Shown here in pieces: positions 1 to 64,000 of a stretch of 64,000 bases of DNA; positions within the stretch are counted from its first letter, which is position 1; each line of letters opens with the position of its first letter. The position numbers were made by a program, and so were the translations under genes. Origin of the DNA: an archaeon GW2011_AR19 (GTDB taxonomy: Archaea; Nanobdellota; Nanobdellia; Pacearchaeales; GW2011-AR1). The stretch is taken from NCBI GenBank assembly GCA_000806015.1, contig JWKY01000001.1:43569-107568 (forward strand). The letters run 5' to 3'. The notes under the pieces were generated by a model. That model was given only the letters and a program-made list of their open reading frames with translations. It was not told the origin of the DNA and searched no databases.

Positions 1-190
1 AAGACATCCCAATTGCTAAACCAACCATTAAATTTTCTGCTACAGGAGTTTCAATGCATTTTTCTTTAGGAACATCTTTTAAAGTGCCATAAGCTCTTGA
101 ACCACGATTTACGTTATATCCTAAAAATCTTACTTTGTCCAATTTTGCAAGTTCTTCCATAGATTTTTTTATTGCATCTTTGTATTTCAT
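1..190 (-). CDS. TPP-dependent E1 beta-like / transketolase C-terminal-like subunit (5' part only; gene runs off window)
   Basis: The minus-strand ATG is at 188-190. Translation is MKYKDAIKKSMEELAKLDKVRFLGYNVNRGSRAYGTLKDVPKEKCIETPVAENLMVGLAIGMS. It resembles the N-terminus of pyruvate-dehydrogenase E1 beta / transketolase pyrimidine-binding domain (TPxxE..GxAiG pattern). It sits immediately downstream of the E1-alpha-like gene on the same strand. Confidence 0.5.
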   Translation of the reverse strand, partial: MKYKDAIKKSMEELAKLDKVRFLGYNVNRGSRAYGTLKDVPKEKCIETPVAENLMVGLAIGMS

Positions 191-214
191 TGTGTTAATT
201 ATTTATTTCTCATC

Positions 215-838
215 TTAAAATGAATTTTTAATTTTAGTTCCTGAAAAATTTACAAATTTTTCTGTTCCAACATGCAAAGAAGTTGATTTATATGAATATC
301 TATACACGCATTTTGGCCATTTCATTTCTGATTTCCCATATCTTTCTGATTTTGGGGTTTCAACAGATCTATTATTGTCTTCAACTATAAACGTGCAAGG
401 CAAATCCCATCCATCAACATATCTCACTGCTTCGTAAAAATGTCCTTCGTCTTCTACACCATCACCTCCAAAGCACCAAACTTTTCTTTTACTGCATTGA
501 TGTTTTAATGCATATGCAACTCCTGCAGCAATGCAAGGAACTCCAGCAACAATAGCTGAAGTTAAAAAATTAATTTCTTTGTCAAAAACATACATGCTAT
601 CTCCTCTTAAAATCATTTTTTCAAGTTTTTCAGGAGAGCCGCCCTTAAGCAAATAATGATAATGAGAACGATGAGTTGAAAAAACATAATCTTCAGGATT
701 AATTTTTTTAAAAATTTCAATTAAATGCTCTTCATTTCCACCAGAAAAATGTACGGGGTAGGGAATTTTTGCGGCTTCCCATAATATTTTTATTTTATTT
801 TCAAAATCAATTAATTTTTCCTTTGTTATTTTTTCCAT
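215..838 (-). CDS. TPP-dependent dehydrogenase E1 alpha-like subunit (short, 207 aa)
   Basis: It has the TPP-binding GDG...NN motif (CFGGDGVEDEGHFYEAVRYVDGWDLPCTFIVEDNNRSV). It also has an E1-alpha-like YRxHxxxLxxG segment (THRSHYHYLLKGG) and an IVAGVPCIAAGVAYALK segment. It is much shorter than canonical E1 alpha (~320 aa). Confidence 0.55.
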   Translation of the reverse strand: MEKITKEKLIDFENKIKILWEAAKIPYPVHFSGGNEEHLIEIFKKINPEDYVFSTHRSHYHYLLKGGSPEKLEKMILRGDSMYVFDKEINFLTSAIVAGVPCIAAGVAYALKHQCSKRKVWCFGGDGVEDEGHFYEAVRYVDGWDLPCTFIVEDNNRSVETPKSERYGKSEMKWPKCVYRYSYKSTSLHVGTEKFVNFSGTKIKNSF

Positions 839-1024
839 CTTATCTCTTTTTAAGTGTAAGTTTTTAAAGATTTAGATTTTATAATCTTTATATTTTCGGA
901 TGTATTTGTTAGAAATTAAAATAATTTTTTCAAATTATTTTTACAAAATTTTAGTATATTCCGAAATATATTTTAAATTATCACAATAATCCTTTTAAAT
1001 CTCCTAATTTTTGCCTTTGATACA

Positions 1025-2122
1025 ATGAAAGTAAAATTTTCATATCTAGAAGAACAATTCAAAAATCCAGAACCAATTTTTAAAGATATAAAAAAATTAG
1101 TGAAGAGCAGTGATTTTACTCTTGGAAAAGAAGTTTTTGAGTTTGAAAAACAATTTGCTAAACTTTGTCAAACTAAATATGCAATAGGAGTAGGCACAGG
1201 AACAGACGCAATTAGGTTAAGCCTTCTTGCTTTAAATGTTGGAGCAAGAGACGAGGTTATAACTGTTCCAAATACTTTTTATTCTACTGCTGAAGCAATT
1301 GCAACTACGGGAGCAAAGCCAGTTTTTGTTGACGCTGGCGACGACTATAATATAAATCCTAACTTAATTGAAAAGGCAATAACAAAAAAAACAAAAGTAA
1401 TTCTTCCTGTTCATCTTTATGGTTGTCCAGCTAAGATGCCCGAAATTATAAAAATTGCTAATAAACATAATCTTTTAGTTATTGAAGATGCTTGTCAGGC
1501 AATAAATTCTGCAATAAATAAAAAGAAAGTCGGCTCTTTTGGAATTACTGGATGTTTTAGTCTTCATCCGTTAAAGGGAATTAATGTCTGGGGTGATGGC
1601 GGAATTATTACAACAAATTCTCAAATTGTTAGAGACGAACTATATATGCTTAGAAATAATGGTCTTAAAAATAGGAATGAATGCGCAAGATATTCTTATA
1701 ACTGCAGACTTGATACACTGCAAGCAATTGTTGCTCTTCATGTAATAAAAGATATTGATTGGATAACTAATAAAAGAATTGAAAATGCAAAATTTTATGA
1801 CAAAGAACTTTCAAAATTTTCTCAAATAACAATTCCAGAAAGAGCGAAAGATGTAAAACAAGTTTATCATACTTATGTTGTAAAAGCAAAAAACAGAGAC
1901 GAACTTTATAATTTTTTATTAAAAAATAAAATTGAAGCAAAAATTCATTACCCTATTCCACTGCATTTGCAGGAAGCAAGCAAATACCTTAATTACAAAA
2001 GAGGAGATTTTCCAAAAACAGAAGAACAGGTAAAATCAATAATAACGCTTCCAGCCCATCAGCATTTAAAAAAAGGGCAGTTAGAATATGTTGTTAAAAA
2101 GATAAAGGAATTCTACAAATGA
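1025..2122 (+). CDS. DegT/DnrJ/EryC1/StrS-family PLP-dependent sugar aminotransferase
   Basis: Aspartate aminotransferase fold type I sugar aminotransferase signatures: GTDAIRLSLLA and the Schiff-base lysine context CFSLHPLKGIN. Length is 365 aa. The stop overlaps the next start (ATGA). Confidence 0.85.
   Translation: MKVKFSYLEEQFKNPEPIFKDIKKLVKSSDFTLGKEVFEFEKQFAKLCQTKYAIGVGTGTDAIRLSLLALNVGARDEVITVPNTFYSTAEAIATTGAKPVFVDAGDDYNINPNLIEKAITKKTKVILPVHLYGCPAKMPEIIKIANKHNLLVIEDACQAINSAINKKKVGSFGITGCFSLHPLKGINVWGDGGIITTNSQIVRDELYMLRNNGLKNRNECARYSYNCRLDTLQAIVALHVIKDIDWITNKRIENAKFYDKELSKFSQITIPERAKDVKQVYHTYVVKAKNRDELYNFLLKNKIEAKIHYPIPLHLQEASKYLNYKRGDFPKTEEQVKSIITLPAHQHLKKGQLEYVVKKIKEFYK
1316..1397 (+). 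repeat. 82-nt block identical to 2422..2503 inside two paralogous aminotransferase genes (a 36-nt core also recurs at 14315..14350)
   Basis: Direct reading of both loci: aagccagtttttgttgacgctggcgacgactataatataaatcctaacttaattgaaaaggcaataacaaaaaaaacaaaag. Confidence 0.8.
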
Positions 2123-3222
2123 ACGAAATTTTAGTTAAATACATAAATTTTCCCCTTCAATATAAAAAAATAAAAACAGAATTGTTTAGGACTATTGAAA
2201 ATGTTTTTGAATCTGGAAATTTTATTCTTGGTTCAGAAGTAGAAAAATTTGAAAAAAATTTCGCAAAATACTGCGAAACTAAATATGCTCTCGGAGTTGG
2301 GAATGGAACAAGCGCTCTATTTTTGGCAATGAAAGCGCTCGGAATTGGAAATGGGGATGAAATCATAACAGCTTCTAATTCTTTTCTTGCAACTACCGGC
2401 GCAATAGCGGCGACAGGGGCGAAGCCAGTTTTTGTTGACGCTGGCGACGACTATAATATAAATCCTAACTTAATTGAAAAGGCAATAACAAAAAAAACAA
2501 AAGCAATAATGCCTGTTCATCTTACTGGAAGACCTGCAAGTTTAGATAAAATTTTAGAAATTGCAGATAAAAATAAAATTTATTTGATTGAAGATGCGGC
2601 TCAAGCTATTGGCGCAAAATATAATGGAAAAAAAGTTGGCTCTTTTGGAATTGCAGGTTGCTTTAGCTTGCATCCGCTTAAAAATTTGAATGCTTATGGA
2701 GATGGTGGAGTAATAACTGTTAAAGATAAACAACTTTATGAAAATCTAAAAAAAATGCGCAATCATGGTCTCAAAAATAGGGACGAATGTGATTTTTTTG
2801 CTTTCAATTCAAGACTGGATGAGTTGCAGGCATCAATACTAAATGTGAAAATGAAATATTTAGACAAATGGACAAAAAAGAAGCGTGAAATAGCATCTTT
2901 TTATCAAAAAAAACTTTCTAATATTGTAAAAGTTCCTCTCGATAAATCAAATGAATACGCAGTCTATCACACATTTATAATTCAGGTAAATAAAAGAGAT
3001 AAATTACAAAAGTTTTTGCTGCAAAAAGGAATTGAAACAAAAATTCATTATCCTATTCCAATTCATTTACAGAGAGCTGCTCAATATCTTGGTTATAAAA
3101 AAGGAGATTTTCCAAAAGCAGAAAAGCAAGCTGAAAAAATATTAAGTTTGCCAATATATCCGGAACTTAAAGAAGAGCAATTAGAACTTGTTGTAAAAGA
3201 GATAAGAAATTTTTATTCTTAA
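2119..3222 (+). CDS. DegT-family PLP-dependent sugar aminotransferase (tandem paralog)
   Basis: Same family (GNGTSALFLAMKALG; CFSLHPLKNLN). It shares an 82-nt perfectly identical block with the upstream paralog (2422..2503 = 1316..1397). Confidence 0.85.
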   Translation: MNEILVKYINFPLQYKKIKTELFRTIENVFESGNFILGSEVEKFEKNFAKYCETKYALGVGNGTSALFLAMKALGIGNGDEIITASNSFLATTGAIAATGAKPVFVDAGDDYNINPNLIEKAITKKTKAIMPVHLTGRPASLDKILEIADKNKIYLIEDAAQAIGAKYNGKKVGSFGIAGCFSLHPLKNLNAYGDGGVITVKDKQLYENLKKMRNHGLKNRDECDFFAFNSRLDELQASILNVKMKYLDKWTKKKREIASFYQKKLSNIVKVPLDKSNEYAVYHTFIIQVNKRDKLQKFLLQKGIETKIHYPIPIHLQRAAQYLGYKKGDFPKAEKQAEKILSLPIYPELKEEQLELVVKEIRNFYS

Positions 3223-4487
3223 ATAAAATTAACATGCATCGGAATCTTTTCTCCAGAAACATCTGGAAGAGGGATATTTTTTTCTGCAAGATCAAACAAA
3301 ACTTCATTTACTTTATCCTGTAAACACAATGTTCCGCATCTTTTTCTAGGATCAAATTTGTCTGAGCCTAAATAGCCCATAACTTTCCAGTATCTATCAC
3401 TTGCCCAAATGTCTTTAAATCTTTGTTGAGCAAAATTACCAATATGGAAATTTTTATAATCTGTGTGAAAAAACATTCCGCATGGCGCCACAAGGCAGGT
3501 GCCTGATGTTTGCAATAAAACTGGAGGTCCAAAACATTTTGAATATTTTCTATCTCTGCCTGTTCTGATTTTTGACCATTTTGCCTGCACTGAATAATCT
3601 TTTGTTGAAAGCGCTTCTGCTATTTTTAAAAGCCCTAAAGCTTCTGGAGTTTTGTACCAGTTATAATCAACTCCAAGTCTGCCGTTTTCATCGTCGCTGC
3701 AGTGTTTTATAATAGTATAGTCAATTTCAGTATCTCTTCCAAGAAGAGCTAAAGGAATAATTTGGTCTGCGCATTCTGGGAGCAAAACCATTTGCGCTCC
3801 TATTGTTACATCAAAATTATTTTCTTTTTTTATTTTGACGCATTCTTTCATTGTATCTATTACTTTATGGAAATTTTTTTCATTAGTTCCCATAATTTTT
3901 GCATATGCTTCAGGTTCTCCCGCAGAAATATTAAAGCGAAGATATGTTAATTCAGAGAGCAACTCTTCAAGTTTTTCACGCTTTAATGCCTGCCCATTAG
4001 TTCCAGATGCCATGTCAAAACCATTTTGTTTTCCTTTTTTAACAAAATCATAAAAATAAGGATTTAAAGTGCTTTCGCCGTCGCTGACAAGACTTATTGC
4101 TTTTACTCCTTCTCCAGGTTTGTGTCCTATTTTAACGCAATCATCAAGAAAATTAGAATAAACCTCCCAGGTCGTTGGTGAATCTGGATTGAACTGCAAA
4201 CCAGCATAACAATAAGTGCAGGCATACTGGCATTTCTGAGTAAGCGCCATATCAATGGTAATAGGCGCGATTTTTTCTCCTCTAAACCAGGCATCTACTC
4301 TTTCTTTATGAAAAGCTATTTTTGTTGTATCAAGATGAAATTTTTCTCTCGGATCTATCTCAAAATTTAGCAGAGGTTTTATGCGTTGAATATCGCTTTT
4401 TATTTTTTCCCAGTTTGTACTATGATTAGAACCATTATTGCTTATTTTGTTTTTTCCTTCAAGCAATTGAGATATTATTTCTTCCAT
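3219..4487 (-). CDS. radical SAM enzyme with Cys-rich C-terminal (SPASM/twitch-like) region
   Basis: Cx3Cx2C motif in TQKCQYACTYCYAG. Several additional C-terminal cysteines (CFGPP...CLVAPCGMF...CGTLCLQD). Confidence 0.7.
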   Translation of the reverse strand: MEEIISQLLEGKNKISNNGSNHSTNWEKIKSDIQRIKPLLNFEIDPREKFHLDTTKIAFHKERVDAWFRGEKIAPITIDMALTQKCQYACTYCYAGLQFNPDSPTTWEVYSNFLDDCVKIGHKPGEGVKAISLVSDGESTLNPYFYDFVKKGKQNGFDMASGTNGQALKREKLEELLSELTYLRFNISAGEPEAYAKIMGTNEKNFHKVIDTMKECVKIKKENNFDVTIGAQMVLLPECADQIIPLALLGRDTEIDYTIIKHCSDDENGRLGVDYNWYKTPEALGLLKIAEALSTKDYSVQAKWSKIRTGRDRKYSKCFGPPVLLQTSGTCLVAPCGMFFHTDYKNFHIGNFAQQRFKDIWASDRYWKVMGYLGSDKFDPRKRCGTLCLQDKVNEVLFDLAEKNIPLPDVSGEKIPMHVNFI

Positions 4488-4551
4488 TTTATAATTAAAG
4501 TGTATAATCAGAAATAATAAACTATAAAAACTTATTGGTTATCAAATTTTT

Positions 4552-4893
4552 ATGAGACAAATTCCAAACATTTTAGAAAATACTGGCATAAGCAGAGATT
4601 ACATTTTGGCATTTGGCAGTATAGATAATTATATCAGAAGAATAGAAAAAAAAGAAGGACTAAGATGGATAAGGTTGGCTGAAAATGCATATTTTAATCG
4701 ACCAATTCTTAAATATGAAGAATATTTTAATCATTCAGAATATGAACAAGTTATTACAGATAAAAATCATGAAAAAATAAAAAATCTTGATGAACTTGTG
4801 GAAGAAATAAACAAAATGAGGGAAAATAAACAAAAAGATTATGAAAAACTTTCTGTATTATGGAAAAAAGCAAAAAAAATTATTTTTAGCTAA
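4552..4893 (+). CDS. hypothetical protein (113 aa)
   Basis: ORF only; Lys/Glu-rich C-terminus; no recognisable motif. Confidence 0.3.
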   Translation: MRQIPNILENTGISRDYILAFGSIDNYIRRIEKKEGLRWIRLAENAYFNRPILKYEEYFNHSEYEQVITDKNHEKIKNLDELVEEINKMRENKQKDYEKLSVLWKKAKKIIFS

Positions 4894-4954
4894 GCGCAAA
4901 AAATTTTAGAGGATAGAATTTGATTATTTTTTTTATTTAAATGTATGAAAATTT

Positions 4955-5953
4955 TTATTTTAAATTCACTTGCTGCATAAGTTTAATATTATGATATAAT
5001 GGATTAGACAAACCTTCTTTTATCAAGCTATTATTATATACCTCAACAAGACTTTGCACAGCATTTTCTAATGTATATTTTGGTTCAAAATTCAAAATGC
5101 GTTTCATTTTATCAGAATTAATATGATAAGACCTTGTATCTGTTGTAGGAAGATATTCAAATTCAACTGAATCATCATTAATAACCTTTTTTACTATTTT
5201 AGCGATGTCTTCCACAGTTCTGTTTTGGTATCCGATATTAAAGATTTCTCTGTTAATTTTTTTTCCTGGCGCTTCCAAAAGAATTTCATACGCCTGCGCC
5301 ATATCTTTTATATTTATGTTTGGTCTAAGCTGTTTTCCTCCAAAAATTTTTATTTTCTTATTTATCAGAGCATTCATAGTTAGTATATTCACAGTTAAAT
5401 CTATTCTCAAGCGCGGAGCATAACCGCATACTGTTGCAGGTCTTGCTATAATATATTCTAAGCCATTGAGATTTGAGTTTGATAAAACTTTTTCACATTC
5501 AAGTTTGTATTTTGAATAATCTGTTAAAGGTTCAGGAAAAGTTTCTTCTGTAACATTTTTTTCTTTTTTAACTCCATAAACACTGGAAGAGCTGGCATAA
5601 ATAATTCTTTTAACATTATTTTTTTTTGCAGCTTCTAAAATATTGAAAAAAGCATCATAGTTTATAGATTTTCCAAGCGCAGGATTAAGTTCATAGCTTG
5701 GATCATTTGAAATGCATGCTAAATGTATAATTGCGTCGGCATTTTTCGCAGATTCTATTAATTTTTTTTTGTTCCTGATATCTCCTTTTATTTGATTTAA
5801 ATTTGGATTGCTTTTTAAATTAGAAAAAATATCTCCATACAAATATAAATCATAAACAGAAACATTATAATTTTTTTTCAATAGAGCTGGAACTAAGGCG
5901 CTGCCAACATAACCAGCCCCACCAGTAATAAAAATATTTTTGAATTGTGTCAT
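4955..5953 (-). CDS. NAD-dependent NDP-sugar epimerase/dehydratase (extended SDR)
   Basis: N-terminal Rossmann motif ITGGAGYVGSALV. 332 aa with an YxxxK-type catalytic region (YSKYK). Confidence 0.8.
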   Translation of the reverse strand: MTQFKNIFITGGAGYVGSALVPALLKKNYNVSVYDLYLYGDIFSNLKSNPNLNQIKGDIRNKKKLIESAKNADAIIHLACISNDPSYELNPALGKSINYDAFFNILEAAKKNNVKRIIYASSSSVYGVKKEKNVTEETFPEPLTDYSKYKLECEKVLSNSNLNGLEYIIARPATVCGYAPRLRIDLTVNILTMNALINKKIKIFGGKQLRPNINIKDMAQAYEILLEAPGKKINREIFNIGYQNRTVEDIAKIVKKVINDDSVEFEYLPTTDTRSYHINSDKMKRILNFEPKYTLENAVQSLVEVYNNSLIKEGLSNPLYHNIKLMQQVNLK

Positions 5954-5954
5954 T

Positions 5955-7481
5955 TTACCAGCTCATCAGAGATTTAATATATTTATAAAGCGCAATTTTT
6001 TCTATAGATTCTTTATTTCCTATTGTTTTTACTTTCAAAGCGCCAATAGCATTTCCAATAAAACCTACAATTTCCATAGGAACGTTTAAAGCTACGAGAG
6101 GGGAAGTTATAGAAAGAAAAGCATCTCCGGCGCCCATTGTATCAACAACATGGTTTGAAAAAGCAGGTATTTTTTTTATGCTGTTTGAAGAAAAAATTAT
6201 GCAGCCCTGAGAACCCCGAGTAACAAGAATTTTATCACAAGAAACTCTTTTTGCTGCAATTGGAAGAAGTTCCGAGATTTCATCTTTTTTATTTAGGCAC
6301 TCCAGACGCAATTCACGTTCATCAAGACAAATATAATCTGCTTTGGAATATTTGGAAATAACATTATAGCCCATATTTCCTGCGTTTACTTGAGTATTAA
6401 CTGCAAGAAATTTTGATTTTTTTGTAATTAAATCAATTAATTCATTATTTAACATTCCATGTCCAAAATCTGCAACAATAATTACATCATAATCCGGGAG
6501 TATTTCATCTAAATGAAGATATAATTCTTTTGCCTGATCGTAATCAAGGTGGTTATCATTAAATTCATAAAATTCTAAGAGTTTTCTAAAATCTGGAACT
6601 TCTTCAATAAATCTTCTTTTGACAATGGTTGGAGAATCTTTTTTATGATGAAAAAGTCTTTTTATTTTTTTATTTAAATTATCTTCAATAAAATTTTCTT
6701 GAATATCTCTCTCTCCCAGCAATGTAAAAAGAGCTACATTCTCGCAGAAATCCGCTAAATGATTTGCTATTGCGAGAGTGCCGCCGGCAAATTTTTCTGT
6801 ATTTAGATATTTTAGCGCAAGAATAGGTTCTTTGCCCGCTTTTCCTATAGATTTGCCATAGCAATATTCATCTATGATTGCTTCGCCAATAACTAATATT
6901 TTTAAATTTTTTATTTGCTCAAGATAGCCTATTACTTCTTTTTGGCTGTATTTTTTAGAAAGTTCAATAAGAAAATTTTCAGATTCTTTTGTAAAAATAT
7001 TCATGTAGCGATTGATAAGCGCTGAAGAGCTGAAAACTAAATCATCAGTAAATTTTAACTGCCCCCCAACTTCTTTTATCGCGTTTTCTTCTTCAATTAT
7101 GCCCCGAGAATAATCATTTTCAATATTTTTATATTCTATCCCTTTAACATAGAAATCTGGTTTGAGAAACTTCATAGTATTTACTGCAGTTGGCCATTTA
7201 TTTAGAGCAACATAATCAATGATATCAAGAGAAGCAAGCACTTCCATTCTGATATTTTGATGAAATATCGGGTTATGTGGTCCTTTTTTTACATATTCAT
7301 CAGGAGTTAAAGTAACAATAAGTATGTCTCCGTATTTTTTTGCTTGTTCAAAATGTCTAATATGGCCTATATGCAATAAATCAAAAACGCCATGGCAATA
7401 CACAATTTTTTTCCCTCCTGTTTTTAAATTTGAAATTATATTTTGTAACTCTTCCAAATTTACTAATTTGTTGTTTTTCAT
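5955..7481 (-). CDS. hldE: bifunctional heptose-1-phosphate adenylyltransferase / heptose-7-phosphate kinase (HldE/RfaE-like, domains in reversed order)
   Basis: The N-terminal is a cytidylyl/adenylyltransferase domain with an HxGH motif (VYCHGVFDLLHIGHIRHFEQAKKYGDILIV; KGPHNP). The C-terminal is a pfkB/ribokinase domain with the RfaE-domain-I-like start ILVIGEAIIDEYCYG and the DTxGAGD motif (VVDTMGAGDAF). Confidence 0.7.
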   Translation of the reverse strand: MKNNKLVNLEELQNIISNLKTGGKKIVYCHGVFDLLHIGHIRHFEQAKKYGDILIVTLTPDEYVKKGPHNPIFHQNIRMEVLASLDIIDYVALNKWPTAVNTMKFLKPDFYVKGIEYKNIENDYSRGIIEEENAIKEVGGQLKFTDDLVFSSSALINRYMNIFTKESENFLIELSKKYSQKEVIGYLEQIKNLKILVIGEAIIDEYCYGKSIGKAGKEPILALKYLNTEKFAGGTLAIANHLADFCENVALFTLLGERDIQENFIEDNLNKKIKRLFHHKKDSPTIVKRRFIEEVPDFRKLLEFYEFNDNHLDYDQAKELYLHLDEILPDYDVIIVADFGHGMLNNELIDLITKKSKFLAVNTQVNAGNMGYNVISKYSKADYICLDERELRLECLNKKDEISELLPIAAKRVSCDKILVTRGSQGCIIFSSNSIKKIPAFSNHVVDTMGAGDAFLSITSPLVALNVPMEIVGFIGNAIGALKVKTIGNKESIEKIALYKYIKSLMSW

Positions 7482-7530
7482 TTGGCAAATTTTCTGTTTG
7501 ACGAATGCGTCAAAAATTTTTGTTCTATTT

Positions 7531-8541
7531 TCATTTTTTGTCTAAATATTTAAACCAATCTTTTGTTGCTTTAGATATAGATTTTTCATTCCAAACAGGA
7601 GCGGTTTTCCAATAATTTATATTGTTGAGCATTATTTTAACTCCTTCTTCTAAACTAATCTTTGGCTGCCAGCCTATTTTTTTCTTTATTTGTGTTATAT
7701 CTGCTAAAGTTTTATCTGGCTCTCCAGGTCGTTTAGGGATATAAATCTTTTTTTCTCCGCCTAAAAGATTTGCTAATTTATTTATACTTTGATCTTCTCC
7801 AGAACCAATATTAAAAATCTCTCCTTTCAAATCTGATTTTGCTGACAGAACATAAGCTTTTACTACATCGCTGACAAATACAAAATCTCTTGTTTGATTT
7901 CCATCTCCGACTATTGTAAAAGGTTTTTCTGAGATTTTCTGGGCTAAAAAAACTCCAAATACTGCGCCATATGCTCCTGAAGTTCTGGATCTTGGACCAT
8001 AAACATTAAACATTCTTAAAGATAAAGAAGGCAAGCCATAAATTTTATTCCAATGCATTACATATTGTTCAGCTAAATATTTTGTAAGCGCATAAGGATA
8101 TTGCGGATTTGTCGACGCTGTTTCTGGAGTTGGATATTTATCTGGAATGCCATAACAAGATGAAGAAGCAGCATAAACAAAACGTTTTACATTATTTATG
8201 CGCGATGCCTCTAAAACCGAAATTGTTCCTTCTACATTTGAATGATGATAAGACAATGGATTTTTTATTGAAGGAACAATATCTGCAAGAGCAGCAAGAT
8301 GAAAGACATAATCTATTTTGTTAAAATATTTTTTGATATTCTTAAAATCAGCAACATCTGCATTTACAATTCTTAAATTTTTATTTTTTTTGTGTTGAAC
8401 AAGATTATCTATTCTGCCGGAAGAAAAATTATCGATAACTGTAACTTTGTAATCTTCTTTTAGCAAATAATCCACTAAATGGCTTCCTATGAATCCCGCG
8501 CCTCCCGTTACAATAGCATTTTCTAATTTTGATTTTTTCAT
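7531..8541 (-). CDS. NAD-dependent NDP-sugar epimerase/dehydratase (extended SDR)
   Basis: IVTGGAGFIGSHLVDYLL Rossmann motif; YxxxK (YALTK); 336 aa. Confidence 0.8.
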   Translation of the reverse strand: MKKSKLENAIVTGGAGFIGSHLVDYLLKEDYKVTVIDNFSSGRIDNLVQHKKNKNLRIVNADVADFKNIKKYFNKIDYVFHLAALADIVPSIKNPLSYHHSNVEGTISVLEASRINNVKRFVYAASSSCYGIPDKYPTPETASTNPQYPYALTKYLAEQYVMHWNKIYGLPSLSLRMFNVYGPRSRTSGAYGAVFGVFLAQKISEKPFTIVGDGNQTRDFVFVSDVVKAYVLSAKSDLKGEIFNIGSGEDQSINKLANLLGGEKKIYIPKRPGEPDKTLADITQIKKKIGWQPKISLEEGVKIMLNNINYWKTAPVWNEKSISKATKDWFKYLDKK

Positions 8542-8603
8542 AATTTTATGATTTTGTTTCGCATTTAAATATTTGTTGATGAATAATTATCTTTAATATT
8601 AAA

Positions 8604-9170
8604 TTATTTTTTTTCAAGATATTCTATCACTTTATGGCAAATCTGCAGATGAATGTCTTCAACAATTCTGTATTCTTTTTTAGCAGTTTTGACTAAAATA
8701 TAATCATCTAATATATCTTTGGCTTTACCTCCATCAAAGCCGAGCAATCCAAAAGTGTATGCGCCGAGAGTCTTTGCAGTTTTTATTGCCTTTAAAATGT
8801 TTGGAGAATTTCCGCTTGCGCTAATAACTATTTCTAATCCCCCTTTAGATAAATAATTTATTGATTGTTGCGAAAATACTTCATCGTAGGAAAGATCATT
8901 TCCATAAGCTGTTATTGCAGCCACATCATTTAAACTCATTGCTCTGAATCTTTTTTCATTAATTGAGTTTAAATTTTTGACGGTGCTTTTGTTTAAGTCT
9001 AAACTAAAATGAGAAGCTGTTGTTGAGCTTCCTCCATTTCCCATAATTAAAATTGGTTTGCGTTTATCGCGAGCTTTTTGAAGCAATAAAACCAGTTTTT
9101 CTATTTTGGCGTTATCAACAGTTTTTTTCGCATATTCAAATTTTGAATCATACTCTTTTAAGCAGTCCAT
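8604..9170 (-). CDS. gmhA: SIS-domain phosphoheptose isomerase (GmhA-like)
   Basis: ILIMGNGGSSTTASHFSLDL matches the GNGGSxxxAxHFxxEL sedoheptulose-7-P isomerase signature. 188 aa. Confidence 0.65.
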   Translation of the reverse strand: MDCLKEYDSKFEYAKKTVDNAKIEKLVLLLQKARDKRKPILIMGNGGSSTTASHFSLDLNKSTVKNLNSINEKRFRAMSLNDVAAITAYGNDLSYDEVFSQQSINYLSKGGLEIVISASGNSPNILKAIKTAKTLGAYTFGLLGFDGGKAKDILDDYILVKTAKKEYRIVEDIHLQICHKVIEYLEKK

Positions 9171-9532
9171 TAGAATTTTAAGATATTAGCTTTTTAAAGG
9201 TTATATTTTCTTGAATTATTATGTTTTTATATACTCTTTTTCAAGATTATTAATATATTCTCCTAATTTTTTTAATTTTTCACTAGGATAAAGGTAAGGT
9301 ATTTCAAAATCCGGAACGGGATTTCTTATATATTCTGCCAAAACATCTGTTTTATATATTCCTTGATTTAATAATTGGAGATAATATTCTGAATCTGGGG
9401 TAGAAAATTTTAGCGGATTTTTGATTAAACTATCTTAATTTCATTTTCAAATTAATTTTAAGCAGGTTTTAATATATATTTTAGATTATCACGAGAATAT
9501 TTTTAAATCCTTTAATTTTTGTTGTTGATGCA

Positions 9533-10678
9533 ATGAAAAAGCAAATAGTTTTTATAGAGTATTTTCCAACGATAAATGGATATAAGATAGCTAAAGGTCT
9601 TAAGAATACCGGAAAGTATGAAACAGTTTTAATATCTTTTAATAAAGTTGATAAAAAATTTTTTGGAATTGCTTATGATAAAATTATTAATTTAGAAATA
9701 AGTCAGAAAATTAATCTTAAAAATTTGTTCTTTTTTATTAAGAAAATATTTAGTAAAGAGGGGTCAAAGTTCTTTGCAGAAATAAAATCTCTCCATCCAT
9801 ATATTGTTCAAGTTAATAATTTGGATTTATTAACCAGGCTCTCTCTTTTTTTAATTGATGCAAAAGTTCCAAAAATTTATTATGCTTATGATATTCTTGC
9901 ATTTTACAGGAAAAAGTTTAGTATGCGGGAAAATTTTCTAAAAAAAATTGAAAAATATTATTTTAAAAATATGGATGGAATATTACATAAAGGTCCAAAA
10001 GGAGAGCTGGAATTTTTAGATTATTCAGTAAATGCTCCTGATTTAGCCTTGCTTCCAGGATGCTTGGAAGATTGGACTCATGTTCCTAAAAAAAAGAATA
10101 TGAAAGAAATTCACCTTGCTGTTGCTGGACCTCCGCTTGAAGGCAGTTATTATCTCCACTCCTTTAAAGACATAATAAAAGAGATTACCTCTCAAAAAAT
10201 CCATTTGCATACTTATGGAAAATCTCTTTTTAATGACGAGTATTTTTTAAATGAACAAAAAAATAATTTTTATTTTCATTATCATGATAAAATTAATCCA
10301 AAAGAACTGAATAAAGAAATTTCTAATTATCAATATGGCATAGTCCTTGATTTTTTTAACAAATTAATTAATCCTTTATGGTTAAAAACTTCTATTGGTA
10401 ATAAGATGTATAATTATTTGGAAGCAGGCTTGCCAATAATAATGACTAATGATCTCAAGGCTATGACGGAGATTGTTAAAAAACATAAACTTGGAATTGG
10501 TATTGATTACAAAGATATTAAAGAATTAAAAAATATTTTAAGTAAGCTGAATTATGAAAAACTTCAAAAAAATGTAAAGATAGCTCAAAAAGAATTAAGC
10601 ATAACTAATCTCGTCAAAGAATTGGAAAGTTTTTATGAAAAAGCAGCTGAAAGCAAAAATAGGAAATTTGCCAAATGA
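9533..10678 (+). CDS. hypothetical protein, possible divergent GT-B fold glycosyltransferase
   Basis: The C-terminal region (YNYLEAGLPIIMTNDLKAMTEIV) resembles the EX7E-region of GT1/GT4 enzymes. Otherwise no clear motif. Confidence 0.4.
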   Translation: MKKQIVFIEYFPTINGYKIAKGLKNTGKYETVLISFNKVDKKFFGIAYDKIINLEISQKINLKNLFFFIKKIFSKEGSKFFAEIKSLHPYIVQVNNLDLLTRLSLFLIDAKVPKIYYAYDILAFYRKKFSMRENFLKKIEKYYFKNMDGILHKGPKGELEFLDYSVNAPDLALLPGCLEDWTHVPKKKNMKEIHLAVAGPPLEGSYYLHSFKDIIKEITSQKIHLHTYGKSLFNDEYFLNEQKNNFYFHYHDKINPKELNKEISNYQYGIVLDFFNKLINPLWLKTSIGNKMYNYLEAGLPIIMTNDLKAMTEIVKKHKLGIGIDYKDIKELKNILSKLNYEKLQKNVKIAQKELSITNLVKELESFYEKAAESKNRKFAK

Positions 10679-10743
10679 AAGAAAAATTAAAAATAGATAG
10701 TAGATATTAAAAAAGATTAAAAACCCATTATCCAATAATATTT

Positions 10744-11613
10744 TTGTATAAAATGGAGAAAATCTTAATTACTGGGGGCAGCGGGTTCATTGGTTCGCAC
10801 TTATCTGAATTTCTTTTAGGTCGAAACTACAAACCAGTAATATTTGATGCTAAAACTCCTCCATCTAATGGTATAGAATGTTATCTTGGAGATATAACTA
10901 AAAAAAATTCATTAAAGGAAATTCCAGAAGTCGACGGAATTGTTCATCTTTGCGCAATAAGCAGAGTTAAAGATGCTTTTGATAATCCTGCTCATTGCAT
11001 GGATATTAATCTAATGGGAACTATAAATATTCTTGAATTTGCAAGAACCTCTAAAAAAAATCCATGGGTCTTAATTGGAAGCACAACTGAACCCCCTAAA
11101 AATATTTACGGAGTTTCAAAACATCTCGCTGAACTTTGCGCTGAAACATATTCGCGAGAATATAATTTAAATATTTCTGCATTGAGATTTGGTACAGTTT
11201 ATGGATCACCCAGAGACAACCAAGATAGATTAATACCTCGTTGGATAGAAAATGCCAAATCTGGCAAAGAAATCATAGTAGACAACCCTGCAAGGCAGTT
11301 TGATTTTATTTATATTGATGATGTGATTGAAGGAATTTTTAGAGGCATAAATTATGTGAATTATGGAAGACCCTTTGAAGCAATTCCAATATGCACTGGA
11401 ACTCCGACTAATTTAGGAGACTTAGCTAAGATAATAGTTGAAGAAGCGCAATCACCATCTAAAATTATTTCTAAAGACGCGCATCAAGAATATTTCATTC
11501 AGCCAAATCCTGAAAAGGCAAGGAACTTACTGGAATTTGAAGCAAAAACTTCTATGCGCGAAGGAATTAGAAGATTGTTATCAGTTGATTTACTAAATTA
11601 TGTTGAAAGCTAA
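10744..11613 (+). CDS. NAD-dependent epimerase/dehydratase (short SDR, 289 aa)
   Basis: ILITGGSGFIGSHLSEFLL Rossmann motif; YGVSK catalytic Tyr/Lys. Confidence 0.75.
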   Translation: MYKMEKILITGGSGFIGSHLSEFLLGRNYKPVIFDAKTPPSNGIECYLGDITKKNSLKEIPEVDGIVHLCAISRVKDAFDNPAHCMDINLMGTINILEFARTSKKNPWVLIGSTTEPPKNIYGVSKHLAELCAETYSREYNLNISALRFGTVYGSPRDNQDRLIPRWIENAKSGKEIIVDNPARQFDFIYIDDVIEGIFRGINYVNYGRPFEAIPICTGTPTNLGDLAKIIVEEAQSPSKIISKDAHQEYFIQPNPEKARNLLEFEAKTSMREGIRRLLSVDLLNYVES

Positions 11614-12043
11614 TTCATATAAAATGGAAAATTATAAAAAATCAGTCAATGCAATTTTAGTTAATTCTAAAAAACAAATTCTTCTTCACCTTAGAGATGA
11701 TAAGCCTGGAATACTTGCTCCAGGATGTTGGGCTTTTATTGGGGGAGGTGTTGAAGAAGGAGAAAGCGGACCGGATGCAATTAAACGGGAAGTAAAAGAG
11801 GAAATAAATTATTTAATAAATGATTTTCAATATTTGGATAAAATTTATTTTAGGAAATATAAAATGGATGTCTTAGTTTATATTGGAAAATTAGATGCGC
11901 GTGAGGATGAGATTAAACTTACTGAAGGCCAAGGCGTAAGATTTTTTTATCCAGATGAAATAAAAAAACTTAAAATGTCTAATCTTCTTAAGAAAATAAT
12001 TTTCAGAAATTTAGAGAAAATTATTTTTGCAGCAAATAATTAA
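11600..12043 (+). CDS. NUDIX hydrolase
   Basis: Nudix box GGGVEEGESGPDAIKREVKEEINY (GX5EX7REUXEEXGU). Confidence 0.8.
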   Translation: MLKANSYKMENYKKSVNAILVNSKKQILLHLRDDKPGILAPGCWAFIGGGVEEGESGPDAIKREVKEEINYLINDFQYLDKIYFRKYKMDVLVYIGKLDAREDEIKLTEGQGVRFFYPDEIKKLKMSNLLKKIIFRNLEKIIFAANN

Positions 12044-12238
12044 AAATTTTATGAGAAATTTTATTATTTATAGATGATTGACGCATTTTAGCAAACTGTG
12101 AAATATTACATCAAATTCAAGCAATAAAAGAAATAGTTTTTAAATCACAATAATCTTTTTAAACAATTTTTGCCCAAAAATTAAACTCAATAAAAATGAA
12201 AAACTATAAAATCCTCGTTATAAAAACTTTTAAAGAAA

Positions 12239-13948
12239 ATGGCTTCAAAAAATAATCTTTTGGGAATTTGTGCTGGTGGTCCCAGCGGGGCTGCATTATT
12301 TCAAAATGAAAAATTGACATTAGCAGTCAATGAAGAAAGATTTACTGGAATCAAATTAGATCGGTCTTATCCCCATAATTCTATAAATTGGTGTCTTAAA
12401 GAGTCAGGATTGTCAAATAAAGATATAGACGCTATTTGTTATGGCTTCTCAAATGGAATTGAGCAGGGAGATTTTATGGCATCCATGATAAAAAGAATTT
12501 ACGAATATTCTGATAATCCCAAATCCTTAAAAGCGATATGTGAACGGCTTAGCGTCGAAGCTGAAGTTGACTCTAAAAAAAGAAAAAGTTTTTATGAAGA
12601 AACATCTAAAATTTTTTCAGAAGTTCCTATTTATTCCTGCTCTCATCATCAAGCGCATCAAGCCTGCGCGTATATGGCCTCTCCTTTTAAAAAGGCGCTT
12701 GTAATAACTTCTGATGGAAGAGGGGATTTTGAATCATTAACAGTTAGCGCCGCAAATTCAAAAGGAATTAATAAAATTTATAGCGCCTTTAGCTGGGAAA
12801 GTTTGGGATATTTTTATGGACGAATAACTCATTTATGCGGTTTCAAACCAGAACGGCATGAAGGAAAGATCCTTGGATTATCTGCGCATGGAAACCCAAA
12901 AATAGCAAAAAAGTTAATAGATAAAATGGTGGACATTAAAGATGGAAAGATATGCACTTTTCCAGGAGATTTTTATACGCCTTTTTTTACAAACTATTCC
13001 AAACGCTTAAAAAAAGAAGCTTCTGAATTTTCTAGAGAGGATTTAGCAGCAGCCACTCAATTAAAGTTAGAGGAAGTGGTTTGTAATATTGTTTCAAAGA
13101 ATGTTCATAAAACTGGTTTAAAAAATATTTGTCTTGCTGGAGGGGTGTTTTCAAATGTAAGATTAAATCAAAAAATTAGAGAACTTCCAGAAGTTAAGGA
13201 TGTTTTTGTTTATCCTAACATGGGAGATGATGGTTTATGCGCTGGAGCAGTATATCATAAATTATTATATGAACATAAAATTTCCAGCAGTCCAATAAAA
13301 TCTCTTTATCTTGGTCCTAAAATTTCTAATGATGTTCTTTTATCTACTTTGAACAAAAAAGGGTTTAAAGTTGAAAAACCAGATAAGTTATACGATTCTA
13401 TTGTTAAGCTTTTAGAAGAAGAACAGGTCATAGCTTTAGTGCAAGGAAGAACCGAATTTGGTCCAAGAGCATTGGGAAATCGAAGTATTTTACTAACTCC
13501 TGATTCAGAATCTTTAAGCAATTTTTTAAATAAACGTTTAAATAGAAATGACTTCATGCCCTTTGCGCCGGTTATTGCTTCTAATCTTGCAAAACATTGT
13601 CTTGTGAATTATTCCAAATCACAATTTTCAGCCCGCCATATGGTTATGACCTATGATGTTTCACCTAAATTTAAAAAAAATTCGCCCGCAGTAGTGCACG
13701 TTGACAGCACTGTCCGTCCGCAGGTAGTTTTTAAAGAAGATAATTTATTTTTATATGAATTATTAAATCATTGGTATAATAAAACAGGAAAACTATGCCT
13801 TATTAATACTTCATTTAATTTACATGAAAATCCCATAGCTTCTTTAGAAAAAGATATAATTTATAGTTTTGAATCAAATGCTGCTGATTGTCTTTTATTT
13901 CCGCCGTATATATCTTATCAAAAAGAAATGGAGTTGTCTCTTTATTAA
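12239..13948 (+). CDS. carbamoyltransferase (NodU/CmcH family)
   Basis: N-terminal ICAGGPSGAALFQNEKLTLAVNEERFTGIK resembles NodU/CmcH (HDSAAAL...EERFTR). 569 aa, typical two-domain size. Confidence 0.75.
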   Translation: MASKNNLLGICAGGPSGAALFQNEKLTLAVNEERFTGIKLDRSYPHNSINWCLKESGLSNKDIDAICYGFSNGIEQGDFMASMIKRIYEYSDNPKSLKAICERLSVEAEVDSKKRKSFYEETSKIFSEVPIYSCSHHQAHQACAYMASPFKKALVITSDGRGDFESLTVSAANSKGINKIYSAFSWESLGYFYGRITHLCGFKPERHEGKILGLSAHGNPKIAKKLIDKMVDIKDGKICTFPGDFYTPFFTNYSKRLKKEASEFSREDLAAATQLKLEEVVCNIVSKNVHKTGLKNICLAGGVFSNVRLNQKIRELPEVKDVFVYPNMGDDGLCAGAVYHKLLYEHKISSSPIKSLYLGPKISNDVLLSTLNKKGFKVEKPDKLYDSIVKLLEEEQVIALVQGRTEFGPRALGNRSILLTPDSESLSNFLNKRLNRNDFMPFAPVIASNLAKHCLVNYSKSQFSARHMVMTYDVSPKFKKNSPAVVHVDSTVRPQVVFKEDNLFLYELLNHWYNKTGKLCLINTSFNLHENPIASLEKDIIYSFESNAADCLLFPPYISYQKEMELSLY

Positions 13949-13950
13949 AA

Positions 13951-15063
13951 ATGATTTGGAAAGTGCCGTATATTAATCTTGGAAAACAATTTAAAAATTT
14001 AGAAAAAGAATTAACTGCAGAATTTAAAAGAGTGATGAATAATGGAGATTTTATTCTCAGGGCAGATGTAAAAAAATTTGAAGAGAACTTGGCAAATTAT
14101 TTAGGAGTAAATCATGTTATTGGTGTTAATTCTGGAACTGATGCTCTATATCTTTCTACAGATGCTTTAGAAATTAAGTCTGGTGACGAGGTTATAACTG
14201 TTGCTCATAGTTTTGTTGCAACAGCAGCTTCTATAGTTTATAGAAGAGCAAAACCAATTTTTGTTGATATTGGAGATGATTATAATATAAATTCTAATTT
14301 AATTGAAAAAGTAATAACAAAAAAAACAAAAGCAATAATGCCTGTTCATTTAAATGGGCGATCTTGTGAAATTGAGAAAATAATAGATGTGGCAAAAAAA
14401 TATGGGCTATTTGTGATAGAAGATGCTGCTCAAGCACTGGGCGCAGAATATAAAGGAAGGAAAGTCGGAAGTTTTGGAAATCTTGGTTGTTTTTCATTGC
14501 ATCCAATGAAAACTTTAAGTTGTGCAGGAGATGGAGGGTTTATATCTACAAACAATGATTTTTTAGCAGATAAAATCAGAACATTAAGAGACCACGGGCA
14601 AAAGATTAAAGGAGATTATTTATTTTTTGGGCATAATAGCAGACTGGATAACTTGCAGGCAGCAATATTAAATGTTAAATTTCAACATTTGGACGAGTAT
14701 ATAAAAAAAAGAAGAGAAATTGCAGAAAAATATAATGAAGAATTATCTTCACTACCAATAATTCTTCCTCCTGCCCCTTCTAATGAAAAATATTTTGATA
14801 CTTATACTTCTTATGTTATTAGAACAGATAAACAAGAAAAATTAATTAAATTTTTAAGAGCTCAAGACATAGAGTCATATATTCATATTAATCAGCCCCT
14901 ATATTCTTATCCTGGCCTCAATTTAAAAAATTTTCATTTGAAAAATAACGAAAAAATATGCAAAGAAATTTTATCTCTCCCCATTTATCCTGAAATGAAT
15001 GATAAACAAACTAAATATGTTATTGATTCAATGCATAAATTTTTTAGTGAGGATAGTAGTTAA
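13951..15063 (+). CDS. DegT-family PLP-dependent sugar aminotransferase (third paralog)
   Basis: GTDALYLSTDAL and CFSLHPMKTLS. The start is moved to the first ATG after the upstream stop (MIWKVPY...). It shares a near-identical nucleotide patch with the 2119..3222 paralog. Confidence 0.8.
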   Translation: MIWKVPYINLGKQFKNLEKELTAEFKRVMNNGDFILRADVKKFEENLANYLGVNHVIGVNSGTDALYLSTDALEIKSGDEVITVAHSFVATAASIVYRRAKPIFVDIGDDYNINSNLIEKVITKKTKAIMPVHLNGRSCEIEKIIDVAKKYGLFVIEDAAQALGAEYKGRKVGSFGNLGCFSLHPMKTLSCAGDGGFISTNNDFLADKIRTLRDHGQKIKGDYLFFGHNSRLDNLQAAILNVKFQHLDEYIKKRREIAEKYNEELSSLPIILPPAPSNEKYFDTYTSYVIRTDKQEKLIKFLRAQDIESYIHINQPLYSYPGLNLKNFHLKNNEKICKEILSLPIYPEMNDKQTKYVIDSMHKFFSEDSS

Positions 15064-15085
15064 TAATAGAGAAGATGAATAAAAA

Positions 15086-15694
15086 ATGATTTATCAATAT
15101 AAAAATATTAAAATGCATTATGAACCCTGTCTTGACGGAGGCGGTAGAGAGTGTTATCCAGAGTTTTTACAAATTATTCAAGAAAAAATAGGAAAAGTAA
15201 ATAGTGCATTTGAGTTTTGCGCTGGAACGGCTTTTATTGGTTTTTCTTTATTAGCAGATGAAATGTGTGAAAAATTAACATTGGCAGACATAGAAAAAGA
15301 GTCTGTTGAATGTTGTAAAAAAACTATAAAAGAAAATAATTTAGAAAATAAAGCATCAGCATATCATTCTGATTGTTTAAAACAAATACCCGCTCAAAAA
15401 TGGGATTTGGTCGTCGGTAATCCTCCCCACTTTTCAGAACGCCAAACTAATTTGCCGCAAACAATTGTAATTAATGTAGATAAAAATTGGGAAATTCATA
15501 GAAGTTTTTATACAGACATTAGTGAATATTTAAATCCAAATGGTTCAATACTTCTTGTTGAAAATGGCCGGGGCTCTAGCCCAAAAGTGTTTTATGATAT
15601 GATTAAAAAAAATGGATTAAGAGTTGCAGAGGTTATTAAATGCAACTTAAATAGGCCTTCAAAATTTTATTTTATGCTGGTTAAAAAAAATTAG
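15086..15694 (+). CDS. class I SAM-dependent methyltransferase (NPPH-motif, small MTase domain)
   Basis: FEFCAGTAFIGFSLL (SAM-binding motif I-like) and DLVVGNPPHF (amino-MTase (D/N)PP(Y/F/H) motif). Confidence 0.6.
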   Translation: MIYQYKNIKMHYEPCLDGGGRECYPEFLQIIQEKIGKVNSAFEFCAGTAFIGFSLLADEMCEKLTLADIEKESVECCKKTIKENNLENKASAYHSDCLKQIPAQKWDLVVGNPPHFSERQTNLPQTIVINVDKNWEIHRSFYTDISEYLNPNGSILLVENGRGSSPKVFYDMIKKNGLRVAEVIKCNLNRPSKFYFMLVKKN

Positions 15695-15850
15695 ATAACT
15701 GAAAATTAATTGAAACTTTTTATAACAAAGGTTAAGAGGTTCGCTCTCCCAAATTTTTCTATTTGTTTAGATGGAGTTCCTAATCCTTCGGATAATTTGT
15801 TTGGCTTCGTCGAGAGATAGATTTTTAAGTTTCATTTTTCTGTTTATTCT

Positions 15851-16828
15851 ATGAAACTTAAATTAAATGATCATTTTTTTGCATGGGCTTTTATTTATTC
15901 AATTGGAGCTTTCTTATCTATTTTACTTATAAATTATTTTAGTCTTAATAATAGTTTAATTGGAATCTTTTTGGCAGGAACAACAATTACTTTGTTTTCT
16001 TGGATAATATATTCTTTTTTGTACAAAGATAAATTCAAACTAAGTAAGTGGTTTTTTATTTGGTTATTCACTCACTCATTTAATTTTTGGTTAATTGATT
16101 TAATCTTAAGAAAACTAACATTAACTTATGAAGGATTCTTCTATTTCCTACTCTTTGGTTTAATTTATCATCTTCTTACTTGGGTAATAAAAAATAAAGT
16201 CTATTATAAATTAGAAATGAATAATCCAAAAACAATCGGGCTTGTTCTAATCTTCATTATCGCTTTATTGTTTATATCTTCTCAGTCTTTCTCCGAAATC
16301 CAAACAATAGGAATTAGTGAAACTAATTCTTTAGGTTCTAGCTTAAGTTCCTTAAGAAATCTACTTTCATTCAATCTAAATCTAGGGAACAATTGTCCCC
16401 AATTACCCATTCCTTTACTACCTGATAAAAGACTTTGGGTTGAAGTAATGTCTCAAGAGGAAGGTAATAATTCTTTTGAAGGGTGGAAAGTTAAAAAGTA
16501 TGACTCCGCAGATTTATTTGGCTTTTCTGTAACCCCTAGAATTTATTGTTATCAAGGAAGGGAAGATGGACAAAATCCAAACCACTATTATTGTGGTTAC
16601 TGGGATAATGGGGATAATTGGGATATGAGGGATTTGATTTATATGGAGAAGACATTTATGAATCCAGATGGCAGTCTTGGTAAAACTATCCAAAAAACCT
16701 TTGTAAATGTTTATGATGAAAATGGAAATTATCTTAAAACAATTTGTGGTCTATCTCCCGAAGAGGTAAGTACTAAAAAGTTTAAAGGAAGAATGCGAGA
16801 TTTAGATAGTTTCTTCAGTTTAAAATAA
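15851..16828 (+). CDS. membrane protein with C-terminal Cys/Trp/Asp-rich extracellular domain, unknown function
   Basis: About five predicted TM helices in the first 150 aa. The C-terminal domain (CYQGREDGQNPNHYYCGYWDNGDNWDMRD) is hydrophilic. Confidence 0.4.
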   Translation: MKLKLNDHFFAWAFIYSIGAFLSILLINYFSLNNSLIGIFLAGTTITLFSWIIYSFLYKDKFKLSKWFFIWLFTHSFNFWLIDLILRKLTLTYEGFFYFLLFGLIYHLLTWVIKNKVYYKLEMNNPKTIGLVLIFIIALLFISSQSFSEIQTIGISETNSLGSSLSSLRNLLSFNLNLGNNCPQLPIPLLPDKRLWVEVMSQEEGNNSFEGWKVKKYDSADLFGFSVTPRIYCYQGREDGQNPNHYYCGYWDNGDNWDMRDLIYMEKTFMNPDGSLGKTIQKTFVNVYDENGNYLKTICGLSPEEVSTKKFKGRMRDLDSFFSLK

Positions 16829-16829
16829 G

Positions 16830-17015
16830 ATGGCAAGGGAAAAAGAAATAAAACAAAGTGCATTAATTATAATAGCAGCTTTAGCAGGGGCTTTTTTATC
16901 TTTTTTCTTTAGTAAATTTATGACATACAATTTTCCTTTAAATTTAATTTCAATTATGATATACACAATTTTTGTTCTCTTTGTAGTTAAGTGGTTCATT
17001 AAAGCATATGTATAA
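16830..17015 (+). CDS. small membrane protein (61 aa)
   Basis: Two hydrophobic helices. Start is 2 nt after the upstream stop. Confidence 0.25.
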   Translation: MAREKEIKQSALIIIAALAGAFLSFFFSKFMTYNFPLNLISIMIYTIFVLFVVKWFIKAYV

Positions 17016-17345
17016 CTTTCTTTTTAGAAAAAGAAGCAAAAATAACGGAACCCCCCATTTTCTTTTTAAAAAAAAGAAACAAAAAGCGGGCGGGCAATCT
17101 CTCAAAATTAAATGGTCGTCGGAAGAAGCCCCACCTGAAAGAAAAATTAAAACTCACGAGGAAATCTGACTTCTGTTAATGCCGATGTTATTAATAACAA
17201 AAAACAATGAGTAAATATTTCTCTTGCTATAGAATCTTTTTAGAAATTTTTTTGAGATATAAATTTTTGTTGGGAGATTAGTTTAGTGTCGGATTTTACT
17301 AATCGCCTTCTTCTATAAAATAATTTATTCCTTTCAGAGCATCTT

Positions 17346-17912
17346 CTATAATCTTTCTTTTGAAGTTACTCTTGTTTCTAAGAAATGCGCTTTTCCTAAA
17401 TTAGACATTTCTGCTAAATCTCTAACGCCCTTTAAGTTAACATCTCGAAGATTGGCATTCCCGAAGTAAGTGCCCTTGAGGTAAGCACTCTGGAGGTTAG
17501 CGCCATCGAGGTTGGCGCCTCTGAAGTTAGCAATCCAGAAGTCAGCATTAACAAGGTAAGCGCTCTTGAAGTTAGTACCCTTGAGGTTGGCATTCCCAAA
17601 GTTAGCATTCTCGAAATTGGCGTTCTCGAAAATAGCATACTCGAGAATAGCCCCTCTGAAGTTAGCATTTCTACCAATTGTGAAAGGTAAATATAATCCT
17701 CTTGCTTTTACATATTGAAGTTGGGAATTACTAATATCGACCGGTTCTTCTTGTAAGTTTTGCGCTTTCAAATACATTTTTAATTCTTGAAATGCACTAT
17801 GCCCACTTAAATCAAATCTTTCTTCAAGAGATATTTTAGAAAAATTTCTTTCTCCACTTAAGAGTTTTACTATGAATTCCTCTCCTGAAACTTTTGTTAA
17901 ACTTTCTGCCAT
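17346..17912 (-). CDS. pentapeptide-repeat protein
   Basis: Tandem A(N/D)LxG/A(N/D)Fxx pentapeptides (ANFRGAILEYAIFENANFENANFGNANLKGTNFKSAYLVNADFWIANFRGANLDGANLQSAYL) after an ~80-aa N-terminal domain. Confidence 0.8.
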   Translation of the reverse strand: MAESLTKVSGEEFIVKLLSGERNFSKISLEERFDLSGHSAFQELKMYLKAQNLQEEPVDISNSQLQYVKARGLYLPFTIGRNANFRGAILEYAIFENANFENANFGNANLKGTNFKSAYLVNADFWIANFRGANLDGANLQSAYLKGTYFGNANLRDVNLKGVRDLAEMSNLGKAHFLETRVTSKERL

Positions 17913-18099
17913 AATCTTTTTAAAAGCAAATGATATTTAAAGATTTGTATAGATAGATACTATCAAATTAAAGTGATATAATTTTTTCTGACAAATCTGA
18001 TTAAATCCAGTAACATAAAAACCGAAAGATATAAATATACTTTTTTATTAAAAATTAAAATGTTTGAAAAGTATAACAAAACGATAAGTAAAAGATAAA

Positions 18100-19401
18100 A
18101 TGTCAAAATCTAAAAAAGTTGTGTTTGCGACAATGCCAAATGATAAATGCCCTAAAGATTGGAGGGCTCCAGATTATTATAAAACGGTAATAGATCCAGC
18201 AAAACATATGCCTTTAGGAATTTTATCTTTAGCTACAAATCTTAAACCAGGACATGAAGTAAAAATCATAGACGCAAGAAGCGATCGATTCACACTTGAA
18301 GAAACTATTTATCGTATTGAGCAAGAAAAACCAGATGTCTTAGGAATGACTGCGCAGAGCATGAGGGCTTATGCTTTAAAAGAAATTCTTCAAAAAACCA
18401 GCGCGCCATATAAAGTTGTGGTTGGCGGTCATGCAAATGAACATCCCGAATTAATTTTAAGTCAGGGAGCAGATGCAGTTTTAGTTGGACAACTTGTTGA
18501 CGTAGAATTTAGAGACGCAGTAGAGACAATGCCAAAAGGAATTATAAGATGCAGCAAGACAAAATTTGAAGACATAAAATTCCCAGATAGAACTTTTGTG
18601 GATGATTATAGGACCTACTTTCCGAAAGATTTTGTCTTTTTCAAAACTAAAAATAGATTGCATATGGTTAGCAGTGTTGGATGCTATCAACATTGTAATT
18701 TTTGTTATATGCCCTTTCATAAAATGAAAAGAAAAACCCCCCCATCTACTGTTGATGAAATGCAGCATTTATATAATCTTGGCGCAAGGAGTGTCCATAT
18801 TCTGGATGACAACTTTGACGTTAGTGCAGGATGGCTTAATGAAGTATTGGATGAGATGGATAAAAGAAATTTTGAGGTGGAATGGAGCGGTAGAGGAGAG
18901 ATAAGGATGGATGACGGGTTAGCAAAAAGAATGTCTGAGCATGGTTTTAAGAGAATTCATGTTGGAATTGAAGCATTAGATGATAATATATTAACAAATT
19001 TTTTCAAAAAAAATTCGTCTGAAAAAAGAATTTATGAGTTTTGTAATACTATGAATAAAAATAATATTGATGTTTTAGGATTTTTCATTATAGGAACTCC
19101 TTTAGAAACAGAAGAATACTTAGATGCTTTGCCTGGAAAAATTAGAAATCTAAGAATAAAACATCCATATATCCAAATTCTTTCTCCAACCCCCCATACA
19201 GAATATTATCGAGATCTGGTAACACAAGGAATATTCAAAAAAGATTATTGGGCAGAATATTTTGAGAACCCAGTTCCAGATTTTGAAATACCTTCTCCCC
19301 ATTCTACAGAAAGATTAAGAGAATTAAGAGAGCGTGTTGACAGTATAGAAAAAGAATATGTGTTGGAGAATGTGGATGGGGATTATGCCTCTATGGATTA
19401 A
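18100..19401 (+). CDS. B12-binding (class B) radical SAM enzyme
   Basis: N-terminal cobalamin-binding-like domain (MPLGILSLATNLKPGHEVKIID). Cx3Cx2C motif VGCYQHCNFCYMP. Confidence 0.8.
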   Translation: MSKSKKVVFATMPNDKCPKDWRAPDYYKTVIDPAKHMPLGILSLATNLKPGHEVKIIDARSDRFTLEETIYRIEQEKPDVLGMTAQSMRAYALKEILQKTSAPYKVVVGGHANEHPELILSQGADAVLVGQLVDVEFRDAVETMPKGIIRCSKTKFEDIKFPDRTFVDDYRTYFPKDFVFFKTKNRLHMVSSVGCYQHCNFCYMPFHKMKRKTPPSTVDEMQHLYNLGARSVHILDDNFDVSAGWLNEVLDEMDKRNFEVEWSGRGEIRMDDGLAKRMSEHGFKRIHVGIEALDDNILTNFFKKNSSEKRIYEFCNTMNKNNIDVLGFFIIGTPLETEEYLDALPGKIRNLRIKHPYIQILSPTPHTEYYRDLVTQGIFKKDYWAEYFENPVPDFEIPSPHSTERLRELRERVDSIEKEYVLENVDGDYASMD

Positions 19402-19556
19402 TTACCGCAGGATATGAAAGAAATAAATGTAAACGCCGATTCAATGCATCAACTGAAGAGGATTGCTGAATGGAAAGATTGGTTTAGATTATAGATAACT
19501 GACTAAATTAAGTTACATCAAATAGCTAAAAAGATTGCTCAATATTAACTATTTCT

Positions 19557-20897
19557 TCAATCACTTAAATTTTTATAATTTATTTTTAAAAATTGAGTTT
19601 TATAATCTTTAATTCGTAATTCCGCCATTTTTTCCATGCTTCCATTATCGAGAGGGATTTCTAATAATACTTGGATAAATTCCACTGGAAGATTATATTT
19701 TGTGATGAAATGCCACCATCGTTGTAATCTTTGTATTTTATCTTTATCTGGAATGTCTAATCTGCTTTCGTTGAAATAATTATCTCCGCAATAATCTTCA
19801 AGGTTTCCTTTTGCAAAACCATGCTCTAAACAATATTCTCCTAATTTTGTTTTTGGATATGGTTGATAGATAGTAACCCATGATTCATCAGGTTTGTTTT
19901 TTAAAGAAAATTTTAAAGTATTCAATGCATCTTCCAACGGATTTTCTATAGGCAAACCTATCATTTGTTGAAGCCTTATCATGATATTATACTTTTTGAA
20001 AAACATTATTGATTCTTCTATATCTTGGTTTGTTATTTGTCCTCTATTAAGTATTTCTTTTTGTACATATGGGCTTGCGCTTTCTATAGAAAAATGAACT
20101 CTGCTTAATCCTGCATTTTTTAATTTTACAACTAAATCCTCTTTTACAAGATTGGCCCTCACACAGCAAATGAATGGAAGGTTTATGCTCTTTTTATATT
20201 TCTCACAGAATTCATCAAGCCATTTTTTATTCCCAAGAAAATTATCATCAATAAACAATATCCTTTCCAAGGGATAATTTTTTTTGATATTTTCTATTTC
20301 CTTAATAGTATAATCAACTGTTTTTCTTTGAAACATCTTATGCTTTTCATCTTTGAATAGTTCTCTGTTCAGATGATTATGGCAATAGGTGCAATCATAT
20401 GGACAGTCTCTTTGAGTTATTACGTTTTTCATCGGATTATTCCTAAATGCATCATATTTGTATAGAATCTCCCTATCAGGAATTGGAAGAGAATTTAAGT
20501 TTTCTATTAATGGTTTTTTGATTATTTTTTGTTTTGTTTTTCCTTCTATAATCTCTATCATTGCTTCCTCTCCTTGACCTATCACCACAAAATCCACATC
20601 TTTCTCATTAGCTATTTCTGGAAAGAATGTAGGATGCGCCCCGCCGAAGACAGAAAGGATGTGTGGGTATCTTTTTTTTATTTTTTCATTGGTCTTCAAA
20701 GCATGTCTATGTTCTCCAGTGCATGTTGAATATGCAAAGACATTTGGCTTGAATCTTTCTATCGCTTCAAATATATCTTCTTCGTCGGTTTGCACAAGTT
20801 CAGTATTGTGTCCTCTCTCTTTCAGATATGCTGATAAATACATCATTCCTAATTTCTCGGTTTCCATTTTTTTTTCAATAAATAATATGTTTGACAT
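19557..20897 (-). CDS. B12-binding (class B) radical SAM enzyme
   Basis: N-terminal B12-binding-like domain (LSAYLKERGHNTELV...VFGGAHPT). Cx3Cx2C motif RDCPYDCTYCHNH. Confidence 0.8.
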   Translation of the reverse strand: MSNILFIEKKMETEKLGMMYLSAYLKERGHNTELVQTDEEDIFEAIERFKPNVFAYSTCTGEHRHALKTNEKIKKRYPHILSVFGGAHPTFFPEIANEKDVDFVVIGQGEEAMIEIIEGKTKQKIIKKPLIENLNSLPIPDREILYKYDAFRNNPMKNVITQRDCPYDCTYCHNHLNRELFKDEKHKMFQRKTVDYTIKEIENIKKNYPLERILFIDDNFLGNKKWLDEFCEKYKKSINLPFICCVRANLVKEDLVVKLKNAGLSRVHFSIESASPYVQKEILNRGQITNQDIEESIMFFKKYNIMIRLQQMIGLPIENPLEDALNTLKFSLKNKPDESWVTIYQPYPKTKLGEYCLEHGFAKGNLEDYCGDNYFNESRLDIPDKDKIQRLQRWWHFITKYNLPVEFIQVLLEIPLDNGSMEKMAELRIKDYKTQFLKINYKNLSD

Positions 20898-20981
20898 TTT
20901 TTATTTTTTCCTTTTAATTTATTTTTTGTATAAATCTCATTAACAAAAGATTTATTAATTTTATTAAGATTAAATATACAC

Positions 20982-21941
20982 TTATCTATTCTGCTTCCCT
21001 TTAATAAATCCGTTTATAGCTCCAATTGTCTGAACTATTGATATAAATATTCCTGCAAATGGATATAAAAGCAAACCAGGAAGCCAGTTTGTTCTGACAA
21101 AAGGATAAATTGTTTGCATTATAGAAGCAAGAAAAAATGGCAAAAGAAAAAATAAACTTATTACTGGATTAATAAATAAACTAATCAGAAATCCAAACAA
21201 AAATAAAATGCGTATTTCAAAATCAAACAAACCTATTCTTCTAAGTAAACCATATTCTCTTTTAAGAGCCCCATGCGCCTCGCCATAACGCTGTTCTTTT
21301 TTTAGCGCGCTTGAAAATTTGCTGTTTTTATCGTAATGCACATGAATAATTTTATCTTCTACGCGTTCTAATTTATATCCTTGTTTTTTTATTCTAACAT
21401 GCATATCGCAATCTTCTCCTGCAAATGCATAATTTTTGGGATTGAAAAAACCAACTTTATCAAACACTTCTTTTTTGTAATTTCCTCCGCCATATTGCGG
21501 TTTTGAAATATGCCTGAATGTAAGCAGCCTTATAAGAAAAGGATATTTTTGCCAGGCTTTTACAGGCCAGACAATAGGAGAGACGACGCACCCTATTTTA
21601 TCATCTGAATAAAGTTTTTTTATGACGTTGCTAAGCCAACTTTTATTTTCAGGAAAATAATCTCTGCAAAGAATTGAGATTACTTGTGTTTTTGAAGATT
21701 TGATGCCTAAATTGAGACTTTCAGAAATTCCTTTGTTTACTGGATTATTTATTAATTTAATTTTATTAACTTTCATAAATTTCAGCATTGAAGCTGAAGG
21801 TTTTGATTTTGGGTTATCATTAACGACGACGATTTCCATTTTAGGATAATCTTGTTTAAGAATATGCCTTAAAGCTTCTTCACTTTTGTCAATTTCAAAT
21901 GTAGGCATAATTATTGTAACTGAAATTTCTTTTTGGGCCAT
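20982..21941 (-). CDS. family 2 glycosyltransferase with C-terminal TM helices
   Basis: VTIIMPTFEIDKSEEALRHILKQDYPKMEIVVVNDNP is a GT-A N-terminal signature. Confidence 0.8.
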   Translation of the reverse strand: MAQKEISVTIIMPTFEIDKSEEALRHILKQDYPKMEIVVVNDNPKSKPSASMLKFMKVNKIKLINNPVNKGISESLNLGIKSSKTQVISILCRDYFPENKSWLSNVIKKLYSDDKIGCVVSPIVWPVKAWQKYPFLIRLLTFRHISKPQYGGGNYKKEVFDKVGFFNPKNYAFAGEDCDMHVRIKKQGYKLERVEDKIIHVHYDKNSKFSSALKKEQRYGEAHGALKREYGLLRRIGLFDFEIRILFLFGFLISLFINPVISLFFLLPFFLASIMQTIYPFVRTNWLPGLLLYPFAGIFISIVQTIGAINGFIKGKQNR

Positions 21942-22015
21942 CTTTGATTAATTCCCTTATAGTTTAAAAACTTAAGTAGGATAAAAATTATAAATCTTCT
22001 TTTCCAGATTAGAAC

Positions 22016-22738
22016 ATGATAGATATTGTTACCGGCAGAAGCAAAAGTGCGCAATTTTTTATTAACTTGGTTCCAAAAAATTTTAGATTAATTTTTAATC
22101 CAAACAGACGATGCATTGAAAAGTTTATTGAGAAAAGCGCCAAAAAAATGGAAAAGGGCGCGAAAATTTTAGATGCAGGAGCAGGGCCCTGTCCATATAA
22201 AAAATTATTTTCACATTGTGATTATGAAGCAACAGATTTTATAGATAAATATAAAATTCTTGATTTTACCTGTCAATTAGATAATATTCCTAAAAAGAAA
22301 GATACTTATGATGCTATACTCTGCACAGAAGTTTTGGAACATGTAGAATATCCGCAAAAAGTAGTTAATGAACTTTATAGAATATTAAAAAAAAATGGAA
22401 AATTATTTTTGACTGTCCCGCAAGCATGGATGATTCATCAGGAACCTTATAATTTTTATTATTTTACTAAATATGGGCTCGCGAGCCTATTAAAGAATGC
22501 GGGTTTTAAAGAATATAAAATTATTCCAAAAGGAGGCTATTTTTGGTTTTTAGCAGACGCTATTAGGTTTAATGAAATTGCCCAGCAATATAAAAAATAT
22601 CCTTTAATATATTATCCCCTAAAAATTTTATCATTTCCATTCACTTCAATAATCTTCCCATTTATTTTATTTTATTTAGATTTTTTAGATAAAGAAAAAA
22701 AATGGACAATGGGTTATGTAGTTGAAGCTAAAAAATAA
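22016..22738 (+). CDS. class I SAM-dependent methyltransferase (Methyltransf_11-like)
   Basis: Motif I KILDAGAGPCPY. Motif post-I/II ILCTEVLEHVEYP. Confidence 0.75.
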   Translation: MIDIVTGRSKSAQFFINLVPKNFRLIFNPNRRCIEKFIEKSAKKMEKGAKILDAGAGPCPYKKLFSHCDYEATDFIDKYKILDFTCQLDNIPKKKDTYDAILCTEVLEHVEYPQKVVNELYRILKKNGKLFLTVPQAWMIHQEPYNFYYFTKYGLASLLKNAGFKEYKIIPKGGYFWFLADAIRFNEIAQQYKKYPLIYYPLKILSFPFTSIIFPFILFYLDFLDKEKKWTMGYVVEAKK

Positions 22739-22753
22739 ATTAGGATAATTTTT

Positions 22754-23557
22754 TCATATCGTCTGCTTGCCCATTAAAAAACCTTTCCAAAAACCAAAAA
22801 GATAGTAAAAATGGTCTGGAAAAGAACTCAATATATAAACTGGAAATAATTTTGTTTCTTTTTTATTAAATGGAAAAGAAAAGATTGTTGCAACTATTCC
22901 AAATATTGGAATCGCCTTTATTAAAAAAGAATGCCATCCGCGCATTTTCAAGCCATAAATTCTAAAAATCGCTCCGCCTCCGTTGGCATATTGACGAGTT
23001 TTTTTTAATCTTTTCATATAAGTTGTTGGATGATAGTGCAATATTCCTGCTTTTGGATAAGCTATTGCTCCTTTTTCTTTTATTTTCATATAAAGATCCA
23101 AATCTTCTCCCCCTGTTTTAAAAGTTTTTTCATCAAAATAATTAACTGATTTTAAAATATCTTTTCTATACGCCCCGCCCTTTCCGTCCAACAAAGAGGT
23201 AATAATTCCTTTTTCTTTTATATTAGCTGCTTTAGCAAATATACTTAAATTTTTCCAGATAAAATCTGGAAGGCGAATCTTAGAAACAGAAGCAATTACA
23301 TTTTTATTTTTGAAAGGTTCAACTAAATTTTTTAACCAAGATTCATTTGCAGGAACGCAATCCTGCGGCAGTTCAACAACAATATCGTATTTTGATTTTT
23401 TTATACCAAGATTTATCTGTTTTGCAAAACCCATATTTTCTTCTATTTCTAATATTTCAATTTTTCCTTTGAATTTTTGTTCTTTTACTGCTTGAATAAG
23501 TTTTTTCAACACATCCCTGTCTGGATTAAATATTGGGATGACGATTGAAACATTCAT
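22754..23557 (-). CDS. family 2 glycosyltransferase
   Basis: MNVSIVIPIFNPDRDVLKKLIQAVKEQKF...DIVVELPQD is a GT-A N-terminal signature. Confidence 0.75.
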   Translation of the reverse strand: MNVSIVIPIFNPDRDVLKKLIQAVKEQKFKGKIEILEIEENMGFAKQINLGIKKSKYDIVVELPQDCVPANESWLKNLVEPFKNKNVIASVSKIRLPDFIWKNLSIFAKAANIKEKGIITSLLDGKGGAYRKDILKSVNYFDEKTFKTGGEDLDLYMKIKEKGAIAYPKAGILHYHPTTYMKRLKKTRQYANGGGAIFRIYGLKMRGWHSFLIKAIPIFGIVATIFSFPFNKKETKLFPVYILSSFPDHFYYLFGFWKGFLMGKQTI

Positions 23558-23828
23558 TAATTTTTAATATTTTTATAGTTTAAATCTTTTCTGTAAGGAA
23601 AAGTTTTGTCAAAAAACTCCTGTTTTTTGTTCCCATTTAAGTCTTTTTCGTTTAAAAAAAGCTTACGCGAAAATCTCGTTAGAGATATCTTCAGCATAAA
23701 TCTTTTCTGGAAGTGATTATTTGTATTTATTAATTCTTCAAAATCATAGATTTTGATAATTTTTAGCTCGGTCTGCTTATTGAAAAAAATAAATTATAAT
23801 AAATAAAATTTGAATGTCCAAGTAGAAA

Positions 23829-24263
23829 CTATTTCATTAGATATTTCTCGATGAATTTTTTATGGGCAGAATGTATATTTTTCGGCGGTTTTTTGAAAAA
23901 TTTTATTTCATCTGCCTGCCAGCTCCCCTTGATTTTTCCGGATTTTCTTTTTACCAAAAAAGCCAAACTAATAGGATGCCCAAATACTTCTTTTTTTTGT
24001 GGAAATTCTATCGCCCCTAAAAGTTTAACGATTTTTACATTTAAGTTGATTTCTTCTTTGGCAGTTCTTTTTACAGCTTGTTTCAATGTTTCATTAAAGA
24101 GAATACTGCCCCCTGGAAAATGCCACATTCCTTTTGAAGGGGGAATTAATCTCTTCGTCAATAATACGCCGTCTTTTGTTTTTAGAATTATTTCAACGCA
24201 TAATCTCGGAACTTGGTTATAAATGCAATTAAATTTTTTTTGAGAGAGTTTTTTTGGAACCAT
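23829..24263 (-). CDS. NUDIX hydrolase
   Basis: Nudix box GGSILFNETLKQAVKRTAKEEINL. Confidence 0.7.
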   Translation of the reverse strand: MVPKKLSQKKFNCIYNQVPRLCVEIILKTKDGVLLTKRLIPPSKGMWHFPGGSILFNETLKQAVKRTAKEEINLNVKIVKLLGAIEFPQKKEVFGHPISLAFLVKRKSGKIKGSWQADEIKFFKKPPKNIHSAHKKFIEKYLMK

Positions 24264-24353
24264 GAAAATTTTTAGTAAAAGAAACTTTAAAAATGTTTTA
24301 TTTTGTTAACTCATTTTTATATTAACTTTTTTAAGAAATCGTTGCAAAGTCGT

Positions 24354-25286
24354 TTATTTTTTATAAAATTCTATTGTTCTTTTTATTCCATCTTCTAAAG
24401 AGGTCTTTGGGGTCCAACCTATTTTTTTCAAACCTGAATTATCACAGACAAAATCAACAATTCCAACATTTTTATGAAAATCCGGCGGGGTGATTACCTT
24501 AACTTTTGTATTTGGAATTTGTTCTCTTACAATATTTATTAATTCCCTGAATTTTGTGAATTCTCCTCTTCCAACATAGTATACTTTGTTTGTCTCTCCT
24601 TTTTCTGCAAGAGTCATGCAGGCATCTGCAACATCATCAACATAAATATAATCTCTGACAAAATCTCCATTATTATAAAGTTGAATTTCTTTGCCTTTCA
24701 CAGCTTGATTTATCATAAAATTAAATCCTGCCTTTTTTTTATTATTTCCATCTTCAAATGGACCAAAAACATTAGTAAATCTGGCAATTATTACATCCAA
24801 ATTAAAAACATTATGATAAATGCGGCAAAAATGTTCTGCAGCAAGTTTTGTAGCTGGATATAAACCCAGAGGATTGCAGGGAGAATCTGCATTAACAGGA
24901 AGTTTATCTGCATTGCCATTAACAAAAAATGTGCTCCCAAAAATAATTTTTGCTTTAGGATTATATTTTTTGCATGCTTCTAAAAGAGCAATTGTTCCAT
25001 TGCAGTTTATTTTTATATCTTTATAGGGTTTGTCTTCTTTAATAGCATAATTATCAACAGTGCCGGCTAAATGAAAAATATAATCTTTATTTTTTACATC
25101 ATCTTCATTTATTTTTCTTACATCTTTTATTATTAAATTAATTTTATTTTCAATATTAAAAATATTATTTTTTTTATTGTAAGATCTTGATAATATATAA
25201 ATATCGTTTTTACTTTCTAAATATTTTTTAGCTAAATGGCTTCCAATAAATCCCATTCCGCCGGTGATTAGAATTTTTTTATTCAT
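24354..25286 (-). CDS. NAD-dependent NDP-sugar epimerase/reductase (extended SDR)
   Basis: ILITGGMGFIGSHLAKKYL; YPATK catalytic pair; 310 aa. It lies directly downstream of the putative 3-dehydratase. Confidence 0.8.
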   Translation of the reverse strand: MNKKILITGGMGFIGSHLAKKYLESKNDIYILSRSYNKKNNIFNIENKINLIIKDVRKINEDDVKNKDYIFHLAGTVDNYAIKEDKPYKDIKINCNGTIALLEACKKYNPKAKIIFGSTFFVNGNADKLPVNADSPCNPLGLYPATKLAAEHFCRIYHNVFNLDVIIARFTNVFGPFEDGNNKKKAGFNFMINQAVKGKEIQLYNNGDFVRDYIYVDDVADACMTLAEKGETNKVYYVGRGEFTKFRELINIVREQIPNTKVKVITPPDFHKNVGIVDFVCDNSGLKKIGWTPKTSLEDGIKRTIEFYKK

Positions 25287-25287
25287 T

Positions 25288-26493
25288 TTATGATTTATAT
25301 TCTCCTAAAAATTTTTTTAATATATTATAATAATCTTTTTTTTGATTTTCAGGCATGCCCCAGCATGGAATGAAAAGTGATCTTTTTTCTATATCGTCGC
25401 CAACTGGAAAATTTCCATTATTGAGAGAGAGCCATTCTGCTCTTTCAAATGGTTTTTGTTTTGTAATATTCCCGCACATTAATGGTCTTACTTCAACTTT
25501 ATTTGCAGTGAGATATCGCGCAAAGCTTGATCTATCAAAAGAAGAACTTTCTTTAATAGTAAGAGGATATGAAAACCAGCTTGGGTCTGCTTTTGGATGA
25601 GTTTGGGGAAGATGAAATACTTCATATTCTGTGAATAATTCTGTCATTTCATTAAATTGTTTTTTTCTTTCTTCAATAAATTTAGGTAATTTAGAAATTT
25701 GTTTTAATCCAAATGATGCCTGCAAAGCAGTCATCTGGCTGTCTGTGCCTAACGTTTCATATGTATATCTCTTTAAAAATTCATCATCTGCAGGACGAAA
25801 ATCTCTACCCCAAAAAATTAGGCTTTTAAGAGTATCGCTTAATTTTTTATTGTTTGTTGCCACAGCTCCGCCAACCCCTCCAGAAGTAATATGATGAGAA
25901 GCATAAAAGCTGTATGCTGCTGCATCCCCATACGAGCCCACACATTTATTTTGATATTTACTTCCTAAAGTATCACAGCAATCTTCTAAAAGAAATCTTG
26001 TTTTTCCTAAAATTTTTAAAATTTTTTCTAAATCAGGAACATTTCCTAATAAATGCGGTAAAATCATTCCTCTTGTTTCCGGATATCTTTCTATTGCTGC
26101 AGACACTTGTTCTGAATCAGCGACATAAGTAGATGGTTTGGTTTCAATAAATATCGGGACTATTCCTAAATTAATTGCTGAGGAAATGCTTGTTGCAAAT
26201 GTAGTTACAGGATGAATTATTTTATCTCCAATTCTCCAGCGGCCATCATGTTTCAAAGCTAATAAAGCATTTTCTATTGCCGCTGAACCGCTATTTGTTA
26301 AATGCACATACGGAATTTCTAAGAATTTTGACATTTCTTTTTCAAGATTTTTATTTGGTTTTCCATATCCAAACCAATCATCCCGAAGCACTTCAGTTAA
26401 AGCTTTTCTTTCTTCTTCTCCCCACTGGACTCTATTAATTAGGTGCGGGTCTCCCATTTTTTCCCATTTTTTCCATCCTATTTTTTTATTCAT
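25288..26493 (-). CDS. DegT-family PLP/PMP enzyme with His replacing the Schiff-base Lys: putative NDP-hexose 3-dehydratase (ColD/E1-like)
   Basis: Family signatures LTNSGSAAIENALLALK. The region aligned to the aminotransferase SLHPLK is AYSFYASHHITSGGVGG, so the Lys position is His. Confidence 0.6.
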   Translation of the reverse strand: MNKKIGWKKWEKMGDPHLINRVQWGEEERKALTEVLRDDWFGYGKPNKNLEKEMSKFLEIPYVHLTNSGSAAIENALLALKHDGRWRIGDKIIHPVTTFATSISSAINLGIVPIFIETKPSTYVADSEQVSAAIERYPETRGMILPHLLGNVPDLEKILKILGKTRFLLEDCCDTLGSKYQNKCVGSYGDAAAYSFYASHHITSGGVGGAVATNNKKLSDTLKSLIFWGRDFRPADDEFLKRYTYETLGTDSQMTALQASFGLKQISKLPKFIEERKKQFNEMTELFTEYEVFHLPQTHPKADPSWFSYPLTIKESSSFDRSSFARYLTANKVEVRPLMCGNITKQKPFERAEWLSLNNGNFPVGDDIEKRSLFIPCWGMPENQKKDYYNILKKFLGEYKS

Positions 26494-26633
26494 TGAGGTT
26501 TATCCTAAATTTATTTTAAATAGTTTATGCTGATGGAAAGCATATTATTCAGGAGAAGTTTAAAATCTTCTGTCAAATAATCTTTGACTATCGTCGTAGA
26601 TTTGATTAATTATAAACCCCTTTAATATGTTTT

Positions 26634-27143
26634 ATGATAAATCTTCAAAACAATAATGCTTTTAAATTAACTAAAATTTGGGTGTTTATGAAAAAAGATA
26701 AGGCAACTAAGGAAAAAGTAGAAAGAATAATAAATGCGGTAAATCCTTACATTGATGCTCGTGGAAAAATAGAGAATTATCTTCTTCCTCAGACAATTAA
26801 TCTTTTAGCGACAATAACTTCAAAAAAAGGAAGCATAAGAGCAAACCACTATCATCCTGAACAAGAACAAATGTGTCTTGTTATTTCTGGAAGCTATGTA
26901 AGTGTTTACAAAGATTTAACCATTTCAAATAGTCAGATTAGACATCAAATTATTAAGGCAGGAGATTTATCAATAATGCCCCCAAATGTTGCGCATACCA
27001 TGATCTTTTTAGAAGATTCTGTTTTTCTCAATTTAGTAAATGGAAATAGAGACCATAATAAATTTGAAGAGCATACTATTAAATACGAATTAGTGAAGCC
27101 TTCTGAAATAGATGATTATCTTCACTTGTATTCAAACGAATAA
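26634..27143 (+). CDS. cupin-fold WxcM/FdtA-like sugar 3,4-ketoisomerase (possible start at 26688)
   Basis: DARGKIENYLLPQTINLLATITSKKGSIRANHYHPEQEQMCLVISGSY matches the FdtA/WxcM pattern D.RG.L...P..I.R......G..RG.H.H...EQ.......G. Confidence 0.55.
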   Translation: MINLQNNNAFKLTKIWVFMKKDKATKEKVERIINAVNPYIDARGKIENYLLPQTINLLATITSKKGSIRANHYHPEQEQMCLVISGSYVSVYKDLTISNSQIRHQIIKAGDLSIMPPNVAHTMIFLEDSVFLNLVNGNRDHNKFEEHTIKYELVKPSEIDDYLHLYSNE

Positions 27144-27156
27144 TTTTCTATAAAAA

Positions 27157-29466
27157 ATGGAAATCGGATTTGATAACAGCACCATAAAGGAAGACATAAA
27201 CAACATTGTTAGAGATTTAGGAAATCTTTGTAAAAAGTTTGAAGGCAAAACTATACTTATAACCGGAGGCGCAGGATTTTTAGGAAAATATCTTGTTTGG
27301 TTTTTAATTTTTTTGAATAAAAATATTTTAGAAAGACCGTGTAAAATAATAATTTTGGACAACTTTATTACAGGAATTAAAGGCAGTCTTGAAGAAAATG
27401 AAAATACAATAATTATAGAACAAGATATTTCTAAACCTTTTAAAATAGAAGGAAATATAGATTATATACTGCATGCAGCAAGCATCGCTGCCCCTTTATT
27501 CTATAATAAATACAGATTAGAAACAATTGATGTAGGTTTTATAGGAACAAAGAATCTTTTAGAATTAGCAAAAGAAAAAAAAATTAAAAGTTTTTTATTT
27601 TTTAGCACAAGCGAAATTTACGGAAATCCAGATTCTAAATCTATTCCTACTCCGGAAACATATTTTGGAAATGTTTCATGTACGGGTCCAAGAGCAGCTT
27701 ATGATGAACCAAAGAGAATTGGTGAAACTTTATGCATGACTTATGCAGACATGTACAATCTTCCAATAAAAATAGTCCGCCCCTTTAATGTTTTTGGTCC
27801 TGGAATGAGATTTGATGACGGAAGAGGCGCAATAAACTTTGTTGTTTCCGCATTAAGAGGGGAAAAAATTCCTGTTTATGGCGATGGAAGAAATACAAGA
27901 ACCTGGACATATATTTCAGATGCGATCACAGCATTTTTCCAAGTTCTTTTATCAGATCATAATGGTGAAGCATTTAATGTAGGGTCAGATGAACAAGAAA
28001 TAGAAATGAGGCATCTCGCGCAGCTCGTTGCAGGATTAGTAAAAAATCAAAACATAGAAATTCATAATCTTGAAGGCCCAAATGAAGCTTATTCTAAGGC
28101 TGATGTAAATAGAAGATGTCCTGATTTAACAAAAATTAGAACAATGATTGGATTTATTCCGCGAGTTACTCTTGTTTCTGGATTAAAAAGATTTATAGAA
28201 TGGACAGAAGAAGCATTAAAAGAGCAGCAAAATCTTACGGGTTTTCAATTAAAATGCAGAATTTGTGAAAACCCTGAATTAGAAAAGGTTGTCTCTTTAG
28301 GAAAATCTCCTTTAGCAAATAATCTTCTTTCTATTGGCGATTTAAATAAAGATGAAGAATTATATCCTTTAGAAATAATGCACTGCAGCAAATGTAATTT
28401 ATGCCAGCTTTCATATGTCGTTCCTCCAGAAAAAATGTTCAAAAATTATCTTTATGTTACATCAACAACAGATTATTTTAAAAAACATTTCGGAGAATTG
28501 GCGGATAAAATAAAAAAAGAATTTAACTTAACAAATAATTCATTGGTAGTGGATATAGGGAGTAATGATGGTTTATTATTGAAAAAATTTAAGGAAAATG
28601 GAGTTAGAGTTGTAGGAATTGAATCAGCAGAGAATATTTGTAACCTTGCTAGAAGTGATGGAGTAGATACTTTAAGCGGATTTTTTAATGAGGATATTGT
28701 CGAAGAAATAGTAAAAATGAAAGGAAAAGCAGACGTCGTTACTGCAAATAATGTTTTTGCCCATGTGGGGAATATAAAAGGATTTATAAAAAATGTAAAA
28801 AATTTATTAAAAGATGATGGAATTTTTGTTATAGAAGTACAATATCTTCTTGATATGATACAAACTTTAACGTTTGATAATATCTACCACGAGCATCTCT
28901 CTTATTTCAGCGTTTTATCTTTAAATGAATTTTTCAAAAGACAAGATATGGAAATTTTTAAAGTTGAACATATTGATAGTCATGGAGGATCAATAAGGAT
29001 ATTTATCCAAAAAGCGAAAAAACATTTAAAGGATAACTCTGCAGAAGAATTTATTAGAAAAGAAATGTTTTTTGGTTTAGACAGCTCAAAAACTTATCAA
29101 GAATTTGGAAATAAATTAAACGGAATAAGAGAAAAAATAAGAGATTTTATAATAAAAACTAAAAAAGATGGGAAAAAAATTGTTGGTTATGGCGCGCCGG
29201 CAAAAGCAACAACTCTTCTAAATTATTATGATATAGATAATAAACATCTCGATTTTATTGTTGAAGACAATATTCTAAAACAAGGAAAAATTGTCCCGGG
29301 AGTAAGAATTCCAATTAAAAAAAAGGAAGTTCTTGATCAAATAAATCCAGATTATATTCTTATTTTAGCATGGAATTTTGCAGATGAAATAATGAAAAAA
29401 AATAATATCTATAAAGAGAAAGGCGCAAAGTTTGTCATTATTTCTCCAGAATTAAAAATTGTTTAG
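27157..29466 (+). CDS. fusion protein: N-terminal NDP-sugar epimerase/dehydratase (SDR) + C-terminal sugar C-methyltransferase (TylC3-like)
   Basis: N-terminal ILITGGAGFLGKYLVWFL Rossmann with YDEPK. From ~aa 365 there is a Zn-binding CRICENPELEKVVSLGKSPLANNLL...MHCSKCNLCQLSYVVPPEKMFKNYLYVTS (Methyltransf_13-like). It is followed by the SAM motif VVDIGSNDGLLL and a C-terminal C-methyltransferase domain. Confidence 0.7.
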   Translation: MEIGFDNSTIKEDINNIVRDLGNLCKKFEGKTILITGGAGFLGKYLVWFLIFLNKNILERPCKIIILDNFITGIKGSLEENENTIIIEQDISKPFKIEGNIDYILHAASIAAPLFYNKYRLETIDVGFIGTKNLLELAKEKKIKSFLFFSTSEIYGNPDSKSIPTPETYFGNVSCTGPRAAYDEPKRIGETLCMTYADMYNLPIKIVRPFNVFGPGMRFDDGRGAINFVVSALRGEKIPVYGDGRNTRTWTYISDAITAFFQVLLSDHNGEAFNVGSDEQEIEMRHLAQLVAGLVKNQNIEIHNLEGPNEAYSKADVNRRCPDLTKIRTMIGFIPRVTLVSGLKRFIEWTEEALKEQQNLTGFQLKCRICENPELEKVVSLGKSPLANNLLSIGDLNKDEELYPLEIMHCSKCNLCQLSYVVPPEKMFKNYLYVTSTTDYFKKHFGELADKIKKEFNLTNNSLVVDIGSNDGLLLKKFKENGVRVVGIESAENICNLARSDGVDTLSGFFNEDIVEEIVKMKGKADVVTANNVFAHVGNIKGFIKNVKNLLKDDGIFVIEVQYLLDMIQTLTFDNIYHEHLSYFSVLSLNEFFKRQDMEIFKVEHIDSHGGSIRIFIQKAKKHLKDNSAEEFIRKEMFFGLDSSKTYQEFGNKLNGIREKIRDFIIKTKKDGKKIVGYGAPAKATTLLNYYDIDNKHLDFIVEDNILKQGKIVPGVRIPIKKKEVLDQINPDYILILAWNFADEIMKKNNIYKEKGAKFVIISPELKIV

Positions 29467-29474
29467 TTTCTTTT

Positions 29475-30398
29475 TTGAAAATTTTAAAAATGAAAAAATT
29501 AAAAGTAGCAATTCTCGGCGCAGGAAATATTGGAAAGTTTCACGTTAGAGAATTCAAAAATGCTGGTTGTGATGTTGTTGCTATTTTAGGAAGTTCAGCA
29601 AAAAGTGTAAAAAAAGCTGCTGAAGAACTTTATAATATGTTTCGTGTTGAAGTTAGACAATATCATAATTTAGTTAGTTTACTGGAAAACGAAAAGATAG
29701 ATGCAGTGAGTATTTGCACTCCCCCTGAGCTGCATTCTAAACAAATAAAACAATGTTTAGAATATAGTCTGCACATATTATGTGAAAAACCCTTGGTATT
29801 TGATTCAAAATATGAAAATTACAAAATAGCGCAAAACCTTATTAAAACATCAAAAGAGAGGAAAAAAGTTTTGACAGTAAATACGCAGTGGCCATCAATC
29901 TTAGATAAACTTAATTTGAAAGAGAAAAAAATTAATAACTTTACAATGTATATGGAGCCCCCAGGATTCGGAGAAACAACAATAATTTCTGAAGCAGTTC
30001 CCCATATGAATAGCATACTTATTAGACTGGCTAATAGCGGGGAAGCGACTGATTTTAAATTTTATAAATCTAAAGAAGATATAAAAATAAAATTTAACTA
30101 TGAAAACAATAATAATATTTGTAAAGTTATTTATCACATTAAACCAAAACAAGAAAGGCCCAGAATTATTAATTTTTCTATAAATGATAAAGAATACAAA
30201 AGAGAAGTAACGAGAGAGAATCGGCATTTTATTGTAAGTAAGCGTATGAAACTGGAGATAGAAGATCCTTTGAAAGTTTCTATCAAAACATTTGTGGGGG
30301 CCATTATGGGCAGCGAACCATTAATATCCGAAACAGAACTTTTGGAAAATATAAAATTGCAGGACATTATATTAAAAAAACTTTCTTCACAAAAATGA
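29475..30398 (+). CDS. Gfo/Idh/MocA-family NAD(P)-dependent sugar oxidoreductase
   Basis: VAILGAGNIGKFHVREF...IDAVSICTPPELHSKQIKQCLEYSLHILCEKPL. Confidence 0.75.
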   Translation: MKILKMKKLKVAILGAGNIGKFHVREFKNAGCDVVAILGSSAKSVKKAAEELYNMFRVEVRQYHNLVSLLENEKIDAVSICTPPELHSKQIKQCLEYSLHILCEKPLVFDSKYENYKIAQNLIKTSKERKKVLTVNTQWPSILDKLNLKEKKINNFTMYMEPPGFGETTIISEAVPHMNSILIRLANSGEATDFKFYKSKEDIKIKFNYENNNNICKVIYHIKPKQERPRIINFSINDKEYKREVTRENRHFIVSKRMKLEIEDPLKVSIKTFVGAIMGSEPLISETELLENIKLQDIILKKLSSQK

Positions 30399-30411
30399 TT
30401 CTAATAATTTT

Positions 30412-31434
30412 TTAAAATTTGTTTTTCATGCTAAGATCTTCATTTAAAAACATTCTGCTTTCACCATTTTTAATTCTTTTTCTATATTTCATGCAATAAT
30501 AAAGAGCCTGCCATAAATATTTGGTTTTTAGAAAATTTTCTTTTTTTGGTTTTATTATAACTCTTAGTATGTTCAAAAAATTAATCCAAAATAATTCCCA
30601 GATTAGTTTTAAAGTTCCACCAAGATTGTAAAAATATCTGTAATAAAAATTAAAATGATCTTCATGATTTACAAAAATTCTTTTTTTATCAGGATATCTT
30701 TCAATATCTGAATAATGGTGATATGCTCTCACTCTTTTTGGAATCACCAAACTCCCGTTTCCATACTTAGTATAGACATGATAACCTAAATCAATATCCT
30801 CTGAAACATCATATCCAATTCTTTCTGGAATCTTGTAATTATCAAAAACTTTATCCCTATAACACATTATAAAACCAGATATCCACTGACAATCCCTAAT
30901 ATCTTTTTCAATTTTAGGCGTTGAAGTATTTCCATATGGTCCTAAAATTTTAAATTTATGATTATCTTTATGGGGTAAAAGAAAAAAACCTAAAATAAAA
31001 TTAAGAAGTTTAAATTTTAAAGAATTATATTTTTTGAAATCAAATTTATTGTAATCATTAATATCTACTGCGCCAACACCCATAATTTTTGGATTAGAAT
31101 TAAATTCTTTTAGAACCTCTTTAATAAATCCTTGGATTAATTCGGCATCATCATCTATTAAAATAATTATTTTGAATTTATTTTTAATTTTTATCAAAGC
31201 GTCATTTAATGCATTGTTTTTACTTGGTATTTTGTAATGTTTATATTCTATGAATTTGTTTTTTTTAAGATATATTTGCGCCATATTTTTTGTTTTTTCA
31301 TTTTTGCTTTGATCAAGAATAATAAGTTTTGCTGGATGTTCCTTTTGCAGAATAATGCTTTTTAAAAGCTTTTCTAAATCTTCCGAGCGATTATAAGTTG
31401 GGATAAGGATGCATACATCTTTTTCTTTTAACAT
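30412..31434 (-). CDS. family 2 glycosyltransferase
   Basis: VCILIPTYNRSEDLEKLLKSIILQKEH...IILDQS...IILIDDDAE (GT-A with DxD). Confidence 0.7.
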   Translation of the reverse strand: MLKEKDVCILIPTYNRSEDLEKLLKSIILQKEHPAKLIILDQSKNEKTKNMAQIYLKKNKFIEYKHYKIPSKNNALNDALIKIKNKFKIIILIDDDAELIQGFIKEVLKEFNSNPKIMGVGAVDINDYNKFDFKKYNSLKFKLLNFILGFFLLPHKDNHKFKILGPYGNTSTPKIEKDIRDCQWISGFIMCYRDKVFDNYKIPERIGYDVSEDIDLGYHVYTKYGNGSLVIPKRVRAYHHYSDIERYPDKKRIFVNHEDHFNFYYRYFYNLGGTLKLIWELFWINFLNILRVIIKPKKENFLKTKYLWQALYYCMKYRKRIKNGESRMFLNEDLSMKNKF

Positions 31435-31570
31435 GACTAAGCATTTATTTTACTATTAAAAAACCTTTCTCACTCAACCAACCACGAAAAATTTAAAAGA
31501 GCATAATTTTTTCATCTTTATTTTATTTAGTTTCAATAGAATATAGAAAAAAGATTTCTATTTATAAAAA

Positions 31571-33772
31571 TTAAATACAAGCCCCATTTGAACATCCCTT
31601 TGGACAGGTATACCATTCTGAAACTGTAGTCGCATAGGTCACTCCAGATACAACATTAGAAACACAAGAATATTCTGCTAATGAGCCAGTGACGCTACTG
31701 CAGAAGTCCCAATTATCTGCAGAAATAGGAGTAGATGAACCAATTGGACCATAATAACTATTTCCCTTTACATTATAATTTTTTCCTCCATCAGAATCTG
31801 TGCACCAAGTTCCTTGATTAGTTTGATTAGTTGTTGTGTTATTTCCTGTTTGATTTCCAAGAGTTTGGTTATAAGTATAATTTCCCGGTAAAGTAATATT
31901 TGTCTGATTTAAAGTCAAATTCCCAGTTTGATTTCCTGGAAGAGTAAAATTTGTTATATTCAAAATTACGCCGGTCAAATTAGTTTGATTTTTAGGAGGA
32001 AGAGTATAATTAGTTTGATTTCCAAGAAGTCCGGAAATTTCAATTGGTTTAACCTTGACTACCAAAAAATTCCACCAGGGTTTTTCTGAACTGATAATCT
32101 TACCAGTTTCGCTGTCAATTTGCGCTTCTAATTTTAATTTAATTTTAAACAAACCTATTAATCTGCCGTCTTTATCTTCTTTAGCAATATAAACTGCTCT
32201 TAGATTGTCTCCTTCTCCAACTTCTTTTAATTCAATATTAAATCCTTTGCTTTTTAATTTTTCCAATGCTATTTCAGATGCTTCATCTGGCATAATTTTT
32301 ATTTCCCGTTCATTTCCATTAGATAATTGGGCTTTAAGTTTTATTTCGTCGTCTTCAAATTTTTCTAATATTTTTAGCTCAGATTTAATTTCATTTTCAT
32401 TAATTATAATCTTTCTCTCAAGCGTTGCGCTTCCATCTGCTTTAACTTCAGTTTTAATTTCAATTTTAACTTCTTCCCCATTTTTATTTATAAAAGTCCT
32501 TTTTTCTCTAACTACGCTTGAACCATCTTCATTAATTTCTGCATTAATTTTAATCTTAATTTCATTTCCTTTTTTATCTGTAATTTTTTTAACTTCTTCT
32601 ATGAATTTTATATTCTCTTTAATTTCTTCTTTAATGCTGATTGTTTCTTCAAAAACTCCTAATGAAGAACTGCTCCCACTGCTTCCTCCTCCACCTGATA
32701 CTGTTCCTGCAGAAGCAGTTGTTGTGCTTGTTGTAGAAATAGTTGGAATTGTAGTTGTGGTGGATGAAGTTGTTGCATTTGTTTGATTAGTTGTTGTATT
32801 ATTCCTAGTTTGATTTGTTGTAGTTGAAACGCAAGCCCCATCAGAACATCCATTTGGACAAGTATAAATTTCAGCATCTGGTCCGCAAAAAAGTTCTACT
32901 ACAGCTGTTCCATCGCCATTGCAATAGTCTGAATAAGTGTAAGAACCATAAGTCCTAGCTCCTTTTACATTATAGTTTTTTCCCCCGTCGCTGTCTGTGC
33001 ATGTTGTTTGATTTGTCGTCGTAGTTGAAACACAGGCGCCATTAGAGCATCCATTTGGACAAGAATAATATTCTGAAGATATTCCATTAACAATAGCAAA
33101 GCCGTTAACAATGCAAAAATATTCTGCTACACTTTGACCATTGCAGTAATCTACATGATTTGGAGAATTTGAAGAGATAGTATTTCCTTTTATATAATAA
33201 TCCTTTCCCCCGTCGCTATCAGAACAAGAAATTCCTGTTTGATTAGTTGTATTTGTTGCAGCAGAAACACAAGCCCCATTTGAGCATCCGTTTGGACAAG
33301 TGTAAGTTTCTCCGCTTTGTTGTTTATCAGCAGTGCAGAAATATTCTACTAATGAATTTGAGCTGCTGCACAAATCTGTAACATCTATAGAAGATGTTGG
33401 CGAATTCGCAACAACATTTCCTTTAGTTGAATATGCTTTTCCTCCGTCGCTATCTGCGCAAGTAAAGGTGTTTGAAACACAAGCGCCAGCAACACAAGTT
33501 TCACCTGATGAGCAGGAGATTACAGAACTAAACTCTAAACAAGAATCAGAATCATAATTCCCGCAAGTTTTATAGCCGTCGCCAGAACATTGTTTTGCCC
33601 CGTTAGACGAGCAATCATCAGAACAGGTCAGATTTGTTGTATCATTTTCAGTAGTTTTTCCAGTTAATTTTTTCCAAAAATCTCCAAACCATGTTGCAGA
33701 CACAAATCCTATTGACATAATTAAAGTAATTAATATTAAAGAAATTAAAACAATTACTAAACTCTTTTTCAT
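31571..33772 (-). CDS. secreted modular surface protein: signal peptide, four Cys-rich ~65-aa modules, Thr-rich linker, beta-rich K/E repeats, dense N-glycosylation sequon cassette
   Basis: N-terminal MKKSLVIVLISLILITLIMSIGFVSA is a signal peptide. Four modules follow the pattern C.DSDGGK.Y..KG...C...E(Y/L).C...Y(T/S)CP(N/K)GCS(N/D)GAC. A TTTNQT...SGGGGSSGSSSS linker is present. About 16 N-x-T sequons lie in aa 583-655 (nt 31808..32026). Confidence 0.7.
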   Translation of the reverse strand: MKKSLVIVLISLILITLIMSIGFVSATWFGDFWKKLTGKTTENDTTNLTCSDDCSSNGAKQCSGDGYKTCGNYDSDSCLEFSSVISCSSGETCVAGACVSNTFTCADSDGGKAYSTKGNVVANSPTSSIDVTDLCSSSNSLVEYFCTADKQQSGETYTCPNGCSNGACVSAATNTTNQTGISCSDSDGGKDYYIKGNTISSNSPNHVDYCNGQSVAEYFCIVNGFAIVNGISSEYYSCPNGCSNGACVSTTTTNQTTCTDSDGGKNYNVKGARTYGSYTYSDYCNGDGTAVVELFCGPDAEIYTCPNGCSDGACVSTTTNQTRNNTTTNQTNATTSSTTTTIPTISTTSTTTASAGTVSGGGGSSGSSSSLGVFEETISIKEEIKENIKFIEEVKKITDKKGNEIKIKINAEINEDGSSVVREKRTFINKNGEEVKIEIKTEVKADGSATLERKIIINENEIKSELKILEKFEDDEIKLKAQLSNGNEREIKIMPDEASEIALEKLKSKGFNIELKEVGEGDNLRAVYIAKEDKDGRLIGLFKIKLKLEAQIDSETGKIISSEKPWWNFLVVKVKPIEISGLLGNQTNYTLPPKNQTNLTGVILNITNFTLPGNQTGNLTLNQTNITLPGNYTYNQTLGNQTGNNTTTNQTNQGTWCTDSDGGKNYNVKGNSYYGPIGSSTPISADNWDFCSSVTGSLAEYSCVSNVVSGVTYATTVSEWYTCPKGCSNGACI

Positions 33773-33866
33773 TATTTTATATATTAATTAGGGTTTATTA
33801 ATTTATTTGTGTTGATTTCTATTTTAGTTTCTAAATCTTTATAAGTCTTTTAAATATATTTCTTAT

Positions 33867-35072
33867 ATGAAAATACTTGAAGTATGCCCATATTCAGCAG
33901 GCATTTGCGGAGTTTGGACAAGAGTTTTGGAAGAATCTAAAAGATTAAGTAAACGGGGTTTTGAAATAAAAATTTTTTCTTCAAATGCTGTTAAAGGTTC
34001 AAATGAAATTGCTCCTTCACACGAAAAATTAGGCCCCAAAGGGGTCTCCTCTGGAGTAAAAATAGAAATTTTAAGATTTCCTTTTAAAAAATTAGGCGGT
34101 GAAAGTTTTATGTCTTGGGATTTTGAAAAAGAAGCGTTGAATTATTCGCCAGACATCATAATTGCTCACAATTATAGACATTTGCATACAACAAAATGTC
34201 TTAAAATTGCAGAAAAATTAAAAGGAGAAAACAAAAAATGCAAAGTTTTTCTTGTAACTCATGCTCCCTTTGAAAGAAAATTAACAAGAACTTTTTTGCA
34301 AAACTTAATTGTTAAAATTTATGATTTATTTATTGGAAGAAAAACAATTAATAAGTTTGATAAAATTTTGGCAATAACCAAATGGGAGATGCCTTATTTG
34401 CTAAAATTAGGAGCAAAAAAAGAAAAAATTATTTATATTCCTAATGGCATTTCTCCTGAATTTTTTAGTCTGAAAAAGCAAGCAAAAAAAGAACAAAAAA
34501 CAGGAAATTTTTTGACAAACTCGCCCAAGCGTGGTCGAGTTAAAGAAGAAAATAAGATATTATTTTTAGGCCGTATTTCTCCGATTAAAAATTTGGAAGT
34601 ATTAATTAAAGCAATGGATTTCGTTAAAAACAAGAAGATTTTATTGGAGATTGTGGGCCCCCCAGAAAAAAATTATTTTATAAAATTAAAAAATTTAATT
34701 AAAAAACTTGGACTAAATGATAAAATAAAATTTTCTTTACCAATCTATAATCTAAAAGAAAAGATAGCTAAAATAGATTCTTGCCAAATATTTGTCTTGC
34801 CAAGTAAAATGGAAGGCATGCCCCAATCTTTAATAGAAGTAATGGCAAGAGAAAAAATTGTAATTGGAAGCAATAGCTTGGCAATAAGGGATTTAATCGA
34901 GAATGGAGAAAATGGATTTTTATTTGAATTTAATGACCCAAAAGATTTAGCAAAAAAAATTGATGAAGCGCTTTCACAAAAAAATTTAGAAATAAAAAAA
35001 CAGGCAAGAAAAAGTGTTGAACATTTTTCCTGGAACAAAGTAATTAAAAAAATAGTGGGAGTTATACAATGA
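33867..35072 (+). CDS. family 4 (GT-B) glycosyltransferase
   Basis: C-terminal EX7E region EGMPQSLIEVMAREKIVIGSN...NGENGFLF. Confidence 0.75.
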   Translation: MKILEVCPYSAGICGVWTRVLEESKRLSKRGFEIKIFSSNAVKGSNEIAPSHEKLGPKGVSSGVKIEILRFPFKKLGGESFMSWDFEKEALNYSPDIIIAHNYRHLHTTKCLKIAEKLKGENKKCKVFLVTHAPFERKLTRTFLQNLIVKIYDLFIGRKTINKFDKILAITKWEMPYLLKLGAKKEKIIYIPNGISPEFFSLKKQAKKEQKTGNFLTNSPKRGRVKEENKILFLGRISPIKNLEVLIKAMDFVKNKKILLEIVGPPEKNYFIKLKNLIKKLGLNDKIKFSLPIYNLKEKIAKIDSCQIFVLPSKMEGMPQSLIEVMAREKIVIGSNSLAIRDLIENGENGFLFEFNDPKDLAKKIDEALSQKNLEIKKQARKSVEHFSWNKVIKKIVGVIQ

Positions 35073-36955
35073 AAATTCTAATAATTAAAACGGGTGCTTT
35101 AGGAGATGTCTTAAGAACAAGTTTTTTAGCTCAGGCTTTAAAAGATAAATATAAAAAAACAAATTCAAAAATATTTTGGTTAACTTCGCAACAATCTTCG
35201 CAATTTTTTATTAATAATCCATATATAAATGAGCTGATTATTTCAGGAGAAAGAGATAATTTAAAAAAAATAAAATTTGATTTAGTTATAAATTTAGAGG
35301 AATCCAAAGAGGATGCCAGATTTACTTCTTTATTAAAACCAAAAAAAATAATTGGTGTTTTTTTAAATAAAAACGGAGAAATAGAATATACTCAAGAGAC
35401 TTCTTATTGGTTTGATATGTCTATGATAAGCAGATTAGGAAAAGAAAAAGCAGATATTTTAAAAAATAAAAATAAAAAAACTCATCGACAGATTATGTCA
35501 GAAATTATTGGAATGGATTGGAGAAAATATGAACCTTTTTTAAGATTAACAGACGCTCAAAGAAAAATGGCGCAAGAATTTTCAAACAAACATCATCTTT
35601 CAAAAAGTGATTTAATAATTGGAATCAACACGGGCGCTGCAGACAGATGGCCTAAAGAACTTTCAATAAAAAAAACTATTGAGATAATTGAAAATCTTTA
35701 TAAAAAGTATAATACAAAAATTTTGCTATTTGGGGGGCCAAATGAGATTAAAAGAAACAAAGAGATTATTAAATTAGCAGAATCTCCAATAATAGATACT
35801 GGTTGCGGAAATAATCTCGTTGAATTTCCAGCGTTAGTAAGTGTTTGCAATATAGTTATAACGACTGATAGTTTGGGGCTGCATGTTGCTTTGGCATTAA
35901 AAAGAAAAACAATTTGTTTAATCGGTCCGACATCTTCTTCGGAAATAGATTTGTATAATTTAGGAGAAAAAATAATAGCCAAATCAAAAGATGTTTGTTC
36001 TTATAAAACAGAAACAGATTGCATGGATAAAATAGATTTAAATGAAATTAAAACAGCAATAGATAAAATTTTAAAACAAAAAATAACTTTGCTGATAACT
36101 GCATTTAAAGAGCCAAAGACAATTATAAAAGCGGTTGAAGGCGCTTTGGCCCAAAAAACATCAAGGAAATATGAAATTGTTGTTTCTGCTCCAGATAATG
36201 AAACTTTAGATGCAATAAAAAAGCATAAAAATTTAAAAATTTTTAAAGATCCTGGAAAAGGAAAAAGTTACGCATTAAATTTAATTTTTGAAAAATTAAA
36301 AACAGATATTTTGATTTTGACGGACGGGGATGTTTTTATTTCGGATAATGTTGTTGAAAACTTTGCAAATTTATTTTTAGATTCAGAAATTGGATGCGCA
36401 ACCGGGAGACCTATTCCTATAGAGAACAAAAAAACCAAATATGGTTTTTGGGCAAATTTTTTATTTGACTCTGCTCACAGATTAAGGAAGAAAGCATTTC
36501 AGCAAAATAAATTTTTAGAGTGTTCAGGATATCTATTTGCTTTTAGAAAAGAATTTATCCGTAAAATTCCTTTAGATGTGGCTGAAGATACTCTTATTCC
36601 ATATTTATTTTGGCAAAAAGGATATAAAATTGGTTATTCTGAAAATTCACGAGTTTATGTTAAAAATGTTGATAATTTTAGAGATTGGATTAACCAAAAG
36701 ATTAGAACTTCTAAGGCGCATGAAACTTTATATAAATATGTTGATATTAAAACAACTCCGAGGATAAAAACTTTTAAAACAGAAGCAAAAGGATTTTTTT
36801 CTCTTTTTAGCTACCCTGAAAATTTCCAGCAATTTTGGTGGTCAAGTTTGCTCGCTTTATCAAGATTTTATATGTGGATGAAAGTTTTTTATGACACAAA
36901 ATTTAAGAAAAAACATTATCAAGATGCTTGGAAGAGAGTTGAAAGCGCGAAATAA
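35069..36955 (+). CDS. fusion protein: N-terminal GT9 heptosyltransferase-like domain + C-terminal GT2 domain
   Basis: The N-terminus MKILIIKTGALGDVLRTSFLAQALKDKYKK...IFWLT matches the RfaC/RfaF (GT9) signature MKILIIR..LGDV..T.P...LK. From ~aa 330, ITLLITAFKEPKTIIKAVEGALAQ...ILILTDGDVFIS is a GT-A (GT2) domain. Confidence 0.6.
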   Translation: MKILIIKTGALGDVLRTSFLAQALKDKYKKTNSKIFWLTSQQSSQFFINNPYINELIISGERDNLKKIKFDLVINLEESKEDARFTSLLKPKKIIGVFLNKNGEIEYTQETSYWFDMSMISRLGKEKADILKNKNKKTHRQIMSEIIGMDWRKYEPFLRLTDAQRKMAQEFSNKHHLSKSDLIIGINTGAADRWPKELSIKKTIEIIENLYKKYNTKILLFGGPNEIKRNKEIIKLAESPIIDTGCGNNLVEFPALVSVCNIVITTDSLGLHVALALKRKTICLIGPTSSSEIDLYNLGEKIIAKSKDVCSYKTETDCMDKIDLNEIKTAIDKILKQKITLLITAFKEPKTIIKAVEGALAQKTSRKYEIVVSAPDNETLDAIKKHKNLKIFKDPGKGKSYALNLIFEKLKTDILILTDGDVFISDNVVENFANLFLDSEIGCATGRPIPIENKKTKYGFWANFLFDSAHRLRKKAFQQNKFLECSGYLFAFRKEFIRKIPLDVAEDTLIPYLFWQKGYKIGYSENSRVYVKNVDNFRDWINQKIRTSKAHETLYKYVDIKTTPRIKTFKTEAKGFFSLFSYPENFQQFWWSSLLALSRFYMWMKVFYDTKFKKKHYQDAWKRVESAK

Positions 36956-37000
36956 ATAACCTACAATAAACAATAAAAAGCATTTTTAATTATAGTTCTT

Positions 37001-38668
37001 ATGGAAATTTTATATAAAGAGCTAACCCCTGATCATTTTAATAAAAAAGAAAATTTTGGACAAAATTTTTTAAATTGGTTTAAAGATTCGTATAATTTAA
37101 CATTTTTAGGAATATTGCTTCTTGCTATTGTGATAAGAATTTATTATTTTATTTTAACTGCCAATCAGCCTTTATGGTGGGATGAAGCAGATTATCTTGC
37201 TTATGCAAAAAATATTGCAAACTTAGGAGGGGACTGGATTGTAACTGCCCAGCATAATTCACTTTATCCATTTATCGTCGCCGGATTATTTTTGCTGGGA
37301 TTGGGAGAACCGGCAGTTAAATTTTTCATTCAGATAATACCTTCTATTTTATCTGTTTGGTTAGTTTATGCAATTTGCAATGAAATATATGATGATAAAA
37401 GGATAGGCCTGATAGCTTCATTTTTAATGACTACTTTATGGGTTGTTTTATTTAATTCAATGAGATTTCATGTAGATATTCCCGGAATGTTTTTTGGTTT
37501 ACTTGCGCTTTATGTTTTTTGGAGAGGTTATGAAAATAAAAAGAAAATTTTTGGAAAAATAAATTCTAATTTGGCAATTCCTCTTGCAGTCTTTTTTGCA
37601 GTTTTAGCATATTCTATAAGAAGAGCTTATTTTCTTTTTGCAGTTTTTATTTTAGTTTATGTTTTATTGACAACTAAAGATTGGAAAAAATTAATTAAAG
37701 ATAAATATAACTGGATTGGAATTGTATTTGGAGTTTTCTTATTTTTCTTAGTTGAAAAATTTATATTTTTTTCAGGAATAACTGAAGTAGGATCAACCTA
37801 TTATCATCCAGAAAATCCCATTAGTCTCGGAGCATTAAAAGTATTTAGCTCATTTTTTTCTTTTGGAAGTTTGTTTAAAAATATTTATTTTTATTTATTT
37901 TTAATTGGAATAATTTTTATTTTTATTAATCTGCTTATTTATTTAGGACACATAAAAAAAGAGAAAAATAAAAAAGTAAGAGGAGATTTATTTGCCGTTA
38001 TCCTCGTTATTTTTACATTAGCTAATTTTATTTTTATTCTTAGGACTTTTGGAGAGGAAAGATGGTATTTGCCGTTGGCTCTTGGAGCGTTTATTGCAGT
38101 TTCTCAAGGAATTTTATTAATTGGAGATTCTATTAAAAAATATAGTAAAATCATTGGGATAATTTTTATAATTTTGTTAATTGCACTTGGAGGATATTAT
38201 CAGGTCAAAAACGCGGAGGGAATCATAAAAAATAAAATTCCAAGTTTTGAAGGAATCAAAGAGGCAGGTTTATTTTTGAAACAAATCTCTAATCCCGACG
38301 ATATTATTGTTAGCGTTCCAATCCCACAACCAATATATTATTCAGGAAGAAAAGTTATGAACCCTGCAGGCATTTTGAATAAAACAAGCAATCAGGATGT
38401 TAGTTTTGAAGAATTTTTATTAAAGTTGAGTGAAAATACTAAAATAAAATATATTATTGTTACATTTTCAGAACCGGGTCATCCAAATTGGATGCAGCAG
38501 CAATCATCAAATTTTTGGAGCATTCCGTTTATGGATACTGCTATAGATTTTACAAACAATAAACAAGACATAAAACAAGAAAAGACTTATGGAAATATAA
38601 CTTTTAAATTAATTGCATTAAAACAAGATGCTTTTGTTTACGAGATTATAAGAAAGCAAGATTTTTAA
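37001..38668 (+). CDS. GT-C fold membrane glycosyltransferase (ArnT/PMT, GT39/GT83-like)
   Basis: More than 10 TM helices. The first-loop acidic motif LWWDEADYLAYAKNI is typical of the ArnT/PMT_2 family. There is a C-terminal soluble domain. Confidence 0.55.
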   Translation: MEILYKELTPDHFNKKENFGQNFLNWFKDSYNLTFLGILLLAIVIRIYYFILTANQPLWWDEADYLAYAKNIANLGGDWIVTAQHNSLYPFIVAGLFLLGLGEPAVKFFIQIIPSILSVWLVYAICNEIYDDKRIGLIASFLMTTLWVVLFNSMRFHVDIPGMFFGLLALYVFWRGYENKKKIFGKINSNLAIPLAVFFAVLAYSIRRAYFLFAVFILVYVLLTTKDWKKLIKDKYNWIGIVFGVFLFFLVEKFIFFSGITEVGSTYYHPENPISLGALKVFSSFFSFGSLFKNIYFYLFLIGIIFIFINLLIYLGHIKKEKNKKVRGDLFAVILVIFTLANFIFILRTFGEERWYLPLALGAFIAVSQGILLIGDSIKKYSKIIGIIFIILLIALGGYYQVKNAEGIIKNKIPSFEGIKEAGLFLKQISNPDDIIVSVPIPQPIYYSGRKVMNPAGILNKTSNQDVSFEEFLLKLSENTKIKYIIVTFSEPGHPNWMQQQSSNFWSIPFMDTAIDFTNNKQDIKQEKTYGNITFKLIALKQDAFVYEIIRKQDF

Positions 38669-38721
38669 TAAATTCTATCTTAAAAATAATAAAAAAGTTT
38701 ATTCTAGAGAAATATTAAAAA

Positions 38722-39966
38722 TTATATAATTTCCAATTTTGGAATTGGAACAATTAATCTTGCCCCCCATTCTTTTGTATATTCTAATCTTTTTTTTATA
38801 GAATCTTTAAAATTCCAGGGCAAAATCAATATATTGTCTGGTTTTGTCTCTCTTAATTTCTCTTCTCCAACAACAGGAATATGGCTTTCTGGAAGATATT
38901 TTCCCTGTTTAAACGGGGTTAAATCTGCGACATAACTTATAAGGTCTTTTCTTATACCGCAATAATTTAATAGAGTATTTCCTTTTGCAGCCGCCCCATA
39001 ACCGACAACTGTTTTTCCGTTTTCTTTTTGTTCAATAAGAAATTTTAACAAATCATATTTAACTTTATCAACTCGCGGCGTGAATCCATTATAATAATCA
39101 AGGTTCATCATTCCAGAATCAATTTCTTTTTTTTCAAGTAAATTTACTCTCTCTGAAATTCCATGAGTATTATCATTTTCATGCTTAGCGTAAATTCTAA
39201 GCGAACCTCCATGAGTTGGAATTTCTTCAACATCAAATAATTTTAATTTGTGAGAGTTAAATATTTTTTTGACCACGCTAAATGAAAAGTAAGAATAATG
39301 CTCCTGATAAATTGTATCAAACTGATTTTGTTCTACAATATTTTTTAAATGAGGAAATTCCATAGTTAAAACTCCTTTATTTCCTAAGATTTTTTCTAAC
39401 CCTTTAACAAAATCATTTACATTTGGAACATGAGCAAGGACATTATTTCCAATTAACAAATCAGCCTTAGTTCCTAATTTGACAAGCTCTTCTGCAAGTG
39501 TAATTCCAAAAAATTTCTCAATTGTTGGGATTCCATTTTTAATTGCGATTTTTGCAGTGCTTGACGAAGGTTCTATACCTAAAACAGGAATTTCTTTTTC
39601 TTTAAAATATTGCAATAAATAACCATCATTTGAAGCAATTTCAATAACTTGTGATTTATTATTTAAGTTTAAATGAGGAATTATAAAATCTGCGTATTTT
39701 TTGCAATGTTCTAACCAGGGTTGTGAAACAGAAGAAAAATAAACATAATCGTCCCCAAAAATTTCATTATGCGCTCTGTGTTCGTCTACTTGCACAAGAA
39801 AACATTTATCGCATACAAAAACTCTTAGAGGATACGCAATTTCTGGTTCATTTAATTGTTCTTCTGTTCTAAATGAATTTGTTGGAGGGGCGTTTCCCAA
39901 TTCTATAAAAATATTATCAAGAGGGCTATTGCAAAATCTGCACCCCATTTTATTCCCTTGCACCAT
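38722..39966 (-). CDS. sugar C-methyltransferase (TylC3/NovU-like: Zn-binding domain + SAM MTase + C-MT C-terminal domain)
   Basis: MGCRFCNSPLDNIFIELGNAPPTNSF...VFVCDKCFLVQVDEHRAHNEIFGDDYVYFSSVS (Methyltransf_13 pattern). SAM motif VIEIASNDGYLLQYF. Confidence 0.7.
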   Translation of the reverse strand: MVQGNKMGCRFCNSPLDNIFIELGNAPPTNSFRTEEQLNEPEIAYPLRVFVCDKCFLVQVDEHRAHNEIFGDDYVYFSSVSQPWLEHCKKYADFIIPHLNLNNKSQVIEIASNDGYLLQYFKEKEIPVLGIEPSSSTAKIAIKNGIPTIEKFFGITLAEELVKLGTKADLLIGNNVLAHVPNVNDFVKGLEKILGNKGVLTMEFPHLKNIVEQNQFDTIYQEHYSYFSFSVVKKIFNSHKLKLFDVEEIPTHGGSLRIYAKHENDNTHGISERVNLLEKKEIDSGMMNLDYYNGFTPRVDKVKYDLLKFLIEQKENGKTVVGYGAAAKGNTLLNYCGIRKDLISYVADLTPFKQGKYLPESHIPVVGEEKLRETKPDNILILPWNFKDSIKKRLEYTKEWGARLIVPIPKLEII

Positions 39967-40063
39967 TTTTTATTTTAAACAATATTCTTTCTGATAAAAA
40001 TTAGTTTTTAAGCATTATCGTGATTTATCTAAATCTTTAAAAAGATATCAATAAAGTAATTTT

Positions 40064-40603
40064 ATGGAAATACAATCTACAGAGTTTAAAGGATTATTTT
40101 TAATAGCGCCAAATGTATATTCAGATAGCAGGGGTTATTTTTTTGAAAAATATAATAAAAAAATATTCGCAGAAAAGAGCATTACTCAAGATTTTTTGCA
40201 GGAAAGTGAATCTTTTTCTTATAAAAATACCCTTAGAGGATTGCATTTTCAAAAAAAACCTTTTGAACAAGGAAAACTTGTTTCTGTTGTTCAGGGAAGC
40301 ATAAAAGATGTTGTTGTGGATATAAGAAAAGATTCTCAGAATTATGGAAAATGGAAAGCATTTCTTCTTGATTCTAAAGAAAAAAAATCTCTTTTTGTTC
40401 CAGAAGGATTTGCCCACGGATTTCTTGCTTTAGAGGATTCAATAGTGTCTTATAGAATAACTGCACTTTATAATAAAGAATCAGAGTCGGGCATAATTTG
40501 GAATGATTCATTTCTGAATATAAATTGGGGGATATCTAATCCTATTTTATCTGAGAAAGATAAAAAACTCCCAATTTTCAATGACCTATCAAATCTAATT
40601 TAA
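40064..40603 (+). CDS. rmlC: dTDP-4-dehydrorhamnose 3,5-epimerase family (RmlC)
   Basis: DSRGYFFE...LRGLHFQKKPFEQGKLVSVVQGSIKDVVVDIRKDSQNYGKW...FVPEGFAHGF...GIIWND is a full RmlC signature. Confidence 0.85.
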   Translation: MEIQSTEFKGLFLIAPNVYSDSRGYFFEKYNKKIFAEKSITQDFLQESESFSYKNTLRGLHFQKKPFEQGKLVSVVQGSIKDVVVDIRKDSQNYGKWKAFLLDSKEKKSLFVPEGFAHGFLALEDSIVSYRITALYNKESESGIIWNDSFLNINWGISNPILSEKDKKLPIFNDLSNLI

Positions 40604-40607
40604 TAAC

Positions 40608-41423
40608 TCAAACTAAATTTTTCTTATAATCTATTAGACATGCTCTTACCGCATTGTGGATGTCAGGCATTATAATTCCCTCTTTAGATAATTTTGAAGT
40701 ATCAAGAATTCCATCTGCCTTTTTATTTAATAATAATTTGTCCAATTCTTTATTAGAGATAATTTCAAATTTATGTGTCGGGTCTACAATTTCTTTATAC
40801 ATTTCCATTATTTCAACAAGTGAAATCAAACCCGGATTTGTTGCATTATATATTCCAATTTTTCTTTTTTCAATTAAACTTTCAAGCGCATTAAGTATAT
40901 CCGGCACAACTGTAATAGAATTTTTAACATCAGCGATTTGATTATATCCCTTTAGTTTATCTATTAAATTTTTTTCATGGGATCGGCAATCTAAAGGCAT
41001 ATTTATTCTTAATTGCAAACATGGAAATTCTTTTAGTATTTTTTCAGAAATTATTTTTGTTCTTGCATGAGTTTGCAAATAAAAGTTAGGTTCGTCCTCT
41101 TCATTAAATTCTTTATTCTTTCCTGTATAAATTCCTCCAGTCCCAAAATGCACAAAATAAATTCCTTTTTGTGAGCATGTAATCCCAAGATTTGCGGCAG
41201 CAACTACATTTGACATAAATGTTTCTTCCTTATGGGTTTCACACCAGTCAATATTTGGTTTTCCGGTTTTTCCAACCGCGTTAATAACAATGTCTGGTTT
41301 TGTTTGTTCAAGTGTTTGCTCAAGAGCATATCTATCAAGAACATCTATCTCCGATAAATAATAATTAAATTTATCAGCTATTCTTTTGCCTATAAATCCT
41401 GCTCCAAATACTAAACCTTTCAT
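40608..41423 (-). CDS. rmlD: dTDP-4-dehydrorhamnose reductase-like (RmlD family)
   Basis: MKGLVFGAGFIGKRI...KPDIVINAVGKTGKPNIDWCETHKEETFMSNVVAAANL...YFVHFGTGGIYTG follows the RmlD pattern (PD.VINAAA.T.VD..E......N..G...L). Confidence 0.7.
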   Translation of the reverse strand: MKGLVFGAGFIGKRIADKFNYYLSEIDVLDRYALEQTLEQTKPDIVINAVGKTGKPNIDWCETHKEETFMSNVVAAANLGITCSQKGIYFVHFGTGGIYTGKNKEFNEEDEPNFYLQTHARTKIISEKILKEFPCLQLRINMPLDCRSHEKNLIDKLKGYNQIADVKNSITVVPDILNALESLIEKRKIGIYNATNPGLISLVEIMEMYKEIVDPTHKFEIISNKELDKLLLNKKADGILDTSKLSKEGIIMPDIHNAVRACLIDYKKNLV

Positions 41424-41537
41424 GGATTTTGTCAGTTTTTCTTGTTTAAGAATTTAACTATTTTATAATTTTAAAATGACATATGTCCTTGATTATAATT
41501 TCATTAAAAAATAATCTAATCCAAACAATTTTTGTAT

Positions 41538-42557
41538 TTAATCTTTCTTATTTAATATTCTAACTGCCAAAAATGAATATATATAATTTAGAGTTATCGC
41601 AAATGTTAAAATCGGATGAACAAGCCAGGAAAATTCTTTTTGTTTAATAGCCATTTTTATTCCATCAAAAAGTCTTGGAAAAATTATAAGATTATAAAAA
41701 ACATTTTTAACAAATTTAAGATTCTGTTTGAAATTATTTTTTTCTAAACTTATCCAATAAAAGTTTCTATGCTGAATATTCTCTCTTAAATAATACCTAA
41801 CATAAAATCCTCTTTTTTTAACAAATTCAAAAAATTCTGAAGAAGTTTTATGAAATACCTTCAAATCCAATGGGATAGCAACATTATATTTGTGTTTGTT
41901 TAATGCCATTCTATAAAAATTATCTATATCTTGTGTATATCCTTTGTTGTCAAAAAAGTCTTTTTTCCTTATTAAAAATCCATTATCTCCCCCATAACAA
42001 AAATCATTTTTACTTATTGTATAAATAAAATATTTTTCTTTTTTATTAAATTCAAATTTTTTTGGATGAAGTATGACTTCTGATTTTAGGGAATAGGGTA
42101 TAGCAAAAGGATCTTCAATCCCTGTTGCTCCGAGATATCTGTCTATGGTAGAGCCCCCTTCAGGAATAAGTGTAAGTGACTGAACACAAGAAAGGGTTTT
42201 ATTCTTCATAAGAATTTCAGCCATTGATTTTAACCAAAACTTCTGGATAAGAAGATTATCTTGGTCAATCATTAAAATAAATTCTCCAGTTGCTTTTTTA
42301 GAAGCGATATCTGCTCCTCCACCGCGTCCAACTTTATATTTTTTAGGATTATCTATTAATTTTATTATTTTAGGGTATTTTTTTTGATAATTTTTAATAA
42401 TGCTTAAAGTTTTATCTGTGCTTCCTCCATCGGCAACTATCATCTCAAGTTTGTCCTTGGGATAAGTTTGCTCGAAAAATAGTTTTAAACAATCTTCAAT
42501 AGTTTTCTCGCCGTTATATGTCACTAAAACTACGCTTATTTTAGGATATTTTTCCAT
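41538..42557 (-). CDS. family 2 glycosyltransferase
   Basis: ISVVLVTYNGEKTIEDCLKLFFEQTYPKDKLEMIVADGGSTDKT. Confidence 0.8.
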   Translation of the reverse strand: MEKYPKISVVLVTYNGEKTIEDCLKLFFEQTYPKDKLEMIVADGGSTDKTLSIIKNYQKKYPKIIKLIDNPKKYKVGRGGGADIASKKATGEFILMIDQDNLLIQKFWLKSMAEILMKNKTLSCVQSLTLIPEGGSTIDRYLGATGIEDPFAIPYSLKSEVILHPKKFEFNKKEKYFIYTISKNDFCYGGDNGFLIRKKDFFDNKGYTQDIDNFYRMALNKHKYNVAIPLDLKVFHKTSSEFFEFVKKRGFYVRYYLRENIQHRNFYWISLEKNNFKQNLKFVKNVFYNLIIFPRLFDGIKMAIKQKEFSWLVHPILTFAITLNYIYSFLAVRILNKKD

Positions 42558-42558
42558 T

Positions 42559-43491
42559 TTATTTTTCTGCTTCTACTTCTAATATAGAACCCCCTTTCAT
42601 ATAAGTAACTAAAAGACTTATTGGCGTAAACAATATTTTAGATAAACTAGAAAAGATTAAATTATGTTTTTTTCTTTTATCTTTTTGTTTGTCAACAAGA
42701 TAAAACTTAATAGAGCCGTCTAACATATAAGGAATGTCATAAGTTCTTATTTTGTTTATTTTAAATCCATATTTTTCCAATCTAATTTTTATATTTTTAG
42801 GATTATAAGTATAAAGATGTCTGGGAACATCATATCCATACCAATTTTTTCCAAATATTTTATTCCAAAGTCCATCCCCATTTGGAACAACAATAATTAG
42901 TTTTCCTCCATTTTTTAAGAGAGAATAACTTTTTTTTAAAACTGCATCTTGATTGGGAATATGTTCTAAAACTTCTTTCATAATAATATAATCAAAGCTT
43001 TCTGTAGGAAAATTTGATTTAAGGATATTTTTTCTTTCTATTCCTAAGTTTTTTTCTCTTTGTGTAAGATTTAGTCCATATGGTTCTAATCCTGCAGTTC
43101 TTAAACCATATTTTTTATAAAATTCAAGTTGCATTCCGTCTCCACATCCAATCTCAAGAAGTTTTTTGCCAGGGTCTATTCTGTAGTGATATAATAAAGA
43201 ACTAAAAGGCCAGAATAAAATATTAAATAACAGATTCTTATTAGAATAATACTCTGCTGAGATTTTGTGATATAAGATTGAGAGTTTAGATTTTTTATGG
43301 TAAGAGTAATACTCTGAGGGAGGATAATATTTTGCTATTTGTTTTTCGTTCAATAACGGCTCAATAAATTTAAATTCGCAATTAGAACATTTATTTAATG
43401 AAAATTCTCCCGATACAAAATAATCTTTATCATACATAGAAGAATACAAAATGTTAGCTTTTCCTTCACATAAGGGACATCTTTTTTCCAT
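42559..43491 (-). CDS. SAM-dependent methyltransferase with N-terminal Cys4 zinc-ribbon
   Basis: CPLCEGK...CSNCEF zinc ribbon. Motif I LLEIGCGDGMQL. IIMKEVLEHIPNQD. Confidence 0.75.
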   Translation of the reverse strand: MEKRCPLCEGKANILYSSMYDKDYFVSGEFSLNKCSNCEFKFIEPLLNEKQIAKYYPPSEYYSYHKKSKLSILYHKISAEYYSNKNLLFNILFWPFSSLLYHYRIDPGKKLLEIGCGDGMQLEFYKKYGLRTAGLEPYGLNLTQREKNLGIERKNILKSNFPTESFDYIIMKEVLEHIPNQDAVLKKSYSLLKNGGKLIIVVPNGDGLWNKIFGKNWYGYDVPRHLYTYNPKNIKIRLEKYGFKINKIRTYDIPYMLDGSIKFYLVDKQKDKRKKHNLIFSSLSKILFTPISLLVTYMKGGSILEVEAEK

Positions 43492-44417
43492 TATCTCGTT
43501 AGCCTCATTTTCCAGCCTTCTTTGGTTGAAATATTTCTTTTAAATTTACTTTTAATTGAGCCTATTAAAAATGCTAAATTTAATAATGAAAATCCAAGAA
43601 ATTCTTTTAAACTCATATTGGGTATTTTTCTTATAATATAAAAAAAGAATTTCGGCGATAAAATTTTTACTGGTCTTTTTATAGCCTTTAATTGGTTTCT
43701 GGCTAATGCTGTTCTTTCTTTTATTTTTATTAATTCCTTAAATTTATAAGTTTCACCTGCAGTAATCATTCTTGGCAACTTTTGGTTTGTTGTTGCAACA
43801 ATTTCTAAACCAGAATTTACTATGTCATAAAATCTCTCAAAATCATCTCCCAATGTTTGGTTTTGTTTGTATAGCTTTTTTCTAAAGATATTCACAATTA
43901 GCGGTGAAAAATTTTTATCTGCAATTGTCCATAAATCATTTATTTTTTTTCCATGTTCTTTTATATAATCAATCCAAATTTGATTTTGTATCATTACCCC
44001 TATTTCAAGAATTCCTGCTTCTTTTCTTGCAGGATATTGCACTGAGAACGAATCCGCAATGCACCCCACTTTAGGATTATTGAAAATATCTAATAATTGT
44101 TTTAATGAATCCTTATCTTTAACTCTAAATATCCAATCTGCATCATTAATAATCATAATTTCACCTTTTGCTTTTTTTATTATTTTGTTTATAACTGCCG
44201 GCTTGCCTTCTCTTATATTCAGATTATAATGTCTTATTTTTTTAGATTTTTTTTCAAAAGATTTTACTATCTCTTCAGTCTTGTCTGTACAGCCGTCTAA
44301 CCCTATAATTACTTCATAATTTTTATATGGCAGAGAAATAAGATTTTTCAAATTTTTGGATATTATTTTTTCTTCATTATGGACTGCCATTAAAAATGAA
44401 ACCTTTATTTCTTTCAT
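43491..44417 (-). CDS. family 2 glycosyltransferase
   Basis: VSFLMAVHNEEKIISKNLKNLISLPYKNYEVIIGLDGCTDKT. Confidence 0.7.
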   Translation of the reverse strand: MKEIKVSFLMAVHNEEKIISKNLKNLISLPYKNYEVIIGLDGCTDKTEEIVKSFEKKSKKIRHYNLNIREGKPAVINKIIKKAKGEIMIINDADWIFRVKDKDSLKQLLDIFNNPKVGCIADSFSVQYPARKEAGILEIGVMIQNQIWIDYIKEHGKKINDLWTIADKNFSPLIVNIFRKKLYKQNQTLGDDFERFYDIVNSGLEIVATTNQKLPRMITAGETYKFKELIKIKERTALARNQLKAIKRPVKILSPKFFFYIIRKIPNMSLKEFLGFSLLNLAFLIGSIKSKFKRNISTKEGWKMRLTR

Positions 44418-45211
44418 CTATTCAATCTCCTTCTTGTTCTAAGTGAGGCATTTACACTCCAATCATAAAACTTTATTAAACTTTTGAAAGGAGAACTTAA
44501 AATTCTTAATCTCACTATAGCTAATAACATTACTGGTCCCGATTTAGCAAAATTTACTTTAGAATATTCTTTGTCACTCCAAGAAGTAGAGATTTCTTTA
44601 ATTTTAAATCCAAGTCTTTTCATATTATAAAGAACCTCTACATCAAAAGCGAGTTGCGAAAAAGTTAATTTTGGAATTGTTTTTTCCAAGGTTTTTCGTT
44701 TAAAAAGTTTGGCTCCGCATTGAGTATCTTTAAATTGCAATCCTAAGATAATCCTTATCATAAAATTAAAAATTCTTGAAGCAAAAATTCTTTCAAAAGT
44801 GGGTTTTGGAGCAATGATTGAGTCTTTAACATATCTGCTTGCAATTATCCCGTCGTAATTATTAATTTTTTTAACCAGCTCATAAAAAGTTTCAGGCGAA
44901 GTAGCCATATCAGCGTCCTTAAATCCAATTAAATTGCTATTTCCTTTTAGCGCTTCTTTAAAACCCTCAATAACTGCATAACCTTTAGCTCCTCTTTTTA
45001 AATTTAAATATTTTAATTCTTTGTTTTTTTTAGCGAGCTCTTTTACAATTTCAAGAGTCTTATCAGTTGAACCATTTACAACTGCAATTATTTCAAAATC
45101 TAAAATTTTATTTTTTTTAATGGCTTTAAAAAATTTTAAATTTGAATCAAGAGTTTCTTTAATTCGTTTCTCTTCATTATAAGCGGGGATAATTATGCTG
45201 ATTTTTTCCAT
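44414..45211 (-). CDS. dolichyl-phosphate hexose synthase-like GT2 (DPM1/AglD/AglJ-like)
   Basis: ISIIIPAYNEEKRIKETL...IIAVVNGSTDKT...FKDADMATSP...DTQCGAKLFKRK...FDVEVL matches the Dpm1 pattern. 265 aa. Confidence 0.7.
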   Translation of the reverse strand: MEKISIIIPAYNEEKRIKETLDSNLKFFKAIKKNKILDFEIIAVVNGSTDKTLEIVKELAKKNKELKYLNLKRGAKGYAVIEGFKEALKGNSNLIGFKDADMATSPETFYELVKKINNYDGIIASRYVKDSIIAPKPTFERIFASRIFNFMIRIILGLQFKDTQCGAKLFKRKTLEKTIPKLTFSQLAFDVEVLYNMKRLGFKIKEISTSWSDKEYSKVNFAKSGPVMLLAIVRLRILSSPFKSLIKFYDWSVNASLRTRRRLNR

Positions 45212-46440
45212 TTTCTAACAAAAATAAAAGCCCCTATAAAGGTTATTATAGTAGAGAACATAAATGCAAGAGTAAATTGTTTAATGTCTGCATTAAATAA
45301 AAATAGCAAAATTATCTCTATAACTAAAAAGAGGATAATTAATAATAAATGGGGTAAATTAAATTCGTCTGTTGAGATTCTATATAATATAAGAATATTT
45401 AGAAAAGCTATCAAGCTAAACGCGATTCCAAGATATGGCAATAATTCTGCTATTTCTAAATACTGGCTGCCAAATAATAATTTTATTGTCAGTTCTGGAA
45501 GAATAATAAAAAGAGCGACAGCAGCGGCGCATAATATAAAAACATACAGCGAGGCTTTTTTAATGATTCCGCTTGTTTTGGCTTTTGCATAATGTCTTTC
45601 AGCGCTTATAGGAAACATCGCATTTCCAATAGACATTGTAGAAAATAAAATCATTTTTCCTATTGTTGAAAGCACTGCATACTGGCCTGCAATTTCACTT
45701 GAAAAAAACACCCTTGCTAAAATTACATCAATGCTGTAAATAAAAACAAAAACTAAAATTGAACCAAAAATCAAGCTATTTTCTTTAGTTAAAATTTTTG
45801 TCCCATCATTATCTCTTTTAGCGTTTATTATTTCCTTTATATACGGCAAAGCAAGAATAAAACCAAAAACCATTCCTAAAATAAAACCTAAAATAGCTCC
45901 ATAAACTTTAAATCCAAAAATTACAAGAATTATTGCAACTACAATTTTTATAAAAAAAACTAAAAGAGTGTTCCAGCCAAGAGCTGAGAATTTTTTCATT
46001 CCCTGCAAAGAGCCCGCAGCAAGAGGGTAAACAAATGAGGCAATTATTAAAGTTCCTGTTAAAACTAAAAGCCAAAAAGAAATATTAAGGGGTTTTATAA
46101 TAAAAAAAGACAAGATTACAAAAAGAATAAAAACAATAAGCGAGAAAATAAATAATTTTTTTAAAAAACTAAAAAACAAGCCACCCATTTTATTGTATTC
46201 TTTTGTTGCATTGAATATTGCAATTTTTTTTGATACAGCAGTTTGTATCGCTAATGTCGGAATTGTAAAAATATATGTAAAACTTATTAAAACAGCAAGA
46301 ATTCCATAGTCTGAAGGCCCAAGCATTCTCGCCATAATAATTTGATAAAGATAATTAATTAGATTTCCAATATTAATTAAAACAAAAAGAATTAAACTTC
46401 CTCTAAAAAGTTCATTTTTCTTAATTTTTTCAAAAATCAT
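45193..46440 (-). CDS. Wzx/AglR-type oligosaccharide flippase (polysaccharide biosynthesis protein family)
   Basis: 415 aa with about 12 TM helices. Its position is between the OST and the lipid-linked GT genes. Confidence 0.65.
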   Translation of the reverse strand: MIFEKIKKNELFRGSLILFVLINIGNLINYLYQIIMARMLGPSDYGILAVLISFTYIFTIPTLAIQTAVSKKIAIFNATKEYNKMGGLFFSFLKKLFIFSLIVFILFVILSFFIIKPLNISFWLLVLTGTLIIASFVYPLAAGSLQGMKKFSALGWNTLLVFFIKIVVAIILVIFGFKVYGAILGFILGMVFGFILALPYIKEIINAKRDNDGTKILTKENSLIFGSILVFVFIYSIDVILARVFFSSEIAGQYAVLSTIGKMILFSTMSIGNAMFPISAERHYAKAKTSGIIKKASLYVFILCAAAVALFIILPELTIKLLFGSQYLEIAELLPYLGIAFSLIAFLNILILYRISTDEFNLPHLLLIILFLVIEIILLFLFNADIKQFTLAFMFSTIITFIGAFIFVRKWKKSA

Positions 46441-46441
46441 T

Positions 46442-49195
46442 TTACAATTCCCAACTTAAATATTTTGAAGAATCTCTGTCAAGGTATTCTTGTTTTTTTT
46501 CCTCGTTTCCAGTATATTTAATTTCCCAGATTTTTATAGGCCCCTGAATTCCCTGATAATAAACAAATTCATTTAAATTTACACCTTGTTTTTTTAGCTC
46601 GCTGACTATTAAATTATCTTCTGAATGAACTAATTTAAAGTTTAAGAATTTGTTAAAAGGATCATTTAATAAATATTTTTGGGCAAAATATCCCCTCATA
46701 ACCCGAGGAGAAATATAAATCATGCTTCCAAAATCATCCATCTTGACCTGTCCGTTAACAACCTCTATTTTTTGAATTATCTTTATAGTCCCTTCTAATC
46801 CGCTTCCAAAATCAACAAATTTATTATTATATTCTAAATATCTTAAAGGAAGATTATATTGCTGGCCATTATAAACAAAAACTCCTGTTGGCTGAATAAA
46901 ACTCAGGCTTTCATTATTTTGAGAACTCTGGAGGATTACCCCCCCGATTCCTGCTGCTCCAGACGGCAGGAAAATTTCTGAATTATTTAAATTGTAAATT
47001 ATATCTTCATCTAATCCAACTCCCCCGCTATAAACTCTCATCATTCCAGAACTTGTTTCTCTGCTTTGGCTTTTGTCGAAATGAATTGTTGGAATAAAAG
47101 ATAATCGATCATAATTCTCGCTGCTGCCAATGCTTGAAAACGCCCCGTATTTTCCAATATCTGAAGAATCTATTAATAAATAATTTGCATCATGGCTATA
47201 TAAAAATTCTAAAGCATCTTTTTGATTATCGCCAGTCAAGACTAATCTTCCAGTTAAGTAATTCCACCAGACAACCATGTTTCCACCGTCTGTAACTGTC
47301 GCTCTCTCTCCTATTGATTGAAGCCAGTAACCATAATCCCACCAGTGCGCAAAAACACTATTTTGAGGGGTTTCATCTCTGACCCATTTCATTGCTTTTT
47401 GCCATTGTTGATTATAAGCAGATGGAACAGCATTATATGCCTGGGATTTAATTTCTTTATAATATGAAATAAATATAAATATTGTCAAGACAATTAAAAT
47501 TATTGCAATAATTCCTAAAAATAATCTTTTTTCTTCTTTTGAATTTTTAAATGAGAAAATTGACTGGTCAATTAAATATCCAACGAATATTGGAACAATT
47601 GGTCCGAGAATCATAACTAATCTTACAGCACTTCTGGCGCTGAATAATGCAAGAACTAATAAAGACAACAAAAGCAGAGAGCTATATTCTATTTTTTCAA
47701 AACCTTTGTGTTTTTCTTTTTGATATTTAACATAATAATAAATAAAAAATCCGACTAAAAGAGCAATTGATAAAAGAAAAAAAGTTTTGCTTATGAAATT
47801 TTCTCCATTAAACATGCTTGAGGGAGAATATCTTGAAAACATTAATCCAGATAAAAATAAAACAAATAAACCAGTTAGTATCCATGAATCTTTTTTCTTA
47901 ATTTCATTTAACATTTTTTTAAAGAAAACTATTGAGCCAATAAAAAATAACCAGAACATTATTGGAATCGCTTTAATGAATGGTCCGAAACTTCCAACCC
48001 ATTCAGTAAAATAAGGCTGTTTATTTTCTGCAACTGTCTGATTCCATCTTCCTGTTACAGGTTTAAAAAGAGTATTGTTAATCTGTTTTATTTTGTCGGA
48101 TAGCATTGAAGGATTTATAATAAGAGCGATTATTAAAAGCGCTAAAACCAGAACCAAAATTGAAATTATATTTTTTGGAAGATTTATTTTCTTTAAAAAT
48201 TTATTTTCAGAAATTTTTGTATTCCATAGTAGAAGGTGCAAAAATAATAGCATTAGTAAAATAAATGTGGCACTGTTTATCAAGGAAGATGAAATAAAAC
48301 TAACATGGCCTTTTCCAGGAAGAAGAGATAAAAACAATCTTGCAGAAATCCACCATGAAGAATAAACAATTATTTCTTTCTTTTTAAATTTGTTTAAAAT
48401 AAATGCAGTAAAACTCGCGGCAAAAGTTGCCCAATATAAATAAGCAGATAATCCAGATACTAATGCCATACCTGCAGTCGCAGCTCCTGCTAAAATTCCG
48501 TAAATTAAAGCATGTTTTATTTTTTCAGATTTCCAGGCTTTTAAAAATAAAAATAACGCAAGAAATAAAAAGAAAAACATTGCAGATTCTTTTTCTGGAA
48601 TGCCTGCAACTGTCCTTGATAATAAAATTGGAATTACAATCATTAAAAATGTAGAAATTAAAGAAATTATGTTTGCGCGAATTTTGCTTAATTTAGACTC
48701 TCTTGCAAAAAGTTCTCTTACAAATAAGAAAAAAACGATTATTGTCAGCGCAAAAATGATTACAGGAAATAGCGCTGCTCCAAATTCAACATTCGCCTGC
48801 GGATAAAAAATCTTTGAGAGTTTGTAAGCCAAGGCAACCATATACGGGAGCAAAACTGTTTCTTCTGATGTTTTAAATCCAAGAGGAACATTTCTCATTG
48901 TGTCTATCTCTGGAATTGACCCTTCATTTACAATTAATTTTGCCATTCTTGTAAATAGCCAGGGATCTAAATCAGGTCCGAGCGTCCAAGTATTTGTTGC
49001 AACATCCCAAAGTCCGGGATTTCCGCCATGATCTGACATAGGCAAACTTCTAATATATATTCCAAGAATTAAAGCAATTATTAAGAGACCAATCACCCAA
49101 ACTTCCGGCTTTTTAAGAAAATTTATTATTTTGTCTTTTCTTATTTTAATTAATTCATCTTCGCTATTTGATTTATTTTCGGCTAAACTTTCCAT
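46442..49195 (-). CDS. aglB: oligosaccharyltransferase AglB (STT3 family)
   Basis: 917 aa with about 13 N-terminal TM helices plus a C-terminal soluble domain. The hallmark WWDYGYW motif is at aa 618-624 (nt 47324..47344). An acidic first-loop motif is present (GPDLDPW). Confidence 0.9.
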   Translation of the reverse strand: MESLAENKSNSEDELIKIRKDKIINFLKKPEVWVIGLLIIALILGIYIRSLPMSDHGGNPGLWDVATNTWTLGPDLDPWLFTRMAKLIVNEGSIPEIDTMRNVPLGFKTSEETVLLPYMVALAYKLSKIFYPQANVEFGAALFPVIIFALTIIVFFLFVRELFARESKLSKIRANIISLISTFLMIVIPILLSRTVAGIPEKESAMFFFLFLALFLFLKAWKSEKIKHALIYGILAGAATAGMALVSGLSAYLYWATFAASFTAFILNKFKKKEIIVYSSWWISARLFLSLLPGKGHVSFISSSLINSATFILLMLLFLHLLLWNTKISENKFLKKINLPKNIISILVLVLALLIIALIINPSMLSDKIKQINNTLFKPVTGRWNQTVAENKQPYFTEWVGSFGPFIKAIPIMFWLFFIGSIVFFKKMLNEIKKKDSWILTGLFVLFLSGLMFSRYSPSSMFNGENFISKTFFLLSIALLVGFFIYYYVKYQKEKHKGFEKIEYSSLLLLSLLVLALFSARSAVRLVMILGPIVPIFVGYLIDQSIFSFKNSKEEKRLFLGIIAIILIVLTIFIFISYYKEIKSQAYNAVPSAYNQQWQKAMKWVRDETPQNSVFAHWWDYGYWLQSIGERATVTDGGNMVVWWNYLTGRLVLTGDNQKDALEFLYSHDANYLLIDSSDIGKYGAFSSIGSSENYDRLSFIPTIHFDKSQSRETSSGMMRVYSGGVGLDEDIIYNLNNSEIFLPSGAAGIGGVILQSSQNNESLSFIQPTGVFVYNGQQYNLPLRYLEYNNKFVDFGSGLEGTIKIIQKIEVVNGQVKMDDFGSMIYISPRVMRGYFAQKYLLNDPFNKFLNFKLVHSEDNLIVSELKKQGVNLNEFVYYQGIQGPIKIWEIKYTGNEEKKQEYLDRDSSKYLSWEL

Positions 49196-49230
49196 TTTTA
49201 GATTAGAATAATTTTATATTTAAAGCTTTG

Positions 49231-50220
49231 TTATACCATGAAAATCCAAAATCCGAGCAAGATAATCATTATCTGAAATCCATTAATTAAATAGACGACA
49301 TCTGTTTCATAAACTTTTTTTGACGGCTTTATTTTTTTCAAAAGTTTTATTGCTAAATGTTCCAATCCATATATTTTCTCATAAGGCATCTCCAAACTTC
49401 TATCTTTATTTAGCTTTGCAAAACTTTCTTTTCTAAGCCATCCTCTTAATTTTAAAATTGTTTCAAGGATATATGGAATAAAAAAGAATAATGCGATTTT
49501 TTCAATGTTTCCGAGGATGGCAATTACTGCAATCAGCGCTCCAACAGGATAAGTTAAAGTATCTCCGGGAAATATTTTTGCAGGATATTTGTTAAATATG
49601 TAAAAAGCGATTAAAGCCGCAACCATACATAATGCAATTATGCTTAACCAGGAATTTCCAGTTAAAAAAGTTACAATAGACAGTGCAGATAAAATTAAAA
49701 TTCCCTGACTTGCTTCTAATCCGTTGTATCCAGCTAAAAAATTAAAAGTTGTTGATGCTCCTACAATTCCTATTGGAATTAAAAATAATGGATATACTAA
49801 TCCAAAATCTATTCCAAATAGAATGGATTCTCCGGCATTTATTACCATCAGAGGGATAGCAGCAAAAAGCATCATCACAATCCTCATTGATTTGCTTAAG
49901 CCCTTTTTCCAGCCCAATAAATCATCTATTGAACCAAGCATAGTGGCAATAAATAAAGTTGTTAAAATTGCAAATATAGAAGATAAAAATTCACTTCTTT
50001 TAAAATAAAAAGTATTTATTGCAATATATAATAATACACCGATTGAAAATCCAAACATGACGCTGACTCCACCGCCTTCTGCAATCTTTTTTTTATCTTG
50101 TTTATGCATATCTTTTCCAACTAAATTCTCTTGATTGGCTTTTCTTATCCAAAAGGGAATTATAAAAAGAGCGCAGAAAAAACTAATTAATATTGTTGCT
50201 AATAATAATATTTCCACCAT
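49231..50220 (-). CDS. aglH: dolichyl-phosphate HexNAc-1-phosphate transferase (GPT/Alg7/AglH, MraY-WecA superfamily)
   Basis: DMHKQDKKKIAEGGG (D..K....P..GG). NFLAGYNGLEA matches the eukaryotic/archaeal GPT NAINILAGINGLE. IDDLLG and PGDTLTY motifs. 10 TM helices. Confidence 0.8.
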   Translation of the reverse strand: MVEILLLATILISFFCALFIIPFWIRKANQENLVGKDMHKQDKKKIAEGGGVSVMFGFSIGVLLYIAINTFYFKRSEFLSSIFAILTTLFIATMLGSIDDLLGWKKGLSKSMRIVMMLFAAIPLMVINAGESILFGIDFGLVYPLFLIPIGIVGASTTFNFLAGYNGLEASQGILILSALSIVTFLTGNSWLSIIALCMVAALIAFYIFNKYPAKIFPGDTLTYPVGALIAVIAILGNIEKIALFFFIPYILETILKLRGWLRKESFAKLNKDRSLEMPYEKIYGLEHLAIKLLKKIKPSKKVYETDVVYLINGFQIMIILLGFWIFMV

Positions 50221-50578
50221 TTTTATTATATGCTGAGAGAATTTTTAAAGGTATTTATGTACAATGCCTGCTCACTCTGTTCGCAGAATTTATTTGCTAC
50301 GAAATAGATTTCATCATATTTCTTCGCTAAAAGAAAAGGCTTATCGCGGTAATACTTTTGAAAGGCTGGATTAATCCTTAAATAAATTAATGAATAAAAG
50401 CTGTTTGGAGTAATATCCTAAATAAATCCTCGCGACTTTGGAGTGAGCAATTTAGCATCTAAGAAAAATATAATTTTTAGTCCGAAAATTACCCAATCAT
50501 CAATATTTTTATTATATATTCATTATTAAATGATAACAAAATCGAAAGATTTATATAGCTCATTTCTTTTTAGTTATT

Positions 50579-51091
50579 ATGGAAATAATAAAAAAAGTAT
50601 GGAAAGGAATATGGAAAGACTCTCCTCATGTTACTGCTTATGGTGGCGGGATGCCTTCTATCGGTTGTTTTGGAATTACAGCTTTAGTGACTTTTGGTAT
50701 TGCGGGTCTTTTTGTGTATGCTCTTAAATCTGGTTTTGATAAACACGTGAAAGAAGAAAATCCTAATCTACAAAAAAGCAACTCTTTTATTACAGCGAAA
50801 GTTTTAGATGAATTTTATGAAAAAGTAGACAATCGTTCCAATTATACTTTAAGATGCCTTACTGACAAAAATAAAGAAATGTATATCTCTATAACAGATG
50901 CTCTAACTAAAAAGAAAGAATCTTTAGATTCATTAATAAATAAAGGAGATAAAATAACCTTTCCTAAGGGAAATCTTTCTGAAAATATTGGTTTTATTTC
51001 AGGTTATCATGAGATTGAAGAAGAAATTTATTTTACAGATTCTACTAAAGTTGGAAATAAATGCGCAGATAGAATAAAAGTTCTAAAATGA
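50579..51091 (+). CDS. membrane-anchored hypothetical protein (single TM, extracytoplasmic domain)
   Basis: TM IGCFGITALVTFGIAGLFVYAL. The stop overlaps the PHP gene start (ATGA). Confidence 0.35.
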   Translation: MEIIKKVWKGIWKDSPHVTAYGGGMPSIGCFGITALVTFGIAGLFVYALKSGFDKHVKEENPNLQKSNSFITAKVLDEFYEKVDNRSNYTLRCLTDKNKEMYISITDALTKKKESLDSLINKGDKITFPKGNLSENIGFISGYHEIEEEIYFTDSTKVGNKCADRIKVLK

Positions 51092-51933
51092 AAAAAATAA
51101 AAGCAGATTTGCATAATCATCTGAGGTCAAGCAGTATTTTGGAAAATTCTGACTTTAATAATTCAGTTGATATTGCATCTAAAAAATTAGGCAGCGGAGC
51201 TTGTTTTGGATTGATTAATATGCATGACAGGAGATATGAAAAATTTGCTGATTTAAAAGGTTATGAAAGAGAATGGGTTGGAGAAAATAGAAACGCGATT
51301 TATATTCCTGAAAAAGATGTTTTGGTTATTAGAGGTCAAGAGGTGACAACAAAGCAAGGGCATTTATTAGTTTTAGGTTTAGGATATGATGTTCATTTAA
51401 AAAATTCAATATCTTTAGAAGATACTTTAAAAAAAGCAAAAGATAATAACGGAACCATAATTGCTGACCATCCTTTTTATATAGAAGGAATAGGAAAATC
51501 TCTGGAAAAAAATATGCAATTATTAAAATATTTTGATGCTATTGAAATTTATAATGGAGAAGCGACTTTTGGTTTGCCGATAGGACCTTTCCCAAAAAAT
51601 GCCAATGAAAAAGCTCAAAAATTTTATAATGAGATAAAAGAGGATTTCCCACATTTAGGGGCAATATCTTCTTCTGACGGACATTCAATTTCTGAGATAG
51701 GTTCAAGCTATACAGAGATTAACTCTCTTGATATTGCAAATAAAAAAAATTTTGTTTATTCTTTAAGAGATTCTGTAAGGGGCGCAAATTTGGATGATTG
51801 CAAAAAAATGAACTCTTCATTTTTTAGTTCTATGAAACATATAAGTGAATTAGTCGGAATAATTGCATCTGAAAAAATTGGCTACAAAGGTTTTAAAACA
51901 GAACGGCCCGATGAATTGGAGTTGAGTATTTGA
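51088..51933 (+). CDS. PHP-domain metal-dependent phosphoesterase
   Basis: DLHNHL, GHLLVLG and ADHPFY motifs of the PHP (polymerase/histidinol-phosphatase) fold. Confidence 0.65.
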   Translation: MKKIKADLHNHLRSSSILENSDFNNSVDIASKKLGSGACFGLINMHDRRYEKFADLKGYEREWVGENRNAIYIPEKDVLVIRGQEVTTKQGHLLVLGLGYDVHLKNSISLEDTLKKAKDNNGTIIADHPFYIEGIGKSLEKNMQLLKYFDAIEIYNGEATFGLPIGPFPKNANEKAQKFYNEIKEDFPHLGAISSSDGHSISEIGSSYTEINSLDIANKKNFVYSLRDSVRGANLDDCKKMNSSFFSSMKHISELVGIIASEKIGYKGFKTERPDELELSI

Positions 51934-51938
51934 TTTTT

Positions 51939-52361
51939 TTATTTCCACCCCAGAAAAATTATTCCAATAGTTGTCAGTAGAACCCCAACAAGTTTTAAAG
52001 GCGTTAATTCTGATTTAAACAAAAATATTGATGCAAATAATACTGCAACTCCACTCGCAGAAATTATTGCTTGAGTATACCCTGGATTTTCTGCAAATTT
52101 AAAGGAATATGTCGCTGCAAGATTTCCAAAAAGAGCAAGCACTCCTGCAAGAATAAGAAAGATAATCCAGATGTTTGGAACTATAATATTTTGCTTAGTG
52201 ACTATTGCTGTTATTAAAAATAGTGCAAATGTAAACGCCATTAAATATAGTCCAAAAATTATAGGATGTATTCCAAGATTAAGAAGATGTTTTTGAATCA
52301 AGGTAATTCCTGCAAACATAAATAAACTTGCAAAAGCCAATAAAAACCAATTCATTTTCAC
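51939..52361 (-). CDS. small 4-TM EamA/DMT-superfamily membrane protein (ArnE/F- or SMR-sized)
   Basis: 140 aa with four hydrophobic helices and an EamA-like half-transporter architecture. Confidence 0.5.
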   Translation of the reverse strand: MKMNWFLLAFASLFMFAGITLIQKHLLNLGIHPIIFGLYLMAFTFALFLITAIVTKQNIIVPNIWIIFLILAGVLALFGNLAATYSFKFAENPGYTQAIISASGVAVLFASIFLFKSELTPLKLVGVLLTTIGIIFLGWK

Positions 52362-52441
52362 TATATTTATTAATGCTTATTAAGTATAAAAAACTTTCTT
52401 AAATCAGGTAGAAATTTAAATAAAGAATACTTAACCAATTT

Positions 52442-53266
52442 ATGAAAACTTACAAACTATCTTTACACTCCCATACAACAAATTTTATTCATTTTATCCT
52501 AACAAAACCAAACAAGAAAAAATATTTAAAAAAGCTTTTGAAAATTTTATTTATAAAAAAAGGAAATTTAGTTTTAGGAATATCTAATTTTAACGATGAT
52601 GACAGGTACAAAAAACTTCTTGAAACTGCCGAGAAACTAAAACTTTATAGATTTGACGGAAAAAATAAGGATTTTTTCTTTTCAATAGAAAAAGATAATA
52701 AAAAAGTTTATTTTATCAAAACTGATGAAATTGAAACAGATAAAGGCCATCTTTTGATTGTGGGATTTAAAGGTAAAATTAGAAAAAGAAAATTAGAAGA
52801 AGTTTTGAAAGAAGTGCATAAACAAAAGTGTATTATTATTGCAAATCATCCTCTCCATAATTTTGGAGTGCCTTATTTTTTAGTAGAGAAGATTTTAGGA
52901 AAATATAATGGTGTAAGTTTTAATAAAAAAGAATTAATGAAATATAAAAAAGATTTTGATGCAATTGAGTTAGATGCTTATTTTCCTGAAGATTGGATAA
53001 AAATTAAAAAATTTGCAACTAAAAATAAAATTCCTATAATTTCCGATTCAGACGCTCATTTTTTAGATGAAATATTTACTTCTTTTTATGAAATAGAAAA
53101 TTTAAATTTTAGTAATCCGACTTCGTTCAAAAAATCCTTAAAAAATGCTCTAAAAAAAAGGATTCATTTGCATGCAAAGAAATACGGTTATCTTGCAAGA
53201 TATAAACATCTTTTTGAAGTGATTTTAGAAAATTTTGGAAGGAAAATAGGTTTGCTTAAATCCTAA
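52442..53266 (+). CDS. PHP-domain metal-dependent phosphoesterase (paralog)
   Basis: LSLHSHTTNF, KGHLLIVGF, ANHPLHNFG and ISDSDAH motifs. Confidence 0.6.
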   Translation: MKTYKLSLHSHTTNFIHFILTKPNKKKYLKKLLKILFIKKGNLVLGISNFNDDDRYKKLLETAEKLKLYRFDGKNKDFFFSIEKDNKKVYFIKTDEIETDKGHLLIVGFKGKIRKRKLEEVLKEVHKQKCIIIANHPLHNFGVPYFLVEKILGKYNGVSFNKKELMKYKKDFDAIELDAYFPEDWIKIKKFATKNKIPIISDSDAHFLDEIFTSFYEIENLNFSNPTSFKKSLKNALKKRIHLHAKKYGYLARYKHLFEVILENFGRKIGLLKS

Positions 53267-54120
53267 TTAAACAACATCGGAGTAAAATAAACTTCAATAA
53301 TCCCCCCAATAAGGATAAGAATAATTGCTATAAATAATAACATAATGCTGTGCTGCAATACTTTATAGAATCTTTCGTCTTTTATTCCGTGTCTTAAAAT
53401 TCCCACTCCAAAAATTCCCCCTGCGAGCGCCGCCACAAAATAAGCGCCTATTTCCGGCAATCCATGAATCATATATCTCGCAATTCCAAGGGGAATTTCC
53501 TGAATAGAATATTTTGTGAAAACTCCTATTGCTGCAGCAATTACGCTAGCATTCCATATTAAAATAAAAATTGCTCCGGCCCCGAAAATTAATGAAAAAA
53601 TTAAAGTAAAAATCATTACATACACATTATTTTCAATTATAGAAAGCAGTCTTGTTTCTTTTAAAACTGCGCCAGACACTTTATCTGGCCCCATAATATA
53701 TTGTTCAACACAGGCATTTATATCTGTTGGATTATTTATTCTGCAATAAGTCTGCAGCTGGAAATTAAGCAGATTTGCGTCCTGCAATACAATATACCAA
53801 AAAGAAAATGCAATAACGAATCCCAAAAACAACCACATAAAAGCATAAAGCGCGTCCTTGTGGGCATTCCAGACTCCTTTAAAACCCTCTACAGTTTCAT
53901 CTTCTTTTTCTTCTTTTTTGATAATAAAATACATATAAGGCAGAGAAAACATTATTAAAAAAATGACGACCATCATTCCAGAAGCCTTTGACAAATCAGG
54001 GTCCTGCGAAAAAAACCAGTGAACTAAAATCAGCGACAGCGACGCATAAATAAGTCCGATAAAAAACATTTTCCATGGACCTTTCTGAGTTCTTTTTGGA
54101 TGAATTATATCTTCAAGCAT
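53263..54120 (-). CDS. polytopic membrane protein (SpoIIM/DUF95-like)
   Basis: About six TM helices. C-terminal HGLPEIGAYFVAALAGGIFG is typical of DUF95. Confidence 0.4.
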   Translation of the reverse strand: MLEDIIHPKRTQKGPWKMFFIGLIYASLSLILVHWFFSQDPDLSKASGMMVVIFLIMFSLPYMYFIIKKEEKEDETVEGFKGVWNAHKDALYAFMWLFLGFVIAFSFWYIVLQDANLLNFQLQTYCRINNPTDINACVEQYIMGPDKVSGAVLKETRLLSIIENNVYVMIFTLIFSLIFGAGAIFILIWNASVIAAAIGVFTKYSIQEIPLGIARYMIHGLPEIGAYFVAALAGGIFGVGILRHGIKDERFYKVLQHSIMLLFIAIILILIGGIIEVYFTPMLFN

Positions 54121-54170
54121 GCTTTATTAAAAAAAAGAGAATATTTAAAGTTTCGTGGGATGTAAATAAT

Positions 54171-54959
54171 ATGAACAAAAAAAAGGCGTTCAATAAAATT
54201 TTAAGAGATATAAAAGAAATTAAAATTCAGGGAGCAAGAAATATTGCAAAAAAAGCCCTTTATGCTTATTCTTTATTCCCAAATCAAAAATCAAAAAAGA
54301 AACTCTTTTCTTTAAGACCAACAGAGCCAATGTTAATTAATGTTCTTAATAAAATGGATAAAGAGCCTTATGAAAAAATACTAAAACATTTTGATGAATC
54401 CCAGAAAAAAATTAATGAAAATGTTTTAAAAATTATTGGAAAAAATAAAGTTATTTTTACTCACTGCCATTCAACAAATGTTTCAGGAGCTTTGATTTAT
54501 GCTAAGAAAAAAGGGGAAAAATTTGAAGTTTATAACACTGAAACCCGTCCATTATTTCAGGGAAGAAAAACTGCTAAAGAATTAAAAAAAGCAGGGATAA
54601 AAGTAACAATGTTCATAGATTCAGCTTTGGGAGTTGCATTAAAAGATGCTGAGATTATTTTTTTAGGCGCAGACGCGCTTTTAAAAAACGGAATAATAAA
54701 CAAAATAGGTTCAGGAATCATAGCAAGAATTGCTAGAGATGAAAAAATTCCCGTTTATATTGTCGCTGATTCCTGGAAATTTACAAAAAATAAAATTCCA
54801 ATAGAACAGAGAAATTTGAATGAAGTTTGGGACAAGGCTCCAAAAAATATTAAAATAAAAAATCCTGCATTTGAATTTGTTGAGAAAAAATATATTTCAG
54901 GAATTGTCAGCGAGTTGGGAGTTATGGGATATGATAAATTTGTTGGGAAAATGAAATAG
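54171..54959 (+). CDS. eIF-2B alpha/beta/delta-family protein (aIF-2B / ribose-1,5-bisphosphate isomerase-like)
   Basis: VIFTHCHSTNVSGALIYAKKKG...ETRPLFQGRKTAKEL...FLGADALLKNGIINKIGS...YIVADSWKF. The start is moved to MNKKK to avoid overlap with the upstream gene. Confidence 0.7.
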   Translation: MNKKKAFNKILRDIKEIKIQGARNIAKKALYAYSLFPNQKSKKKLFSLRPTEPMLINVLNKMDKEPYEKILKHFDESQKKINENVLKIIGKNKVIFTHCHSTNVSGALIYAKKKGEKFEVYNTETRPLFQGRKTAKELKKAGIKVTMFIDSALGVALKDAEIIFLGADALLKNGIINKIGSGIIARIARDEKIPVYIVADSWKFTKNKIPIEQRNLNEVWDKAPKNIKIKNPAFEFVEKKYISGIVSELGVMGYDKFVGKMK

Positions 54960-54993
54960 AAAAGTTTAAATACTTCGTAAGATTAGACTTACC

Positions 54994-55263
54994 ATGACTA
55001 ATATTAATATAATCAAAATGAGTTCAAAAGGACAGATTGTAATTCCTCTTGACATGAGAAAAGGAATTAAAGAGGGGGATAAATTATTTATCATCCAGAA
55101 TGAAGGAAAATTAATTATTAAAAAAGCAAGCGAATCTGATGAAAATTTTCAAGAAGATTTAGAATTTGCTAGAAGAACAGAAAAAGCATGGAAGCAGATA
55201 GAAGAAGGGAAATGTAAAACTTATACACTAAAGGAATTTAAAAAGAAACTGATAAATGGTTAA
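54994..55263 (+). CDS. AbrB/MazE/SpoVT-type antitoxin
   Basis: SSKGQIVIPLDMRKGI swapped-hairpin signature. 89 aa. Overlaps the downstream RelE-like gene by 8 nt. Confidence 0.55.
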   Translation: MTNINIIKMSSKGQIVIPLDMRKGIKEGDKLFIIQNEGKLIIKKASESDENFQEDLEFARRTEKAWKQIEEGKCKTYTLKEFKKKLING

Positions 55264-55501
55264 TGTTAAACCTTCAGAGGATTTTGAGAAAATTTTAAGC
55301 AAATTAGATAAAAGTGTAAGGATTAAAATTAATAAATTAATAGATAGAATAATTCTAAATCCAAAAATTGGGAAACATATGATGTATGATAGAAAGGGGA
55401 CAATGGAAGTTTATGCTAAACCTTTTAGGCTTTCATATTCTTATGATAAAAACGCAGATACTTTATATTTGTTGGATTTATATCATAAAAAGAAACAATA
55501 A
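55256..55501 (+). CDS. RelE/ParE-family toxin
   Basis: LNPKIGKHM...RKGTMEVYAKPFRLSYSYDKNADTLYLLDLYHKK follows the RelE/ParE pattern (L.NP..G......G..E.R....R..Y.......i.il.i.HR). Confidence 0.6.
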   Translation: MVNVKPSEDFEKILSKLDKSVRIKINKLIDRIILNPKIGKHMMYDRKGTMEVYAKPFRLSYSYDKNADTLYLLDLYHKKKQ

Positions 55502-55510
55502 ATTTTTTTA

Positions 55511-55690
55511 ATGTCTGGATTGCTCGGCTCCCGACCTCGCACGGGTTATTAATAAATTAAAATTACTCCCTACCACGAAGTCGCTCGGCTCCCAATCTCA
55601 CTCGGTTATTTCTATAATTTACCTAATTAATTTTCTCCTCCGTGAAGTCGCTCGTCGCAAGACGACTCGAATTTGGAAAAGATTATCTTC
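55511..55690. repeat. three degenerate ~34-nt GC-rich units (..gtcgctcggctccc..ggttatt) separated by 26-33-nt AT-rich spacers
   Basis: Units at 55517-55550, 55577-55610 and 55644-55676 (~75% pairwise identity). The motif ctcctccgtgaagtcgctcgtcg recurs at 58489-58510. Confidence 0.5.
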
Positions 55691-55836
55691 TAAACAGCTC
55701 TTTGATTATTAATAATTTCAATTGATTAATCCAGCTTCTAAAAATGTTGATAGTGATAATTTCTTTTTAGCGAAGAAATCTGCGCTTGCGCGATTTCGGA
55801 GCAAATAAATTTATTTTTCCTAAGGAAAAATGCAAA

Positions 55837-56268
55837 TCATCCAGTTTTCCCCTGATACTCAATCATCGTCCTTGTTATTTCTTCATTAATCTTTTCTAAT
55901 TCCCCTTCTAAACTTTCTCTAACTTTTTCTAATTTCAGTATCTGTTCCTGAATTAATTTTTTTGTTTGAGGAATTGATTTTTTAAGATAATTTTTATCCC
56001 CAATTCCAACAACCAGTTCTTCTGAGATAATTTTTGCTTTTGCAAATATTCCTGCGCCAACTGAAGCAAGAATTTCTTTATCTTTTTTTATTTCATCTAA
56101 TCCTAAATTCAGAGAAGTCATATCAAGAAGTGTCTGCTCAACAGCCTGCAATTGCTGCTGAATTGCAACTATCTGCTGTTCCATCATCTGAAATTTAAAT
56201 GTTAATTCTTGTTCTGCGTTTTTTTCCATATTAAACAATATCCCACCATTTTCTAAGTATTGCTCCAA
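55837..56268 (-). CDS. pfdA: prefoldin alpha-type subunit
   Basis: 143 aa. Coiled coil, central beta-hairpin region (ILASVGAGIFAKAKI...EELVVGIGDKNYLKK), then coiled coil. Q/E/L heptads. Confidence 0.55.
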   Translation of the reverse strand: MEQYLENGGILFNMEKNAEQELTFKFQMMEQQIVAIQQQLQAVEQTLLDMTSLNLGLDEIKKDKEILASVGAGIFAKAKIISEELVVGIGDKNYLKKSIPQTKKLIQEQILKLEKVRESLEGELEKINEEITRTMIEYQGKTG

Positions 56269-56995
56269 AAACTATTGCAAATAAAATATAAAATAAAAAC
56301 CAACTCATGCCTAACCATAATCTAATCGGTTCTCCAGCTATTTCTTCTGCAGCAATAAAATAATCTCCAAACCATCTGAAAAATAAAATAAATGGGATAC
56401 CTGTATAGGCAAGGGCACGCATGCTTAATTTCATTTGTTTTGGCATTAGTTTCCATTGTTTTTTTGTTAATTCCATTACCTTTTCAGGATGGTTTTTAAA
56501 TTCCTTCATTTGTTTTTGAATTTCTTTTTGTTCTTTTTTTAATTCTTTCAGAGCTTCTTGATTTGTCGCGTATTTCTGGACAATTGTCGTCAATAAAGTA
56601 ATCACAAAAACAACAATCAGCATTCCTATATTTAAATTCCAATCAAGCAGAAATCCTGCGCTTGGATTTAAAATATAATGAACAGAATTTTTTATTGCCG
56701 GCGTTTTATCCCATAAAGAAGCAATTAACAAGGAAGCCAGCATTATTATAATAATTAATGTAAAACCCCCTTCTCCTTTTTTATCTTTTAAATTAGGATG
56801 TTTTTTTTCAATTTCTTTAATTTTTTCTTCCTGAGCTTCAATTTCTTTTTTTCTGGTTTCAACTTCTTTAGAATGATTTTTTTCTTTTTTTAGCTCTTCA
56901 ACTTTTTTATCCAAAGCTTCTAAATCAGGCTCATACTTTTGAGTTGCAGGATTAAATTTTGTTGGAATTTCTATTGTCGTTTTATTATTTTCCAT
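56231..56995 (-). CDS. DUF106 / archaeal YidC-Oxa1-like membrane insertase family protein with Lys/Glu-rich N-terminal extension
   Basis: TM1, a basic coiled-coil segment (KELKKEQKEIQKQMKEFKN) and two C-terminal TM helices form the DUF106 architecture. Position downstream of secY is typical in archaea. Confidence 0.55.
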   Translation of the reverse strand: MENNKTTIEIPTKFNPATQKYEPDLEALDKKVEELKKEKNHSKEVETRKKEIEAQEEKIKEIEKKHPNLKDKKGEGGFTLIIIIMLASLLIASLWDKTPAIKNSVHYILNPSAGFLLDWNLNIGMLIVVFVITLLTTIVQKYATNQEALKELKKEQKEIQKQMKEFKNHPEKVMELTKKQWKLMPKQMKLSMRALAYTGIPFILFFRWFGDYFIAAEEIAGEPIRLWLGMSWFLFYILFAIVFGAILRKWWDIV

Positions 56996-58387
56996 TTAAT
57001 CGCCCCCCATGAATTTTCTCATTGCAGGATTCATATCCGTCATATGCTGCTGCGCAATGCTCTGATAAAACTGATGGAAAATCATGATTACTAATAAAAT
57101 AGAAGTTCCGCCGACTAAAGCCCCAAGCAGATTTGTAAATGAAGCAAGCAACCCAATTGCCGCCCCGCCCATCACGGTTAAAGGCATAATATATCTGTCT
57201 AAAATACTTTCTAAAATTCTTATATCTTGTCTGAATCCTGAAACCTGCAATCCTGATGAAGCAATTTTTTTAGCCTGACTTTTTGAATCCATTCCTGCTG
57301 TTTTAACCCAAAATACCGAGAATAAAGTAGCTAATCCCATATAAAATAAAATATGAATTAATGACTGGAGAAGATATTTCCATAAAAACCCGCCTCTTAT
57401 CAGTAACTCCAATAAATTAGTTGAGCCTATCCAAAAAGCCAAACCTGAAACTGCCTGGCCTCCTGCAAAACTTCCTAAAAATGTCGGACCTCCTCTCCAA
57501 TTTTCTATTAATCCTCCAAACAACTGAATATTTGCGACTAACGCTGCTGTTAAAATAACTGGAATTACCGACGCATAGAAAAAAGCCAAAGGCCATTTAA
57601 TTCCATATCCTCTTATTCTTCCGAATGATAATGGAATCTCAACTTTTAGAGACTGAGCCCAGACAACTATTAAGAAAATTGCAATTGTTGCCAGAATTGC
57701 AGCAAGCGCAGAAAGTATTTCTACAGGATATTTATTAATAATAGATTGAACTAAAACAAAAACTTTTCCGGAACATGGAGTATTGCCAAAATCAAGCAGA
57801 CAATTTTTCCCCTGTTGATTTATGAATTGAAATGCGCTTGTAAATAAAGTCCAGGAAACTCCTGCTCCGATAAATAAACTGACTCCTGAGCCAAAGCCCC
57901 ATTTTTCGCAAACTTCATTCATATAAAAAATAGCCAAGCCTCCTAAAATTAATTGAAAAATTACAATCCCCATTAATCCCGGCGCAGCTTCTAATCCTTT
58001 CATTGCCACATAAACAATTGATTCAAATAATATAAAAAAGAAAACTAAAATTTTTTGAATTCCCTGAAAAAATTTTCTTCCTTCAGGCGTCGTTGTATCA
58101 ATATTTAATATTCCAGAACCAGCAAGCAACTGCAGAATAATAGAACCCATAACAATCGGTCCGATTCCCAACGAGATTATACTTCCAAAATCAGTAGCAA
58201 GCAAAACAGCGAGGAATTCAAATCTTTCAAGCGCATTATTAGAAAGCCCGAATAAAGGGATATTTGCTAAAATGAAAAATGCAGCAAGAATTATTAGTGT
58301 CCATTTTAATTTTATATTAAAGCCTAATTTTTTTTCTTCCGGTTTTCTAACTTCCGGAATCCAACTGAAAATTTTAGTTAAATTCAT
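56996..58387 (-). CDS. secY: preprotein translocase subunit SecY
   Basis: 463 aa with 10 TM helices. The conserved plug/TM2 region is GIGPIVMGSIILQLLAGSGI. It follows rpl15 in the archaeal spc cluster. Confidence 0.9.
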   Translation of the reverse strand: MNLTKIFSWIPEVRKPEEKKLGFNIKLKWTLIILAAFFILANIPLFGLSNNALERFEFLAVLLATDFGSIISLGIGPIVMGSIILQLLAGSGILNIDTTTPEGRKFFQGIQKILVFFFILFESIVYVAMKGLEAAPGLMGIVIFQLILGGLAIFYMNEVCEKWGFGSGVSLFIGAGVSWTLFTSAFQFINQQGKNCLLDFGNTPCSGKVFVLVQSIINKYPVEILSALAAILATIAIFLIVVWAQSLKVEIPLSFGRIRGYGIKWPLAFFYASVIPVILTAALVANIQLFGGLIENWRGGPTFLGSFAGGQAVSGLAFWIGSTNLLELLIRGGFLWKYLLQSLIHILFYMGLATLFSVFWVKTAGMDSKSQAKKIASSGLQVSGFRQDIRILESILDRYIMPLTVMGGAAIGLLASFTNLLGALVGGTSILLVIMIFHQFYQSIAQQHMTDMNPAMRKFMGGD

Positions 58388-58439
58388 TAGATATTCAATA
58401 AAAATTAGCTTTTAAATTTAGTTATTTTTAGATTTTGTC

Positions 58440-58540
58440 TCTGAAATTGCTCGTCGCTTTCGCTCCTCTACTCGCGCCCTCACTCAGAAATAAAAATTGA
58501 TAATTTACCCTCCGTGAAAGCGCTCGGATTTATTTGTCTT
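58440..58540. repeat. second locus of the GC-rich repeat family
   Basis: gaaattgctcgtcgctttcgctcctc... and ccctccgtgaaagcgctcgg match units in 55511-55690. Confidence 0.45.
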
Positions 58541-58629
58541 CTACATAGACGGCTTTTTATTAATCTTAGTTATTAAAATATTTTCTTACATAATAATCTT
58601 CTTAATTTCTTCATTTTTTCTTTAACATT

Positions 58630-58690
58630 CTTATTTTTCAGCTCAACCAAAAAGATTAAATAATCTTATTTATTATGTTTTTTATGGAAA
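58630..58690 (+). promoter_or_regulatory. ~60-bp element duplicated at 59285..59347; precedes the ATG of small ORFs (putative shared promoter/5' leader)
   Basis: ttcttatttttcagctcaaccaaaaagattaaataatcttatttattatgttttttATGGAAA versus ttcttattttttcagctgaaccaaaaagattaaataatcttttttattataatttttATGGAAA. Confidence 0.45.
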
Positions 58691-58855
58691 AACAAACATT
58701 TGTAACAAGAGAAGAACTAAATGAATTTATGAGACAGCTTGAGAGTATGAAATCTACAATTGAAATTCTGCAAGATAAAGAAATGATGGGTCAGCATAAA
58801 GAGAGTGAAAAACTTTTAAAAGAGGGTGTTGAACTTGAAGAATTTAAATATTAAT
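58676..58855 (+). CDS. small hypothetical protein (59 aa; probably starts at second ATG 58685), possible antitoxin-like
   Basis: Not in the ORF track. MEKQTFVTREELNEFMRQLESMKSTIEILQDKEMMGQHKESEKLLKEGVELEEFKY. Same upstream element as the DUF433 gene. Its 3' end overlaps the convergent RelE gene by 5 nt. Confidence 0.25.
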
Positions 58856-59108
58856 ATATTTTATGCGTTCCTACGGCAGTTATTATAATTATTTCATTTA
58901 AATCATCAATTATGTACATTGTTCTTATATTTGAACCGAGCCAACAAGCCCATTTTCCTTCAAGTTTTCCCTTAAGAGGATGAGCCCCGCAATTTTTTCT
59001 GGGGTTTTCTTTTAGAGAATCTAATTTTTTCCTGATGTTTTCTCTTTGTTGAATATAGCTTTCTAATTTATTCATCACCTTTTTATTTGGTATTGATATC
59101 TTATACAT
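58851..59108 (-). CDS. RelE/StbE-family toxin
   Basis: LKENPRKNCGAHPLKGKLEGKWACWLGSNIRTMYIIDDLNEIIIITAVGTHKIY matches L..NP...G..L.G.L.G.W..R.G.NYRIIY.IDD.....I..IGHRK.IY. Confidence 0.6.
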   Translation of the reverse strand: MYKISIPNKKVMNKLESYIQQRENIRKKLDSLKENPRKNCGAHPLKGKLEGKWACWLGSNIRTMYIIDDLNEIIIITAVGTHKIY

Positions 59109-59284
59109 AATAAATAAAACAGATTTTTATTTTTAAATGCATGGACTAAAAGATTATAAAGGGGTTATTGAGAAAATTGGAAAATACTTTGAGTCAATGG
59201 ACAGCAAATATTATTCTGAATTAGAAGGAAAACCGGACGATATGGAAGAATTAGTTAAGTATTTGAATAATCTTAAAATTTAAT

Positions 59285-59347
59285 TCTTATTTTTTCAGCT
59301 GAACCAAAAAGATTAAATAATCTTTTTTATTATAATTTTTATGGAAA
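59285..59347 (+). promoter_or_regulatory. second copy of the ~60-bp duplicated upstream element
   Basis: See 58630..58690. Immediately precedes the DUF433 start codon. Confidence 0.45.
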
Positions 59348-59577
59348 TCAAGATTAATAATTTTATTGTAGCTGATAGTAATGTTTGTGGGGGAAAACCC
59401 GTATTTAAGGGGACACGAATCATGGTTTGGCAGATTCTTGAACTTCTTGGTTCAGGAGTCAGTATTGACGAAATTCTTAAAAATTACTTTCCACAGCTTA
59501 CAAAAAAAGCAATTTTATCTGTTTTGAATTATGCATCAAAAGTTATGGAAGAAGAAAAATGTGTTTCCCTTAATTAA
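59341..59577 (+). CDS. DUF433-family protein (antitoxin-like partner of DUF5615)
   Basis: ADSNVCGGKPVFKGTRIMVWQILELLGSGVSIDEILKNYFPQLTKKAILSVLNYA matches the DUF433 pattern (dp.v..GkPvi.GTRi.v..vl..l..G.s.eeil..YP.Lt.e.i.aal.YA). Confidence 0.65.
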   Translation: MEIKINNFIVADSNVCGGKPVFKGTRIMVWQILELLGSGVSIDEILKNYFPQLTKKAILSVLNYASKVMEEEKCVSLN

Positions 59578-59908
59578 AATTATTTCTGATGAGAATATTC
59601 CCGTAAAACTAACATAATTATTAAAAGAAAAAGGCTTTGACATAATAAAAGCCCCTTTAAAATCAACTGACAAACAAATTTCCAAAATAGCTAAAAAAGA
59701 ATCAAGGATAATTTTGACTTTTGATAAACATTTTATTAATAAAAGATTGTTTAGTCTAAAAGAACATTTTGGAATTATTTTTATCCAGATACATCCTCCT
59801 TTAATTGATGTAGTTTTTCATTCTTTAATAAAATTATTTAATGTAGTCGATAATTTTGAAGAAAGATTATTTATCTTATCTGAACAAGGCTTTAAGATTA
59901 AAGGATAA
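59573..59908 (+). pseudogene. DUF5615 (Mut7-C/PIN-like) toxin gene interrupted by in-frame TAA at 59615..59617
   Basis: Same frame throughout: IKIISDENIPVKLT*LLKEKGFDIIKAPLKS...ILTFDKHF... matches DUF5615 (DENLP..L...L...GHD...V.......D..I...A..E.R.L.T.DKDF). The stop replaces the conserved E/W position and there is no ATG. Confidence 0.5.
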
Positions 59909-59909
59909 A

Positions 59910-60392
59910 TTATTTTTCTTCTTTTTCCTTTTTCTCTCCAACTTTCTTCTCAGGCAAAATTATCTTCCCGCCAGCTTTTTCAACTTTTTCTATTGCTGAG
60001 CCAGAAGAGCTTTGAGCTGTAATAATTAATTTCTTTTTAATTTCCAACTGCCCTGCCAAAATTTTGTAAGAATTTAAATTAATTTCATAAGCATCGCCTT
60101 TTCTCTTTCCAAAACTTTCTAAATTTTTATAGATTGAATCTAGATTTATCCTCTTTCTTTTATCTCTTTCTGTTTTTTTACTGGTTATTCCCTGCTTTCC
60201 AAAATAGTCATGCCCGTAAAGTTTTAAGATTAATGTTTTTTTCTGGTCTGCTCTTTTTCCTGTTCCGGCCATTCCTTTTCCTCCCCTATGACCAGAACCT
60301 TTCATTTTTTTTCTGGCGCCGGTTCCGCAAGTTCCCCTTTTTCTTCCGTGGTATCTTGATGATTTTTTTCGTTTTTTAGTTTTTATTGACAT
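59910..60392 (-). CDS. rpl15: 50S ribosomal protein L15 (uL15)
   Basis: Gly/Lys/Arg-rich N-terminus with HRGGKGMAGTGKR. Position between L30 and secY. Confidence 0.85.
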   Translation of the reverse strand: MSIKTKKRKKSSRYHGRKRGTCGTGARKKMKGSGHRGGKGMAGTGKRADQKKTLILKLYGHDYFGKQGITSKKTERDKRKRINLDSIYKNLESFGKRKGDAYEINLNSYKILAGQLEIKKKLIITAQSSSGSAIEKVEKAGGKIILPEKKVGEKKEKEEK

Positions 60393-60462
60393 TTACAGCA
60401 CCCTCTCGTTCGACCACGCTTGGGCGGACGACTGAATGATTTGAATTATTTTGTATATCATT

Positions 60463-60831
60463 TCAAATCATCCTCTCTATTAATTTATTAATATGTTCTT
60501 TATTATTCCCTAAAACGCCTTTTCCTATTCCAAAATGTTTCTTTGACTCAATTCCTTTTCGCGGCGGATGCAGTCTAAATGTTGGATTATTTGGTTTTCC
60601 TCTTGCTTTTTTTAATTTTTCATAAGTTTCCTGATTAATTTCTCCAAAAGCAACAAAATCGCTTACAAATTTCACCATCCCTAATTGAGAATTATTTGGA
60701 TTTTCAAGAACGACGCAACTATATTTTTTCTTAATTCTAAGCCTGTCTAAAGTTTCTTTTATTTTTATATTAATCCCTACTTGACCTACAATTCTAATTA
60801 TTGCAATTTGAGTTTTAATTTCTGGTTTCAT
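60463..60831 (-). CDS. rpl30: 50S ribosomal protein L30 (uL30)
   Basis: IAIIRIVGQVGINIKIKETLDRLRIKKKYSCVVL ferredoxin-like L30 fold signature. Position between S5 and L15. Confidence 0.8.
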   Translation of the reverse strand: MKPEIKTQIAIIRIVGQVGINIKIKETLDRLRIKKKYSCVVLENPNNSQLGMVKFVSDFVAFGEINQETYEKLKKARGKPNNPTFRLHPPRKGIESKKHFGIGKGVLGNNKEHINKLIERMI

Positions 60832-61657
60832 TTTTAATTTGTATTTTATTTGTTTTTTTTAGAGCATCAATACAGGCTTTAACTAAATTAAAAGCCGTTT
60901 TAGTTTTTCCTGAAGTTCTGCTATAAATATCTTTAATCCCGGCAAGTTTCAAAACTTTTTTTAATTCATTTGCGACCACTAAACCGGTTCCTTGAGGAGC
61001 GGGGACTAATTTTATTCCCACACTTCCGGATTTCCCAGTAATTTTAAATGGAACGGTGTGCAACTCCTGGCAGTCACAGTCAAATGCGGAACATCCCCTT
61101 TTAATTTTGAAAATATTTAATTTAGCCTGGCGAAGTGATTTATTTCTTGCAGGAAGTGTTTCAGTTGAATTTCCGGTTCCAATACCGATATGGCCATTTT
61201 CATCTCCAACAACCGCCATTGCAGAAAATTTTAAAACATTTCCCTCCTGGGTTTTTCTTTGAGTTTGTCTCCAAGCGCGCCTTTTGCCGCCGCCAAATTT
61301 ACCTTTTGCTTGTCCAATTGAAATTAAATCTGTTTTAAGAGTTAATAATGAATCTACAATTTCCGACTCAAGAATTTTTTCATCTTTATCTAAAATTTCA
61401 TCTATGTTTTTTATTTTTCCATCTTTAACTTTTCTGCCTAATTTTGTTTTTGGGTCCCAGGATTCCATAGAAAATTGTTCTTTTTCCCAAGGTTTTTTAA
61501 AAGTTTTTTCTTTAATCGGAACTTCAGCTTCTTTTTTTAGTTCTTCTATTTCTTTTATTTCCTCTTCGTTTAAAACTTCTTCGGGCTTCTCAGCATATTC
61601 ATCTGCTGATTTTTCTTCTCCGGAAGAAGCCCCCTTGGGGCCAATTATTTTTTTCAT
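60815..61657 (-). CDS. rps5: 30S ribosomal protein S5 (uS5) with ~55-aa acidic/basic N-terminal extension
   Basis: WDPKTKLGRKV...VVGDENGHIGIGTGNS...GSVGIKLVPAPQGTGLVVANELKKVLKLAGIKD. Confidence 0.9.
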   Translation of the reverse strand: MKKIIGPKGASSGEEKSADEYAEKPEEVLNEEEIKEIEELKKEAEVPIKEKTFKKPWEKEQFSMESWDPKTKLGRKVKDGKIKNIDEILDKDEKILESEIVDSLLTLKTDLISIGQAKGKFGGGKRRAWRQTQRKTQEGNVLKFSAMAVVGDENGHIGIGTGNSTETLPARNKSLRQAKLNIFKIKRGCSAFDCDCQELHTVPFKITGKSGSVGIKLVPAPQGTGLVVANELKKVLKLAGIKDIYSRTSGKTKTAFNLVKACIDALKKTNKIQIKNETRN

Positions 61658-61693
61658 TTTATTTTTTGTTTACACCATTTAGGTTGTTCCATT

Positions 61694-62176
61694 TTAATTT
61701 TTATCCATTTTAGATTTAATTTCATCAAAAGATATTTTATTTTTTAGATGTTCCCCTTTTATTCTTGATTCATCCGGAAAATTTTCTTTTTCACATTCTA
61801 TTTTAATTCCGGAATCAATTAATCCTTTAATAAAAGCGTAGACTTTTGTTTTGTGCAACACCCTCGTCATCCCAAAATCAACAATTGGCTGACCTAATTT
61901 TTTTGATAAAATTTTCTTCCCAAAAAGATAGCCTGTTAAATAAGATGCAGGAATTGACTTAATGCTTTCTTTTTCCGACCAACCATATTTTAATAATTCT
62001 TTTGAATCAATTCCAAATATTATTTTATCCTGCGCCTCTTTGCTGACAACATACTGGGCAATTAAATATCTGTTTGTTTTTCTAAAAATAATCCTCGGTA
62101 AACTGCCTTTTAATAATTCAAATCTTTTTTTATAATCTGTTTTGTATTCTTTTCTTCTGCGTTTTAAATTTTTCAT
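61694..62176 (-). CDS. rpl18: 50S ribosomal protein L18 (uL18)
   Basis: RRRKEYKTDYKKRFELLKGSLPRIIFRKTNRYLIAQ matches the archaeal L18 N-terminus. Confidence 0.85.
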   Translation of the reverse strand: MKNLKRRRKEYKTDYKKRFELLKGSLPRIIFRKTNRYLIAQYVVSKEAQDKIIFGIDSKELLKYGWSEKESIKSIPASYLTGYLFGKKILSKKLGQPIVDFGMTRVLHKTKVYAFIKGLIDSGIKIECEKENFPDESRIKGEHLKNKISFDEIKSKMDKN

Positions 62177-62607
62177 TTTTTATTTAAACCCCTCATATAT
62201 TTTTTAAGATCCGCCTTATTTTTAAATTCACGATTTCTTATTTTTTTTCTTATTTTTTCAAAATCTTCTTTGCTTATTTGAGAGGCTGTTCTTTCCGCAT
62301 ATCCTCTCAGTTTTCTTGTAATGATTACATATTCTTCTTTTCTTTTTTTAGCCATTTTTCTTATATTTCCGGCGCTTCTTCTTCCTTTTCTTTCAATTTT
62401 TTTTCTTCCTTTAATTTTTTTGAGAATTATTGCTCCGCTGGCAACTAAATCTCTAATATCTTGTTTCGTAATGGCTTCTTTAATTTCATCTTTTCTTGAT
62501 TCTATAAATACAATTCTCTTTTTTCCAATGCCAAAAGTTCTTGCTATCAATTCTTTTTTATTTCTGAGGTTCATTATGAAAAACTCCTGTTTTTTATCAT
62601 TATGCAA
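62173..62607 (-). CDS. rpl19e: 50S ribosomal protein L19e
   Basis: TFGIGKKRIVFIESRKDEI...IRDLVASGAIILKKIKGRKK...KGRRSAGNIRKMAKKRKEEY. Confidence 0.85.
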   Translation of the reverse strand: MHNDKKQEFFIMNLRNKKELIARTFGIGKKRIVFIESRKDEIKEAITKQDIRDLVASGAIILKKIKGRKKIERKGRRSAGNIRKMAKKRKEEYVIITRKLRGYAERTASQISKEDFEKIRKKIRNREFKNKADLKKYMRGLNKK

Positions 62608-62673
62608 AATTTCCTGTTTTGTATCACTATGAAAAACTCCTGTTTTTTATTTTGGAAAATTTATTTTTCATTT

Positions 62674-63063
62674 TTATGTTTTTTTAATCTCATTTTTTGG
62701 TTTCGTGTTTAATTTCAAAAATTTTTCAGGATTCATATTATATAATTCAATTTTCATTTCTTTTGCTTTATTTGCTATTTCAATTTTTTTCTTTTTTCCA
62801 ACTCCCCCAATTATTGCGATTTCATTTTCTTTTATTTTTTCTAATTCTCTTAGATTATTAATTTTTACAGGTTTTTTATCCATTAATTTATCTCTTGATT
62901 TTTTGTTTGACCTGTAACCTATACTAACTACTGCAGGATAGCCTTTTCTTTTTTCTCTCATTTTATTATCCCTTCCAGTAGGCTTTCTCCAAACTTGTTT
63001 TTTCTTTCTTCTTTTTCCAAGTTTAGAATATCTGCTCCAGGTTCTTCTTAAAAATTTGACCAT
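62674..63063 (-). CDS. rpl32e: 50S ribosomal protein L32e
   Basis: FLRRTWSRYSKLGKRRKKKQVWRKPTGRDNKMR...GYPAVVSIGYRSNKKSR. Confidence 0.85.
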   Translation of the reverse strand: MVKFLRRTWSRYSKLGKRRKKKQVWRKPTGRDNKMREKRKGYPAVVSIGYRSNKKSRDKLMDKKPVKINNLRELEKIKENEIAIIGGVGKKKKIEIANKAKEMKIELYNMNPEKFLKLNTKPKNEIKKT

Positions 63064-63064
63064 T

Positions 63065-63613
63065 TTAAATTAATTTTCCCGATTTATTTATAATATAGAT
63101 CCCATCTTGAAAAATTCTTCTGTCTTTATTCCTTACTTTTGTTATTTTTTCTAAATTTGCAGCGGTCTGTCCGGCAACCTCTTTGTTTACAGAAGTTACG
63201 GTAATTATGTCTTTATCCAATTTAACTTCTACCTTTTTTGGGAGTTCAACTTTTCTGTCAACTTTTTCACCGAGAAAATTCTTGATTATTGCTTTATTTT
63301 CTTCAAATTTTACGGTCATGGGAAAGTGGCTTGAACATATTTTTAGTTTATATTCAAATTTTTTCTTAACCCCCAGAATCATATTCTTAATATGCGCAGT
63401 AGAAGTATTAATTATTTTTTTCTCTTTTTTTGTCATCCTGTCGCAGCTAAAAATTAATTTTTTCTCTTTTTTTTCTAAATTAATTTTTCCAAGATTAAAT
63501 TCTCTGGAATTTTCTCCTTCGGGGCCTTTAACAACCAATTCATTTCCTTTCATTTCTGCTTCCACTCCTTCGGGAATCTCAATTTCTTGATTCATTTTAA
63601 TAAAAATATGCAA
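63065..63613 (-). CDS. rpl6: 50S ribosomal protein L6 (uL6)
   Basis: IPEGVEAEMKGNELVVKGPEGE...HFPMTVKFEENKAIIKNFLGEK has the two-domain L6 pattern. Confidence 0.85.
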   Translation of the reverse strand: MHIFIKMNQEIEIPEGVEAEMKGNELVVKGPEGENSREFNLGKINLEKKEKKLIFSCDRMTKKEKKIINTSTAHIKNMILGVKKKFEYKLKICSSHFPMTVKFEENKAIIKNFLGEKVDRKVELPKKVEVKLDKDIITVTSVNKEVAGQTAANLEKITKVRNKDRRIFQDGIYIINKSGKLI

Positions 63614-63977
63614 TTAAGCATCCTCCTATTTTCTCATTTTCAGCTTCTTTATGCGTCATTAAACCTTTGTTTGTGGAGATAATTAAAACTCCTAAGTTTC
63701 TAGAAGGCAAATATCTTTGTTTATATTTTTCAATATCTTCTTTTGTAACAGTAAATCGCGGTTTAACTGATTTGCATTCGGATAATTCCCCAATCGTTAT
63801 TTGAATAGATTTTTCATCGGGATCTATCCTATATCTTTTGATTGCGTTTTCTTGTTTCATTATTTTTAGAACTTCTATTAAAAGATTTGAAATCCTATTT
63901 ATCTTTATGATTTCTTTTCCTGCTCTCTTTGCATTTTTAATCATATTCAATGCATCAGCAACAACATCATGCGACAT
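63597..63977 (-). CDS. rps8: 30S ribosomal protein S8 (uS8)
   Basis: MSHDVVADALNMIKNAKRAGKEII...GGCLIAYFY C-terminus. Confidence 0.85.
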   Translation of the reverse strand: MSHDVVADALNMIKNAKRAGKEIIKINRISNLLIEVLKIMKQENAIKRYRIDPDEKSIQITIGELSECKSVKPRFTVTKEDIEKYKQRYLPSRNLGVLIISTNKGLMTHKEAENEKIGGCLIAYFY

Positions 63978-64000
63978 TTTTTATTTCTCCAAATTTATTT

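Follow-up and report, generated by a model that had tools for sequence, protein, structure and literature searches.

The gene at 5955..7481 of the window (the whole stretch of 64,000 nucleotides from the archaeon GW2011_AR19 that was analysed) encodes a protein in which an HldE-like nucleotidyltransferase domain precedes a PfkB-type kinase domain, the reverse of the order in canonical HldE. It belongs to an old, widespread, horizontally scattered, mostly bacterial family, which is apparently uncharacterised and is housed in a conserved sugar-tailoring operon common to bacteria and archaea. The protein is probably a bifunctional enzyme of this distinct family, an HldE paralogue with swapped domains, in an NDP-heptose route derived from sedoheptulose-7-phosphate. 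Its most likely role is to provide the kinase and nucleotidyltransferase steps of that route, which would supply the N-glycosylation locus of the window with a tailored sugar. The gene and its parts are as follows.

5955..7481, minus strand: domain-swapped HldE-like gene, nucleotidyltransferase then PfkB kinase (ORF of 508 aa, ATG start)
7008..7436, minus strand: N-terminal nucleotidyltransferase domain, aa 16-158 (HxGH = H37-I-G39-H40)
6906..6989, minus strand: interdomain two-helix linker, aa 165-192 (helices 165-177 and 180-192, DSSP on the AF2 model)
6012..6923, minus strand: C-terminal PfkB kinase domain, aa 187-490 (GAGD at aa 450-453, TRG at aa 421-423)

The inverted order, already claimed by a sequence-only reading of this DNA, was confirmed by domain positions and by alignment. 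Pfam places CTP_transf_like (PF01467; 51.6 bits, cut-off 21) at aa 29-137, which makes the N-terminal half a member of that family, and PfkB (PF00294; 76.7 bits, cut-off 25.8) follows at aa 194-494. The kinase half, which is above the Pfam gathering threshold and has a ribokinase-like fold, is a member of the PfkB superfamily. BLASTP against E. coli K-12 HldE gave a swapped alignment, in which aa 10-118 match HldE 326-436 (37% identity, 9e-19) and aa 187-504 match HldE 5-314 (22% identity, 4e-15). All motifs on which that reading had relied are present: KKIVYCHGVFDLLHIGHI at aa 24-41, ILVIGEAIIDEYCYG at aa 195-209, and DTMGAGDAF at aa 447-455, whose GAGD is the anion-hole/catalytic motif of the kinase half. 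The AF2 model of the 508-aa protein reached a pLDDT of 90.2 and a pTM of 0.87, and the two-helix linker is kept across the family alignment. The ORF is not a chance one, since it has full-length homologues at 50-91% identity, down to E = 0, and comparison with the Pacearchaeota orthologue gave a dN/dS of 0.15.

Both halves are nearest to heptose enzymes. By profile score and by predicted fold, the nucleotidyltransferase half best matches rfaE domain II/HldC, and the kinase half best matches rfaE domain I/HldA. In 22 of 22 sampled family members, rfaE domains I and II were the top matches, more than 20 orders of magnitude before TagD or ribokinase, and the three heptose models gave similar E-values throughout (best 5e-54, 1e-38, and 1e-32). 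Residues H37, G39, H40, G450, G452, and D453 and the motifs HxGH, GAGD, and TxG do not vary across 106 sequences, so the HxGH and the GAGD with its catalytic aspartate that mark HldE are both kept. This kinship does not extend to HldE equivalog status. The protein scored a third to half of the HldE cut-offs (171 against 521 for NF008454, 120.7 against 345 for TIGR02198, and 105.2 against 181.5 for TIGR02199), and the four relatives with listed bit scores likewise fell under the heptose equivalog cut-offs. RefSeq names family members only generically. In addition, PMC11461863 gives (F/L)xxGxSTT as the C-terminal motif of heptose nucleotidyltransferases. This motif is absent from the nucleotidyltransferase half, where the window protein has DDLVFSSS (VFSSS at aa 149-153, where GxSTT is expected) and the family consensus is DDITFSSS.

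Among the matches listed, relatives that align colinearly over the full length come from the genomes of more than 80 species of bacteria and archaea and fall into over 150 clusters at 50% sequence identity. The totals of 585 loci and 1,277 clusters set upper limits, since the same thresholds could also admit canonical HldE; colinearity over the full length was verified for the 80 loci and 150 clusters listed only. The independent fusion event suggested by the sequence-only reading is therefore not specific to this lineage, as the family is widespread. Trees of the two halves, the phylogeny that reading had called for, place each as its own clade beside HldA, HldC, and HldE, with 97% bootstrap for the kinase half. 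They are consistent with, though no proof of, a fusion separate from that of canonical HldE, and an ancient permutation is the alternative. The literature searched contained nothing specific on the swapped domain order, CDP-heptose, Methanococcus heptose enzymes, or DPANN heptose, and no reported assay for any family member was found in it.

The fusion gene lies in a run of four minus-strand genes, with further sugar-tailoring genes on either side.

8604..9170, minus strand: GmhA-like SIS_2 isomerase, first of the four-gene run (best NCBIfam match gmhA, 99 bits, cut-off 209)
7531..8541, minus strand: SDR_A, extended SDR of the epimerase/dehydratase family, directly upstream of the fusion gene (Pfam/NCBIfam)
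4955..5953, minus strand: SDR_B, extended SDR, starting 1 nt past the fusion stop (Pfam/NCBIfam)
215..838, minus strand: E1-alpha-like ThDP protein, left arm of the tailoring module, 215..4487 (Pfam)
1025..2122, plus strand: DegT aminotransferase, left arm (Pfam)
2119..3222, plus strand: DegT aminotransferase, left arm (Pfam)
3219..4487, minus strand: radical SAM/SPASM protein, left arm (Pfam)
11600..12043, plus strand: NUDIX hydrolase, right arm of the tailoring module, 11600..13948 (Pfam)
12239..13948, plus strand: carbamoyltransferase, right arm (Pfam)

The gene at 8604..9170, earlier read as GmhA, is indeed GmhA-like, with a score below the gmhA cut-off. Its product is 32% identical to E. 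coli GmhA and keeps the active-site residues H61, D94, S119, S121, S124, and H180; the substitutions E65D and Q172E are found family-wide. SDR_A scored 183 bits with GalE and 141.6 bits with heptose_epim in NCBIfam, reaching no cut-off, and is 59% identical to its Azospirillum oryzae counterpart. All four genes of the run have dN/dS values of 0.09-0.17. The plasmid locus of A. oryzae has a set of genes that matches the left arm (33-55% identity) and counterparts of the right arm (28-29% identity); the right arm also has counterparts in the locus of a Pacearchaeota relative, L001.

Neighbourhoods were counted in 53 family loci with at least 4 kb on each flank. SDR_B is the most constant partner (41-43 of the 53 loci, median identity 50%); SDR_A is present in 31-44 and the GmhA-like SIS protein in 36; the SIS gene is absent from the other 17 and from two archaeal-branch relatives. 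The family operon has two SDRs and a GmhA-like isomerase; a thiamine-dependent enzyme is often present as well, and GmhB sometimes. A split transketolase or a PDH-E1-like pair takes the same operon position, transketolase or transaldolase genes occur, and an APH-like kinase is common. Natural fusions tie these functions together, as P0150 joins a GmhB-like domain to the nucleotidyltransferase and PfkB domains, and P0205 joins these two domains to a GmhA-like one. A near-canonical HldA is also carried by locus L004, and a second HldC-like nucleotidyltransferase by each of L001 and L083, which suggests that the fusion domains may not simply duplicate those roles.

Elsewhere in the window, two genes may bear on the destination of the sugar.

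35069..36955, plus strand: two-domain glycosyltransferase, GT9 (heptosyltransferase family) and GT2 (Glyco_transf_9 at aa 64-315, 49.9 bits, Pfam cut-off 22)
46442..49195, minus strand: AglB/STT3-like oligosaccharyltransferase (Pfam STT3; TIGR04154 archaeo_STT3 at 103.9 bits, below cut-off)

The AglB/STT3-like gene marks the region as an N-glycosylation locus, and the window also encodes a flippase, a GT4, and GT2 enzymes. Archaeal markers in the window are L19e, L32e, uL6_arch, uS5 of the archaeal/eukaryotic type, archaeal SecY, and the AglB-like STT3; an Rfam scan of the window found no RNA families. The sequence-only reading had combined the fusion, GmhA, and the GT9 domain into an NDP-heptose branch. 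The GmhA-like and GT9 genes are real, but no GmhB was found in the 64 kb, and the GT9 domain lies 28 kb from the fusion gene. The GT9-GT2 protein, at 51 bits against a cut-off of 134.6 for heptosyltransferase II (NCBIfam), is a possible but unproven consumer of NDP-heptose. As a consumer conserved across the family, GT9 was rejected because none was found near the fusion in 85 other family loci.

GmhB is the member of the set that was not found in the window. Searches of the window by tblastn with E. coli GmhB, Methanocellales GmhB, and the HAD half of the L001 protein found no GmhB, and Pfam scans covering nearly all ORFs of at least 100 aa found no HAD phosphatase. The only phosphatase candidates in the 64 kb are two weak PHP-associated ORFs. 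Only 8-9 of the 53 loci have a GmhB close to the fusion. It is encoded a short distance downstream in Chloroflexota/Dehalococcoidia and near the fusion in Methanocellales, where it scores 196, above the NCBIfam cut-off of 178; these lineages are expected to be without LPS. One difference from L001 was mapped to a single junction.

4948..4953, no strand: indel junction at which the Pacearchaeota relative L001 has a 1.18-kb insert (blastn junction mapping)

The insert, which is absent from the window, encodes a protein in which an HldC-like nucleotidyltransferase is joined to a GmhB-like phosphatase. Loss of this gene, present in the sister genome, would leave the route broken or idle here and the fusion gene a remnant. 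The clean indel and the lack of better phosphatase candidates fit this explanation, which is nevertheless very unlikely: the fusion, both SDRs, and the SIS gene are intact and under purifying selection, most family loci also lack an adjacent GmhB, and the sister lineage may just as well have gained the insert. It is also quite unlikely that the route works without a 7-phosphatase or that the two domains act in non-consecutive steps, so that the product would be NDP-heptose 7-phosphate or the kinase would act on a later intermediate. The lack of a GmhB in the window and in most loci, the HldA or HldC-like enzymes beside some fusions, and the frequent APH-like kinase would suit such a route. Gram-negative hosts, however, have a housekeeping GmhB elsewhere, the lineages expected to be without LPS have their own beside the fusion, the sister genome has a GmhB-like domain one gene away, and in P0150 such a domain is fused straight to the family.

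Which sugar is handled is the other question. The same chemistries, an anomeric kinase and a nucleotidyltransferase, could serve another sugar phosphate, such as an octose-type ketose-derived aldose or a hexose derivative, with the GmhA-like partner isomerising a different ketose phosphate. The lincomycin octose route uses an analogous set of isomerase, kinase, phosphatase, and nucleotidyltransferase. Scores well under the heptose cut-offs, the family-wide E65D and Q172E at metal-ligand positions of the SIS partner, and operon transketolase or transaldolase genes that could make non-C7 ketoses all agree with this alternative. It is unlikely all the same, as every partner activity has heptose-specific profiles and folds as its nearest ones, Methanocellales GmhB clears its equivalog cut-off, and the serines with which GmhA binds the sugar phosphate are conserved in the SIS partner. 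A protein with no heptose link at all, in which a TagD-like CDP-glycerol or RibL-like FAD synthetase domain is joined to a ribokinase- or fructokinase-like kinase, is extremely improbable. Single-sequence phmmer against the PDB does place the N-terminal half about equally far from ECT, Thermoplasma 3glv, and HldC. However, the best profile match of 3glv is itself rfaE_dom_II, and the nucleotidyltransferase tree splits heptose-type sequences and 3glv from TagD/ECT in 92% of bootstraps, so that the clustering with TagD against which the sequence-only reading had staked its claim did not appear. In NCBIfam, the same half scored 105 bits with rfaE_dom_II against 40 with TagD (TIGR01518, cut-off 165.4) and 25 with a RibF-related model. 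The kinase half, for which a grouping with ribokinase or fructokinase had been considered, scored 121 bits with rfaE_dom_I against 45 with ribokinase (TIGR02152, cut-off 299.65). It is about 20% identical to canonical heptose kinases compared with 16% to RbsK, and Foldseek gave ribokinase an E-value about 7-8 orders of magnitude weaker than HldA; fold searches favoured HldC for the other half. TagD, RibL/FAD synthetase, or ribokinase identity was rejected in view of the profiles, trees, and fold searches.

For the NDP-heptose route, we infer the following substrates, reaction order, nucleotide use, and product fate. The C-terminal PfkB half would phosphorylate O-1 with ATP to give the 1,7-bisphosphate, and a 7-phosphatase, of the GmhB type in relatives and with no gene in the window, would remove the 7-phosphate. 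The N-terminal HxGH half would then convert heptose 1-phosphate and an NTP to NDP-heptose. Both flanking SDRs may modify the nucleotide sugar, and the E1-like thiamine enzyme, aminotransferases, radical SAM enzyme, and carbamoyl- and methyltransferases of the window cluster could modify it further. The product would enter a glycan built by the glycosyltransferases, flippase, and AglB of the same window. More tentatively, it can be hypothesized that the reversed enzyme catalyses the committed step in a so far undescribed pathway that spreads horizontally and is present in hundreds of species of bacteria and archaea. The paired SDRs might oxidise an NDP-heptose, possibly non-ADP, after which the thiamine enzyme would add a C2 unit as an extension or a branch. 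Aminotransferases, carbamoyl- and methyltransferases, and radical SAM/SPASM enzymes would decorate the sugar further. The result would be a new higher-carbon or branched surface sugar, carried on N-glycans in the DPANN archaeon.

If the NDP-heptose route is correct, the family activates heptose in a second way, with an architecture of its own, which is kept beside canonical HldE in many Gram-negative phyla and is the only way in some lineages expected to be without LPS and in some archaea. NDP-heptoses are agonists of ALPK1, and unrecognised producers and their nucleotide preference would then have some relevance for innate-immune sensing. The route would also draw attention to a large conserved operon that encodes SDRs, radical SAM enzymes, aminotransferases, and thiamine-dependent C2-transfer enzymes and is nearly the same, gene for gene, in a DPANN archaeon and on an Azospirillum plasmid. 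Two cultured hosts of the family, Solidesulfovibrio carbinolicus DSM 3852 with orthologue WP_129356083.1 and Azospirillum oryzae KACC 14407 with orthologue WP_149200362.1, offer experimental access. Finally, the route would tie NDP-heptose synthesis directly to an archaeal N-glycosylation locus and so give a concrete answer to why archaea make manno-heptose, which has been asked since Tang et al. 2024.

Heptose in archaea is less new than the sequence-only reading implied, since archaeal NDP-heptose enzymes that make ADP-heptose are already reported (Tang et al. 2024, via PMC11461863 and PMC11573728). [quoted passage not shown] The reversed family differs from the motif so described in having Phe, not Arg, at the fifth position and in lacking the Gly. 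HldA and HldC, as in Burkholderia (PDB 4e84 and 5x9q), are separate polypeptides, and the halves of the reversed family are not nested within the HldA, HldC, or HldE clades. The GDP-D-glycero-alpha-D-manno-heptose route (GmhA, HddA, GmhB, and HddC) supplies heptose for S-layer and capsule glycans rather than the LPS core, with SDR-type tailoring afterwards. However, HddA is a GHMP kinase and HddC belongs to the NTP_transferase family, and neither is homologous to the fusion domains. HldE is made of the same two domain families, its halves are the top curated profiles for those of the fusion, the HxGH and GAGD motifs are shared, and a GmhA-like gene adjoins the fusion; the two proteins probably perform the same two reaction types. 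They differ in domain order, in sequence (37% identity in the nucleotidyltransferase half and 22% in the kinase half), in having VFSSS (TFSSS in the family consensus) against GxSTT, and in an operon of two SDRs, thiamine-dependent enzymes, aminotransferases, and radical SAM enzymes instead of LPS-core genes. The family co-occurs with canonical HldE in Gram-negative phyla, which indicates a paralogue whose end product is presumably different.

The open reading frame at 5955..7481 (minus strand) starts with ATG and encodes a 508-aa protein, here called the fusion. By Pfam, aa 29-137 form a cytidylyltransferase-like HxGH domain and aa 194-494 a PfkB kinase domain, each well over its gathering threshold. 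BLASTP against HldE of E. coli K-12 (taken from NC_000913.3) aligned fusion aa 10-118 with HldE 326-436 (37% identity) and aa 187-504 with HldE 5-314 (22% identity). The domain positions and swapped segments bear out the inverted order proposed in the sequence-only reading, nucleotidyltransferase (NTase) first and kinase last, and the motifs quoted there for both halves were found in the translated ORF. The catalytic motifs HxGH (37-40), GAGD (450-453) and TxG (421-423) are all intact, and their residues are invariant among relatives. The closest relative belongs to a Candidatus Pacearchaeota MAG (88% identity, identical gene order). Against this orthologue, dN/dS was 0.15 for the fusion and 0.09-0.17 for three operon neighbours, which indicates that the gene is functional and under constraint. 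Archaeal markers in the window include L19e, L32e, archaeal-type uL6 and uS5, archaeal SecY and an AglB-like STT3.

The fusion has a large set of colinear relatives, the reversed family. In a search of 5.8 billion proteins, the best 120 matches were all full-length and colinear, with 50-91% identity. Species-representative genomes contained at least 585 relatives, of which the best 80 were full-length and colinear (42-52% identity) with few exceptions cut by contig ends. Their hosts include Planctomycetota, Verrucomicrobiota, Nitrospirota, Chloroflexota, Acidobacteriota, Desulfobacterota, Elusimicrobiota, Coxiellaceae, Legionellaceae and Waddlia, together with the archaeal Nitrosotalea and Thermoplasmatales. 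Exhaustive phmmer over 1.84 billion cluster representatives gave 1,277 clusters at E <= 1e-30, and the best 150 all shared the domain order of the fusion. In the family tree, DPANN and Methanocellales sequences group together, nested inside bacterial diversity, and the bacterial phyla are scrambled. This spread, colinearity and scrambling indicate that the swapped architecture is an old, horizontally spread family trait and not an event of the GW2011_AR19 lineage. In per-domain trees, the kinase halves form one clade (97% bootstrap) and the NTase halves form a clade that includes a second, stand-alone-type NTase of the Pacearchaeota relative (66%); both lie beside, not within, the sampled canonical HldE, HldA and HldC. 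This is consistent with a fusion separate from that of canonical HldE, although an ancient permutation is possible given the tree sampling. The "independent fusion event" proposed earlier survives as a possible separate origin, but not as an event of this lineage.

The fusion is the third of four closely packed minus-strand genes, with these partners:

8604..9170, minus strand: GmhA-like isomerase (SIS), first of the run
7531..8541, minus strand: SDR_A, second of the run
4955..5953, minus strand: SDR_B, fourth of the run, beginning 1 nt past the fusion's stop

The GmhA gene noticed at 8604..9170 was thus recovered as a GmhA-like SIS adjoining SDR_A. Tblastn was used to label 86 loci; 53 of them, whose flanks each reached 4 kb or more, served for counting partners.

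Genes near the fusion, in loci out of 53
SDR_B: 41-43 (median 50% identity)
SDR_A: 31-44
GmhA-like SIS: 36
~220-aa methyltransferase: 28
Split transketolase: 25-28
APH-like kinase: 22
Zn-ADH: 20
Third SDR (SDR_C): 18
PDH-E1 alpha/beta pair: 11-13
GmhB-type phosphatase: 8-9

The SIS keeps GmhA residues H61, D94, S119, S121, S124 and H180. Its E65D and Q172E substitutions, at two of the four zinc-binding positions of GmhA, are family-wide (window and 36 homologues) and could shift metal or substrate preference. In Chloroflexota/Dehalococcoidia loci, GmhB is found downstream of the fusion, ~80-750 bp away, and in a Methanocellales locus it scores 196 against an NCBIfam cut-off of 178; all these lineages are expected to lack LPS. 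The Methanocellales locus L004 (2448..6592) combines the reversed fusion with a near-canonical HldA (330 bits, cut-off 345), split transketolase, transaldolase and bona fide GmhB, and therefore holds two heptose-type kinases. Natural three-domain relatives join GmhB-like, NTase and PfkB domains (P0150, 699 aa) or NTase, PfkB and GmhA-like SIS domains (P0205, 764 aa). Together, the SIS partner, the GmhB occurrences and these fusions tie the reversed family to all four NDP-heptose pathway activities.

A six-step route is proposed. The SIS would make heptose 7-phosphate, the PfkB domain would phosphorylate O-1, a phosphatase encoded elsewhere would remove the 7-phosphate, and the HxGH domain would form NDP-heptose. 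SDR_A, SDR_B and further cluster enzymes would then tailor it, and the product would enter a glycan built by the window's GT2, GT4 and GT9 transferases, flippase and AglB. This route as a whole, feeding that glycan, is favoured with moderate confidence.

A non-heptose pair of TagD/ribokinase type is very improbable. Single-sequence phmmer against the PDB left the N-terminal half ambiguous among ECT, Thermoplasma 3glv and HldC. This was resolved by 3glv itself, whose best match is rfaE_dom_II, and by a small NJ tree in which 92% of bootstraps set the heptose-type NTases and 3glv apart from TagD and ECT. In NCBIfam, the N-terminal half scored 105 bits on rfaE_dom_II versus 40 on TagD and 25 on a FAD-synthase-related model, and the C-terminal half 121 on rfaE_dom_I versus 45 on ribokinase, with the same preference in 22/22 reversed-family members sampled. 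The groupings named beforehand as fatal to a heptose identity, with TagD or FAD synthetases and with ribokinase or fructokinase, did not appear; the scores speak clearly against TagD, FAD synthetase and ribokinase identities, and the tree against TagD for the NTase. A non-heptose substrate for heptose-type domains is less far-fetched but still unlikely. The fusion reached a third to half of the curated cut-offs (121/345, 105/181.5 and, for the full-length model, 171/521), no NCBIfam model reached its cut-off, and the protein is not an HldE equivalog. Its kinase half is ~20% identical to canonical heptose kinases versus 16% to E. coli ribokinase. The reversed-family profile gave the fusion 860 bits, the E. 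coli HldE halves 78 and 66, and an archaeal HldA 55. Heptose nucleotidyltransferases carry a C-terminal motif (F/L)xxGxSTT (PMC11461863, PMC11573728), at which the fusion has DDLVFSSS and the reversed-family consensus DDITFSSS. The family has Phe where Arg is reported to confer NTP promiscuity. The pathway ties of the family speak for heptose.

The NDP-heptose route also has gaps at this locus. The whole 64-kb window lacks a gene for a GmhB-type or any other HAD phosphatase, and two other archaeal-branch relatives have neither SIS nor GmhB within 9 kb. In the Pacearchaeota sister locus (L001), SDR_B is followed directly by a 365-aa gene whose product joins an HldC-like NTase (93.6 bits on rfaE_dom_II) to a GmhB-like HAD domain (58 bits); this gene is absent from the window through a clean 1.18-kb indel (window 4948-4953, L001 12529..13711). 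The two domains might thus act without a phosphatase or in non-consecutive steps, which is given a small chance beside the GmhB genes and the P0150 fusion of relatives. An idle pathway in the GW2011_AR19 genome is considered slighter still, with the intact four-gene run and its low dN/dS opposing it. The only phosphatase-like candidates of the window are remote, weak PHP-associated (phosphoesterase-related) matches:

51088..51933, plus strand
52442..53266, plus strand

The transferase end of the proposed route includes one further gene:

35069..36955, plus strand: two-domain glycosyltransferase, GT9 heptosyltransferase-family domain then GT2

GT9 is unusual in archaea. The GT9 domain that the sequence-only reading connected with the fusion is real. 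It scores weakly on heptosyltransferase models and lies 28 kb away, and none of the other labelled loci has a GT9 close to the fusion.

The first 15 kb of the window (215..15063) corresponds nearly gene by gene to a locus on a plasmid of Azospirillum oryzae KACC 14407 (NZ_CP054615.1), so that a module of about ten genes (28-59% protein identity) is common to a DPANN archaeon and an alphaproteobacterial plasmid. Identities are 59% for SDR_A, 55% for radical SAM/SPASM, 49% for SDR_B, 45-46% for two DegT aminotransferases, 40% for the fusion, 36% for SIS, 33% for an E1-alpha-like ThDP enzyme, 29% for carbamoyltransferase and 28% for NUDIX. In a second cultured host, Solidesulfovibrio carbinolicus, the fusion adjoins a NeuB-family gene, SIS, radical SAM genes and split transketolase. 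That short NeuB-family (PEP-condensing synthase) gene lies at L090 11085..11942; in metagenomic locus L094 (7268..8149) another is one gene upstream of the fusion, with a small radical SAM/SPASM gene between and CMP-sugar-type cytidylyltransferases in the vicinity.

Thiamine enzymes lie downstream of SDR_B in 38 of the 51 loci with enough flank (split transketolase 28, E1 pair 12, both 2). Split-transketolase loci usually also carry Zn-ADH, APH-like kinase, a third SDR and methyltransferase, and PDH-E1 loci often DegT, radical SAM and NUDIX. The two seem to be alternatives for a single position in the operon, both being ThDP C2-transfer enzymes, and this hints that the nucleotide sugar is extended or branched by C2. 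Sedoheptulose 7-phosphate cannot come from an E1 pair, so the thiamine enzyme more probably takes part in tailoring than in making the precursor. Other genes of the window are:

17346..17912, minus strand: pentapeptide-repeat protein
18100..19401, plus strand, and 19557..20897, minus strand: B12-binding radical SAM enzymes, face to face at the sugar-cluster edge
27157..29466, plus strand: 769-aa fusion of SDR epimerase/dehydratase and sugar C-methyltransferase (Methyltransf_13/23/14)
38722..39966, minus strand: second, stand-alone C-methyltransferase
40064..41423: RmlC (dTDP-4-dehydrorhamnose 3,5-epimerase, 213 bits) and RmlD-like reductase, therefore a separate deoxyhexose branch in the same glycosylation region

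Public databases name family members in generic terms ("adenylyltransferase/cytidyltransferase family protein", "PfkB family carbohydrate kinase", JGI "rfaE bifunctional protein"). The value of the finding lies mostly in the large conserved operon and the proposed link of heptose activation to archaeal N-glycosylation. Strains of Methanococcus maripaludis are described as carrying ADP-heptose clusters (PMC12667266). Tang et al. 2024, as relayed in PMC11461863 and PMC11573728, reported NDP-heptose enzymes from archaea as well as heptose nucleotidyltransferases with one, two or three domains. In the literature searched, which took in Tang et al. through those two sources, neither the swapped order nor an assay of any member was found. 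The didomain type is given there as kinase/nucleotidyltransferase, whereas the order in the fusion is swapped; E. coli HldE likewise has its halves in the opposite order, at 37% (NTase) and 22% (kinase) identity.

Follow-up and report, generated by a model that had tools for sequence, protein, structure and literature searches.

A Putatively Exported, Sequon-Rich Modular Protein Encoded within an N-Glycosylation Gene Island of a DPANN Archaeon

Within a 64-kb stretch of archaeal DNA (referred to as the window), a gene surrounded by glycosyltransferase (GT) genes encodes a 733-aa protein with an extreme local density of N-glycosylation sequons. Its position raises the question of whether the protein is the acceptor of the glycan assembled by its neighbors, a component of an S-layer, a more general kind of surface glycoprotein, or simply a product of an AT-rich genome in which such motifs arise by composition. 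To our knowledge, N-glycosylation in DPANN archaea has not been the subject of any experimental study. We consider it probable that the protein is an exported surface or secreted glycoprotein of Pacearchaeota/Nanoarchaeota-type DPANN, in which disordered linkers are substrates of the oligosaccharyltransferase AglB and the sequon-dense segment (referred to as the cassette) is a glycan-coated spacer. This does not overturn the current understanding, both archaeal surface proteins with heavy N-glycosylation and glycosylated spacers being known kinds already.

Export signal and domain architecture

The ORF was found as initially annotated, i.e., as a 733-aa product with what appears to be a Sec-like signal peptide (Table 1). 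Besides a near-twin (P0001, 99% identity), orthologues (P0002-P0012) were identified in DPANN metagenomes and MAGs, and the layout of MKK, h-region and small residues is common to all orthologues and to the small proteins of the core family described below. The signal peptide is the sole hydrophobic segment of the protein, and the AF2 model places a helix (residues 2-21) within it. Cleavage after VSA26, as opposed to retention as a signal-anchor, is probable. The N-terminal signal layout, together with 32 Cys in an even, module-wise pattern, suggests that the protein is exported, and no other protein in the window combines a signal-peptide layout with a large ectodomain. A class-III (pilin-type) signal was not adopted because the N-termini of the family resemble standard Sec signals in which small residues occupy -3 and -1. 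The protein has no C-terminal transmembrane (TM) or sorting signal, and its C-terminus is a Cys module ending in ...CSNGACI. An antisense ORF (32205..32786, + strand) was judged to be a side effect of the coding strand being Lys/Glu-rich. The codon-adaptation index, computed against the ribosomal-protein genes of the window, fails to separate even those genes and therefore says nothing on the expression of the protein.

Table 1. Features of the gene, its product and the surrounding island (nt, position in the window).
Feature	aa	nt	Strand	Basis and remarks
Whole CDS	1-733	31571..33772	-	ORF list; ATG start; 733 aa + stop; putatively secreted, modular, Cys-rich
Sec-type signal peptide (predicted)	1-26	33695..33772	-	MKK, 21-residue h-region, VSA followed by T
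Conserved aromatic amphipathic segment TWFGDFWKKLTGKTTE, then sequons N43 and N47	27-49	33626..33694	-	Orthologue alignment
N-terminal 8-Cys domain	50-99	33476..33625	-	Cys positions; pLDDT 69-85
CxDSDGG 6-Cys module 1	105-168	33269..33460	-	
CxDSDGG module 2	183-247	33032..33226	-	Cys pattern, AF2; upstream linker with sequons N174, N177
CxDSDGG module 3	258-314	32831..33001	-	Cys pattern, AF2; upstream linker with sequon N254
Thr/Ser/Gly-rich disordered linker	315-373	32654..32830	-	5 sequons (N320, 324, 325, 329, 332); pLDDT 26-45
Conserved core	374-573	32054..32653	-	pLDDT ~90 or higher
Sequon cassette	585-656	31805..32020	-	16 N-x-T in 72 aa; predicted disordered
C-terminal CxDSDGG module 4 (long variant)	657-733	31574..31804	-	pLDDT 66-92
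Divergent intergenic region (94 bp), CDS / GT4-family gene		33773..33866	.	Conserved TATA-like blocks, 5 loci aligned
GT4-family glycosyltransferase (Glycos_transf_1), divergent partner		33867..35072	+	Domain search
GT9+GT2 fusion		35069..36955	+	Domain search
PMT_2-family gene		37001..38668		Domain search
AglB (STT3-type oligosaccharyltransferase), 917 aa		46442..49195	-	PF02516/PF21436; TIGR04154 E=7.8e-30; WWDYGYW motif
AglH-like GT4 (PF00953)		49231..50220		Pfam

Searches of the whole protein against Pfam, NCBIfam and PDB sequences gave nothing significant, nor did Foldseek find a match of the full AF2 model in the PDB at E<=1e-3. Behind the signal peptide, W28, D31, K35, T37, G38, T41 and N43 are invariant among the 10 orthologues aligned, and a helix (28-37) is modeled in this aromatic segment at low pLDDT. 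The 8-Cys domain, which has no Pfam match, reappears downstream of the core in P0004 and P0007. Likewise, for the 6-Cys module, named here for its CxDSDGG motif, neither Pfam nor the PDB offers a relative, and no solved structure matches it significantly. D3, D5, D29 and E39 of the module are invariant. A literature search for "DSDGG" or for cysteine-rich surface proteins of Pacearchaeota found nothing relevant. Module 4 shares 96% identity with module 2 of orthologue P0002, and the modules have therefore changed position. More generally, the number and order of modules and the presence of the C-terminal part differ strongly among close relatives. Since orthologues carry the modules in shuffled arrangements and hundreds of DPANN surface proteins reuse them, the modules are likely binding units.

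The core, the most conserved region of the orthologue alignment, consists of a Lys/Glu-rich antiparallel β-meander (~375-482), a divergent PepSY-like α/β subdomain (~488-563) and a PWWNFL motif (565-570). It defines a family of 1,497 clusters (E<=1e-3), in which the motif, generalized as PWWxFL, usually forms the C-terminus of the protein. The Pfam PepSY model scores the protein studied here below its cut-off (12.3 bits vs. 24, E=0.21); PF03413 is matched by 12 of 55 family members (E<=0.01, best 8.3e-8), one relative carries the NCBI title "PepSY domain-containing protein", and the predicted helix and β-sheet topology of the C-terminal half of the core is compatible with PepSY. Similar to PepSY proteins such as M4 protease propeptides and YpeB (PF03413), this half would comprise a helix and four strands. 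Unlike in those proteins, a long Lys/Glu-rich β-meander precedes it and the conserved PWWxFL closes it, with neither a protease nor a TM partner in evidence.

Number, placement and evolution of the sequons

Counting N-x-[ST] (x not P) as sequons, we found 26 in the protein, namely the ten listed by position in Table 1 and another 16 spanning aa 585-649, and all of them are N-x-T. The initial annotation had placed about 16 sequons in a 73-residue stretch at aa 583-655 (nt 31808..32026); the count agrees, while the true stretch is offset by 1-2 residues. It had also assigned some ten further sequons to a Thr-rich linker, and ten others do exist, although only five of these are in that linker and the rest are spread over three other linkers. 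All 26 lie in linker segments with pLDDT<50 (165 residues in total), while the folded domains contain none in 539 residues with 39 Asn, where 7.1±2.3 would be expected (P≈3e-4). The cassette is made of irregular N-x-T-N-x-T-L-P-G/P units without any Ser and with Thr in sequon phase; its sequons are spaced by 3,7,3,7,3,6,4,4,3,6,4,5,4,1,4 residues, and TRF detected no tandem repeat in the underlying DNA, so it is not a recent DNA repeat.

The cassette is kept in orthologues P0002/4/5/7/8 and in P0121 and P0124, in which N and T are fixed while x varies (Q, L, I, V, N, M, Y, F, W, T), as does the number of units (7-14+). Both the cassette and the C-terminal module are missing from P0003 through a clean indel, with its GT neighborhood unchanged, and the cassette is therefore dispensable for the core function of the family. 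Searching for homologues with just the cassette as query recovered a single near-identical fragment; the spread of such cassettes cannot be gauged in this way, and we judged it instead from sequon counts on core-family members. Distant members have evolved their own, different N-x-T-rich tails, to judge from their sequences: after the PWWxFL end of the core, P0196 carries 15 sequons in 72 aa, and "PGN[EQT]T" repeats are present in P0164, P0172 and P0174. The tails are strongly biased toward N-x-T (N-x-T:N-x-S of 8:0, 9:0, 10:0 and 14:1), while both sequon types occur elsewhere in the family.

It could be argued that the cassette is a compositional artefact, i.e., an Asn/Thr-rich, low-complexity linker of a genome of 29% GC in which sequons are incidental and unmodified. 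The genome is indeed AT-rich (GC 0.27-0.33), as are the codons of Asn (AAT) and Thr (ACT/ACA), the linkers are of low complexity, and over the whole protein N-x-[ST] is moderately enriched relative to its own composition (26 vs. 14.8±3.2). However, the phasing far exceeds what composition yields: the cassette has 16 sequons, against 3.9±1.6 and never more than 11 when its residues were shuffled 20,000 times, with Thr at +2 of 16 of its 17 Asn, and the whole protein has 26 N-x-T vs. 7.6±2.5 when shuffled (maximum 18). N-x-S is absent although Ser makes up 11% of the residues (7.2 expected, P=3e-4). The remaining 59 ORFs of the window contain 57 N-x-S and 29 N-x-T. With the depletion of the folded domains, the fixed N and T, and the independent rise of unrelated tails in distant members also speaking against it, we regard an artefact as very unlikely. 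Even less probable, in our opinion, is a structured peptide repeat (an Asn-ladder β-solenoid or LRR-like fold) in which N-x-T serves folding. The recurring N-x-T-N-I-T-L-P unit with its Leu, Ile and Pro does recall solenoid motifs on inspection, but the AF2 model has no secondary structure there, the spacing is irregular, the number of units differs among close relatives, units of ~10 residues fall short of the length of LRRs, and distant relatives have sequon repeats of quite another kind at this site. The initial annotation had suggested structure prediction of the cassette as a check on an extended stalk; the AF2 model gives it no secondary structure at pLDDT ~30, a value that may partly stem from the shallow alignment there (~6 sequences), so that it is predicted as disordered and its role as an extended spacer is what we infer.

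The glycosylation island and the acceptor question

As initially described, the gene lies amid GT genes about 13 kb from aglB and aglH: GT genes are present on either side, and the aglB gene is 12.7 kb away. AglB is presumed to be the enzyme that acts on the sequons. The window additionally holds a flippase, more than eight GTs and sugar-modifying enzymes, while Rfam and tRNA scans of it were empty. The divergent pairing with the GT4-family gene recurs in five DPANN loci (41-62% protein identity); the TATA-like blocks in the intergenic region may act as promoters. In loci L001 and L004, both the GT4-family gene and the GT9+GT2 fusion adjoin the orthologue, and the GT4-family gene alone was noted beside it in L002 and, cut off, in L003. 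In these related loci, the orthologue ranks first or second in sequon density, with neighbors at 0.3-0.8 per 100 aa and, in L001, a neighboring secreted protein at 4.3.

The protein had initially been put forward as the dedicated acceptor of this pathway. We take this to mean a proteoglycan-like carrier that is the principal or only recipient of the island glycan and is encoded with its own pathway. A sequon-density count across the proteome had also been suggested, and among the ORFs of the window the protein is indeed at the top (3.55 sequons per 100 aa, vs. 1.76 for the next ORF and 0.47 for the other 59 together). Its local density is also the highest among the 297 related proteins examined, and both the conserved GT pairing and its being the sole protein of its layout in the window are in keeping with such a role, the latter resting on one 64-kb window. 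However, its relatives reach higher overall densities, up to 7.5 per 100 aa in the core-domain family (median 1.85) and up to 6.2 in other proteins with the CxDSDGG module, and the L001 neighbor and the cassette-less P0003 with the same GTs do not fit a dedicated acceptor either. Further, archaeal AglB is a general enzyme that modifies any accessible sequon. Sequon-rich secreted DPANN proteins exist besides this one (see also bioRxiv 10.1101/2023.10.27.564410), and we find a dedicated acceptor doubtful.

The S-layer identity that had also initially been named, taken here as a lattice protein in an island that would be an S-layer glycosylation cluster including the structural gene, draws on the signal peptide, the many sequons and the conserved GT linkage, and S_layer_C (Pfam) is present in other DPANN proteins bearing the CxDSDGG module. 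That domain is absent here, however, and searches of Pfam, NCBIfam and PDB sequences gave no match to an S-layer family (PF05123/PF05124, SlaA/SlaB, haloarchaeal csg). The protein has no C-terminal TM, PGF-CTERM/lipid or sorting signal, although a partner stalk protein could supply an anchor, and it has no Ig-like or β-sandwich arrays as in proposed DPANN S-layer candidates. About 23% of it is predicted to be disordered by AF2, its folded units appear to be small disulfide knots, and an architecture so variable among close relatives would be unusual for a lattice-former. We therefore consider an S-layer protein unlikely. Bacterial S-layer glycosylation (slg) clusters, which neighbor the S-layer structural gene, similarly place a presumed acceptor gene amid glycan-synthesis genes in an arrangement conserved in relatives; here, in contrast, the system is archaeal, with AglB and predicted N-linkage, and S-layer status is not supported.

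Proposed role and comparison with known systems

We favor a linker-glycosylated exported protein. It is a very good candidate AglB substrate, because it appears to be exported and is modular, its sequons are non-random and evolutionarily maintained, it is encoded in a genuine N-glycosylation island, and its GT linkage is found in five genomes; that it is glycosylated is what we infer from these. The protein would be exported via Sec and probably cleaved after VSA26. Its disulfide-rich folded units (the 8-Cys domain, the four CxDSDGG modules and the β-meander/PepSY-like core) would then form beads on strings of disordered linkers that carry all the sequons, and AglB would transfer the lipid-linked glycan of the island to accessible linker Asn. 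Once it carries as many as 16 glycans, frequently on adjacent N-x-T-N-x-T pairs, the cassette may become a stiff, hydrated and protease-resistant "bottle-brush" spacer that keeps the C-terminal CxDSDGG module apart from the PepSY-like core. The exclusive usage of N-x-T would fit efficient occupancy where sites crowd. For STT3A, adjacent N-x-T sites can both be glycosylated and adjacent N-x-S sites are poorly modified, as stated in PMC6761772 (citing Shrimal & Gilmore 2013), a preference documented for this eukaryotic enzyme and not for archaeal AglB. Because no cell anchor was identified, both a surface-bound and a released protein are compatible with the sequence.

The density had initially been thought to far exceed that of typical archaeal S-layer proteins, which is the case locally (22 sequons per 100 aa in the cassette) and not for the whole protein. 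SlaA of Sulfolobus acidocaldarius has 31 sequons, or ~2.2 per 100 aa (PMC2948927, PMC6098224), the same order as the 3.5 found here, and pectin-lyase-like proteins of Nanobdella have 36-52 sites in 908-1320 aa, or ~4 per 100 aa (bioRxiv 10.1101/2023.10.27.564410). The whole-protein density is ordinary among DPANN surface proteins, and only the local density is extreme. Like SlaA, the protein is sequon-rich, seemingly exported and a presumed AglB substrate; unlike SlaA, it has no S-layer domain, Ig-like folds or anchor, and the two are not homologous. In contrast to archaeal S-layer glycoproteins, its sequons are confined to disordered linkers and not spread over folded domains. The genome of Nanobdella aerobiophila contains aglB, its predicted surface proteins have 13-52 predicted N-sites, and a role at the symbiont surface was proposed for them in the same preprint, according to which an S-layer protein had yet to be determined in any DPANN archaeon (bioRxiv 10.1101/2023.10.27.564410). 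These are likewise DPANN proteins predicted to be exported with very many sequons, but their folds are Ig-like, pectin-lyase-like or lectin-like, and several of them have C-terminal TM helices, whereas the protein studied here is made up of CxDSDGG knots and a PepSY-like core and is without a TM anchor.

This protein may serve as a compact natural test substrate for DPANN AglB, with a cassette of 72 residues that packs 16 sequons, many of which are adjacent. A clear design rule is apparent in it as well (sequons in linkers only, and N-x-T only where crowded), which can be checked across archaeal surface proteomes. Further, it brings to light two building blocks of DPANN surface proteins that are widespread and unannotated, the confidently predicted 6-Cys module and the PepSY-like PWWxFL core, both of which are candidates for the host-interaction machinery of episymbionts.

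Haloarchaeal S-layer glycoproteins have a Thr-rich O-glycosylated stalk, and eukaryotic mucins have PTS domains. Like these, the cassette would be a disordered, repeat-like and densely glycosylatable spacer between folded parts, with a copy number that varies among relatives; unlike these, its predicted linkage is N- (Asn-x-Thr) and not O-. It was not classified as a mucin-like/PTS domain, given its lack of Ser, its Thr in N-x-T phase and the absence of a DNA tandem repeat, although it may work alike. More tentatively, it is possible that N-x-T arrays are an N-linked counterpart of mucin domains that evolved repeatedly in DPANN on the secreted PWWxFL family of ~1,500 clusters, here as a glycan-brush spacer that presents a lectin-like CxDSDGG module of a new fold, is inherited with the glycan-synthesis genes and functions in host-cell attachment.

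Separately, the Thr/Ser-rich linker at aa 315-373 could also be O-glycosylated, and a PMT_2-family gene is located in the window (Table 1).

Distribution of sequons in the predicted secreted protein

The minus-strand ORF (ATG start at 33772, end at 31571) encodes a 733-aa protein with 26 sequons (N-x-[S/T], x≠P), all of which are N-x-T. The initial annotation described a hyper-dense sequon cassette in this protein, and this was borne out: the cassette contains 16 N-x-T in 72 aa, vs. 3.9±1.6 (maximum 11) in 20,000 shuffles of its own residues, and 16 of its 17 Asn lie in sequons. Its proposed boundaries (aa 583-655, nt 31808..32026) were off by one to two residues. The ten further sequons also described do exist, but only five are in the Thr-rich linker, at its start; the remaining five follow the signal peptide or occupy two short linkers between modules. 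Over the whole protein, shuffling predicts 7.6±2.5 N-x-T (maximum 18) and 7.2 N-x-S, the latter being absent (P=3e-4) though Ser makes up 11% of the residues. This sequon pattern is well beyond chance. The protein has 3.55 sequons per 100 aa, compared with 1.76 in the next-best ORF and 0.47 across the window's 59 remaining ORFs, among which N-x-S is commoner than N-x-T (57:29). The cassette is no recent product of DNA slippage, since in the DNA under it TRF detects only a two-copy 9-nt repeat.

Features of the predicted secreted protein and of the surrounding glycosylation genes (GT, glycosyltransferase)
Feature	aa	nt in window (strand)	Remarks
Sec-type signal peptide	1-26		MKK, 21 hydrophobic residues, VSA|T
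Conserved aromatic amphipathic segment	27-49		WFGDFWKKxTGKTTEN, sequon at N43
8-Cys domain	50-99
CxDSDGG modules 1-3	105-168, 183-247, 258-314		6-Cys, 57-65 residues, CxDSDGG…E.YC…C..GC..GAC
Thr/Ser/Gly-rich linker	315-373
Conserved core	374-573	32054..32653 (-)	Lys/Glu-rich antiparallel β-meander, then helix-plus-sheet unit, end PWWNFL
Sequon cassette	585-656	31805..32020
Fourth CxDSDGG module	657-733	31574..31804 (-)	longer
Sequons within cassette	between 585 and 649		n=16
Sequons outside cassette	43, 47, 174, 177, 254, 320, 324, 325, 329, 332
GT2 gene		30412..31434	flanks the secreted protein gene on one side
GT4-family gene		33867..35072	other flank, divergently transcribed
GT9+GT2 fusion	628 aa	35069..36955 (+)	after GT4-family gene; GT9 heptosyltransferase-like
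PMT_2/PMT-family GT-C membrane protein	555 aa	37001..38668 (+)	after GT9+GT2 fusion, 3 kb from secreted protein gene
AglB		46442..49195	STT3 Pfam domains, TIGR04154 E=7.8e-30, WWDYGYW motif
AglH-like transferase		49231..50220	PF00953

The signal peptide (by sequence features) and modular build previously noted hold, with several Cys modules and a core. In an AlphaFold2 model based on an alignment of 55 sequences, the Cys modules have a pLDDT of 80-93 and the core one of about 90 or higher, against about 30 in both the Thr-rich linker and the cassette. All 26 sequons are in segments with pLDDT<50 (165 residues in total), and none is among the 539 confidently folded residues despite 39 Asn there (7.1±2.3 predicted by within-domain shuffling, P≈3e-4); therefore, sequons are both enriched in the linkers and avoided in the folded parts. 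This linker-only placement is the pattern expected if the sequons were true substrates of an oligosaccharyltransferase needing flexible, exposed acceptor sites. Protein family searches with the whole protein and PDB searches gave no useful match. Antisense to the Lys/Glu-rich core, a 193-aa TTG ORF with a Ser/Leu/Phe-rich translation (32205..32786, +) is, with near certainty, a shadow ORF rather than a gene.

Orthologues and gene neighborhood

Homologs of the protein were found only in DPANN archaea, labeled Pacearchaeota, Nanoarchaeota/Nanoarchaeia, Woesearchaeota, Diapherotrites, and Altiarchaeota. Five orthologues (P0002, P0004, P0005, P0007, and P0008; 41-52% BLAST identity) have the same overall plan, with a cassette of N-x-T-N-I-T-L-P-(P/G/A)-like units and 7 to 14 or more sequons at the same position. 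Cassette N and T are fixed across orthologues while x is at least ten different residues, and the Asn of the N43 sequon is invariant in 10/10. In a close strain (P0124), the cassette differs from that of the window by whole units. P0003 (Candidatus Pacearchaeota, 62% identity) ends directly after PWWNFLVIK, followed by DNA that matches the region downstream of the gene in the window; the cassette and C-terminal module are therefore an accessory part, cleanly inserted or deleted. Together with its TNQTNQGTW junction, the C-terminal module in the window shares 96% identity with the second module of P0002 (aa 184-259), which lies in the N-terminal region, and the C-terminal modules of the other orthologues resemble window module 1; CxDSDGG modules thus change places between orthologues. 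Plasticity of this kind is usual for interaction or surface proteins and not for proteins that form lattices.

In four related loci, L001 to L004 (carrying P0004, P0003, P0008, and P0007 respectively; a contig end interrupts L003), the orthologue and the same GT4-family gene form a divergent pair, and the short intergenic region, TATA-like blocks included, is alignable in all five loci. After the GT4-family gene follows a GT9/GT2 fusion or its split version (fusion adjoining the orthologue in L001 and L004, separate genes in L002). The gene order of the island is almost wholly common to L002, which also has an equivalent of the PMT_2-family gene. The orthologue ranks highest or second-highest in sequon density in each related locus, where neighbors average 0.3-0.8 per 100 aa. 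Directly downstream of P0004 (L001, 12273..12764, -) is a 163-aa signal-peptide protein with seven sequons (4.3 per 100 aa), evidence that sequon richness near the island extends to other exported proteins.

Building blocks and sequon-dense tails

Both building blocks, the CxDSDGG module and the core, are unannotated yet widespread. The module occurs in 315 copies among the 120 best matches, with CARDB, laminin-G, PEGA, and dockerin as partner domains and S_layer_C in several; a literature search on its motif found nothing relevant. Besides the six Cys, D3, D5, D29, and E39 are invariant, a hint of a putative metal (Ca2+) site. A search of 1.84 billion representatives with the core yielded 1,497 clusters at E≤1e-3 (875 at E≤1e-10), mostly small DPANN signal-peptide proteins of 180-400 aa with the domain C-terminal. 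These typically end in KKPWWxFLASGI or PWWAFLAxExEE, possibly a signal for sorting, anchoring, or interaction. Pfam PepSY is matched by 12/55 core-family members (best 8e-8; the window protein itself is below the passing score), suggesting that the second half of the core is a divergent PepSY-like unit.

The cassette is the densest local stretch among the 297 related proteins fetched, followed by P0196 with 15 sequons. Over the whole protein, the load is less unusual than claimed by the initial annotation, which placed it far above typical archaeal S-layer proteins: the median in the core family is 1.85 sequons per 100 aa with a maximum of 7.5, and values up to 6.2 occur in other CxDSDGG proteins. 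In the cultivated DPANN Nanobdella, predicted surface proteins have 13-52 sites (bioRxiv 10.1101/2023.10.27.564410), S. acidocaldarius SlaA 31, and the M. voltae S-layer protein two (PMC2948927; PMC6098224). The overall density is normal for DPANN surface proteins. Several distant core-family members have different sequon-dense tails directly after their PWWxFL end, such as NETENSTTNVTA repeats in P0196, PGN[EQT]T repeats in P0164, P0172, and P0174, and further tails in P0134, P0211, P0253, and P0265. These are strongly N-x-T-biased (8:0, 9:0, 10:0, 14:1), in contrast to the mixed sequon-rich regions in other parts of the family. It therefore seems that dense N-x-T arrays evolved repeatedly at this position.

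The glycosylation island and the proposed role of the protein

As initially annotated, the gene is embedded in a glycosylation island, with GT genes on both sides and the AglB start 12.7 kb away (about 13 kb had been given). GT9 enzymes are mostly known from bacterial LPS core synthesis. Between the PMT_2-family gene and AglB are C-methyltransferases, RmlC/RmlD-like enzymes, three GT2 genes, a methyltransferase, and a Wzx-like flippase. Sugar-tailoring genes in 12239..30398 and 38722..43491 include two B12-binding radical-SAM enzymes, two DegT-type aminotransferases, a carbamoyltransferase, a cupin, a GFO/IDH/MocA oxidoreductase, and RmlC/RmlD-like enzymes; two C-methyltransferases are of TylC3/NovU type, one fused to an epimerase/dehydratase (769 aa). 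This unusual tailoring set suggests a branched, methylated, possibly carbamoylated amino-deoxysugar in the glycan.

Among window proteins, this one alone combines a signal-like N-terminal segment with a large non-membrane domain. Exported-looking, with non-random, conserved, linker-restricted N-x-T, a complete AglB pathway nearby, and conserved linkage to GT genes, it is a strong candidate for an N-glycoprotein genetically linked to its glycan genes. The conserved synteny would also suit a dedicated acceptor, as initially proposed, or a sole one, but this is unlikely: AglB acts as a general enzyme, exported proteins other than this one are sequon-rich as well, and in P0003 the same gene context comes without the cassette. 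An identity as an S-layer protein, one option initially suggested, is distinctly improbable, as the protein lacks an S-layer domain, an anchor, and Ig-like arrays, and varies in architecture between relatives. That the cassette is a compositional artefact is very improbable: its N-x-T phasing, the absence of N-x-S, sequon depletion in folded domains, conserved N/T with variable x, and independent recurrence of N-x-T arrays all contradict it. A structured solenoid is extremely improbable, with irregular sequon spacing and no predicted fold in the cassette.

As an N-glycoprotein, the protein would be exported via Sec with cleavage of its signal peptide, and AglB, an STT3-type oligosaccharyltransferase, would move the island's glycan onto linker Asn. 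The cassette, with up to 16 glycans, may then form a spacer, extended and resistant to proteases, that separates the PepSY-like core from the C-terminal module, and the CxDSDGG modules may be binding units. Archaeal surface glycoproteins with glycosylated spacers are already known; the proposed spacer here has an unusually dense, N-linked, linker-only sequon design and sits on a protein of uncharacterized modules. The exclusive use of N-x-T has a plausible rationale by analogy with eukaryotic STT3A, for which, according to PMC6761772 (citing Shrimal & Gilmore 2013), adjacent N-x-T are both glycosylatable while adjacent N-x-S are incompletely modified. It is speculation, given the PMT_2-family gene, that the Thr/Ser-rich linker is additionally O-glycosylated; the encoded protein could alternatively perform other lipid-linked transfer. 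A cassette-only homology search and a codon-adaptation proxy for expression were uninformative.

Elsewhere in the window, at 54994..55501, 58675..59108, and 59341..59577, small ORFs are inserted between a SecY-like gene (56996..58387, a by-eye call based on its TM profile) and apparent ribosomal-protein genes: pairs that by eye resemble toxin-antitoxin modules (AbrB/SpoVT-like plus RelE/ParE-like, with another RelE-like ORF on the minus strand) and a DUF433-like ORF.

What the first reader, a model, noticed from the sequence alone, without database searches (positions are those of the whole stretch)
35069..36955. GT9 heptosyltransferase-like domain fused to a GT2 domain in one 628-aa protein
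The N-terminal 330 aa carry the RfaC/RfaF-type signature (MKILIIKTGALGDVLRTSFLAQALK). The C-terminal ~300 aa are a GT-A fold GT2 domain (ILILTDGDVFIS). This would be a two-headed enzyme adding heptose plus a second sugar. GT9 is otherwise an LPS-core family of Gram-negative bacteria. Its presence in an archaeal Agl island, together with HldE/GmhA, suggests horizontally acquired heptosylation.
Basis: partly seen in the sequence, partly recalled or inferred. Interest (0 to 1): 0.6.

Follow-up and report, generated by a model that had tools for sequence, protein, structure and literature searches.

The report
Archaeal two-domain heptosyltransferase-like glycosyltransferase fusion
This is a real gene, conserved across tiny DPANN archaea, that fuses a bacterial-LPS-type "heptosyltransferase" domain to a second sugar-adding domain, and it is the best current candidate for what archaea do with the heptose sugar nucleotides they are known to make.

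Summary
ORF 35069-36955 (+) encodes one uninterrupted 628-aa protein with an N-terminal GT9 (GT-B) domain and a C-terminal GT2 (GT-A) domain. Both pass Pfam's curated cut-offs. It is not an assembly artefact: 75 independent full-length fused ORFs (51-85% identity) keep a fixed-length junction and invariant catalytic residues in both halves, and the AlphaFold model is one rigid body (pLDDT 95, pTM 0.92).

The window is archaeon GW2011_AR19, where the protein is already deposited as "heptosyltransferase II". The fused family is confined to Pacearchaeota/Woesearchaeota-type DPANN archaea.

Two further results:
- GT2, GT9 and a polytopic PMT_2-type GT-C enzyme travel together in two gene arrangements, fused (GT9-GT2) and split (GT2...GT9).
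- When genes are inserted between the fusion and its GT-C partner, they are HldE/GmhB-type heptose-activation genes in 14 of 22 loci. They are never another nucleotide-sugar gene class.

This supports a heptose donor for the GT9 half. The GT2 half is closest to PcManGT and hyaluronan synthase but has no transmembrane helices.

The "recent bacterial LPS gene" reading is not supported. All LPS heptosyltransferase equivalog models fail, and archaeal GT9s form several deep clades interleaved with bacterial ones.

Verdict: a new variant of known kinds, biochemically untested, of moderate interest.

The parts
35069..36955 (+). Fused GT9-GT2 glycosyltransferase gene (628 aa)
   Evidence: One ORF. It is 100% identical to P0001, 'heptosyltransferase II [archaeon GW2011_AR19]'. 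75 uninterrupted full-length homologues were recovered. The AF2 model has pLDDT 95.3 and pTM 0.92.
35069..36070 (+). GT9 (GT-B fold) domain, residues 1-334. Key residues: D13 (35105-35107), K196 (35654-35656), E226, D267 (35867-35869), H272, G286-P-T288.
   Evidence: PF01075 scores 49.9 bits against a cut-off of 22. Foldseek finds 3tov at E 2e-16 (TMt 0.74), plus WaaF 1psw and WaaC 2h1h. The profile alignment puts K196 on WaaC K192, D267 on D261 and D13 on D13. These residues are 100% conserved in 74 sequences.
36080..36952 (+). GT2 (GT-A fold, synthase-like/PcManGT-like) domain, residues 338-628. Key residues: D376, D419-G-D421 (36323-36331), E506-D507 (36584-36589), Q543-K-x-R546-T547 (36695-36709).
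   Evidence: PF00535 scores 52.3 bits, PF13641 48.9, PF13632 31.6 and PF13506 25.5, all above their cut-offs. The profile's best PDB match is PcManGT 6yv7 at E 4e-14. Foldseek finds hyaluronan synthases at E ~1e-12, plus Chs1, BcsA and PcManGT. D507 aligns with the PcManGT general base D223 (PMC12595478).
36824..36904 (+). C-terminal long amphipathic helix (residues 586-612) with an invariant W591/L595/R599/W603 face; probably a membrane-interface or acceptor-binding helix, not a TM span
   Evidence: DSSP on the model gives helix 586-612. Mean KD hydropathy is 0.15, and no 19-residue window in the whole protein reaches 1.6.
33867..35072 (+). Upstream GT4-family (GT-B, retaining) glycosyltransferase; its stop overlaps the fusion's start codon (ATGA), implying one operon
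   Evidence: Pfam Glycos_transf_1 scores 122.5 bits and Glyco_transf_4 53.8 bits. The best NCBIfam hit is Agl16, below its cut-off. The 4-nt overlap is seen in the sequence. A homologue lies immediately upstream in 32 of 64 loci.
37001..38668 (+). Downstream polytopic GT-C glycosyltransferase (PMT_2 / ArnT-PMT-like), 45 nt after the fusion's stop
   Evidence: PF13231 scores 39 bits (cut-off 26.1) and PF02366 27.4 bits. About 10-11 hydrophobic segments are present. A homologue lies on the same strand within 5 kb downstream in 49 of 63 loci. It also follows the split GT2/GT9 pair in L042 and L164-166.
5955..7481 (-). HldE-like bifunctional nucleotidyltransferase (N-terminal) plus PfkB sugar kinase (C-terminal), in reversed domain order: candidate NDP-heptose synthesis
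   Evidence: Pfam finds CTP_transf_like at 28-136 and PfkB at 193-493. The best NCBIfam hits are HldE, rfaE_dom_I and rfaE_dom_II, all below their cut-offs.
8604..9170 (-). GmhA-like SIS-domain sedoheptulose-7-P isomerase candidate
   Evidence: PF13580 SIS_2. The best NCBIfam hit is gmhA TIGR00441 at 99 bits, below its cut-off of 209.
46442..49195 (-). AglB/STT3 oligosaccharyltransferase of the same island (context)
   Evidence: PF02516 STT3 and PF21436 STT3-PglB core. AglB lies within 10 kb of the fusion in 8 of 24 long loci.

Best explanation
The gene encodes a genuine bifunctional, peripheral-membrane glycosyltransferase that is conserved in Pacearchaeota/Woesearchaeota-type DPANN archaea.

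Shown:
- The N-terminal half is a GT9-family GT-B domain. It keeps the HepI-type catalytic Asp (D13) and the donor-binding Lys and Asp (K196, D267).
- The C-terminal half is an inverting GT2 GT-A domain of the synthase-like/PcManGT type. It has a DxD motif, a general-base Asp (D507) and a Q-x-x-R motif.
- The two domains are joined without a linker, and the protein has no transmembrane helix.

Inferred mechanism:
1. The enzyme sits at the cytoplasmic face of the membrane.
2. It adds two sugars to a lipid-linked (most likely dolichyl-phosphate-linked) glycan.
3. One sugar is a heptose taken from an NDP-heptose by the GT9 domain.
4. The other is a beta-linked hexose or HexNAc taken from a UDP/GDP-sugar by the GT2 domain.

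The enzyme works as the centre of a conserved three-gene module. The GT4 gene upstream appears translationally coupled to it. The PMT_2-type GT-C gene downstream probably acts on the outer face of the membrane. Together they would build a conserved heptose-containing part of a cell-surface glycoconjugate inside an otherwise variable AglB glycosylation island.
For: Architecture and integrity:
- A single ORF, with both Pfam domains above their cut-offs.
- More than 120 fused clusters at 60-85% identity.
- 75 uninterrupted fused ORFs with D13, K196, D267, H272, D419, D421, D507, Q543 and R546 100% conserved.
- AF2 pLDDT 95.3 and pTM 0.92.

Fold and family:
- GT9 half: 3tov, WaaF and WaaC by Foldseek and by profile.
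- GT2 half: PcManGT at E 4e-14 by profile, and hyaluronan, chitin and cellulose synthases by Foldseek.

Functional partnership of the two halves:
- Stand-alone GT2 and GT9 genes lie side by side in the order GT2...GT9 in L033, L042 and L164-166. Each time a PMT_2 GT-C follows.
- The same three activities therefore co-occur in two different arrangements.

GT-C and GT4 partners:
- GT-C lies within 5 kb downstream in 49 of 63 loci.
- GT4 lies immediately upstream in 32 of 64 loci.

Heptose donor:
- L042 carries GmhA-like, GmhB (186.5 bits, above the cut-off of 178) and full-length HldE (435 bits) between GT9 and GT-C.
- L121 and L167 have kinase, nucleotidyltransferase and phosphatase genes flanking the fusion.
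- In 22 loci with an insert between the fusion and GT-C, the insert is HldE-type in 14. It is never an SDR, DegT or Rml gene.
- The window itself has HldE-like and GmhA-like genes in the same island.
- Archaeal NDP-heptose enzymes have been shown to be functional, with no known use (Tang et al. 2024, as summarised in PMC11461863).

Peripheral location:
- No hydrophobic TM segment is present, and both halves carry a net basic charge.
Against: - No biochemical data exist for any member. Donor and acceptor are inferred only from homology and gene neighbourhood.
- Heptose genes lie within 2.5 kb in only 11 of 41 loci and within 10 kb in 10 of 24. Three split-form loci (L164-166) show none within 7 kb.
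- In the window the HldE-like and GmhA-like genes are 26-29 kb away, are divergent (below equivalog cut-offs), and no GmhB homologue was found.
- An attempt to show genome-level co-occurrence was inconclusive.
- GT9 fold and catalytic residues do not by themselves fix the donor sugar.
- The GT2 half lacks the W of QxxRW and lacks the TM helices of its closest structural relatives. Its acceptor (sugar hydroxyl or lipid phosphate) is therefore open.
- Heptose has not, to my knowledge, been reported in any archaeal glycan.
Confidence: 0.5

Rival explanations
1. Same bifunctional enzyme, but the GT9 domain uses a non-heptose nucleotide sugar. The nearby heptose genes would serve another transferase of the island.
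For: - All heptosyltransferase equivalog HMMs score far below their cut-offs.
- Most fused loci have no heptose gene within 2.5 kb (30 of 41).
- Some loci contain additional GT9 genes that could be the heptose users (L167).
- From my own knowledge of CAZy, GT9 is listed with at least one non-heptose activity.
Against: - HldE-type genes are the dominant and only nucleotide-sugar insert inside the fusion-GT-C operon (14 of 22).
- A complete GmhA/GmhB/HldE set lies directly between GT9 and GT-C in L042.
- The HepI donor-contact residues K192, E222 and D261 have invariant counterparts.
Confidence: 0.25
2. The two domains do not act consecutively on one acceptor. The GT2 half is a polyprenyl-phosphate-sugar synthase (like AglD, DPMS or GtrB) that makes the lipid-linked donor for the adjacent GT-C. 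The GT9 half separately heptosylates another lipid-linked glycan.
For: - The GT2 gene or domain and the PMT_2 GT-C are almost always neighbours.
- From my own knowledge, PMT_2 enzymes characteristically use polyprenyl-P-monosaccharide donors. Haloferax AglD/AglS and the ArnC/ArnT and GtrB/GtrC systems are precedents.
- The best PDB profile hit, PcManGT, is reported as dolichyl-phosphate-dependent (my recollection of the original paper).
- DPMS, ArnC and GtrB are also hit over the nucleotide-binding part.
- A faint GtrA-like gene follows the GT-C in L165.
Against: - The GT2 half keeps an invariant general-base Asp (D507) and a Q-x-x-R motif. These are typical of enzymes that deprotonate a hydroxyl acceptor (PMC12595478).
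- It lacks the C-terminal TM helices of DPMS, GtrB, ArnC and PcManGT.
- Similarity to DPMS, ArnC and GtrB stops at about residue 110 of the domain.
Confidence: 0.2
3. One reading: a bacterial LPS inner-core heptosyltransferase (RfaC/RfaF type) recently captured by this archaeon through horizontal transfer.
For: - The N-terminal motif MKILIIKTGALGD resembles that of WaaC and WaaF.
- GT9 is predominantly bacterial.
- Archaeal and bacterial sequences are interleaved in the tree. The closest bacterial neighbours of the fused clade are Endomicrobia, Omnitrophota and Ratteibacteria at 31-39% identity.
Against: - The equivalog models for HepI, HepII, HepIII and RfaQ/F/C all fail.
- The fused family is old and widespread within DPANN (51-85% identity; more than 120 clusters).
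- There are at least three separate archaeal GT9 clades.
- GC content of the gene region (27-28%) matches the rest of the window.
- From my own knowledge, archaea have no Kdo-lipid A acceptor.
Confidence: 0.07
4. Direct protein heptosylation: the GT9 half modifies Ser/Thr of a surface protein, as the bacterial autotransporter heptosyltransferases TibC/AAH do.
For: - Heptose-using protein glycosyltransferases exist in bacteria (PMC4358343).
- A stand-alone relative in Woesearchaeota lies next to a 1620-aa Ig-domain surface protein (L027).
Against: - The GT9 profile gives no TibC match in the PDB at E<0.01.
- A cytoplasmic peripheral enzyme fused to a synthase-like GT2 and followed by a GT-C and flippase/AglB genes points to lipid-linked assembly.
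Confidence: 0.04
5. Artefact: two adjacent genes joined by mis-assembly or a missed stop or frameshift.
For: None found. Split versions exist elsewhere, but in the opposite gene order (GT2 then GT9) and with an intervening gene on the other strand.
Against: - 75 independently assembled uninterrupted fused ORFs from many samples.
- A conserved, fixed-length junction.
- A high-confidence single-body model with pTM 0.92.
Confidence: 0.01

Closest known systems
E. coli LPS heptosyltransferases WaaC (HepI, PDB 2h1h/6dfe) and WaaF (HepII, 1psw), CAZy GT9
   Same: - Same GT-B fold (Foldseek E 1e-14 to 2e-11, TM on target 0.65-0.71).
- Same N-terminal G-D catalytic loop (D13).
- Same donor-contact Lys, Glu and Asp by alignment (K196, E226, D267).
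- Presumably also a peripheral membrane enzyme acting on a lipid-anchored glycan with an ADP-heptose-type donor.
   Different: - Only 15-18% identity. All NCBIfam equivalog models fail.
- No Kdo2-lipid A acceptor exists in archaea.
- Fused to a GT2 domain.
- Partnered with a GT-C and lying in an AglB island rather than a waa cluster.
GT9 protein of Veillonella parvula (PDB 3tov; structural-genomics entry, function unknown)
   Same: Best sequence and structure match of the N-half: phmmer 1e-13, profile 8e-29, Foldseek 2e-16 with TMt 0.74.
   Different: Stand-alone and bacterial, about 20% identity, and uncharacterised, so it adds no functional information.
PcManGT (Pcal_0472) of Pyrobaculum calidifontis, PDB 6yv7-9: archaeal GT2 mannosyltransferase with a minimal cellulose-synthase-like fold
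   Same: - Best profile match of the C-half (E 4e-14, residues 2-191 of the domain).
- Shared DxD motif and general-base Asp (D223 = D507).
- Archaeal, and located in a glycosylation gene cluster.
   Different: - PcManGT has transmembrane helices; this domain has none.
- PcManGT is a single-domain protein.
- The donor here is unknown.
Processive membrane GT2 synthases (hyaluronan synthase 7sp7/8smn, chitin synthase 8k3u, BcsA 4p00)
   Same: - Best Foldseek matches of the C-half (E 1e-12 to 1e-8).
- Same D, DxD, (E/T)ED and QxxR motif series.
   Different: - No membrane channel.
- The W of QxxRW is replaced by an invariant T.
- Too small to be a polymer-translocating synthase, so probably a single-addition enzyme.
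Two-domain bifunctional glycosyltransferases such as E. coli K4 chondroitin polymerase (2z86) and Pasteurella heparosan synthase (8vh7)
   Same: One polypeptide carries two complete catalytic GT domains that add two different sugars. Both appear among the hits.
   Different: Those are polymerases that alternate two sugars, using GT-A+GT-A (or related) pairs. Here a GT-B (GT9) is joined to a GT-A (GT2), and nothing suggests polymerisation.
Polyprenyl-phosphate-sugar three-component systems (ArnC/ArnT, GtrB/GtrA/GtrC, Haloferax AglD/AglR/AglS)
   Same: A GT2 enzyme is genetically coupled to a PMT_2/GT-C enzyme. A faint GtrA-like gene lies next to the GT-C in L165.
   Different: The GT2 half lacks TM helices, keeps a general base and is fused or paired with a GT9. 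Comparison with these systems rests on my own knowledge, not on a test here.

Membership tests
CAZy GT9 / Pfam PF01075 (glycosyltransferase family 9) | Profile match above the curated threshold | tested here: met
   PF01075 scores 49.9 bits against a cut-off of 22, over residues 64-315.
CAZy GT9 / Pfam PF01075 (glycosyltransferase family 9) | GT-B two-Rossmann fold superposable on solved GT9 structures | tested here: met
   The AF2 model has pLDDT 95. Foldseek finds 3tov at E 2e-16 (TMt 0.74), 1psw at TMt 0.71 and 2h1h at TMt 0.67.
CAZy GT9 / Pfam PF01075 (glycosyltransferase family 9) | Catalytic Asp in the N-terminal G-D loop, and donor-binding Lys and Asp (WaaC D13, K192, D261) | tested here: met
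   D13, K196 and D267 align to these residues. They are invariant in 74 fused sequences.
CAZy GT9 / Pfam PF01075 (glycosyltransferase family 9) | Uses ADP-(L-glycero-D-manno)-heptose as donor | not testable with these tools
   Only indirect evidence: HldE/GmhA/GmhB genes lie adjacent in L042, L121, L167, L011 and others, and form the insert in 14 of 22 loci.
LPS heptosyltransferase I/II/III (WaaC/WaaF/WaaQ equivalogs) | Score at or above the NCBIfam equivalog cut-off | tested here: not met
   TIGR02195 scores 51.1 against 134.6. TIGR02193 scores 37.1 against 185.3. TIGR02201 scores 35.1 against 170.2. The PRK models score at most 34 against at least 437.
LPS heptosyltransferase I/II/III (WaaC/WaaF/WaaQ equivalogs) | Kdo2-lipid A / LPS core acceptor and a waa/LPS gene context | tested here: not met
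   The context is an archaeal AglB island with SecY/Sec61 and archaeal ribosomal proteins. No LPS genes are present in the window.
CAZy GT2 / Pfam PF00535, synthase-like subgroup PF13641/PF13632 | Profile matches above the curated thresholds | tested here: met
   PF00535 scores 52.3 (cut-off 23.3), PF13641 48.9 (cut-off 27), PF13632 31.6 (cut-off 27) and PF13506 25.5 (cut-off 21.7).
CAZy GT2 / Pfam PF00535, synthase-like subgroup PF13641/PF13632 | DxD metal/diphosphate motif and general-base Asp | tested here: met
   D419-G-D421 and E506-D507 are invariant. D507 aligns with the PcManGT general base D223.
Processive membrane-embedded GT2 synthases (HAS, CHS, BcsA, PgaC) | Q-x-x-R-W motif | tested here: inconclusive
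   Q543-K-x-R546 is invariant, but W is replaced by T547 in 71 of 74 sequences.
Processive membrane-embedded GT2 synthases (HAS, CHS, BcsA, PgaC) | Transmembrane helices forming a translocation channel | tested here: not met
   No 19-residue window reaches KD 1.6, and the C-terminal helix is amphipathic. The PgaC equivalog scores 48 against 422.
Bacterial autotransporter heptosyltransferases (TibC/AAH, BAHT) | Detectable homology to TibC | tested here: not met
   The GT9 profile against PDB sequences returns only 3tov, WaaF and WaaC at E<0.01.
Polyprenyl-phosphate sugar synthases (DPMS/GtrB/ArnC type GT2) | Full-length similarity plus C-terminal TM helices | tested here: not met
   Matches to 5mlz, 9hwj and 5ekp cover only domain residues 2-116. 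No TM helices are present.

The most novel reading that the evidence does not exclude
DPANN archaea (Pacearchaeota/Woesearchaeota) build a conserved, heptose-containing 'inner-core-like' glycan on a lipid carrier. They use a dedicated GT4 / GT9-GT2 / GT-C module fed by their own NDP-heptose pathway. This would be the first identified consumer of archaeal NDP-heptose and the first heptosylated archaeal glycoconjugate. The PMT_2-type GT-C would deliver the glycan to a surface protein or lipid outside the AglB route, which could be the so far unidentified archaeal O-glycosylation or lipoglycan pathway.
Probability: 0.3. Interest if true: 0.7.

Novelty: new variant of a known kind. Interest (0 to 1): 0.5.

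Why it matters
Functional NDP-heptose biosynthetic enzymes were recently shown to exist in archaea. What the sugar nucleotide is used for there was left open (Tang et al. 2024, as summarised in PMC11461863).

This conserved GT9-GT2 enzyme is repeatedly wired to HldE/GmhA/GmhB genes and to a GT-C transferase. It is therefore a concrete, clonable candidate for the missing heptose-consuming step.

It also marks a strongly conserved core (51-85% identity) inside otherwise hypervariable DPANN glycosylation islands. This suggests an LPS-inner-core-like logic (conserved core, variable periphery) in the envelopes of ultrasmall, host-dependent archaea, whose surfaces mediate cell-cell attachment.

The fused and split versions give Rosetta-stone evidence that a GT9, a PcManGT-like GT2 and a PMT_2 GT-C act in one pathway.

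The claim is limited. Both domain families are known, the protein is already in databases as 'heptosyltransferase II', and nothing has been tested biochemically.

Tried and rejected
1. Mis-assembly or missed stop. Rejected: 75 uninterrupted fused ORFs and a conserved junction.

2. My first W-anchored hand alignment suggested that HepI K192 was replaced by Asp192. The profile alignment to WaaC, WaaF and 3tov instead puts the invariant K196 on K192, so the 'lost lysine' idea was dropped.

3. Genome-level co-occurrence of the fusion with heptose genes. I matched the contig lengths of HldE-like clusters against those of the fusion-bearing contigs and found no overlaps. The window's reversed-order NT-kinase protein belongs to a large separate family, and only the top 120 hits are listed. 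The result is inconclusive, not negative.

4. Identifying a bacterial donor lineage. The genome-contig scan plus an NJ tree show three archaeal clades next to different bacterial groups: Endomicrobia/Omnitrophota/Ratteibacteria; Planctomycetota; Deltaproteobacteria/Elusimicrobiota/Acidobacteriota. The tree is distance-based, midpoint-rooted and has no support values, so no donor is named.

It was repeated with 8 sequences (A3).

6. The C-half alone against PDB sequences gave nothing significant. A profile was needed.

7. The GT-C partner against PDB sequences gave no hit.

8. BAHT/TibC-like protein heptosylation. No homology was detected.

9. The one 'Patescibacteria'-labelled fused homologue (P0042, L167) and a 'Methanobacterium' one (L012) lie on short MAG contigs without taxon-diagnostic genes. 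They are treated as probable binning labels, not as evidence that the fusion occurs outside DPANN.

10. Literature searches for an archaeal GT9, a GT9-GT2 fusion or heptose in Pacearchaeota found nothing relevant.

11. The taxonomy look-up of 'archaeon GW2011_AR19' failed.

Full report
OBSERVATION

- Pfam places Glyco_transf_9 on residues 64-315 (49.9 bits; cut-off 22).
- Pfam places Glycos_transf_2 on residues 341-499 (52.3 bits; cut-off 23.3).
- Three related GT2 models also pass their cut-offs: PF13641 (338-547), PF13632 and PF13506.

The refutation criterion 'N-terminal domain below threshold for GT9' is therefore not met.

The window's other genes show an archaeon: SecY with a Sec61-type plug, L5e/L18, aIF-2B and an EMC3/TMCO1-like protein. 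GC content is about 29% throughout. Positions ~1,000-50,000 form one large glycosylation island. It holds DegT aminotransferases, SDR epimerases, radical-SAM enzymes, methyltransferases, many GT2 genes, a flippase, a GT4-family phosphosugar transferase and AglB/STT3.

The protein is 100% identical to a deposited sequence named 'heptosyltransferase II [archaeon GW2011_AR19]'.

IS THE FUSION REAL?

Yes.
- More than 120 protein clusters share the architecture at 60-85% identity. All are 625-642 aa and named Pacearchaeota, Nanoarchaeota, Woesearchaeota or 'archaeon'.
- From genome and metagenome loci I recovered 75 independently assembled ORFs that span residues <=5 to >=620 in one frame, at 51-85% identity. 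The junction (residues 325-345) differs by at most two alignment columns.
- There is no linker. The last helix of the GT9 C-domain runs directly into the first strand of the GT-A domain.
- The AlphaFold2 model built on 102 sequences has mean pLDDT 95.3 and pTM 0.92, so the two domains are predicted as one rigid body.

THE GT9 HALF
- By sequence, the best solved relative is the uncharacterised GT9 protein 3tov, followed by WaaF and WaaC (profile E-values 8e-29, 2e-19 and 5e-11).
- By structure the order is the same (Foldseek E 2e-16 to 2e-11; TM on target 0.65-0.74).
- WaaC's catalytic D13 corresponds to D13. The profile alignment puts the subfamily's invariant Lys (K196, in RWPKELS) on WaaC K192. 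D267 falls on D261 and E226 on E222. D13, K196 and D267 are 100% conserved in 74 fused sequences; E226 is conserved in 73 of 74.
- All NCBIfam equivalog models for LPS heptosyltransferases I, II, III and RfaQ/F/C score far below their cut-offs (best 51 bits against 134.6).

The domain is thus a bona fide GT9 member with an intact active site, but it does not belong to any LPS-core orthologous group.

THE GT2 HALF
- Single-sequence search of the PDB finds nothing significant.
- A profile of 39 C-halves and stand-alone relatives finds PcManGT of Pyrobaculum calidifontis as the best hit (6yv7, E 4e-14, domain residues 2-191).
- Foldseek ranks hyaluronan synthases first (E ~1e-12), then chitin synthase, cellulose synthase and PcManGT.
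- The motif series of that group is present and invariant: D376, D419-G-D421, E506-D507, Q543-K-x-R546. T547 stands where the synthases have Trp.
- D507 aligns with PcManGT Asp223, the general base of inverting GT-A enzymes (PMC12595478).
- Unlike all these relatives, the protein has no transmembrane segment. No 19-residue window reaches a Kyte-Doolittle mean of 1.6. The long C-terminal helix 586-612 is amphipathic, with an invariant W591/L595/R599/W603 face.
- Both halves are net basic.

I infer a peripheral, cytoplasmic-face enzyme that adds single sugars rather than a polymer synthase.

PARTNERS

In the window the upstream GT4-family gene (33867-35072) overlaps the fusion's start by 4 nt (ATGA). 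A polytopic PMT_2-type GT-C gene (37001-38668) starts 45 nt after its stop.

Across the fused loci collected:

| Partner | Position relative to the fusion | Loci |
|---|---|---|
| GT-C homologue | same strand, within 5 kb downstream | 49 of 63 |
| GT-C homologue | directly adjacent downstream | 28 of 63 |
| GT4 homologue | directly upstream | 32 of 64 |
| AglB | within 10 kb | 8 of 24 |

At the 50%-identity level most relatives are stand-alone. There are ~335-aa GT9 proteins and ~300-aa GT2 proteins, each covering exactly one half. The stand-alone GT2 family is itself large and conserved in Nanoarchaeota/Pacearchaeota (1160 hits). Its genes sit in a fixed arrangement:
1. GT2.
2. A nucleoside-deoxyribosyltransferase-like gene on the opposite strand.
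3. GT9.
4. Variable inserts.
5. PMT_2 GT-C.

This arrangement is seen in L033 (steps 1-3 only), L042 and L164-166. The same three activities therefore co-occur in two different gene orders, fused GT9-GT2 and split GT2...GT9. This is strong Rosetta-stone evidence for one pathway.

The GT9 module is also found fused to NUDIX (L166) and to methyltransferases (P0133, P0142).

DONOR OF THE GT9 HALF

- L042: between the split GT9 and the GT-C lie a GmhA-like SIS protein, a GSU2086-family protein, GmhB (186.5 bits, above the NCBIfam cut-off of 178) and a full-length kinase-adenylyltransferase HldE (435 bits).
- L011: the fusion is followed by HldE and then GT-C.
- L121: HldE, GmhB and GmhA flank the fusion.
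- L167: the order is fusion, HAD phosphatase, PfkB kinase, nucleotidyltransferase, GT-C.

As a control for 'everything is nearby in a glycosylation island', I classified every ORF lying between the fusion and a GT-C 300-5000 bp downstream, in 22 loci:

| Insert class | Loci (of 22) |
|---|---|
| HldE-type kinase / nucleotidyltransferase / phosphatase | 14 |
| B12-radical-SAM | 5 |
| SDR, DegT, RmlC/D or other GT genes | 0 |

Overall, heptose genes lie within 2.5 kb in 11 of 41 loci and within 10 kb in 10 of 24. The association is therefore specific but far from universal.

In the window itself the candidate pathway is 26-29 kb away, on the minus strand:
- GmhA-like gene, 8604-9170.
- An SDR gene, 7531-8541.
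- An HldE-like gene with reversed domain order, 5955-7481.
- An SDR gene, 4955-5953.

These genes are divergent, and no GmhB homologue was found. An attempt to show genome-wide co-occurrence by matching contig lengths was uninformative.

MECHANISM (shown versus inferred)

Shown:
- Two intact catalytic domains in one conserved polypeptide.
- Family and fold assignments.
- Absence of TM helices.
- Conserved partnership with GT4 and GT-C genes.
- Recurrent linkage to heptose-activation genes.

Inferred:
- The enzyme acts at the cytoplasmic membrane face on a dolichyl-phosphate-linked glycan.
- It adds a heptose through the GT9 domain and a beta-linked hexose or HexNAc through the GT2 domain.
- The GT4 enzyme adds a further sugar.
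- After flipping, the GT-C enzyme either transfers or further decorates the product.

The high conservation of this module inside a hypervariable island suggests it makes a conserved core, analogous in logic to the LPS inner core.

The main alternatives are a non-heptose donor for GT9, and a GT2 half that makes a polyprenyl-phosphate sugar for the GT-C (AglD/AglS-like or ArnC/ArnT-like) rather than extending the same acceptor. The conserved general base and the missing TM helices argue against the second, but do not exclude it.

ORIGIN
- A scan of one genome per species with stand-alone GT9 relatives returned Woesearchaeota/Nanoarchaeia first (42-47% identity to the window's N-half).
- Next came Planctomycetota, anammox bacteria, Omnitrophota, Elusimicrobiota and Nitrospirota (30-40%).
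- Last came Bacteroidota (25-30%).
- A rough neighbour-joining tree gives three separate archaeal clades, each beside different bacterial groups: fused, split-partner, and a third stand-alone clade that lacks GT2/GT-C neighbours. The third clade lies next to a 1620-aa Ig-domain surface protein in L027.
- The tree is unsupported and midpoint-rooted. It is compatible with old inter-domain transfers but names no donor.
- Nothing indicates a recent acquisition in this genome.
- Kuenenia, whose S-layer carries oligo-heptose O-glycans (bioRxiv 10.1101/2020.12.03.409086), also has a GT9 of this broad subfamily (L023). Heptose on surface proteins rather than LPS therefore has a precedent.

NOVELTY AND VERDICT

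Both domain families are well known, and the protein is already deposited with a homology-based name. No paper in the searchable library describes an archaeal GT9, a GT9-GT2 fusion or heptose in these archaea.

Functional NDP-heptose enzymes in archaea have been demonstrated, with their purpose left open (PMC11461863). This module is a concrete candidate answer.

I rate it a new variant of a known kind, with interest 0.5. The architecture is certain. The heptose donor is more likely than not. The acceptor and the role of the GT-C remain hypotheses.

Noticed in passing
window 4955-9170 (-): Four consecutive genes: a GmhA-like SIS gene (8604-9170), an SDR (7531-8541), an HldE-like protein with reversed domain order (nucleotidyltransferase N-terminal, PfkB kinase C-terminal; 5955-7481) and an SDR (4955-5953). 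This looks like a pathway for a modified (epimerised or deoxy) NDP-heptose. The reversed-order protein belongs to a large family (5943 hits at E<1e-10) that also carries names from Methanocellales, Chloroflexi and Omnitrophota. No GmhB homologue is present in the window.
   Followed up: partly
window 27157-29466 (+): A 769-aa protein fuses an SDR epimerase/dehydratase domain to a sugar C-methyltransferase (Methyltransf_13/23/14). It is another fused enzyme of the island. A stand-alone C-methyltransferase of the same type lies at 38722-39966 (-).
   Followed up: no
window 35990-36025 (residues 308-319 of the fusion): Most fused family members carry a four-Cys cluster (C-x-C-C-Y-K-x-x-C-K-S-M) at the end of the GT9 domain. 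The window's sub-clade keeps only two Cys (DVCSYKTETDCM). This may be a metal site that has been lost in this lineage.
   Followed up: no
L166 8348-9742; proteins P0133, P0142: GT9 modules of this subfamily are also fused to a NUDIX hydrolase domain (L166) and to SAM methyltransferase domains (P0133 C-terminal, P0142 N-terminal). A separate NUDIX gene follows the GT9 in L165, and two NUDIX genes lie in the window (11600-12043, 23829-24263).
   Followed up: partly
L042 7549-8460; also L147, L162: A GSU2086-family protein (NF052581, 386 bits; function unknown) sits inside the heptose gene set, between the GmhA-like gene and GmhB. It recurs next to the kinase and nucleotidyltransferase genes in two fused loci.
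   Followed up: no
L139, L144, L147, L158, L162, L164, L167 (next to the fusion or the split GT9): A ~500-620-aa B12-binding radical-SAM gene is the second most frequent insert between the fusion and the GT-C (5 of 22 loci). It also neighbours the split GT9 and may methylate the sugar. The window has two such genes, at 18100-19401 and 19557-20897.
   Followed up: partly
L042 5392-5793 (-); L164 7898-8314 (-); L165 7988-8398 (-); L166 7889-8311 (-); L033 5427-5837 (-): In the split arrangement a ~135-aa gene always lies on the opposite strand between GT2 and GT9. Pfam identifies it as nucleoside 2-deoxyribosyltransferase-like in L042 and L164-166. The ORF at the same position in L033 was not scanned. 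A QueC gene lies just upstream of the GT2 in L164-166. The reason for this conserved arrangement is unknown.
   Followed up: no
L027 4195-11854: The closest stand-alone GT9 clade (Woesearchaeota, 44% identity) has no GT2-half, GT-C or heptose gene nearby. It lies beside a 1620-aa protein with He_PIG/Big_9 Ig-like domains and two ~540-aa proteins, one of which matches DUF6541.
   Followed up: partly
window 31571-33772 (-): A 733-aa ORF without any Pfam match, transcribed divergently from the GT4-fusion-GT-C operon.
   Followed up: no
window 12239-13948 (+): A NodU/CmcH-type carbamoyltransferase inside the glycosylation island, suggesting carbamoylated sugars.
   Followed up: no
L167 9231-10292 (-): A second, stand-alone GT9 gene and a second cytidylyltransferase-like gene lie immediately after the GT-C in a fused locus. 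Some genomes therefore carry two GT9 enzymes in the module.
   Followed up: no
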